Positions 1 to 29,295 of a stretch of 29,295 nucleotides of DNA are shown in pieces. The stretch is from positions 156,430-185,724 of the forward strand of contig NIVC01002298.1 of assembly GCA_002269645.1 (NCBI GenBank), read 5' to 3'. Each line of letters opens with the position of its first letter. Position 1 is the stretch's first letter. The stretch is from Macrostomum lignano. Taxonomy: Eukaryota. The notes beneath the pieces were generated by a model that was not told the origin of the DNA, ran no database searches, and saw nothing but the letters and a program-made list of their open reading frames with translations. A program made the position numbers and the translations under genes.

Positions 1-105
1 CGATTCTCTTTGATGTGCCGCTACCGCGATTCTCTTTGATGTGCCGCTACCGCGAGCTCTTTGATGTGCCGCTACCCCGATTCTCTTTGATGTGTGCCGC
101 TATCC
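1..105. repeat. Tandem repeat, ~26-bp unit (CGATTCTCTTTGATGTGCCGCTACCG), ~4 copies, cut by window start
   Basis: Unit read directly at 1-26 and 27-52; two further degenerate copies follow. Confidence 0.85.
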
Positions 106-352
106 TCTTTTCCAGCCGCAAGAACTCACCGTGAACCGTCAGCTGAGTCCCGCTGCATTTGGTTGACAGTTTTGAGCTCGGCTTCTGGCCATGGAGAAAG
201 CAGGAGAGAGGCTTGGTGATTAAAGTGCAGTGTGAGGATATCTTTTCATAGCGATAAAAACTGGCATTCAAGCTGCTGTGGGATCGCAAGATGCTTAAAG
301 ATAGAAAAGTGGCCTAATGGTACATTTCTAAGAGCTTCACAAACAACCGCGC

Positions 353-2298
353 CTCAAAACAGCACCCCTAAACAGCACGCCCTGAACAGCCATCCCTAAA
401 CAGCACCCTAAACAGCCACCCCTAAATAGCACCGCACCTTGAACAGCACCCCTAAACAGCCACCCCTGAACAGCCACCCCTATACAGCACCCCTAAAAAG
501 CACCCTAAATGAGCACCTTAAACAGCACCCCTAAACAGCACCCTAAACAGCCACCCCTGAACAGCCACCCCTAAACAGCCACCTAAACAGCACCCCTAAA
601 AGCACCCTAAACAGCCACCCTAAAAAGGCACCCCTAAACAGCCACCCCTAAACAGCCACCCCTAAAAAGGCACCCCTAAACAGCCACCCCTAAACAGCCA
701 TAAACAGCACCCTAAACAGCCACCCTAAACAGCCACCCTAAACAGCCACCCCTAAACAGCCACCCTAAACAGCCACCCCTAAACAGCCACCCCTAAACAG
801 CCACCCCTAAACAGCCACCCCTAAACAGCCACCCCTAAACAGCCACCCCTAAACACCACCCTAAACAGCCACCCCTAAACAGCCACCCCTAAAAAGCACC
901 CTAAACAGCCACCCCTAAACAGCCACCCCTAAACAGCACCCTAAACAGCCACCCCTAAACAGCCACCCCTAAACAGCCACCCTAAACAGCCACCCTAAAC
1001 AGCCACCCCTAAATAGCCACCCCTAAACAGCCACCCCTAAACAGCCACCCCTAAAACCACCCTAAACAGCCACCCCTAAACACCACCCTAAACAGCCACC
1101 CTAAACAGCCACCCCTAAACAGCCACCCCTAAAAAGCCACCCCTAAACAGCCACCCCTAAACAGTACCCTAAAAAGCCACCCCTAAACAGCCACCCCTAA
1201 ACAGCCACCCCTAAACAGCCACCCCTAAAAAGCCACCCCTAAACAGCACCCTAAACAGCCACCCCTAAACAGCATCTAAACAGCCACCCCTAAACAGCAC
1301 CCTAAACAGCCATCCCTAAAAAGGCACCCCTAAACAGCCACCCTAAACAGCCACCCCTAAACAGCCACCCCTAAACAGCCACCCCTAAACAGCCACCCCT
1401 AAACAGCCACCCTAAACAGCCACCCCTAAACAGCCACCCCTAAACAGCCACCCCTAAACAGCCACCCCTAAACAGCCACCCCTAAACAGCCACCCCTAAA
1501 CAGCCACCCCTAAACAGCCACCCTAAACAGCCACCCCTAAGCAGCCACCCCTAAACAGCCACCCCTAAACAGCCACCCCTAAACAGCCACCCTAAACAGC
1601 CACCCCTAAACAGCCACCCCTAAAAAGCCACCCCTAAACAGCCACCCCTAAATAGCCACCCCAAACAGCCACCCTAAACAGCCACCCCTAAACAGCCACC
1701 CCTAAAAAGCCACCCTAAACAGCACCCTAAACAGCCACCCCTAAACAGCACCCTAAACAGCACCCTAAACAGCCATCCCTAAAAAGGCACCCCTAAACAG
1801 CCACCCCTAAACAGCCACCCCTAAAAAGCCACCCTAAACAGCACCCTAAACAGCCACCCCTAAACAGCACCCTAAACAGCCACCCGTAAACAGCCACCCT
1901 AAACAGCCACCCCTAAAAAGCCACCCTGAACAGCCACCCTAAACAGCCACCCCTAAACAGCACCCTAAACAGCCACCCCTAAACAGCCACCCCTAAACAG
2001 CCACCCCTAAACAGCCACCCCTAAACAGCCACCCCTAAACAGCCACCCCTAAACAGCCACCCTAAACAGCACCCTAAACAGCCACCCCTAAACAGCCACC
2101 CCTAAACAGCCACCCCTAAACAGCCACCCCTAAACAGCCACCCCTAAACAGCCACCCCTAAACAGCACCCTAAACAGCCACCCCTAAACAGCCACCCCTA
2201 AAAAGGCACCCCTAAACAGCCACCCCTAAACAGCCACCCCTAAACAGCCACCCCTAAAAAGCACCCACCTCAAAACAGCACCCCCTAAACAACACCCT
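353..2298. repeat. ~1.9-kb satellite array, 13-14-bp unit AAACAGCCACCCCT (contains CCCTAA)
   Basis: Well over 100 near-identical units with 1-bp length variants (CACCCT/CACCCCT) and AAAAAG variants. Confidence 0.97.
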
Positions 2299-2953
2299 GT
2301 TTGCAAGTTGCAAGCAGCACTCGAAGAGCTATTATAAAAATCCGAATTCCCCCGAACCCAGACGACACTCTGCTCAAGTGAGTGTCCTCACGAGTGTTCT
2401 CACTTAATCAGATGGGGAAAACTTCCCACGCGGGTCCCCCCGGGGCGAAGCCGCATAAAAGTCGCTGGCGGCCAAAATGGTCGACACGAAATTGAATTGG
2501 GGGCGGCACGCCGGCCGCTTGCGTTCCGCAATTCCCCATCAAGATTAGAAGAGAGATGAAGCAATTTGTGCCGAGCAGATTCCAACTTTTCTTGTTGTCA
2601 CCGCAAGTCCCTTGCGAGCCAGCAGAATATTGGGAAGCGAAATAACTTTCATAGAAAGAGTGGGGATGTTGCAAGCATTCAATCCGGTATGGAACCCAGA
2701 CTGCGAACCAGAAGGCAGAAAGTCTCTCGCATCAGCGATTCTCCGTTTATTCAAATAACCGCCATCGCTTTCTCGCTGGCCTGCTGGACTAATAAAAGTA
2801 CATCTGGCACTGACACTTGACCTCTGGACCGCTGATAACTGCCTTTCAGACCGACTGGGTTCTGCTTTTTGCTGGCGCGCGAGAGGTGAATTTGAAATTA
2901 TTTACGTATATTTTCGTATTTCAGAAGAAAGTTCAGCCGTGTTTGATTTAGGC

Positions 2954-3362
2954 TAGATTAGCAATCCATTCTATACTTCTCATTCTTGATGTTGACTAGC
3001 TAGATTAGCAATCCATTCTATACTTCTCATTCTTGATGTTGAAATCCATTCTATACTTCTCATTCTTGATGTTGAAATCCATTCTATACTTCTCATTCTT
3101 GATGTTGAAATCCATTCTATACTTCTCATTCTTGATGTTGAAATCCATTCTATACTTCTCATTCTTGATGTTGAAATCCATTCTATACTTCTCATTCTTG
3201 ATGTTGAAATCCATTCTATACTTCTCATTCTTGATGTTGAAATCCATTCTATACTTCTCATTCTTGATGTTGACTAGATTAGCAATCCATTCTATACTTC
3301 TCATTCTTGATGTTGACTAGATTAGCAATCCATTCTATACTTCTCATTCTTGATGTTGACTA
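2954..3362. repeat. Minisatellite, 33-bp core AAATCCATTCTATACTTCTCATTCTTGATGTTG; flanking units carry an added ACTAGATTAGC
   Basis: About 10 copies; explains the 11-aa-periodic ORFs at 2980-3320. Confidence 0.95.
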
Positions 3363-3432
3363 GCTTAATTAGCAGTCCATGACACTAGCTAGAGATTAGC
3401 AGTCCATGACACTGCTACCGCACTGAACACTC

Positions 3433-4052
3433 ACCAGATTTCAGCGCAGTCACTCCAGCAGCCTCGGCAGTCAGCCTGGCCCCAGCTGCCTCATCATCAT
3501 CAGCGTTCGCCTCAGTCGGAGTCCGGGCCGGCCGCAGCGGCGGCAGCTGAGCGGCTGTGGGGCTGTGTACAGTCGGGCAGCTGGGCAGGCCGGAAGGCCA
3601 CGCCACTGTGGCGGTGCCGCGGTGCCTGACCGGCGCTTCTGGCAGCCGGGCGGGCTGCGCCAGCTTGTGAGTCGACGTGGTGGCGGTGGACGCCGACGAC
3701 AAGGAGCTGACCGACCCTGAGAACAGCAGCCTCCAGCCTCCGCCAAGCAACATCACTCCCTGACTCTGCTGACCAGCTGGCGAGTTCAGACCAAAGGCGA
3801 TTTCAGAAGCCAGTGCTTTAAAGAATCTGCAGAAGCCCACACCGGATTGGCCCAGAATCCTCCACGCCCCATCCTCCCGCCATTAGGAATCAGTTCCCCA
3901 TCAACCTGCTGCTAATTACCTCCATCCCCCCCGGTGCAGCCACTTGTCGCTGACAGCGGCTTGTGGCCGCCGGGGTTGCGCAATGCAGCACCGCAGGCTT
4001 TGCTTTATTCCAGGCAGTGCGCGGGGGACAGCGAGAAATTGGAGAGTTTCTT
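3433..4052 (-). other. Possible coding exons of an unidentified gene (about 4052-3921 and 3826-3433)
   Basis: GC-rich open frame 3415-3840 bounded by TTCTGCAG| and |GTGAGT; upstream block bounded by CTTTCAG| and |GTAATT joins in phase (..GGWR/FFKALASEIAF..). No recognisable family. Confidence 0.3.
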
Positions 4053-4140
4053 CTGAAAGCAGCGCAGGAAATGGACGGTCAAGAGGATAAGAAAAAGAAT
4101 GGACGGACTCGAGTTCAGGACACTGGCTTCAGGCAGGGAC

Positions 4141-5050
4141 TGCCCTCTGACTCTCTGATTCTCTGACTCTCTGACTGTCTGATTCTCTGACTCTCTGACT
4201 CTCTGATTCTCTGACTCTGATTCTCTGATTCTCTGACTCTGATTCTCTGATTCTCTGACTCTGATTCTCTGACTCTCTCACTCTCTCACTATCTTACTCT
4301 CTGATTCTCTGACTCTCTGACTGTCTGATTCTCTGACTCTGATTCTTTGATTCTCTCACTATCTGACTCTCGGGCTCTATGATTCTCTGATTCTGATTCT
4401 CTGACTCTCTGACTGTCTGATTCTCTGACTCTGATTCTCTGATTCTCTGACTCTGATTCTCTGATTCTCTGACTCTGACTCTCTGATTCTCTGGCCCTTT
4501 GACTCTCTGATTCTCTGACTCTCTGACTGTCTGATTCTCTGACTCTCTGACTGTCTGATTCTCTGACTCTCTGACTGTCTGATTCTCTGACTCCGATTCT
4601 CTGATTCTCTGACTCTGATTCTCTGACTCTCTGACTCTCTGACTCTCTGACTGTCTGATTATCTGATTATCTGATTCTCTGACTCTCTGACTCTCTGACT
4701 GTCTGATTCTCTGACTCTCTGACTCTCTGATTCTCTGACTCTCTGATTCTCTGACTCTCTGACTCTCTGATTCTCTGATTTTCTGATTCTCTGACTCTCT
4801 GATTCTCTGACTCTCTGATTCTCTGACTCTCTCACTATCTGACTCTCTCACTATCTTACTCTCTCACTATCTGACTCTCTCACTATCTTACTCTCTCACT
4901 ATCTTACTCTCTCACTATCTGACTCTCTCACTATCTTACTCTCTCACTATCTTACTCTCTCACTATCTTACTCTCTCACTATCTTACTCTCTCACTATCT
5001 GACTCTCTCACTATCTGACTCTCTCACTATCTGACTCTCTCACTATCTGA
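4141..5050. repeat. Compound low-complexity repeat: (CTCTGA/CTCTGATT)n, then a 16-bp CTCTCTCACTATCT(T/G)A array from ~4836
   Basis: Direct reading; the 185-aa RESE-rich ORF is its translation. Confidence 0.93.
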
Positions 5051-5239
5051 TCATTTGACTCTGACAGATTTTCCTGTTTTCCGGCTGTCTGGTTATTGAA
5101 TGAGTTTCCAAATTTCGAATTTAACTAATTTCGAAGTTGCAAGCGATAACCAAGAGCATAATTTATTAGCATTGAATTGTCCCCAACGTTTGCCGGATCA
5201 AGACTAGAGCTGCGTCCTCCCCCCAGTGTCTGCAAAGTT

Positions 5240-6994
5240 TCAATCAATGCGCTGACGGACGAGCCTGCGAGTGGACGCCAGACTGTCATCCACCGACTGA
5301 CGAGGCGAACCGGCCTCGGCGGCTGTTGATGCCGCCGCTGCTCCGCTGTGCAGCTCGACGGCGGAGCGGAACCGCTGCTCGCCCGGACCTGCCATTCCCG
5401 GTGCCATTCCTGGTGCCATTCCCGGTGCCATTCCTGGTGCCATTCCCGGTGCCAATCCAGTTGGCAAGGTGCCAGGCAGCAGGCCGGGCATCGGAACGCC
5501 GCCGCCACCGCCGACACCGCCGCCGACCATCATAAACAGCGGCGTCGACACGGGAATGAACACCGGCACAAGGCCCTGCATCATCAGTCCCGGTGCCAGG
5601 CCGGTTGTCGGCACGCCTGGCGCCGCTCTGACAGCTGGCGGGCCGACCGCCGGGGCCGCTGTCGATTTTGGTGCCGCTCCCGGTGCCGCTCCCAGTGCCG
5701 CTCCCGGTGCCGCTCCCCGGGCCACTCCCGGTGCCGCTCCCAGTGCCGCTCCCGGTGCCGCTCCCAGTGCCGCTCCCGGTGCCACTTCCGGTGCCGCTCC
5801 CGTGCCACCTTGAGCGTCACTCCGGAAGGAGCGACTTCCGGCGGCGCCGCTTCGGGAGCCGCTGTCGCCTCCTCTGGCGGCCGAGCCGCCCAGGCCAGCA
5901 GCAGCTGCAGTCCGGCCGCCAGCCAGGCCGCCAGGCAGCCGGACAGGCCCAGCCAGTGCGCCAGCCCCGGCTCCATGGACGATGACGTCATCGTTGAATC
6001 GGACAGCCAATCAAGAGTGGCTGACATCTGCGAGTGACGGTGGCAGTTATCTGTGTCAGCTGCTGTCAGTCTGGGTCAGTGGGAATTAGGAGGGGTCATT
6101 TTGGGTCAGAAATGGGGTCAGTGGATCAGCCGGGGCCAGTGAGGATCGGCCGGAAGTCTTTCGGGGTGAGTGGAATCAGCCGGGGTCAATCAGTGTCAGT
6201 CAAGGGGTCCGTCAAGGTCAGCCGGGGTCAATCAGGGTCAGTCGGGGGGTTTGTCGAGGTCAGCCTGGGTCAGTGGGGTCAGCCGGGGTCAATCAGGGTC
6301 GGTCAAGGGGTCCGTCAAGGTCAGCCGGGGTCAATCAGGGTCAGTCGGGGGGTCCGTCGAGGTCAGCCTGGGTCAGTGGGATCAGCCGGGGTCAATCAGG
6401 TCAGTCGGGGAGTCCAGCGAGGTTAGCCGGGGTCAATCAGATCAGTGGGGGGTCCGTCAAGGTCAGCCGGGGTCAGTGGGGTCAGCCGGGGTCAATGGGG
6501 TCAGCCGAGGTCAATGGGGTCAGTCGCTGACCTGGCAGGCCAGAAACGCGGCGGCCTGGCAGGCGAAGGCGACGAATGCGGCGGCCTGGGCGACCCCGAG
6601 GAACCTGCGGCGGGCGGCCTGGCCGGAGGCGAACAGCGCCACGGCGGTGACGCAGGCAGCCAGGAGGTGCATCACGGCGGCGCCAAGGTGCAGCGCCAGC
6701 ACGGCGAGACGCCACTGGCGTTGAAATGTTGATGAAGAATCCAGCATCGTTGACTGTCCGAAATCGAGCGGCTGACAGCGCGAGTTCGAGTCGCAGCCGG
6801 TCAAGATGCCGCGCATCGATGCGCCCGAGGTGCCGTTCGCCACCAGCAGCCACCAGCTCGGCAGATTGAGGGCCGCCAGGTTCAGCGACAGGCCGATGGC
6901 TGATGACGTCACGCAGGCGGCGACGAACGGGGCGAGCTGGCGGCGTTTGCGGAGCCTCTCAGCTGCCGCGGCGGCGGCTGCCGCTGGAGGCTTC
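5240..6994 (-). CDS. Claudin/PMP22/EMP-superfamily-like four-TM protein; exons ~6994-6532 and 6027-5240, with an apparent 1-bp deletion at ~5802
   Basis: Donor CAG|GTCAGC at 6532/6531 and acceptor CAG|ATG at 6028/6027 join in phase 0. Product: TM1 (LAPFVAACVTSSAIGLSLNLAAL), loop W..NGT..GILTGC-x5-C resembling the W-GLW-C-C signature, TM2 (LAVLALHLGAAVMHLLAACVTAVALF), TM3 (FLGVAQAAAFVAFACQAAAFLA), TM4 (GLAHWLGLSGCLAAWLAAGLQLLLAW). Start codon not located. Confidence 0.55.
6110..6525. repeat. Intronic GGGGTCAG/CAGCCGGGGTCAA degenerate tandem repeat
   Basis: Fills most of intron 6028-6531; accounts for several spurious + ORFs. Confidence 0.85.
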
Positions 6995-7201
6995 CTGGTG
7001 GAGGAGTTTTAAGATTTCAGAATGTCACTTTTGGGGCCGATTGCGGCACGAGCGTCCGAATTTTGCGCCAGAGATCTAGGGGTTCGATTCCTCACAGGCT
7101 TTGTGTACGGACAGTGTCTTGGGGGGGGGGGTCGTGAAGTTCACAGCCATGAGGGCCAACCCCCAAGGCACAGAAAGTGCCTGACGATTAGAAAGTCAGG
7201 G

Positions 7202-7547
7202 CCCCTGTACACCCTGCATGAGCATGAGTGCCCTGTACACCCTGCATGAGCAGGAGTGCCCCTGCACACCCTGCATGAGCATGAGTGCCACTGTACACCC
7301 TGCATGAGCATGAGTGCCACTGTACACCCTGCATGAGCATGAGTGCCCCTGTACACCCTGCATGAGCATGAGTGCCCCTGTACACCCTGCATGAGCATGA
7401 GTGCCCCTGTACACCCTGCATGAGCATGAGTGCCCCTGTACACCCTGCATGAGCATGAGTGCCCTGTACACCCTGCATGAGCATGAGTGCCCCTGTACGC
7501 CCTGCATGAGCATGAGTGCCCCTGTACACCCTGCATGAGCATGAGTG
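7202..7547. repeat. Minisatellite, 29-bp unit CCCCTGTACACCCTGCATGAGCATGAGTG, ~12 copies
   Basis: Period 29 measured between TGTACACCCT at 7321 and 7350. Confidence 0.95.
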
Positions 7548-7649
7548 CTGAGGAGTCAGCGGATGGGCAAGATACAAAAAACACAATTTAACAGCATCTG
7601 GCCGAGGCTGGAAGCTGCGAATTTGACCTTGATTTATCCATCTTCCCTC

Positions 7650-8866
7650 TCTATGCCTTCCGAACTTGAGCTGGGACAGGGGTGCTTTGGAGAGTTTCTA
7701 TCAGACTGTTATAACCTGTTTAAAGGAGCCCAAGAACACTCACTGGCTGGTTGGCCTCGGCTGCTGTGGGGCCGGCATCAGTGCTCAGATGCTGCAGGTG
7801 CGTAGCGAAATTGAAAATATTGTCTGTAATTTTGCTGATACCTTCGCCTCTGAGTTTACAGTTTTATCTGTACTGGCCGGCGAGCTGCGTGGGTGAAGGA
7901 ACTGGGTGAGGTGGCGGTCGCCACTAAATTACAGGTCACCTGCGGCAGGTTTCAGCTCGGCAAGGTAAATTTCTCGAGTGCTATTCAAGTGGCTGCTGGT
8001 TTCTCATGAACTGCTCAATACTTTGCTTTTTGTCTACAGCTGAGAATCTGCAACTACAAGCGCAGATGCATTATGGAGCTTTGAGAAGAGGCTGAGTAGG
8101 TGGTTAGTACCAGGTAAATCAAACACTGCATAGCAAGTACTGCTCCAGACTGACAGGCTGTCAGCAAGCGCGTGAGGGTCACAACTTGTCAAACTGAATC
8201 AGATGCCCGCGAATGCATTCCTAAAGAGCCCCGCCAAGTGCGGCCAAGCTTAGAGAATACTATATTTGAAGCAATGAAAGCAATTAGTAGTAGTAGTAGT
8301 AACAGTAGTCGCAGTAGTATTAGCAGCAGCAGTAGTAGTAGTAGTAGTAGCAGTAGTAGTAGTAGTAGTATCTAGATAATAGTAATAGTAGTAGTAGTTA
8401 GCACAACGGCCCTAATAAACCTTCTAATCATCAGGCATGCTCACTCTCTTGTGCCTCTGTGGCTGGTGAATTGCACAACAACAACCCACTGGCCAATTTT
8501 CTCGAACAAGCCCCAAATTATTGTGGCCGCGTACGCGGAATCGAACCAGGGGTCAGGGAGGCAGCAGCAGCAGCAGCAGCAGCAGCACAATTAGCGGCGG
8601 TAACCGCAACAGAAGCAGCAGAACACACAAACAGCCAAGGCAGATCCCAGCGAGCCAGTATCTGTCGGTGTCTGTATAATTTCTTGCCTTCTTGAACCTT
8701 CCAGCCCAGAATCTGCAGATGTCGTCAGACGCAGTCCCGATAATTGGCTGCGGCAACTTGCTGCAACCAAGGAACTGGCTGACATGCGGGGCCTGATTTA
8801 TGGCACCCGGCAGGGGGTCGCGGCGGGGAAGGAGGAGCCGGCGGAGGCGCCGCAAACACCGGCCTG
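7650..8866 (+). other. Possible spliced gene remnant; exon-like blocks ending 7797, 7862-7964, 8040-8113 and 8719-8866
   Basis: Consensus-like sites (CAG|GTGCGT, TTTACAG|, AAG|GTAAAT, TCTACAG|, CAG|GTAAAT, CTGCAG|). The last two blocks join as ..LWSFEKRLSRWLVP/DVVRRSPDNWLRQL..*, but I could not make one continuous frame across all blocks. Confidence 0.25.
8285..8400. repeat. (AGT/AGC)n microsatellite
   Basis: Direct reading. Confidence 0.9.
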
Positions 8867-9084
8867 AATGCAGCGAGGCCCCAGCAGCTGCAGTGTGCCA
8901 GCACCCCCACCCCCCACCCCCAGTCATCTCGGGTTTATCAGTGCTGAACACTGCGGCCAACTTCGGGCGTTTTCAAGTCTGTGACTGAAGCACTTTGCGG
9001 AGGAGATGCACAGGGAGCTGAACTCAGATGAACTGAGATTTTGGATAGAGATTTGGTTGACAAATTGACTTTTGATTTATAATA

Positions 9085-9138
9085 GGTAGATAGATAGATA
9101 GATAGATAGACAGATAGATAGATAGATAGATAGATGGG

Positions 9139-9197
<59 letters not shown>

Positions 9198-9380
9198 ACA
9201 GACAGACAGACACACAGACAGACAGACGGATGGCACAGACACACAGACAGACACACAGACAGACACACAGACGGATGGCACAGACACACAGACAGACACA
9301 CAGACGGACACACAGACGGATGGCACAGACACAGACAGACACACAGACAGACGGATGGCACAGACACACAGACATTCAGA
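9085..9380. repeat. Compound microsatellite (GATA)n-(GGCA)n-(GACA/CACA)n
   Basis: Direct reading; explains the LSIY/PACL/SVCV ORFs. Confidence 0.95.
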
Positions 9381-9858
9381 CAGAGGACATCAGAGCACAG
9401 AAGCAGTGCAGGCAGAGCCGGAGAAGCCAGTGATCAGATCAGGGTGGCAGAGGCAAACACCGCAGTTCGAGTCCGAATTCGAAATGGACAACCCCCCCCC
9501 CTCAGTCGCCTGACCAAAGGACTTCAGGAAGCCGATCTCTCAACAGAAATCAGTGCAGTGCAGGCGCGACAATCGAATGCAGTTCCAACTTCCAGTCCTC
9601 GAACTGCCCATCGGGATAAAAGCTGCCAGCGCACTTTTGCTGCCTGTTGATAAGAGGATTAAGAAATCGGATATGGCGGCCCACAGCAGCGGCCGCTTGT
9701 TTATTTACCCACCAACTCTGCCGGTGCCCTTTTGGGGCCGGAGCAAAAGCACGAAGGGTTATTCAGTGCTGCTGTTGCTGCTGCGGGAGTCAATATTCGG
9801 TAACGGGACTGACGAGCTTAGAGAATTGTAGATTTTAGGCGTGTGAAGAGTGCACGTC

Positions 9859-10096
9859 GTAGGGAGTGCAGGGTTGCAGGGAGTGCAGGGTTGCAGGGAG
9901 TGCAGGGTTGTAGGGAGTGCAGGGTTGCAGGGAGTGCAGGGAGTGCAGGGATGCAGGGAGTGCAGGGTTGCGGGAGTGCAGGGTTGCGGGAGTGCAGGGA
10001 GTGCAGGGAGTGCAGGGTTGCGGGAGTGCAGGGATGCAGGGAGTGCAGGGATGCAGGGAGTGCAGGGAGTGCAGGGTTGCAGGGAGTGCAGGGTTG
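9859..10096. repeat. Tandem repeat of 8-9-bp units GGGAGTGCA/GGGTTGCA
   Basis: Direct reading. Confidence 0.92.
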
Positions 10097-10464
10097 TATT
10101 CTAAACAAATCAGAAAAAAGATAAAGTCTGAAAGATTATCAAAACTTTAGACATTTATAGACAGCCACGTTAAAGTTAGAGCAAGTCAGTAGATACAATT
10201 TATTTGAGTACGCAAAGAGCTGCCTGAGAAAGCAACTTCAAATATTGTTAAAGCGCCGATGATTCACTGTTGTGAGCCAACTGTACATCGCACTGGTTGC
10301 AAAGCATCTCGTGCATTAAATATCGGAAAGAGCAACGGAAAAAATAAACTGGCAGCTACTTTCACGTCAAACTACTTATAAGTCGAGGCTACAGAAGTAG
10401 TATTAAAAGTTTACCTGCATTGGTCGACTATAAAACGAATTAAGTATTCGAATTTTAAAGAGAT

Positions 10465-10665
10465 TTAAGCCCCAAATCCTCATGAATTCATCAATACAGA
10501 TCCCAAATCCCCAAGAATACAGATCTCAAATCCCCATGAATACAGATCCCAAATCCCCATGAATTCAGATCCCAAATCCCCATGAACACAGATCCCAAAT
10601 CCCCATGAACACAGATCCCAAATCCCCATGAACACAGATCCCGAATCCCCATGAATACAGATCGC
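10465..10665. repeat. Minisatellite, 23-bp unit CAGATCCCAAATCCCCATGAA(T/C)A
   Basis: About 8 copies immediately 3' of the SNIP1 stop. Confidence 0.9.
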
Positions 10666-10718
10666 CAAACACTAGGGCATTTTTTATACATTGAAGTCCT
10701 GACAAATTGAGATCCCAA

Positions 10719-11168
10719 TCATCTTTGCCTGTGCCGGGAAGACGCTGCCGCAGCCATGGGTTCAATGTCGGAGTCGTCGCTGTCGCTGGGTGGCACTCGG
10801 TCGTCACCGCCTGCGGCGGCAGCTCTGTCCTCGCCTTCTCCGGCGTTCTCGCTCAGTACAACATATTCGCGCGAACTGTAGCCGAATTTAAGTACGTCGC
10901 GTTCTTTTAATTCAATATAACGCCGAGCTTCGACGCGCTCGCCGTTGAGGTAGGTGCCGTTGGCGGACTCCAGGTCGATGATGTACGGCTTCACCAGCCG
11001 CGACTTGCTGCCGTCCGGCTGCTCCAACTCCACCAGCCGGTACTGCAGGGCCGCGTGCTGCTTGGAGATGGACGGGTGGTCCATCGGGATGTCGGCCACC
11101 TTGCGGTCCTTGCCGATCAGGTAGCCGCTCTGCCGGTGCACGTACAGCGGCTTCATGGCCTCCTCGCC
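10719..11168 (-). CDS. SNIP1: SNIP1/Pml1/DAWDLE-like FHA-domain protein, last exon
   Basis: GEEAMKPLYVHRQSGYLIGKDRKVADIPMDHPSISKQHAALQYRLVE..VKPYIIDLESANGTYLN..YIELKERDVLKFGYSSREYV closely matches the SNIP1 FHA as I recall it; acceptor CTCAG|GGC in phase 0. Confidence 0.95.
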   Translation of the reverse strand, partial: GEEAMKPLYVHRQSGYLIGKDRKVADIPMDHPSISKQHAALQYRLVELEQPDGSKSRLVKPYIIDLESANGTYLNGERVEARRYIELKERDVLKFGYSSREYVVLSENAGEGEDRAAAAGGDDRVPPSDSDDSDIEPMAAAASSRHRQR

Positions 11169-11289
11169 CTGAGGTGGGTGGGGAAAGGGGAATTTAGTGA
11201 GGATCTGGGATGATCCGGGTTTTGGTTTAGGAATATGTTGGCTTATATTATCTCTATTGATGATCTGAAAGGTTTCAATTTTCTGGCCT

Positions 11290-12895
11290 GAGGATCAGGG
11301 AGGCTGGCCAGCAACTGGGGATCTGGGAGGCTGGAACAGCAACTGACACTCTGGGAGGCTGGCTCAGCACCTGAGGATCTGGGAGGCTGGTTCAGCAACT
11401 GAGGAACTGGGAGGCTGGCCCACTTAGCTGCAGGGCGGTCCGAAGACGCAGCGGGGAGGCGAGCATCGCCCATTCCGCTAGGAGGCTGGCTCAGCAACTG
11501 AGGATATGGGAGGCTGGTTCAGCAACTGGGGATCTGGGAGGCTGGCCCAGCAACTGAGGATCTGGGAGGCTGGCCCAGCAACTGAGGATCTGGGAGGCTG
11601 GGCCAGCAACTGGGGATCTGGGAGGCTGGCCCAGCAACTGGGGATCTGGGAGGCTGGCCCAGCAACTGAGGATATGGGAGGCTGGGGCCAGCAACTGAGG
11701 ATCTGGGAGGCTGGCCCAGCAACTGGGGATCTGGAAGGCTGGGCCCAGCAACTGAGGATCTGGGAGGCTGGGCCCAGCAACTGAGGATCTGGGAGGCTGG
11801 GCCCAGCAACTGAGGATATGGGAGGCTGGCCCAGCAACTGAGGATCTGTGAGGCTGGCCCAGCACCTGAGGATCTGGGAGGCTGGCCAGCAACTGAGGAT
11901 TTGGGAGGCTGGGCCCAGCAACTGGGGATCTGGGAGGCTGGTTCAGCAACTGGGGATCTGGGAGGCTGGTTCAGCAACTGGGATCTGGGAGGCTGGGCCC
12001 AGCAACTGAGGATCTGGGAGGCTGGGCCCAGCAACTGGGGATCTGGGAGGCTGGCCCAGCAACTGAGGATATGGGAGGCTGGTTCAGCAACTGGGGATTT
12101 GGGAGGCTGGCCCAGCAACTGAGGATATGGGAGGCTGGGGCCAGCAACTGAGGATCTGGGAGGCTGGCCCAGCAACTGAGGATCTGGGAGGCTGGGCCCA
12201 GCAACTGAGGATCTGGGAGGCTGGGCCGCAGCAACTGGGGATCTAGGAGGCTGGGCCCAGCAACTGAGGATCTGGGAGGCTGGGCCAGCAACTGAGGATC
12301 TGGGAGGCTGGGCCCAGCAACTGGGGATCTGGGAGGCTGGCCCAGCAACTGAGGATATGGGAGGCTGGCCCAGCAACTGGGGATCTGGGAGGCTGGCCCA
12401 GCAACTGAGGATATGGGGGGCTGGCCCAGCAACTGAGGATCTGGGAGGCTGGCCCAGCAACTGACACTCTGGGAGGCTGGCCCAGCACCTGAGGATCTGG
12501 GAGGCTGGTTCAGCAACTGAGGATCTGGGAGGCTGGCCCAGCAACTGAGGATCTGGGAGGCTGGGCCAGCAACTGGGGATCTGGGAGGCTGGCCCAGCAA
12601 CTGGGGATCTGGGAGGCTGGTTCAGCAACTGAGGATATGGGAGGCTGGCCCAGCAACTGAGGATTTGGGAGGCTGGGCCCAGCAACTGGGGATCTGGGAG
12701 GCTGGCCCAGCAACTGAGGATCTGGGAGGCTGGGCCCAGCAACTGAGGATCTGGGAGGCTGGGCCCAGCAACTGAGGATATGGGAGGCTGGCCCAGCAAC
12801 TGAGGATCTGGGAGGCTGGCCCAGCAACTGAGGATCTGGGAGGCTGGCCCAGCAACTGAGGATCTGGGAGGCTGGGGCCAGCAACTGGGGATGTG
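11290..12895. repeat. ~1.6-kb intronic minisatellite, ~29-30-bp unit CAGCAACTGAGGATCTGGGAGGCTGG(G)CC(C)
   Basis: About 55 variant copies inside SNIP1 intron 11169-12925. Confidence 0.96.
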
Positions 12896-12925
12896 GGAGT
12901 CCCAGTGCACCCCAGAAGCCCTCAC

Positions 12926-13499
12926 CTTGAACGGATAGAGTCGCCAGCGCTTCTTGGGCATGCGGGCGTTGGCGGGCTCGCTGTACTTGATGAGCACACC
13001 CTTGTACATGTTGGTGTCCTCGGCCAGCTTGCCGGAGAGCCCCATGTTGGCCATCTGCTTGGGTGGCGGCGGCGGCTTTTTCTCGTCGGGCTCTTCGCCG
13101 GTTTCAGATTTCACTCGCTGCTGGTCCGGGCGGCCCCACTCGAACCGCTGCTGCTGCTGGCGATGCTCGCGACGGCCGCGGCCTCTGCCACCGCCACGCC
13201 GCCCCCGCGCTCCCGACGGGTGTCAAAGCGGTCAGCAGACCGAGAGCGCGATCGCTCCTTCGTCGCGGCTGGTCTTCGTCGCGCTGCTGACTGTGCCGAT
13301 GGTGCTCGCGGCGTCGGGCATCCCGGTCCCGATGGTCCCGCTGAACCCGATCAGCGTCGCGTTGGTCGACAGCATCGTCAGGCCGATGCTGGTGGCGGCG
13401 GTGGTGGTGGCTGTCGGAGTCGCCGCGTCGCCTCGGCCGCCGGTCCGTGTCGTCGAGTTCGCGGTGGCGGCTGGCCTGGAGTGGATCGAGTTCGGCAGA
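12926..13499 (-). CDS. SNIP1: SNIP1 upstream exon (R/H/D/S-rich region plus LSGKLAEDTN..WRLYPFK), with two apparent 1-bp deletions (~13253, ~13197)
   Basis: MGLSGKLAEDTNMYKGVLIKYSEPANARMPKKRWRLYPFK is the conserved pre-FHA segment; donor AAG|GTGAGG at 12926/12925; acceptor TTCTTCCCAAATCCCCAG|TCT at 13500/13499. Confidence 0.88.
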
Positions 13500-14524
13500 C
13501 TGGGGATTTGGGAAGAATCTTGCCCGATCCCAAACTATTCTAGTCAGTTACCAAGGGCCTCTTGCGCCACAATCAGGCGGCTTAGTTTGCTTTCCAATAA
13601 AGAACTATTTGCTTGAATGATTTACTATGGAACATAATTTTAGCCATTTTGTAACAATAAAATTCTATGGCCAAAAGCTATACATGATAAGAAGCAAATA
13701 GCAAAATAAGTTATAAAAATGAAGCCACTCCTAAAAGCACAAAAAGACAACAGAATGATAATAAGCAGAAGAGGCTATCAGAGCAATAGAGCCTTTTATA
13801 TAATTTTAAAAAAGTTATATGAAGAGGTTGCAATTAGGGATTGCAATCAATATGATTATAGGACTGGGCTCTTAAATCCATATTTAAGCTCATAAATCCC
13901 AAGACAAAACTATGTTTCTTCCATAACAAATGCAAAAAACTGAATTCATATATCATTTTATTTCCTATATTCTATATGCTTCATTAATGCTTAATACTCT
14001 GCTAAACTCTATAAATTGTCTTGCTACCACTGATTTCTTTATGTATTTATAGGTTGGACTATAAATTAATAAATTATTAGGACAAAAAAAGCTATTTCAA
14101 AACAAATATTATTGCCAAAATTGTAATTGTAAGACCATAGAAATATAGAAATTGACAAACTCATCATAAGATTTTAAATTGTAGATTAATTAAAAGCTAA
14201 AAGCTGATATATTTGTATTTCATAATTCTAAGAAAAAAATACTTCGGTTAGGTATAGCTTTTACTAAGCTTTAAAATTTTGATTCAGAAGCTTAAAAATC
14301 TTTTTTTGATCCCAAGATTAGCTAATCACTAATCTTAAGCTAATCTAAACTAATTAAAACTTTAAAGAATTAGACTATAGTATAAAATCTAGGATATGCT
14401 AGATATTTAGGCCTATTAATTGTTTATTTCATTTTTTCCAAACATGGTATAATAAGTAAATTTTCCTTTTCCTATTATAACCTTTATAGGATTGTAACTT
14501 ATATTACAATCTGTAATCTGCAAG

Positions 14525-15760
14525 CTTCTGCAAATCAACGCACGCAAGACGGAAGTGCTGCACGTGGGCACCAATGCAGCACCAATCCTGACCCTACCAG
14601 ATGGACAAATCATTTCAGCCTGCAGAGACTTCCGGTACCTGGGCTCCCTCGTGATGAGCCCTGACTCCATCATCGCCGACCAGAGGTCACAGGCCTGGCG
14701 CGCGGCTCATCTCCTTAGGGAGGTCTTCAGCTCAGCTGCCAACGACGACCTGAAGATGCGCCTGTTCCGCGCTGCCGTAGAGCCAATCTTCCTGTACAGA
14801 CTGGAGGCAGTGCCAATGACCGACTCGAGGTCCCGAGCCCTGGACGCTGCCTACCGATTGCTGCTGCGGTTCGCCCTTGGCATCCATTATCCAGAGCGGC
14901 TGCCGACGGACCAGCTGATGGCGAGAGCCCGTGTGCCTCAGCTCAGTGCCACTCTCCAGCGGCACTGGCTAATGCTCGTCAGCCACTGCCTCCGCAGCTA
15001 TGGCAGAGGAGAGCAAAACCTGCTGGCGCTAACCCTGCTGCATCAGCCAACCGAGCGTCTCCGACGGGGCCAAGCAGTGGTGTGATTGGAAGTTTGCCAA
15101 ATTTCGCGCCGACTGAAAATTTCGCGCCATGCCAATAATATTCTACTGACAGCCAAATAAGTCAATTGATGACACTTTTGAAGATGCGTCTGGTTACCAA
15201 TTAGCATATCTCTTAAGTCACAGCCGTGTCCCCCTGAACTTCTTGTTGGCGATGTCTGCAGGCAGACGACTGCTCTGCTCGTGCTGGTGATTGATGACGT
15301 TGACAGCAGCTCAGCAGCCTTGCGCTTTAAGACGAGCTCAGCTAGCTTCTCTGCCTCCTTCTGTTTCTTCTTCTGCTGCTGACGCCTGAGATTGAACTCA
15401 GTTTGTTAGATTAATCTCCTAAGCTATACATTCTTGTATTTCATACTGTCTGACAAGAGAATAAGTGTAAAAAGCAGAAAATAAGAATGCAATTTTCGCG
15501 CCCATGTTCCACAAAATTTCGCGCCAGACCCCCAGGATTCGCGCATTCGCGCCATTTTTGCGCCTGGCGCGAATTCGCGCCTGAATCACACCACTGGGCC
15601 AAGGCCAGACTGTCACGCTGACCGCCACGCTTGAGTCTGACCTTCAAGCCATTAACCTGACCCCACAATCTGCAACAAACTGTCCTTCTCGTCTCTTCTG
15701 CGAGCGCGCGTGCGCGCAAGACGCCCACCATAATATCTTTGCGTCCTTATATATATATAA
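14525..15760 (+). mobile_element. 5'-truncated non-LTR retrotransposon fragment (RT C-terminal/thumb region, RTE-like), interrupted by a MITE
   Basis: LQINARKTEVLHVG..FRYLGSLV..KMRLFRAAVEPIFLYRLEA.. are typical late-RT motifs; the frame resumes after 15603 as ..RRGQ/GQTVTLTATLESDL. Clade assignment is inference. Confidence 0.85.
15075..15596. mobile_element. Non-autonomous hAT-type MITE, 522 bp
   Basis: Perfect 13-bp TIRs CAGTGGTGTGATT (15075-15087) and AATCACACCACTG (15584-15596); flanking direct repeat GGCCAAG (8 bp GGGCCAAG if one G is missing on the right); clustered TTCGCGCC subterminal motifs at both ends. Confidence 0.88.
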
Positions 15761-15935
15761 CTTATATAATCTATATTTTATTATACTATTATACTTTTAT
15801 ATTATTAATCCAATATTCATAAAATAAAATTGATTAAAAATTAGGCCCTAATGAAATAATATATATTAATATATATTAATTAAAATAGCTCCAATAATTT
15901 TATCTTACTATAGGCCTACATTACCTTTATTAATA

Positions 15936-17250
15936 CGAGGGGTGATCAAAAGTTCTGCAAGTGACCTCACAACTCAGTGCTACAGCAGCCGAGGCGTCTA
16001 ATCAGTGTCACATTCCCTTAAAGTACTTTCCACCACTATCTATGCACCGTCGCATGCGTGTGCACCATGTCTGAAAGCAGTCATGGTACTCCAGAGTTGG
16101 TATACCCTGTAGAGCTGAATGTACCGCTTGGGCAAAGTCTTGCATGCGTGAAAACGGCCTCCCAGAAACGACGGATTTGATCCTCAGGAACAGCCAAAAG
16201 TCGGAAGGTGCTAGTCTAGAGAGTAGGGTGGATGGGGCAGCAGCCGGACCCCTGCTGCTCCAGGTACGCCATGGTTGATGCCGCCCTGTGCGGTGCCACA
16301 TTGTCATGGTGCAGCAGGAGTCGAGGTCCATGCCTGGTTTGCGCACGTTCCTGCCGCTCCTGCAGCACGCCTGGCAGAACAGTGTCTGTGTAGTACCTGG
16401 CAGTCACTGTGGCACCCGCTGGAAGGATGTTTACCGATACAACACCCTGAGAGTTGAAAAAATGGTGAACATCCGCTTCCGACTGCGGAATCTAGTCTTC
16501 AGCACCTCAGGCCTTGGCTCATCTTCTGCCAGCCAGACCATGTCAGACTGCTTATCCTTCATGGTAAAAGAAGGAGATCCAACATTTGTCTCCTGTGATG
16601 ACATCCAACAGTTGTTGTGGGCCGTGGGGCTCAAAAATTTGCAGCCACAAGCGACAGATGCGCACCCTCTCTGCTTGCTGCTCCGGAGTGAGAAGATGGG
16701 GTACCCACCGAGCGCAAGTCTTTGTGCGGCCTAGTTGCTCATGCATGATGTTATGAGCACTTCCATAGCTGACACCAAGCTCATAGGCAAGGAACCTCAG
16801 CATAATGCTCCAATCCTCACGAATTATTGCATCGGCATGGGCCACGACATCTTCGGTCACGGATGTCCGGGTCAGCCAGACCTCGGTTCATCGTTGAAGC
16901 TGTCCCAGCCTTCCAAGAAATGGCGCAGCCAGCGGGCAACTGTGTCAAATGATGGAGCAAAGTCAGCTAAAACATTCACAAAACATGGTGTGAATATCAG
17001 TCACTTTGCAACCAAGTTGCATGCACATAAAGATATAGAAGCGAACACTGTCTTTTGATGTTTCCATCAGCTACTGAAAACACATGGAAAATATATGGCT
17101 GTGAAATTTTACTGGGGCACATTTGGAAGCCAAAAATGCATATAAATATAGCAAACAGATATAGCCGCATATGTGTAAGTTTTCGGCTTTTGCTGATTCT
17201 ATAACTAAAAGCTATAACAAAAGGTTGCAGAACTTTTTGATCACCCCTTG
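15936..17250 (-). mobile_element. Mariner (Tc1/mariner, DD34D) element, 1315 bp
   Basis: TIRs CGAGGGGTGATCAAAAGTTCTGCAA (15936-15960) and TTGCAGAACTTTTTGATCACCCCTTG (17225-17250); TA on both flanks. Confidence 0.95.
16008..17067 (-). pseudogene. Frameshifted mariner transposase
   Basis: ATG at 17067; motifs WVPHLL, ITGD(K)CW and HHDNVAPH..HPPYSLDLAPSDFWLF (34-residue D-D spacing after restoring two 1-bp deletions); split across four ORFs, with an in-frame stop near the first HTH. Confidence 0.93.
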
Positions 17251-17788
17251 TAATATATCATATCATTGTCTTGATATTGATCTATGACAATATTTTTTCA
17301 ACATTAAAATAGCCTAGGGCAGGGGCCTATTTGTTGCATAGGAAATTTTGCAATAATATACATAAGTCCCATATATAAATTAGCAGCCAACTAGGATTCT
17401 AGGAAGAGATACACATTAAACCTGGCTAGTCAAACCACTTAGGCCTAGTTTTAGTTAGATATTATAAATATAATGCATTTGGAATGGAAAACAATATAAA
17501 ACAATATATTTTAAAAAACTAATTAAAGAGGTCTTGTATTTAAATGCATTTTATGTGCTAATAAAAAGATTAATTAATTTATACTCAAACTGAGTCAAAG
17601 GTGTTTGATATTAGCTGGATATTATCTTCTAAGATGACTAAGATTCAAGACTAAAGACACAGGGGCAGATCTAGGATGAGCTGAGGGCAGAGAGTGCACA
17701 CCCATCAGAATTGCACATTACAGATATAAGATTCCATTTAATGTCAGATTGCCAGTATTACAATATACTAATGTACATCATACATGGG

Positions 17789-20700
17789 CCATAGTGCAGA
17801 AGGACGGGTGTACGACGGAAATTTCCGTCGTACATTGAGGTTGGTTGTCGTACATGTCGTACATCGTTCATTTTTGCAAGGGCTCTTTGTCGTACATGTC
17901 GTACCGTCGTTGGCCACACTGTCACTGTCGTACATCTCTGACTAGAAAGCTATATGCATAGGCATTTAAAAATACAATTTCGTTTTCATAATTAAATTAA
18001 ATTTATTCAAAGTTCTTTTTACGAGGCACAAATAAAATATAATCTTGGCATACTTAATAATAATTTTTTATTATGTGGCACCAAATTTCACATTTTTATA
18101 TTCAAGGCCACACAAATGTGCATCCGTTGTTTTAATCTTAACCTTGTTTATTTCTTTTTTGAAATGCGTATCGTTGTATCGTGTTACTGGGAATTGAATT
18201 GTGAATGTGAATTAATTCATAATCATCTGATCTTGTAATTCTCGTCCTCCGGTCAGTCTCGTCTCTCGTGATCGTGATGTGATCTAAGATAAGATCTGAT
18301 CTGACTAATGTCTTTTGTCTTATCCCTTATAACTTTTACTTTTCTATAATCTATGGCTATGCACTCTGCACTGCACTAGCACTATATACTATACTACAAG
18401 CTACAACTAAAAGTAACTTTTAAGTTTTCTTAATTTGTTGCAAAACTTAAACTAGCAATTTGTAATTTTTCAACTTTGACAAGTAAATTTATTAGTAGTT
18501 AGTACGAGTAACAAGTTGAGTAATTAATTAAGTTGAGACTGTTGAGTTGAGTTGCATGTTGCATTGTTGCAGTTGACTCATTGACTTTGACTGTTGACAA
18601 ATGACAAGGTCAACTGTCAAGTGACACTTGTGACAGTTTGTTGTTTGAGACTTTGAGTTAGTGAAAGTGACTAGTGACTGACTGACTGGTCTGTCTGACT
18701 GACTGACTCGTGTCTCGTGTCTGTGTCTGTCTGGACATCTGGTGATTCTTTCAAGTTTATTTTTTAAACATTTTATCACTTTTACCTTCATAAATTAGTT
18801 CTAGAACTTCTAGTGTTCTGTTCTAATTCTAGTTCTTAACTTAACTTCTTGTTCTTAATCTTAGTTGCAAGTTTTTATTTTAAAAGTTCAAGTTGTCAGT
18901 TGTGTAATTTCACAATTTCAGTAATTGAGTTGACATTAGACAAGTTTATAAAATTATCTTATCACTTTCTTTTAATAATTAGTAATTAATTAATTAAATG
19001 CATTTTTTATTTGTCAAATTTGACTTTACTTGACAAGTTGAAGTTGACAGTTGAGTACTTGAGTATTGAGTAAAGACATAGTAATTAAGTTGACAGCTAT
19101 GGCTTATTGCTTGGCTTGAAACCAACAAATATTTCTTACGAAATAACAAGTAGAAGTAGCTAATAGCCATCTAGCCAAGAGACACCAAGTTTTGCTTCGT
19201 TTCATGAAAGAAAAGAAGTGAATATATATAAATTAGGGCCTACTGCAAGTCTGCAACTAATTTGAGACAAAACTTCAGGTGCTTGGCAGCAACTTTAGCA
19301 AATACAACTTCCAAGTTGACTTGACATTGACAAGTGTATAAATTTATCTTATTACCTTTACTTTTAGTCTTTTAGTAATTCTAAATTCATAGCAAATTTT
19401 GCTATTGTATTGTATTGTAAGTTGACTAGATTGAGTAATTGAGTTGTATAAAATTATGCAATTGATTATATTTGGTAGAGTTGAGTAGAACATTTGGTAG
19501 AGCTAGATTGTAGAATGGTACAGTATAGTATATGAAATTATTTTATAAAAAAAACAAAATATATTGAAATGTGCATTAATTATATCCTATTACTAAATGT
19601 CTAATCTTTATTTCCTAAATTTCTATAAGTATAATTATAATTATTTATTTAATTTTTGTAAACAAAACCATATTTTTATTCAACTGATAACTAGTTTGGT
19701 TTATGCTTACTTATTGATTAGATTTGGTCATAACTAATAATACTAAATTAAATGCTGATTGCCAAAAAAATTAACTTGTCTTTCAGCTAAATTCAGCTAT
19801 TCAGCATTTGCTTTTTGATTTATTGTGCCAAAATTAATCTCTATAATGTCTCGTAGCAGTAGCACATCAAGTTCTGGCTCTGAAGAAAATCAGTCTGAGA
19901 CAGAGACACCACTAGCTGCAGCTTTGCAAGCTAGTATCCAGGACCAGGCTGACCAGGCAGAGCCAGAGGCAGTAGTAGAGAAGGCGAAGGCTGCTGAGTG
20001 TGCTTGGGCCCATATGCCAATCATGCAACAGGCACAGCGGCAACGCCAACAGCAACAGGCTAATGTGCAAGTACAAGCAAAATCAAAGCGTCCACTGAGT
20101 TTGTCTCATGCAGCGTCTTCATCTGCACAAACTGAAGAGCCACCAACTAAGAAGCCTCGCGGAACTGTGTGTGACCCACATTACTGTGTGGATTGCCTTC
20201 AGCGAGGGCTTCCACTGTCCAACTGCCGCATTTATCGAAACAATGGTAGTAGCAGAAAAACTCATCGGAGTCGCTGGCACAAAGAAGACCCAGCCAATAA
20301 GATTTTAACATATTGCAGACCTGACCATGCTGATGTTCGCGACCTAATTGCTGCCAGGCCTGCCAATGAGAATGAGAAGCAGGTAAAAAAACGCATCACA
20401 AAGGCCATGGTCAGCCATGAGGTGCTGGAGGTTGAAAGTGCCAGTGATGAAGAGTCACCTGAACGTCCTGAAGTTCCAATGACCACTGAGCCTGAGGCAG
20501 AGCAGCAGCAGTCTGAGGGACCAAAGACAAATCTGGTAGTAAACATTGAAGTACTGGAATCATCCGCCGTTGACCAAAGATCCAGCTCATTTGTTAGGCA
20601 GCTTGCTGATGCTTCACCTATCCTTCCCAGTCCTGCTGAGGCTGCATCTACAGCATCATCAAGCACGTCAGGTCGGGATCTTTTGGCAATTGTCACTGGG

Positions 20701-23700
20701 CTGGAAATTAAAATGGCGGAGGCAGCCCGACAACTTGCCCTACTTCCGATTATACTAAATGTTGTTCGGGACTTGGCGCTGTCACAGGCTACCTCCAGCT
20801 CAAACTCTCGGGGACAAAACTTACCAAAAGTGCCGCCAATTGTGGCTAGCAACATGGCCGAGCTCCTGGAGAACGAGATGCTCGCCACAGCACCTTGCGG
20901 TGAGGACACAATTTTATACTGTGTCCCGTGCTACAACGTTTTAATGGAAGGCACGGCCTTCTCGCCAAAGTTGACTGTTGCGGAGAGGCACAGCACTTTG
21001 TAAGTCCATTGTATGTACTTTTATCTAACAGGCAATAAGACAATCCAGTTGGCCTTTTCCATTTATTTATTATAAACTTTCATTTCTCTAACTTCTTATA
21101 GAAACCCCAAGTCGATGGGCACGCTTGCACGAGGGCAGCTCATTACAAAGCTGGAAATGACTGAGATCCTTGCGTGTGGCGAGGCATTCTCCCGGCTTCG
21201 TTATAGGATAGTGAAACATCTCTCTGGTATCGAGGCTGTCGGCCATGTGAAAGCTATGAAGAAGTATGCGGACCGCAAGATTGAAGAGAAGCGCGTCTCA
21301 GGAACTGTTCGGCGCCTTTTGCGTTGCTCTGTTGCCAATATCGAATCAGCGTCAGCTAGTAAGCACTATGAGACGTTCGTGAGCATGCTTTATCGGTCGG
21401 ACGCTGAAGTTGGCCAGCGGGGCCACGGCCGGTATGTACCATATTATGTGGTTTGTATCTGTATGCCATTAGCTAAGCTATGGTTATTTTGTACGCTATT
21501 TGTTAATTTACCACCCACTATGCATCCAACTAGGGAGTTTAACAAGGAGTTGTGGTCGTTGTTTGAGGTCACCGCTGACAAGTATACGGCTGAGTTCCTG
21601 CAGACCCCACTGCCGTCCACCGGATGTCCTCCCTGCTACGCCATTGCTTGCGACAAAAGCACACCAGGTCGCATCACTAACCAAGCTGTTATGGTGTTGG
21701 CCAGGTAAGTAGGGAGGAAGAAGGAAAAGTAATGTACATTAGGAGTATCCGCCACTTAAATATTACTTTTACTACCTCCTTAAAACGGATAACCCCTAAC
21801 AGGTGCGAGACTGGTGACGCCGTTGCTATCCCAGGTGGCGCCCCGGCCGTTTATTCCAAAGAGATGGACGGCAGCGGCCCCGTTCTGGTGCAGCGGCTTT
21901 TTCAAGGTCTGGCGAACTTTGATTTGCCCATTGATCGTCTTGTGGGCGTCATTGCCGACGGGCAATATCAAACTGCGCCTTTTAAAACGGCAATATTTGA
22001 GAAGCTGAAGGAGGCCGGAGCCGACTATGAGATCCCAATTAACTGGGACCCGGCCCACTTTATAAACCTGGCCGTGACTAACGTGCGCGATAGTGACGAC
22101 GGAGAGGCGTTGCAGGATTTTATTGACAGGGCAAACCTGTTTCCGCATCTTTTTGGCCACGGGCGTGGCCGTTCGGCTTTGGAAGTAAGTATGCAACCTG
22201 AATGTCTAACTGAATAGTTTACCGAGGGTTTTAGATATACGTTTGCTATAAAACTACTCCAAATTCTTTGTTTGTAAAAAAACAGATTGCTTCCGAGGAC
22301 CATGCCGGAGCAATTTCATCATTTGCCTCGCAGCGCTTTACCAGTTCAGCCATGAACCAATGGCAGACCATCTTTCGCTGCTACGGCGATCTGCATGCCG
22401 CATTTCGAGCCGAGAAACCACGAGTCAGAGATAACGACCCACAGCCGTACATAATGTTCGGATTTGATTTTGTGTGCGACTTGTTGGGCTACCTGGATCT
22501 CTTTGCGCCAATCAAGTAAGTTGATTTATATGCCTTGTGGGTAGTAAAATTACTATGGGATCAACTTTTTGATTACCTACTTACTCCAAACACATAACAC
22601 TTGCACAGAGCTCTTATGGAGATTGCGCAGAATCTTCAGCTGCCCCACTGGAAAGTGTCTACCTTATGGCCATTGGTAGCTGAGTTCCTCCATGTCCATG
22701 CAGAGCAGTTTCGTAGTGAGGACTACCCCACGCTGCATGAGCACATCGACAATCTGCACGTTGGTGGCACATTTGATGGCGTGACTCTGCTGGACGGCTG
22801 GCTCAAAGTAAAAAAGCCGGTTGCTGGCTCTGCCTCTGACCAGGATCAGTGGCGCGCTCGAGACATGGAGGTAAGCTTGTGCAATCATTATATTATGTAC
22901 TCTGCCAAAGTTACCATATTCTCCTTTGTGCTTCATTATTCAGCTCCATCCTTCTTCCTCCTTCCTCAGGACATTGCACGTGATACACAGAAGCTTGCCG
23001 GGGCACTTCACCGCAGCTTCGTTGCTCGCATTCAACGCTGCTGCGACCCGAGCACCTCTGATTGTGCCTCCTTCGATGCAGCTGCCATCATCCGTGCCAT
23101 TGCATGCAGGGACCCTGAAGTTGCAGCAGAAGAGTTTGCAGACCAGTGCGCTCCCGCCTTTAAGCGGCTTGTGACCGAGGCAGTCAAGCATAAGCACCTG
23201 GCTCATCTGAAAGTTCCCATGGCCCGAAGGTGAGCTCCTTCACAATCAAAACTATAAATGCACTGGTACTATAACTAGTGTGAGGCTGGAAATCACATAT
23301 TTCAAGACCACTTTGCTACAGAAAAATGTAACGAAATCGAATTGTATTTAATTTTATTTTTTGTCCACTAAACTTAGGTATGCTGCGAACTTTGTGGACA
23401 CTATACGCCACGTCATTTTCACGGGTGAAGGCCGCAGTAGCTGGCTGGTGCCTTCCATCAACGGGCCACTGACGGATTTAAAAGTAGCAGCACCCACTTT
23501 GGCACGTCAGTTATTGCTGCATCTATCGGGTTCGACAGCAGGTGGTGAATTTTCATCTGTTGTGGTGGACGAAGCAGCAGTTTATGCGTCTTTCTATGCC
23601 GACCCAGACGTTTTCCAGCGAGCCGGCCCTGCAACATGTGCACTACTTGATTTTGCACTACACCGAGGTGGCACTGGTGAGTTGCAAATTCCAGTTGCTA

Positions 23701-24357
23701 TCTACAAATTAACTAATGTCACCTTGGGCAAGTCAGTCAGATTTGATCAGAATTTCATCTACATATTTTTCCGCCTTTTTCTTCCAGAAGCGATTGTCGA
23801 GAGCTTCTACTCGACTATGCGGTCGCAACAGCAACAGGGAGGCCAAACCAACGACACCCTTCAGCTTCGCGCTAAGTTAGCTTGGTTGCTACCACCCATG
23901 GGCGGCGATGCATGCGAAGAATTTCTCGACGACTCTGCGAAACTTTTTTTTAAAGGCGACAAAAGCCGTGGGATTCGTCCACATTGGAGTCCGTTTTTTG
24001 CTGCCAAAACTAAGGACGCCATCGGCAAGGTGCTGCAGAGGCGCGCAGCAGCTGTTTCCCGTGTGCCATTCATCGGCCGTCGGAAGCAGAAGCCCAAAGA
24101 CGGCGACAATAATGCCAATTGATAAATTCATTTAATTGAATCATTCATAATTAATATTACTTCAATTACTTGTAAACTTGTTATTACCACTTACAACTTA
24201 TTATTACTCTTTGTCTGGGTCGGGAGTATGTGGGTTTCTGCATTGTAGTTTGTCGTACAAAAAAAAATTACTTAGTTCACTTGTGTCGTACTGTCGTACA
24301 GCAGGCTAAAACTGAAATTTGCCTTCCGTCGTACACAGAAATCCTTCTGCACCATGG
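17789..24357 (+). mobile_element. Full-length hAT-like DNA transposon, 6569 bp
   Basis: Ends CCATAGTGCAGAAGGA..GTGTACGACGGAA versus CCATGGTGCAGAAGGA..GTGTACGACGGAA (reverse complement of right end); direct repeat TACATGGG at 17781-17788 and 24358-24365; multiple GTCGTAC subterminal repeats; internal DDE transposase gene. Confidence 0.88.
19846..24122 (+). CDS. Intact 9-exon hAT-like DDE transposase, ~1140 aa; exons 19846-20999, 21102-21431, 21534-21704, 21803-22184, 22286-22515, 22609-22870, 22970-23229, 23378-23676, 23788-24122
   Basis: All eight GT-AG introns join in phase by manual splicing (3423 nt, 1141 codons). Motifs: two CxxC..H..H zinc-finger-like segments, IACDKST (D1), VIADGQY (D2), WDPAHFINLAV (C/DxxH), SQRFTSS (RW-equivalent), TEAIVESFYS (E). 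Confidence 0.85.
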
Positions 24358-24551
24358 TACATGGGCAGTGCCGCAGTGGGAGCTAATGGAGCTTGCAGCA
24401 CCAGGGGCATGTGCCCCCCAGAAAATGAGTCCACGTGGTAATTTTTATTTTTTTTCAGATTTTAGGTCCTAATTAGCAGCTTATAAAGGTACCTGTGCCC
24501 CCTTGCCCTGTGCCTGGTGCCCCCCTCAAATATTAGGCTCCGCCGCCCCTG
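24358..24551. mobile_element. Probable short MITE that hosted the hAT-like insertion (left few bases remain at ~17776-17788)
   Basis: Right end reverse-complements to CAGGGGCGGCGGAG; left end CATGGGCAGTGCCG (9/14 match); internal GGGGCATGTGCCCC palindrome; direct repeat CTAATGTA at 17768-17775 and 24552-24559, although the left copy is offset by 7 nt. Confidence 0.4.
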
Positions 24552-25990
24552 CTAATGTACTTCCATAGAAAATAGGCAAGTTATATAATTTTATTGTGCT
24601 GCGTGTGCCACCCCTCTCATAAAACTTCAGATTCCACGACTGCAGAGAGCCAGACAAATTATGCATAAAAAATCTGGATTTTTCTGAAGTATTTTTTAAG
24701 TCTATTGTAATTTTTGTGTGGCGCACACTACTAGTTCTAAAATTGCACGTAACTGTGCAACTTTTCAATTGTAGGCCTATTGCTCATTGACATTGCATTG
24801 CTGGAACTTAAACTTTGTAATTTAAATTATCTAGATCGCTACTAAATCAAAGCAAGTCAAAGCAAATCAAAAATTCAGTAGTTAGTATACATCATGATTT
24901 ATGTACATCGCGCAACTTAGACTTCCGAATTCGAAACGGAGGCTGAGATTCCAAGAAACATAAGTGAAAAGAAACAAATTCTAGGCCTATCCGCAGGAGT
25001 AATGTTATTTTAGACTGGTGAGTCCCATACTTCTCTAGCGAGTAGCTAGTGTTGCAATTACAAAACTATTTTATTACTCGTAATTCCAGAAGTCAGCATT
25101 TTGTTTGAGCATTCAAGGATTAGCTGCTTTTCCACCGCTTTTCACATCAATTTAAGAACCAGAGTCAGTTCGGATCGGATCTTTGTAGAAAAAAACCGTA
25201 TAACTGTTTTAATTTGTTAAATGTTTGACTGCGTTATCAGGCTCACTTTGCACAATTATTTACTTTCTTGGCTATTCCCATTCAATAATTACAACTTTAC
25301 AGCACGTATATATCCTTCTAGTTTAGGAGAAAAAAGTTGTACTTCACAAATTGGATCTGGTTCTAGAACCAGAACAAGCACTATGAAGAGGCCCCATACT
25401 GTTAATGTGCAAATAAATATTTTTATAGTTCTAATTATCAAAGTAATCCAGTTTTTTCTTCTGGGATTCAATTACTATAGTCCAGTTCAGCCAAAACTTA
25501 CGATATTCACGTGCATAAAGTACGAGTAACATGCATGCATTTATATTTACATGTAGCATCCAAGGACTACTCTAGTAGAATGACAGGAAATTACGTTTCT
25601 TGAAAATTTTAGAGGCAGTTTTTACCTAAAAATACATTATGGAGATAGGTTTTCTTTTTTAAACAGAAAATTTTTGGTTTTTGATAGGAGACAGACCCTA
25701 TGCTTATTTTTGATGTGTTGCCTTCCCTATCGCTCTATTGATCTTCATAAAGTTTTTCATCTATAAAAGTATGATTCTATGTTAATTTTATATCCTAGGT
25801 ACATGTTTTCTTTCTTTTCTAACGTAGCCATCAGTAATGAAACAATCACATGCGTAATGTTACGCATTCATGTAGGCATGTAGAAAGAGTAAACAAAGGA
25901 CGCATTTATATTTTCAGCAGGAGCATATAAATGTAACAGTGGCATATTATTCGCACAGCAGCGTTAATGTACAACATTGCAGCCCAAAGC

Positions 25991-26263
25991 TCAGAGCACA
26001 AACGGTATAAGGCCCGTCTGTCAGCAGGGAAGCTGCTGCCAAACTGTTGCCTGTACCACGCGTGCGAGAGCAGGGCGCTGGCCGACTGGTTCACCAGGAC
26101 AAACAGCAGCAGGTGAAACAGCAGCCCGCCACCCCGCCGCCGCCGCCGCTGACGAGGCAAAACAAATTCAGGTAGATAAGCATCTCCAGGTTGTAATGGG
26201 GCGACGACAGGTAGCGGAACAGGTGACCCTGCGGCAGCAGATGCTTGCGGTGAATCACCGCGC
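25991..26263 (-). CDS. SRD5A3: Polyprenol reductase (SRD5A3/DFG10 family), last exon, with two apparent 1-bp deletions (~26133, ~26010)
   Basis: AVIHRKHLLPQGHLFRYLSSPHYNLEMLIY then, after a frameshift, LLFVLVNQSASALLSHAWYRQQFGSSFPADRRA then, after a second, IPFVL*; parallels the SRD5A3 C-terminus (H.IP.G..F.YVSSP.Y..E..IY..NQ..SA..SH..Y..KF..YP..RKA..PF). Acceptor TTTTTTCCTCTAG|. Confidence 0.85.
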
Positions 26264-26321
26264 CTAGAGGAAAAAATTACAAGCATTAAAACCGAGTTTT
26301 AAGAAGACAAGAAGCTTAATG

Positions 26322-27222
26322 AAATGAGGATTTGGGAATATAAACAGATTAGGGAAATGGGGATTCGGAAGATAAACAGATTAGGAAAATGGGGATTTGG
26401 GAAGATAAACAGATTAGGAAAATGGGGATTCGGGAAGATAAAAAGATTAGGGAAATGGGGATTTGGGAAGATAAACAGTTTAGGGAAATGGGAATTTATG
26501 AATATAAACAGATTAGGGAAATGGGGATTTGGGAAGATAAACAGATTAGGGAAATGGGGATTTGGGAAGATAAACAGATTAGGGAAATGGGGATCTGAGA
26601 AGATAAACAGATTAGGGAAATGGGATTTGGGAAGAAAAACAGATTAGGGAAATAGGAATTTTGGGAATATAAACAGATTAGGGAAATGGGGATTTAGGAA
26701 TATAAACTGATTAGGGAAATGGGGATTCGGGAAGATAAACAGATTAGGAAAATGGGGATTTGGGAAGATAAACAGATTAGGAAAATGGGGATTCGGGAAG
26801 ATAAAAAGATTTGGGAAATGGGGATTTGGGAAGATAAACAGTTTAGGGAAATGGGAATTTATGAATATAAACAGATTAGGGAAATGGGGATTTGGAAAGA
26901 TAAACAGCTTAGGAAAATGGGGATTTGGGAAGATAAACAGATTAGGGAAATGGGGATCTGAGAAGATAAACTGAACAGATTAGGGAAATGGGGATTTAAG
27001 AAGATAAACAGATTAGGGAAATGGGGATTTGAAAAGAAAAACAGGTTAGGGAAATGGGGATTTGGGAATATAAACAGATTAGGGAAATGGGGATTTGGGA
27101 AGATAAACAGATTAGGGAAATGGGATTTGAAAAGAAAAACAGGTTGGGAAATGGGGATTTGGGAAGAAAAAACAGATTAGGGAAATGGGGATTTTGGAAG
27201 AAAAACAGATTAGGGAAATTAG
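26322..27222. repeat. Intronic minisatellite, ~33-bp unit GGGAAATGGGGATTTGGGAAGATAAACAGATTA
   Basis: About 27 variant copies filling SRD5A3 intron 26264-27310; higher-order duplication visible (blocks at 26330-26600 and 26680-26970). Confidence 0.95.
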
Positions 27223-27310
27223 AGAACAGCTGCTCCGGCATTGAGATCGGACAGAAGAGAACGCACTGCACAGGCCACACAGTCAAGCAGAAGCACCAGA
27301 AATCTCCCAC

Positions 27311-27417
27311 CTTTTCCGTCCTTCCTCAACGCGGCGAGAGTCTGGGCTGCCTTAAACTGACCCCAGGCCAGCAGTGCGTGAACGGCAGAGTGAGCGATAG
27401 CTTGCGCCAAGCTGATC
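27311..27417 (-). CDS. SRD5A3: SRD5A3-like penultimate exon; 5' boundary approximate, earlier exons lie beyond the window
   Basis: ISLAQAIAHSAVHALLAWGQFKAAQTLAALRKDGK parallels the family segment Q..CH..L..LRK; donor AAAG|GTGGGA in phase 1 joins the last exon (G+GC). Confidence 0.75.
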
Positions 27418-27756
27418 CTGTACTCTGCCATCGGCAATTCAAATACTCGATGAAATTTTCATTCTTATAAAGATATCCCCGTGTGGCCATCTGATCAGGT
27501 TTTTCGCCCGGTAGGCGATCGGGATTTTTGCCCGGTTTGTAATACATTTTTTCCTATCTAAAAACCCGAAAATCCTCGGGAAAGTGGTCTCGAAAACGGA
27601 CGAAGACGGCAGTTTCGTCTGGTTGTTCGTCAGGAATTTCGTAGAGGACATCAGGTATTTTCTCGGGTTTCTCTTCGGCTACTCAAACTGATGAGTACCC
27701 TGAATAAAACCCGACAAATGACCGGATGAAAGTGCAATAGCAGAACCCGGCAAATA

Positions 27757-28483
27757 ACCGGGGCAAAATCAGACTAAAACCTAACGAAAGCGACACGACG
27801 ATCAAACCGGACGAATACCCGGAGCAAAATCAGACTAAAACCTAACGAAAGCGACACGACGATCAACGGACGAATACCCGGAGCAAAATCAGACTAAAAC
27901 CTAACGAAAGCGACACGACGACCCAACCGGACGAATACCGGAGCAAAATCAGACTAAAACCTAACGAAAGCGACACGACGACCCAACCGGACGAATATCT
28001 GGAGCAAAATCAGACTAAAACCTAACGAAAGCGACACGACGACCCAACCGGACGAATATCCGGAGCAAAATCAGACTAAAACCTAACGAAAGCGACACGA
28101 CGACCCAACCGGACGAATATCCGGAGCAAAATCAGACTAAAACCTAACGAAAGCGACACGACGACCCAACCGGACGAATATCCGGAGCAAAATCAGACTA
28201 AAACCTAACGAAAGCGACACGACGACCCAACCGGACGAATATCCGGAGCAAAATCAGACTAAAACCTAACGAAAGCGACACGACGACCCAACCGGACGAA
28301 TATCCGGAGCAAAATCAGACTAAAACCTAACGAAAGCGACACGACGACCCAACCGGACGAATATCCGGAGCAAAATCAGACTAAAACCTAACGAAAGCGA
28401 CACGACGACCCAACCGGACGAATACCCGGAGCAAAAACAGACTAAAACCTAACGAAAGCGACACGACGATCAAACCGGACGAA
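27757..28483. repeat. Tandem array, 61-bp unit CCGGAGCAAAATCAGACTAAAACCTAACGAAAGCGACACGACGACCCAACCGGACGAATAT, ~12 copies
   Basis: Register shifts by 1 nt per 60-nt line from 28021 to 28381; units are head-to-tail with no unique spacers. Confidence 0.95.
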
Positions 28484-29295
28484 AAACCCTGCATCCCTAT
28501 CAAATTGTGTCTACTCTCGGAAATATGTAGTGCCGACTTAGTAAAACATCTACAGTGCGCTTCTGTCAACGGATACCGTGAAGAGTGAAGAAGTAAGACA
28601 ATTGTCAGTTAGTGTTAATACAAAATATGTAACGTTCCATCTTGCAATTCATCAAACTGTTCCAAATCACCTACAAGATCAATATACTCCTCTGTTTTTT
28701 TATTCCAAAGATGTTGTAGAATACAGTCAGTAGGCGCATAGTCGCTAGTCATCTAGGCGCATAAATGCGGGAATTTAAAATCACTTCTGACTGGCCAAAA
28801 GTATGTTGGAATCCCACAGTAGCATGCAGCCTTCAGAAATGTGTGCGATGACAGCATTAAAATGACAATATTTTTATTCTCAGTTTACGTGAACTACGCT
28901 CGTAATGTAACATACGAAGACGCTCATATGGTATATATAAAGATGAGCGGAAAAAATACTGCAAGAGAACAAAACAGGAGCACATTACAGGACATGCAAT
29001 TACAAGAAAATCTTCATGTCAATTGTCAATTATACACTGTGTCTCCCATACCATTTTCAACCAATCCTGAATTAAAGGCTTTCATCAGCTCTTTTCTCCG
29101 GCTCTTGTCCGGTCGAAGAACCAGAGAAAGAACCCGGGCAAAATTCCAGGCGGAATTGTTATTTCATCCGCTTTTACTCCGGATTTGCCTGCGTTACTAA
29201 ATGGTTCCAAACCTGGCGAAGACCGGTAAAAAACCAGAGCACTCGTACGGTTTTTCCTCCGAATTTCGCCTGGTTTAGAAAGCAGAGAAAAACCG

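What the first reader, a model, noticed from the sequence alone, without database searches (positions are those of the whole stretch)
17789..24357. Complete, apparently intact hAT-like transposon with an 8-intron transposase gene
Seen: TIRs, an 8-bp TSD and a 3423-nt spliced ORF with no stop or frameshift. Its eight introns are strikingly uniform (102, 102, 98, 101, 93, 99, 148, 111 nt), AT-rich and free of the minisatellites that fill host introns here. Knowledge: characterised hAT transposases (Hermes, hobo, Tol2, Ac) have few or no introns. Inference: a young, potentially active, unusually intron-rich and divergent lineage, possibly an unclassified family.
Basis: partly seen in the sequence, partly recalled or inferred. 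Interest (0 to 1): 0.8.

Follow-up and report, generated by a model that had tools for sequence, protein, structure and literature searches.

The report
Active Hermes-like DNA transposon in flatworm
This is a complete 6.6-kb cut-and-paste DNA transposon of the flatworm Macrostomum lignano, found as five byte-identical copies at different sites. Its eight-intron gene encodes an enzyme that folds like the housefly Hermes (hAT) transposase but belongs to an unannotated animal-wide protein family, so it is a very recently active, unclassified relative of a known kind of mobile element.

Summary
The element spans 17789-24357. It has 16-bp imperfect terminal inverted repeats, a perfect 8-bp target-site duplication, and a 3423-nt ORF interrupted by eight GT-AG introns of exactly the stated sizes.

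The spliced 1140-aa protein is identical to GenBank models (PAA45963.1 and three others) from the RNA-seq-derived M. lignano annotation. Four other genomic loci carry the same 6569 bp with 0 differences. Each has unrelated flanks and its own perfect 8-bp duplication, so transposition was very recent.

The protein has no Pfam or PDB sequence match. It does have 584 homologue clusters in flatworm, crustacean, tunicate and cnidarians, and the ten looked up by name carry only 'uncharacterized' or 'hypothetical'. An AlphaFold model (pLDDT 92) matches only Hermes hAT transposase structures confidently (Foldseek top 10, probability 1.0).

The inferred catalytic residues are D535, D604 and E1034, with a D634-x-x-H637 motif where hAT has CxxH. 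An invariant N-terminal C2H2 finger and 11 terminal GTCGTAC repeats complete a Hermes-like architecture.

Verdict: a hAT-like autonomous transposon, recently and probably currently active. It represents a deep, unclassified clade: a new variant of a known kind. Repbase and Dfam could not be checked.

The parts
17781..17788 (.). Left copy of the 8-bp target-site duplication (TACATGGG)
   Evidence: Identical 8-mer at 24358-24365. Four other insertions have their own perfect 8-bp duplications at the same junctions.
17789..17804 (+). Left terminal inverted repeat, CCATAGTGCAGAAGGA
   Evidence: Matches the right end at 15/16 positions. Homology among the five copies begins exactly at 17789.
17805..17935 (+). 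Left subterminal region with 7 copies of GTCGTAC. It includes a perfect 26-bp palindrome at 17808-17833 (TGTACGACGGAAATTTCCGTCGTACA) formed by two inverted copies.
   Evidence: All 11 GTCGTAC copies in the 29-kb window lie within about 150 bp of the element ends; 0.77 are expected by chance and 0/100 shuffles reach 11.
17936..19845 (+). AT-rich (about 31% GC) non-coding 5' region. It is presumed to be the promoter and 5' UTR; function is inferred only.
   Evidence: No ORF longer than 87 aa. The region is identical in all five copies.
19846..20999 (+). Exon 1 (residues 1-385). It holds a low-complexity N-terminus, a basic stretch, the C2H2 zinc finger C114/C117/H140/H145 (nt 20185-20280) and a second CxxC at 359-362.
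   Evidence: The four zinc ligands are invariant in 10 homologues from several phyla.
21000..21101 (+). Intron 1 (102 nt, GTAAGT...TATAG)
   Evidence: The junction is present in the GenBank model, which is identical to the spliced ORF.
21102..21431 (+). Exon 2
21432..21533 (+). Intron 2 (102 nt, GTATGT...CTAG). It is in-frame and free of stop codons, and is retained in one public gene model (P0001).
   Evidence: Homologues have no residues here.
21534..21704 (+). Exon 3. It holds the first catalytic Asp, D535 (nt 21652-21654), in the motif ACDKST on strand beta-1 of the RNase H-like fold.
   Evidence: D is conserved in 71/74 homologues. The strand is at 196-203 of the model.
21705..21802 (+). 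Intron 3 (98 nt)
21803..22184 (+). Exon 4. It holds the second catalytic Asp, D604 (nt 21957-21959, motif IADGQY), and the D634-x-x-H637 motif (nt 22047-22058, WDPAH).
   Evidence: Conservation is D604 66/72, D634 66/70 and H637 63/70.
22185..22285 (+). Intron 4 (101 nt)
22286..22515 (+). Exon 5. It marks the start of the all-alpha insertion domain and carries the R696-F697-x-S-S motif (nt 22334-22339), which is positionally like the hAT 'RWNS' motif.
   Evidence: Conservation is R 60/65 and F 56/64. The Hermes sequence PTRWNST was verified against PDB. The equivalence of the two motifs is inferred.
22516..22608 (+). Intron 5 (93 nt)
22609..22870 (+). Exon 6. It lies in the insertion domain and holds the nearly invariant W770 (nt 22649-22651).
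   Evidence: W is conserved in 63/65 homologues.
22871..22969 (+). Intron 6 (99 nt), in-frame and free of stop codons
22970..23229 (+). Exon 7 (insertion domain)
23230..23377 (+). Intron 7 (148 nt)
23378..23676 (+). Exon 8 (end of the insertion domain). Its last base is the first base of the E1030 codon.
23677..23787 (+). Intron 8 (111 nt), in-frame and free of stop codons. It splits the codon of the conserved E1030.
   Evidence: E1030 is conserved in 67/77 homologues, which supports the junction.
23788..24122 (+). Exon 9. It holds the catalytic Glu, E1034 (nt 23799-23801), in VESFYS, the conserved GGQxNxTLxxR and SKVxxR motifs, and the stop codon TGA at 24120-24122.
   Evidence: E1034 is conserved in 66/75 homologues. 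It sits in helix 697-709 of the model.
24123..24251 (+). 3' untranslated region
   Evidence: Sequence. No ORF. Inferred.
24252..24341 (+). Right subterminal region with 4 copies of GTCGTAC. Their arrangement and orientation differ from the left end.
24342..24357 (-). Right terminal inverted repeat (reverse complement CCATGGTGCAGAAGGA)
   Evidence: Homology among the copies ends exactly at 24357.
24358..24365 (.). Right copy of the 8-bp target-site duplication (TACATGGG)

Best explanation
The element is an autonomous class II (cut-and-paste) DNA transposon of Macrostomum lignano that moved very recently and is probably still mobile.

Shown:
- Its single gene is transcribed and spliced at eight introns into an mRNA for a 1140-aa transposase.
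- The core of that protein (residues about 335-1140) is predicted to fold like Hermes, the structurally characterised hAT transposase. It has an RNase H-like domain, a large mostly alpha-helical insertion domain splitting it, and a C-terminal helix that returns the last acidic residue to the active site.

Inferred by analogy with Hermes:
- The N-terminal C2H2 finger (C114, C117, H140, H145) reads the GTCGTAC subterminal repeats, which are arranged differently at the two ends.
- The body of the enzyme binds the 16-bp terminal inverted repeats.
- D535, D604 and E1034 coordinate metal ions to cut the ends, in hAT elements through a hairpin on the flanking DNA.
- The freed 3'-OH ends attack target DNA 8 bp apart, and repair of the gaps gives the 8-bp duplication seen at all five insertions.

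Phylogenetically the protein belongs to a deep clade spread across Metazoa. No current sequence model assigns this clade to hAT. It is either a very divergent hAT lineage or a sister group within the C/DxxH transposases.
For: Boundaries and mobility:
- Five copies are byte-identical over 6569 bp, with unrelated flanks and five different perfect 8-bp duplications.
- The inverted repeats match at 15/16 positions.
- All 11 GTCGTAC repeats lie within about 150 bp of the ends (0.77 expected). They are asymmetric between ends and form a 26-bp palindrome at the left end only. This parallels the Hermes left-end quasi-palindrome bound by two BED domains (PMC10368747).

Gene and expression:
- The spliced ORF is identical to GenBank models built from StringTie/TACO RNA-seq assemblies.
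- All eight junctions fall in model blocks with mean pLDDT of at least 92.
- The codon of the conserved E1030 is created by splicing.

Fold:
- AlphaFold pLDDT is 92 and pTM 0.88.
- The Foldseek top 10 are all Hermes (4d1q, 6dww, 8sjd, 8edg), with E down to 9e-7, probability 1.0 and target-normalised TM 0.42-0.60. Next come ISCth4 at 6e-3 and RAG1 at 0.15. No P element transposase appears among the 50 matches listed.

Active site:
- D535 lies on beta-1, D604 after beta-4, D634-x-x-H637 after beta-5 and E1034 on the post-insertion helix. All are 88-96% conserved.
- The D-to-D spacing is 69 aa, against 68 in Hermes (D180 and D248 are from my knowledge; the sequence was verified).

Family:
- 584 representative clusters score E<=1e-3.
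- Named members occur in M. lignano, Hyalella azteca, Styela clava, Sanderia malayensis and Clytia hemisphaerica.
Against: - There is no sequence-level link to hAT. Pfam gives nothing for 38 members, including the hAT dimerisation, DUF4371, DUF659 and zf-BED models.
- The family profile finds no Hermes sequence in PDB at E<=10, and hhalign of the profile against Hermes gives probability 1%.
- The motif is DxxH, not the hAT CxxH.
- The termini start CCAT, not the usual hAT YARNG (my knowledge).
- The five target duplications do not fit the Hermes nTnnnnAn preference (T at position 2 in 1/5, A at position 7 in 1/5).
- The N-terminal finger model has no structural match.
- Foldseek TM normalised to the query is only 0.30-0.38, because the protein is much larger than Hermes.
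- No transposition event was observed directly, and the catalytic residue assignment was not checked on a 3D superposition.
Confidence: 0.85

Rival explanations
1. The element belongs to another C/DxxH cut-and-paste superfamily (P, Kolobok, MuDR/MULE or Dada) rather than to the hAT lineage.
For: It has a DxxH rather than CxxH motif. DxxH is reported for Dada and occurs in the wider group. P elements also make duplications of about 8 bp. There is a weak Foldseek hit to the IS256-family ISCth4 transposase (E 6e-3). Dada genes are likewise intron-rich, with 11 exons.
Against: - The Foldseek top 10 are all Hermes, and no P element transposase is among the 50 matches listed.
- No THAP, Tnp_P_element, MULE or SWIM Pfam hit was found.
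- Kolobok makes TTAA duplications (my knowledge), against five different 8-bp duplications here.
[quoted passage not shown] This element has inverted repeats, 8-bp duplications at unrelated sites and 430 aa between those residues.
- The Dada protein alignment contains none of this family's signature motifs: DGQY, TNQA, PSTG, ESFY and RFSS are absent, and DKST occurs once, in an unrelated C-terminal position.
Confidence: 0.08
2. The five copies are products of segmental duplication, polyploidy or assembly redundancy in M. lignano, not of transposition, and the gene is a host gene.
For: [quoted passage not shown] The gene has eight introns like a host gene (average 4.9-5.0 introns per gene). It is annotated as a hypothetical protein, and homologues occur across Metazoa.
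Against: Identity stops exactly at the inverted repeats in every copy. The flanks share no similarity at E<1e-10. Neighbouring genes differ between loci. Each copy has its own 8-bp direct duplication. These are the signatures of insertion, not of block duplication.
Confidence: 0.02
3. The element is structurally intact but no longer mobile. This could be because it is silenced by piRNAs or because the transposase is inactive, with the identical copies stemming from one very recent burst that has ended.
For: No transposition was observed. M. lignano has an active piRNA pathway that silences transposons (PMC4604429). Three in-frame retainable introns could yield variant proteins.
Against: There are zero substitutions in 5 x 6569 bp. 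The ORF, inverted repeats and catalytic residues are intact. A fully spliced transcript is present in the RNA-seq-derived annotation.
Confidence: 0.3

Closest known systems
Hermes (Musca domestica), hAT superfamily; structures 2BW3, 4D1Q, 6DWW, 8EDG, 8SJD
   Same: - It is the best and only confident structural match.
- Both have an RNase H-like DDE core split by a large alpha-helical insertion domain.
- The D-to-D spacing is 68-69 aa.
- Both have an xxH motif after beta-5, an R-aromatic-x-S motif at the start of the insertion domain and an E-[RS]-x-[FY]-S motif carrying the glutamate.
- Both have an N-terminal zinc finger, short imperfect inverted repeats (17 bp against 16 bp), an 8-bp duplication, and asymmetric subterminal repeats with a palindromic pair at the left end.
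   Different: - Structure-based identity is only 9-11%, and no sequence or profile method links the two proteins.
- The motif is DxxH instead of CxxH.
- The protein is 1140 aa against 612 aa, with a roughly 330-aa low-complexity N-terminus and a bigger insertion domain.
- It has eight introns; Hermes has none (my knowledge).
- The termini begin CCAT.
- The target duplications do not follow nTnnnnAn.
Ac (maize) and Tol2 (medaka), the intron-containing hAT elements
   Same: Both are autonomous hAT-type elements with a spliced transposase gene, subterminal repeats required in cis, and 8-bp duplications (for the end requirements; the rest is my knowledge).
   Different: Ac has 4 introns and Tol2 has 3 (my knowledge), against 8 here. 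Both are expected to be recognised by Pfam hAT models (not run here), whereas this family is not.
Dada superfamily (Kojima and Jurka 2013, PMC3706591)
   Same: Both have a DxxH motif after the second Asp, a long multi-exon transposase gene (11 exons, 1402 aa in Dada-U6_DR) and a distribution across aquatic animals. Both were missed by BLAST-level searches.
   Different: Dada lacks terminal inverted repeats, makes 6-7-bp duplications, targets snRNA and tRNA genes, and has CCCC and CCHC fingers and a short D-to-E spacing. It shares none of this family's signature motifs.
P element / THAP9
   Same: Both make duplications of about 8 bp. Both belong to the C/DxxH group and have an RNase H fold with an insertion domain.
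   Different: This element has no THAP domain and no Pfam P-transposase hits. No P element structure appears among the 50 Foldseek matches listed.

Membership tests
hAT superfamily | 8-bp target-site duplication | tested here: met
   Five independent insertions each have a perfect 8-bp duplication.
hAT superfamily | Short (about 10-25 bp) imperfect terminal inverted repeats | tested here: met
   The repeats are 16 bp and match at 15/16 positions. Copy homology ends exactly there.
hAT superfamily | Terminal 5'-YARNG consensus at the transposon tips (feature recalled from my knowledge) | tested here: not met
   The tips read CCATA and CCATG.
hAT superfamily | Target preference nTnnnnAn (Hermes; PMC10368747) | tested here: inconclusive
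   T at position 2 occurs in 1/5 sites and A at position 7 in 1/5 sites. This is a preference rather than a rule, and only five sites were available.
hAT superfamily | Hermes-type fold: an RNase H-like DDE domain interrupted by a large all-alpha insertion domain | tested here: met
   The AlphaFold model has pLDDT 92. The Foldseek top 10 are all Hermes, with probability 1.0 and E down to 9e-7.
hAT superfamily | CxxH motif shortly after the second catalytic Asp | tested here: not met
   The family has W-D-x-[ASG]-H, with D in 66/70 and H in 63/70 members. This fits the broader C/DxxH signature of hAT, P, Kolobok, MuDR and Dada.
hAT superfamily | C-terminal hAT dimerisation domain detectable by sequence (Pfam PF05699), together with the other hAT models (DUF4371, DUF659, DUF4413) | tested here: not met
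   No such hit was found in the query or in any of 38 family members at E<=1. The only resemblance is at motif level: VESFYS against Hermes SERTFS.
hAT superfamily | Detectable sequence homology to a bona fide hAT transposase | tested here: not met
   phmmer and profile hmmsearch against PDB sequences find no Hermes at E<=10. hhalign of the family profile against the verified Hermes sequence gives probability 1%.
hAT superfamily | N-terminal BED-type zinc finger | tested here: inconclusive
   The pattern C-x2-C-x12-22-H-x4-5-H has all four ligands invariant in 10 homologues. There is no zf-BED Pfam hit. The finger model (pLDDT about 85 over residues 11-50) has no Foldseek match.
hAT superfamily | Clusters of short subterminal repeats near both ends, arranged asymmetrically | tested here: met
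   There are 11 GTCGTAC copies, all within 150 bp of the ends, with different orientation patterns at the two ends. Binding by the finger was not tested.
hAT superfamily | Excision through a hairpin on the flanking donor DNA | not testable with these tools
   This needs biochemistry or footprint sequencing.
P superfamily | THAP DNA-binding domain and P-type transposase with a GTP-binding insertion domain | tested here: not met
   No THAP or Tnp_P_element Pfam hits were found. No P element transposase is among the 50 Foldseek matches listed.
Kolobok | TTAA target-site duplication (my knowledge) | tested here: not met
   The duplications are five different 8-mers, none of them TTAA.
MuDR/MULE | MULE transposase domain (often with a SWIM finger) and usually long inverted repeats | tested here: not met
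   No MULE or SWIM Pfam hit was found. The inverted repeats are 16 bp. The IS256-family ISCth4 is only a weak structural match (E 6e-3), behind ten Hermes chains.
Dada | No terminal inverted repeats, 6-7-bp duplications, insertion in snRNA or tRNA genes, and the Dada motif set | tested here: not met
   This element has inverted repeats and 8-bp duplications at unrelated sites. The family's signature motifs are missing from the Dada alignment; the one DKST string there lies in an unrelated C-terminal position.
Zisupton/KDZ | KDZ-type transposase domain (8-bp duplications are shared) | tested here: not met
   No Pfam hit of any kind to the core in 38 members. That Pfam holds KDZ models is from my knowledge.

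The most novel reading that the evidence does not exclude
The clade (584 or more 50%-identity clusters across flatworms, crustaceans, tunicates and cnidarians) is a previously unnamed superfamily-level lineage of eukaryotic cut-and-paste transposons. It would be sister to hAT within the C/DxxH group, defined by the signature DK[SA]T ... DGQY ... WDxxH ... RFxSS ... ESxYS. The M. lignano element would be a currently active member, and therefore usable as a native transposon vector in a transgenic flatworm model.
Probability: 0.3. Interest if true: 0.7.

Novelty: new variant of a known kind. Interest (0 to 1): 0.55.

Why it matters
M. lignano is described as the only flatworm with stable transgenesis (PMC8717057 abstract). 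Foreign transposon vectors have had mixed results there: Minos did not integrate by transposition (PMC5730564), and piggyBac is at the proof-of-principle stage.

A native element with five identical copies, defined 16-bp ends, defined subterminal repeats and a known spliced transposase mRNA is a ready candidate for insertional mutagenesis or gene delivery. It is also a possible source of instability in laboratory lines.

More broadly, a large, animal-wide transposase family is currently labelled 'uncharacterized' or 'hypothetical' wherever its members were looked up, and is invisible to Pfam. It can now be annotated as Hermes-fold transposases. That improves repeat masking and gene annotation. 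It also adds a deep branch, with DxxH in place of CxxH, for reconstructing how the hAT, P, Kolobok, MuDR and Dada transposases are related.

Tried and rejected
- **Word-index protein searches.** The search with the full protein, the full-length alignment and a trimmed core alignment returned only 2, 2 and 6 proteins. Only the 8000 candidates sharing most words are scored, probably crowding out true relatives. The exhaustive HMMER search was what revealed the family.
- **Contig look-ups.** Look-ups for P0001, P0002 and the exon-1 ORF found nothing. The full spliced protein worked.
- **Sequence links to hAT.** Pfam, PDB phmmer, PDB profile search and hhalign against Hermes were all negative.
- **N-terminal finger.** Its fold search gave no match.
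- **Paralogue intron positions.** I tried to map them for P0006 in L001. The locus matches that protein only at about 94% in places and the exon map was unreliable, so I dropped it.
- **Derivatives.** A search for the inverted repeat in all fetched loci found only the full-length copies and no miniature derivatives.
- **Papers not held.** Yuan and Wessler 2011 and Bao et al. 2009 were unavailable. Arkhipova 2017 had none of the terms.
- **Literature on new superfamilies.** Searches for a description of this family found none.
- **UniRef names.** The names of the M. lignano models (SET, SWIM, HECT, DUF4371, TPR 'domain-containing') were not reproduced by Pfam scans, and I disregarded them.
- **AGTTGA word.** Its enrichment in the 5' region is not significant window-wide.


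Full report
**1. The observation**

- The element starts with CCATAGTGCAGAAGGA (17789-17804) and ends with the reverse complement of CCATGGTGCAGAAGGA (24342-24357), a 15/16 match. It is flanked on both sides by TACATGGG.
- An ORF starts at ATG 19846. Removing eight GT-AG introns of 102, 102, 98, 101, 93, 99, 148 and 111 nt gives 3423 nt, which is 1140 codons plus TGA ending at 24122.
- The introns have 29-39% GC and the exons 53%.
- Tandem Repeats Finder reports no array between 15802 and 26321, whereas large minisatellites fill the rest of the window.

**2. Organism and gene model**

- The protein's only close database relatives are Macrostomum lignano proteins.
- One cluster member, P0183, is identical residue for residue to my spliced ORF. 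It corresponds to GenBank PAA45963.1, PAA49331.1, PAA83209.1 and PAA93563.1, 'hypothetical protein BOX15_Mlig017020g1 / Mlig015791g5'.
- The GenBank annotation of assembly Mlig_3_7 was derived from RNA-seq. StringTie and TACO assemblies plus a de novo transcriptome were used, and ORFs were called by TransDecoder (PMC5730564). The eight junctions therefore have transcript support, although I did not see the reads.
- Independent support comes from three observations. Homologues from other phyla align straight across every junction. All junctions lie in structure-model blocks with mean pLDDT of at least 92. The codon of the conserved E1030 is assembled by splicing intron 8.
- An older public model (P0001) retains intron 2 in frame.

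**3. Mobility**

- Looking up the exact protein returned four loci on different contigs of GCA_002269645.1, with different neighbouring genes.
- Each locus contains window 17789-24357 with zero differences over 6569 bp, and similarity ends exactly at the predicted termini.
- The flanks share no similarity with each other or with the window.
- Each copy has its own perfect 8-bp direct duplication: TACATGGG (window), AAGAGAGC, GCACAGGT, CAGCCCAT and ATTAGGCC.

This rules out segmental duplication or assembly redundancy. It fixes the duplication length at 8 bp and shows that transposition is too recent for a single substitution to have accumulated in about 33 kb of compared sequence.

**4. The ends**

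- All 11 copies of the heptamer GTCGTAC in the 29-kb window lie in the terminal 145 bp (left, 7 copies) and 106 bp (right, 4 copies) of the element. Chance expectation is 0.77, and 0 of 100 shuffles reach 11.
- The copy nearest each tip extends the inverted repeat. The others have opposite orientation patterns at the two ends.
- At the left end two copies form a perfect 26-bp palindrome (17808-17833) with no counterpart on the right.
- Hermes has the same layout. It has 17-bp imperfect inverted repeats and short subterminal repeats arranged asymmetrically. A left-end quasi-palindrome is bound by two BED fingers (PMC10368747).

**5. The protein**

- *Sequence methods say nothing.* There is no Pfam family above noise for the query or for any of 38 family members. 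There is no PDB sequence hit by phmmer or by a family profile.
- *The family is large.* The exhaustive HMMER search found 584 representative clusters at E<=1e-3, of which 225 score <=1e-10.
- *Where members carry names, they are animals.* Several M. lignano lineages are 25-43% identical to the query. Other members come from Hyalella azteca (amphipod), Styela clava (tunicate), Sanderia malayensis and Clytia hemisphaerica (cnidarians). All are 'uncharacterized' or 'hypothetical'.
- *The alignment defines a signature*: an N-terminal C-x2-C...H-x4-5-H finger with four invariant ligands, then PLPSTG-x-PP, DK[SA]T...TNQ, DGQY, WDxxH, RFxSS, GxDF..DL, Q...P.WK, GW, G.EA..ES.YS, GGQ.N.TL..R and SKV..R.

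**6. Fold**

- AlphaFold2 on residues 335-1140 with a 145-sequence alignment gave mean pLDDT 92 and pTM 0.88.
- The strand and helix order around D535, D604 and D634 is beta1-beta2-beta3-alpha-beta4-alpha-beta5-alpha, the RNase H-like order. It is followed by about 330 mostly helical residues and then the helix carrying E1034.
- In Foldseek against the PDB, the ten best matches are all Hermes transposase chains (4d1q, 6dww, 8sjd, 8edg). E ranges from 9e-7 to 3e-4, probability is 1.0, 464-704 columns align, Hermes-normalised TM is 0.42-0.60 and identity is 9-11%.
- The next matches are the IS256-family ISCth4 transposase (6e-3) and RAG1 (0.15). No P element transposase appears among the 50 matches listed.
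- I verified the Hermes sequence against PDB entry 8EDG (610/612 of my recollection correct) for motif comparison:

| Feature | Hermes | This protein |
|---|---|---|
| First to second Asp spacing | D180 to D248, 68 aa | D535 to D604, 69 aa |
| xxH motif after beta-5 | CSSH | DPAH |
| Start of insertion domain | TRWNST | QRFTSS |
| Motif carrying the Glu | SERTFS | VESFYS |

The Hermes residue numbers are from my knowledge, and the equivalences are inferred rather than read from a superposition. hhalign of the family profile against Hermes found nothing, so the relationship is visible only in structure and motif order.

**7. Classification**

- The C/DxxH motif between the second Asp and the Glu is the shared signature of hAT, P, Kolobok, MuDR and Dada (PMC10045372; PMC3706591).
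- Kolobok is excluded by its TTAA duplication (my knowledge).
- P is excluded by the absence of THAP or P-transposase domains and of any structural match.
- MuDR is excluded by the absence of MULE or SWIM domains and by only a weak IS256 structural match.
- Dada is excluded by its lack of inverted repeats, 6-7-bp duplications, small-RNA gene targets and short D-to-E spacing, and because none of this family's signature motifs appears in the Dada alignment.
- hAT fits on duplication length, inverted-repeat type, subterminal repeats, fold and motif order.
- hAT fails on every sequence-based criterion, on CxxH (here DxxH), on the terminal YARNG consensus and, with only five sites, on the nTnnnnAn target preference.

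I therefore call it hAT-like: it works like Hermes. It is either a very deep hAT lineage or a sister group. It should not be filed as an ordinary hAT family without a phylogeny.

There is also indirect evidence that it was unclassified in 2017. The Mlig_3_7 GenBank annotation excluded transcripts overlapping repeat annotations, and the repeat library dropped unclassified models. This gene was nevertheless kept at four loci.

**8. The introns**

- Eight introns is high compared with the characterised hAT elements (my knowledge). It is close to the host average of 4.9-5.0 introns per gene.
- The introns themselves, at about 100 nt, are much shorter than the host mean of 1.1-1.4 kb.
- Intron-rich transposase genes are known in the related Dada superfamily, with 11 exons. 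The feature is notable but not unprecedented.
- One oddity remains. Introns 2, 6 and 8 have lengths divisible by three and contain no in-frame stop, so retaining them would insert 34, 33 and 37 residues rather than truncate the protein. The per-intron chance of being stop-free is 0.11-0.20 by shuffling.

**9. Context**

The element sits in a repeat-rich intergenic stretch on the plus strand.
- To its left are a degraded mariner (Mos1-like) transposase on the minus strand at 16008-16860 and an FHA-domain gene.
- To its right is an ORF at 25906-26286 (minus strand) with a sub-threshold Pfam match to steroid 5-alpha-reductase.

**10. Verdict**

This is an intact, expressed and very recently mobile autonomous DNA transposon. 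Its transposase has the Hermes fold but belongs to a large, unannotated metazoan family.

It is a new variant of a known kind. Interest is moderate. The mechanism is conventional, but the element is a strong candidate for a native flatworm transposon tool, and the family fills a gap in transposase classification. Repbase and Dfam were not available, so prior naming there cannot be excluded.

Noticed in passing
window 21432-21533, 22871-22969, 23677-23787: Introns 2, 6 and 8 have lengths divisible by 3 and no in-frame stop codon. Retaining them would give in-frame insertions of 34, 33 and 37 residues. One public gene model (UniRef A0A1I8FS65 = P0001) does retain intron 2. The per-intron chance of being stop-free is 0.11-0.20 by shuffling. 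This may be coincidence or tolerance of, or regulation by, intron retention.
   Followed up: partly
window 17808-17833: A perfect 26-bp palindrome (TGTACGACGGAAATTTCCGTCGTACA) made of two inverted GTCGTAC subterminal repeats occurs only at the left end. It resembles the Hermes left-end quasi-palindrome bound by two BED domains.
   Followed up: partly
window 16008-16860, minus strand: A degraded mariner-type transposase is split into at least two ORFs. It matches Mos1 transposase (E 2.5e-8) and the SETMAR transposase domain (E about 0.01). It lies about 900 bp left of the element.
   Followed up: partly
window 10719-13114, minus strand: A host gene has an FHA domain exon at 10719-11156 (Pfam FHA, E 3.7e-17). 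A 28/84-nt minisatellite (11288-12899, about 58 copies of the 28-nt unit) lies between it and an upstream ORF start, and stays open in one frame for 531 codons.
   Followed up: no
window 25906-26286, minus strand: This ORF has a sub-threshold Pfam hit to the C-terminus of 3-oxo-5-alpha-steroid 4-dehydrogenase (E 5e-4, 20.5 bits against a cut-off of 22.6). It is probably the last exon of a host gene to the right of the element.
   Followed up: no
window 357-2291, 4145-5062, 7201-7548, 26321-27219, 27753-28483: The window holds very large tandem arrays: a 14-nt unit x143, an 8-nt unit x117, a 29-nt unit x12, a 33-nt unit x27 and a 61-nt unit x12. The first two have strong strand-composition skew.
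   Followed up: no
L001 (M. lignano NIVC01003249.1) 10001-15985; proteins P0006, P0159, P0032: A paralogous M. lignano lineage of the same family (about 28% identity) has lost key residues: DGQY has become EGYY and WDxxH has become SDAAA. It is present in several gene models, so it is a dead or possibly co-opted branch of the family.
   Followed up: partly
GenBank annotation of GCA_002269645.1 (loci L002-L005, gene at 6001-10277 in each): The transposase is annotated four times as a 'hypothetical protein', even though the annotation pipeline discarded transcripts overlapping classified repeats. UniRef names for related models (SET, SWIM, HECT, TPR, DUF4371 'domain-containing') were not reproduced by Pfam scans and look misleading.
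   Followed up: partly
window 17936-19845: Nearly 2 kb of AT-rich (31% GC) non-coding sequence lies between the left end and the ATG. It is built of short recurring words (GTTGAC, AGTTGA, TGACTG) without a tandem period, and its role as promoter or 5' UTR is unknown. AGTTGA is not enriched window-wide against shuffles.
   Followed up: partly
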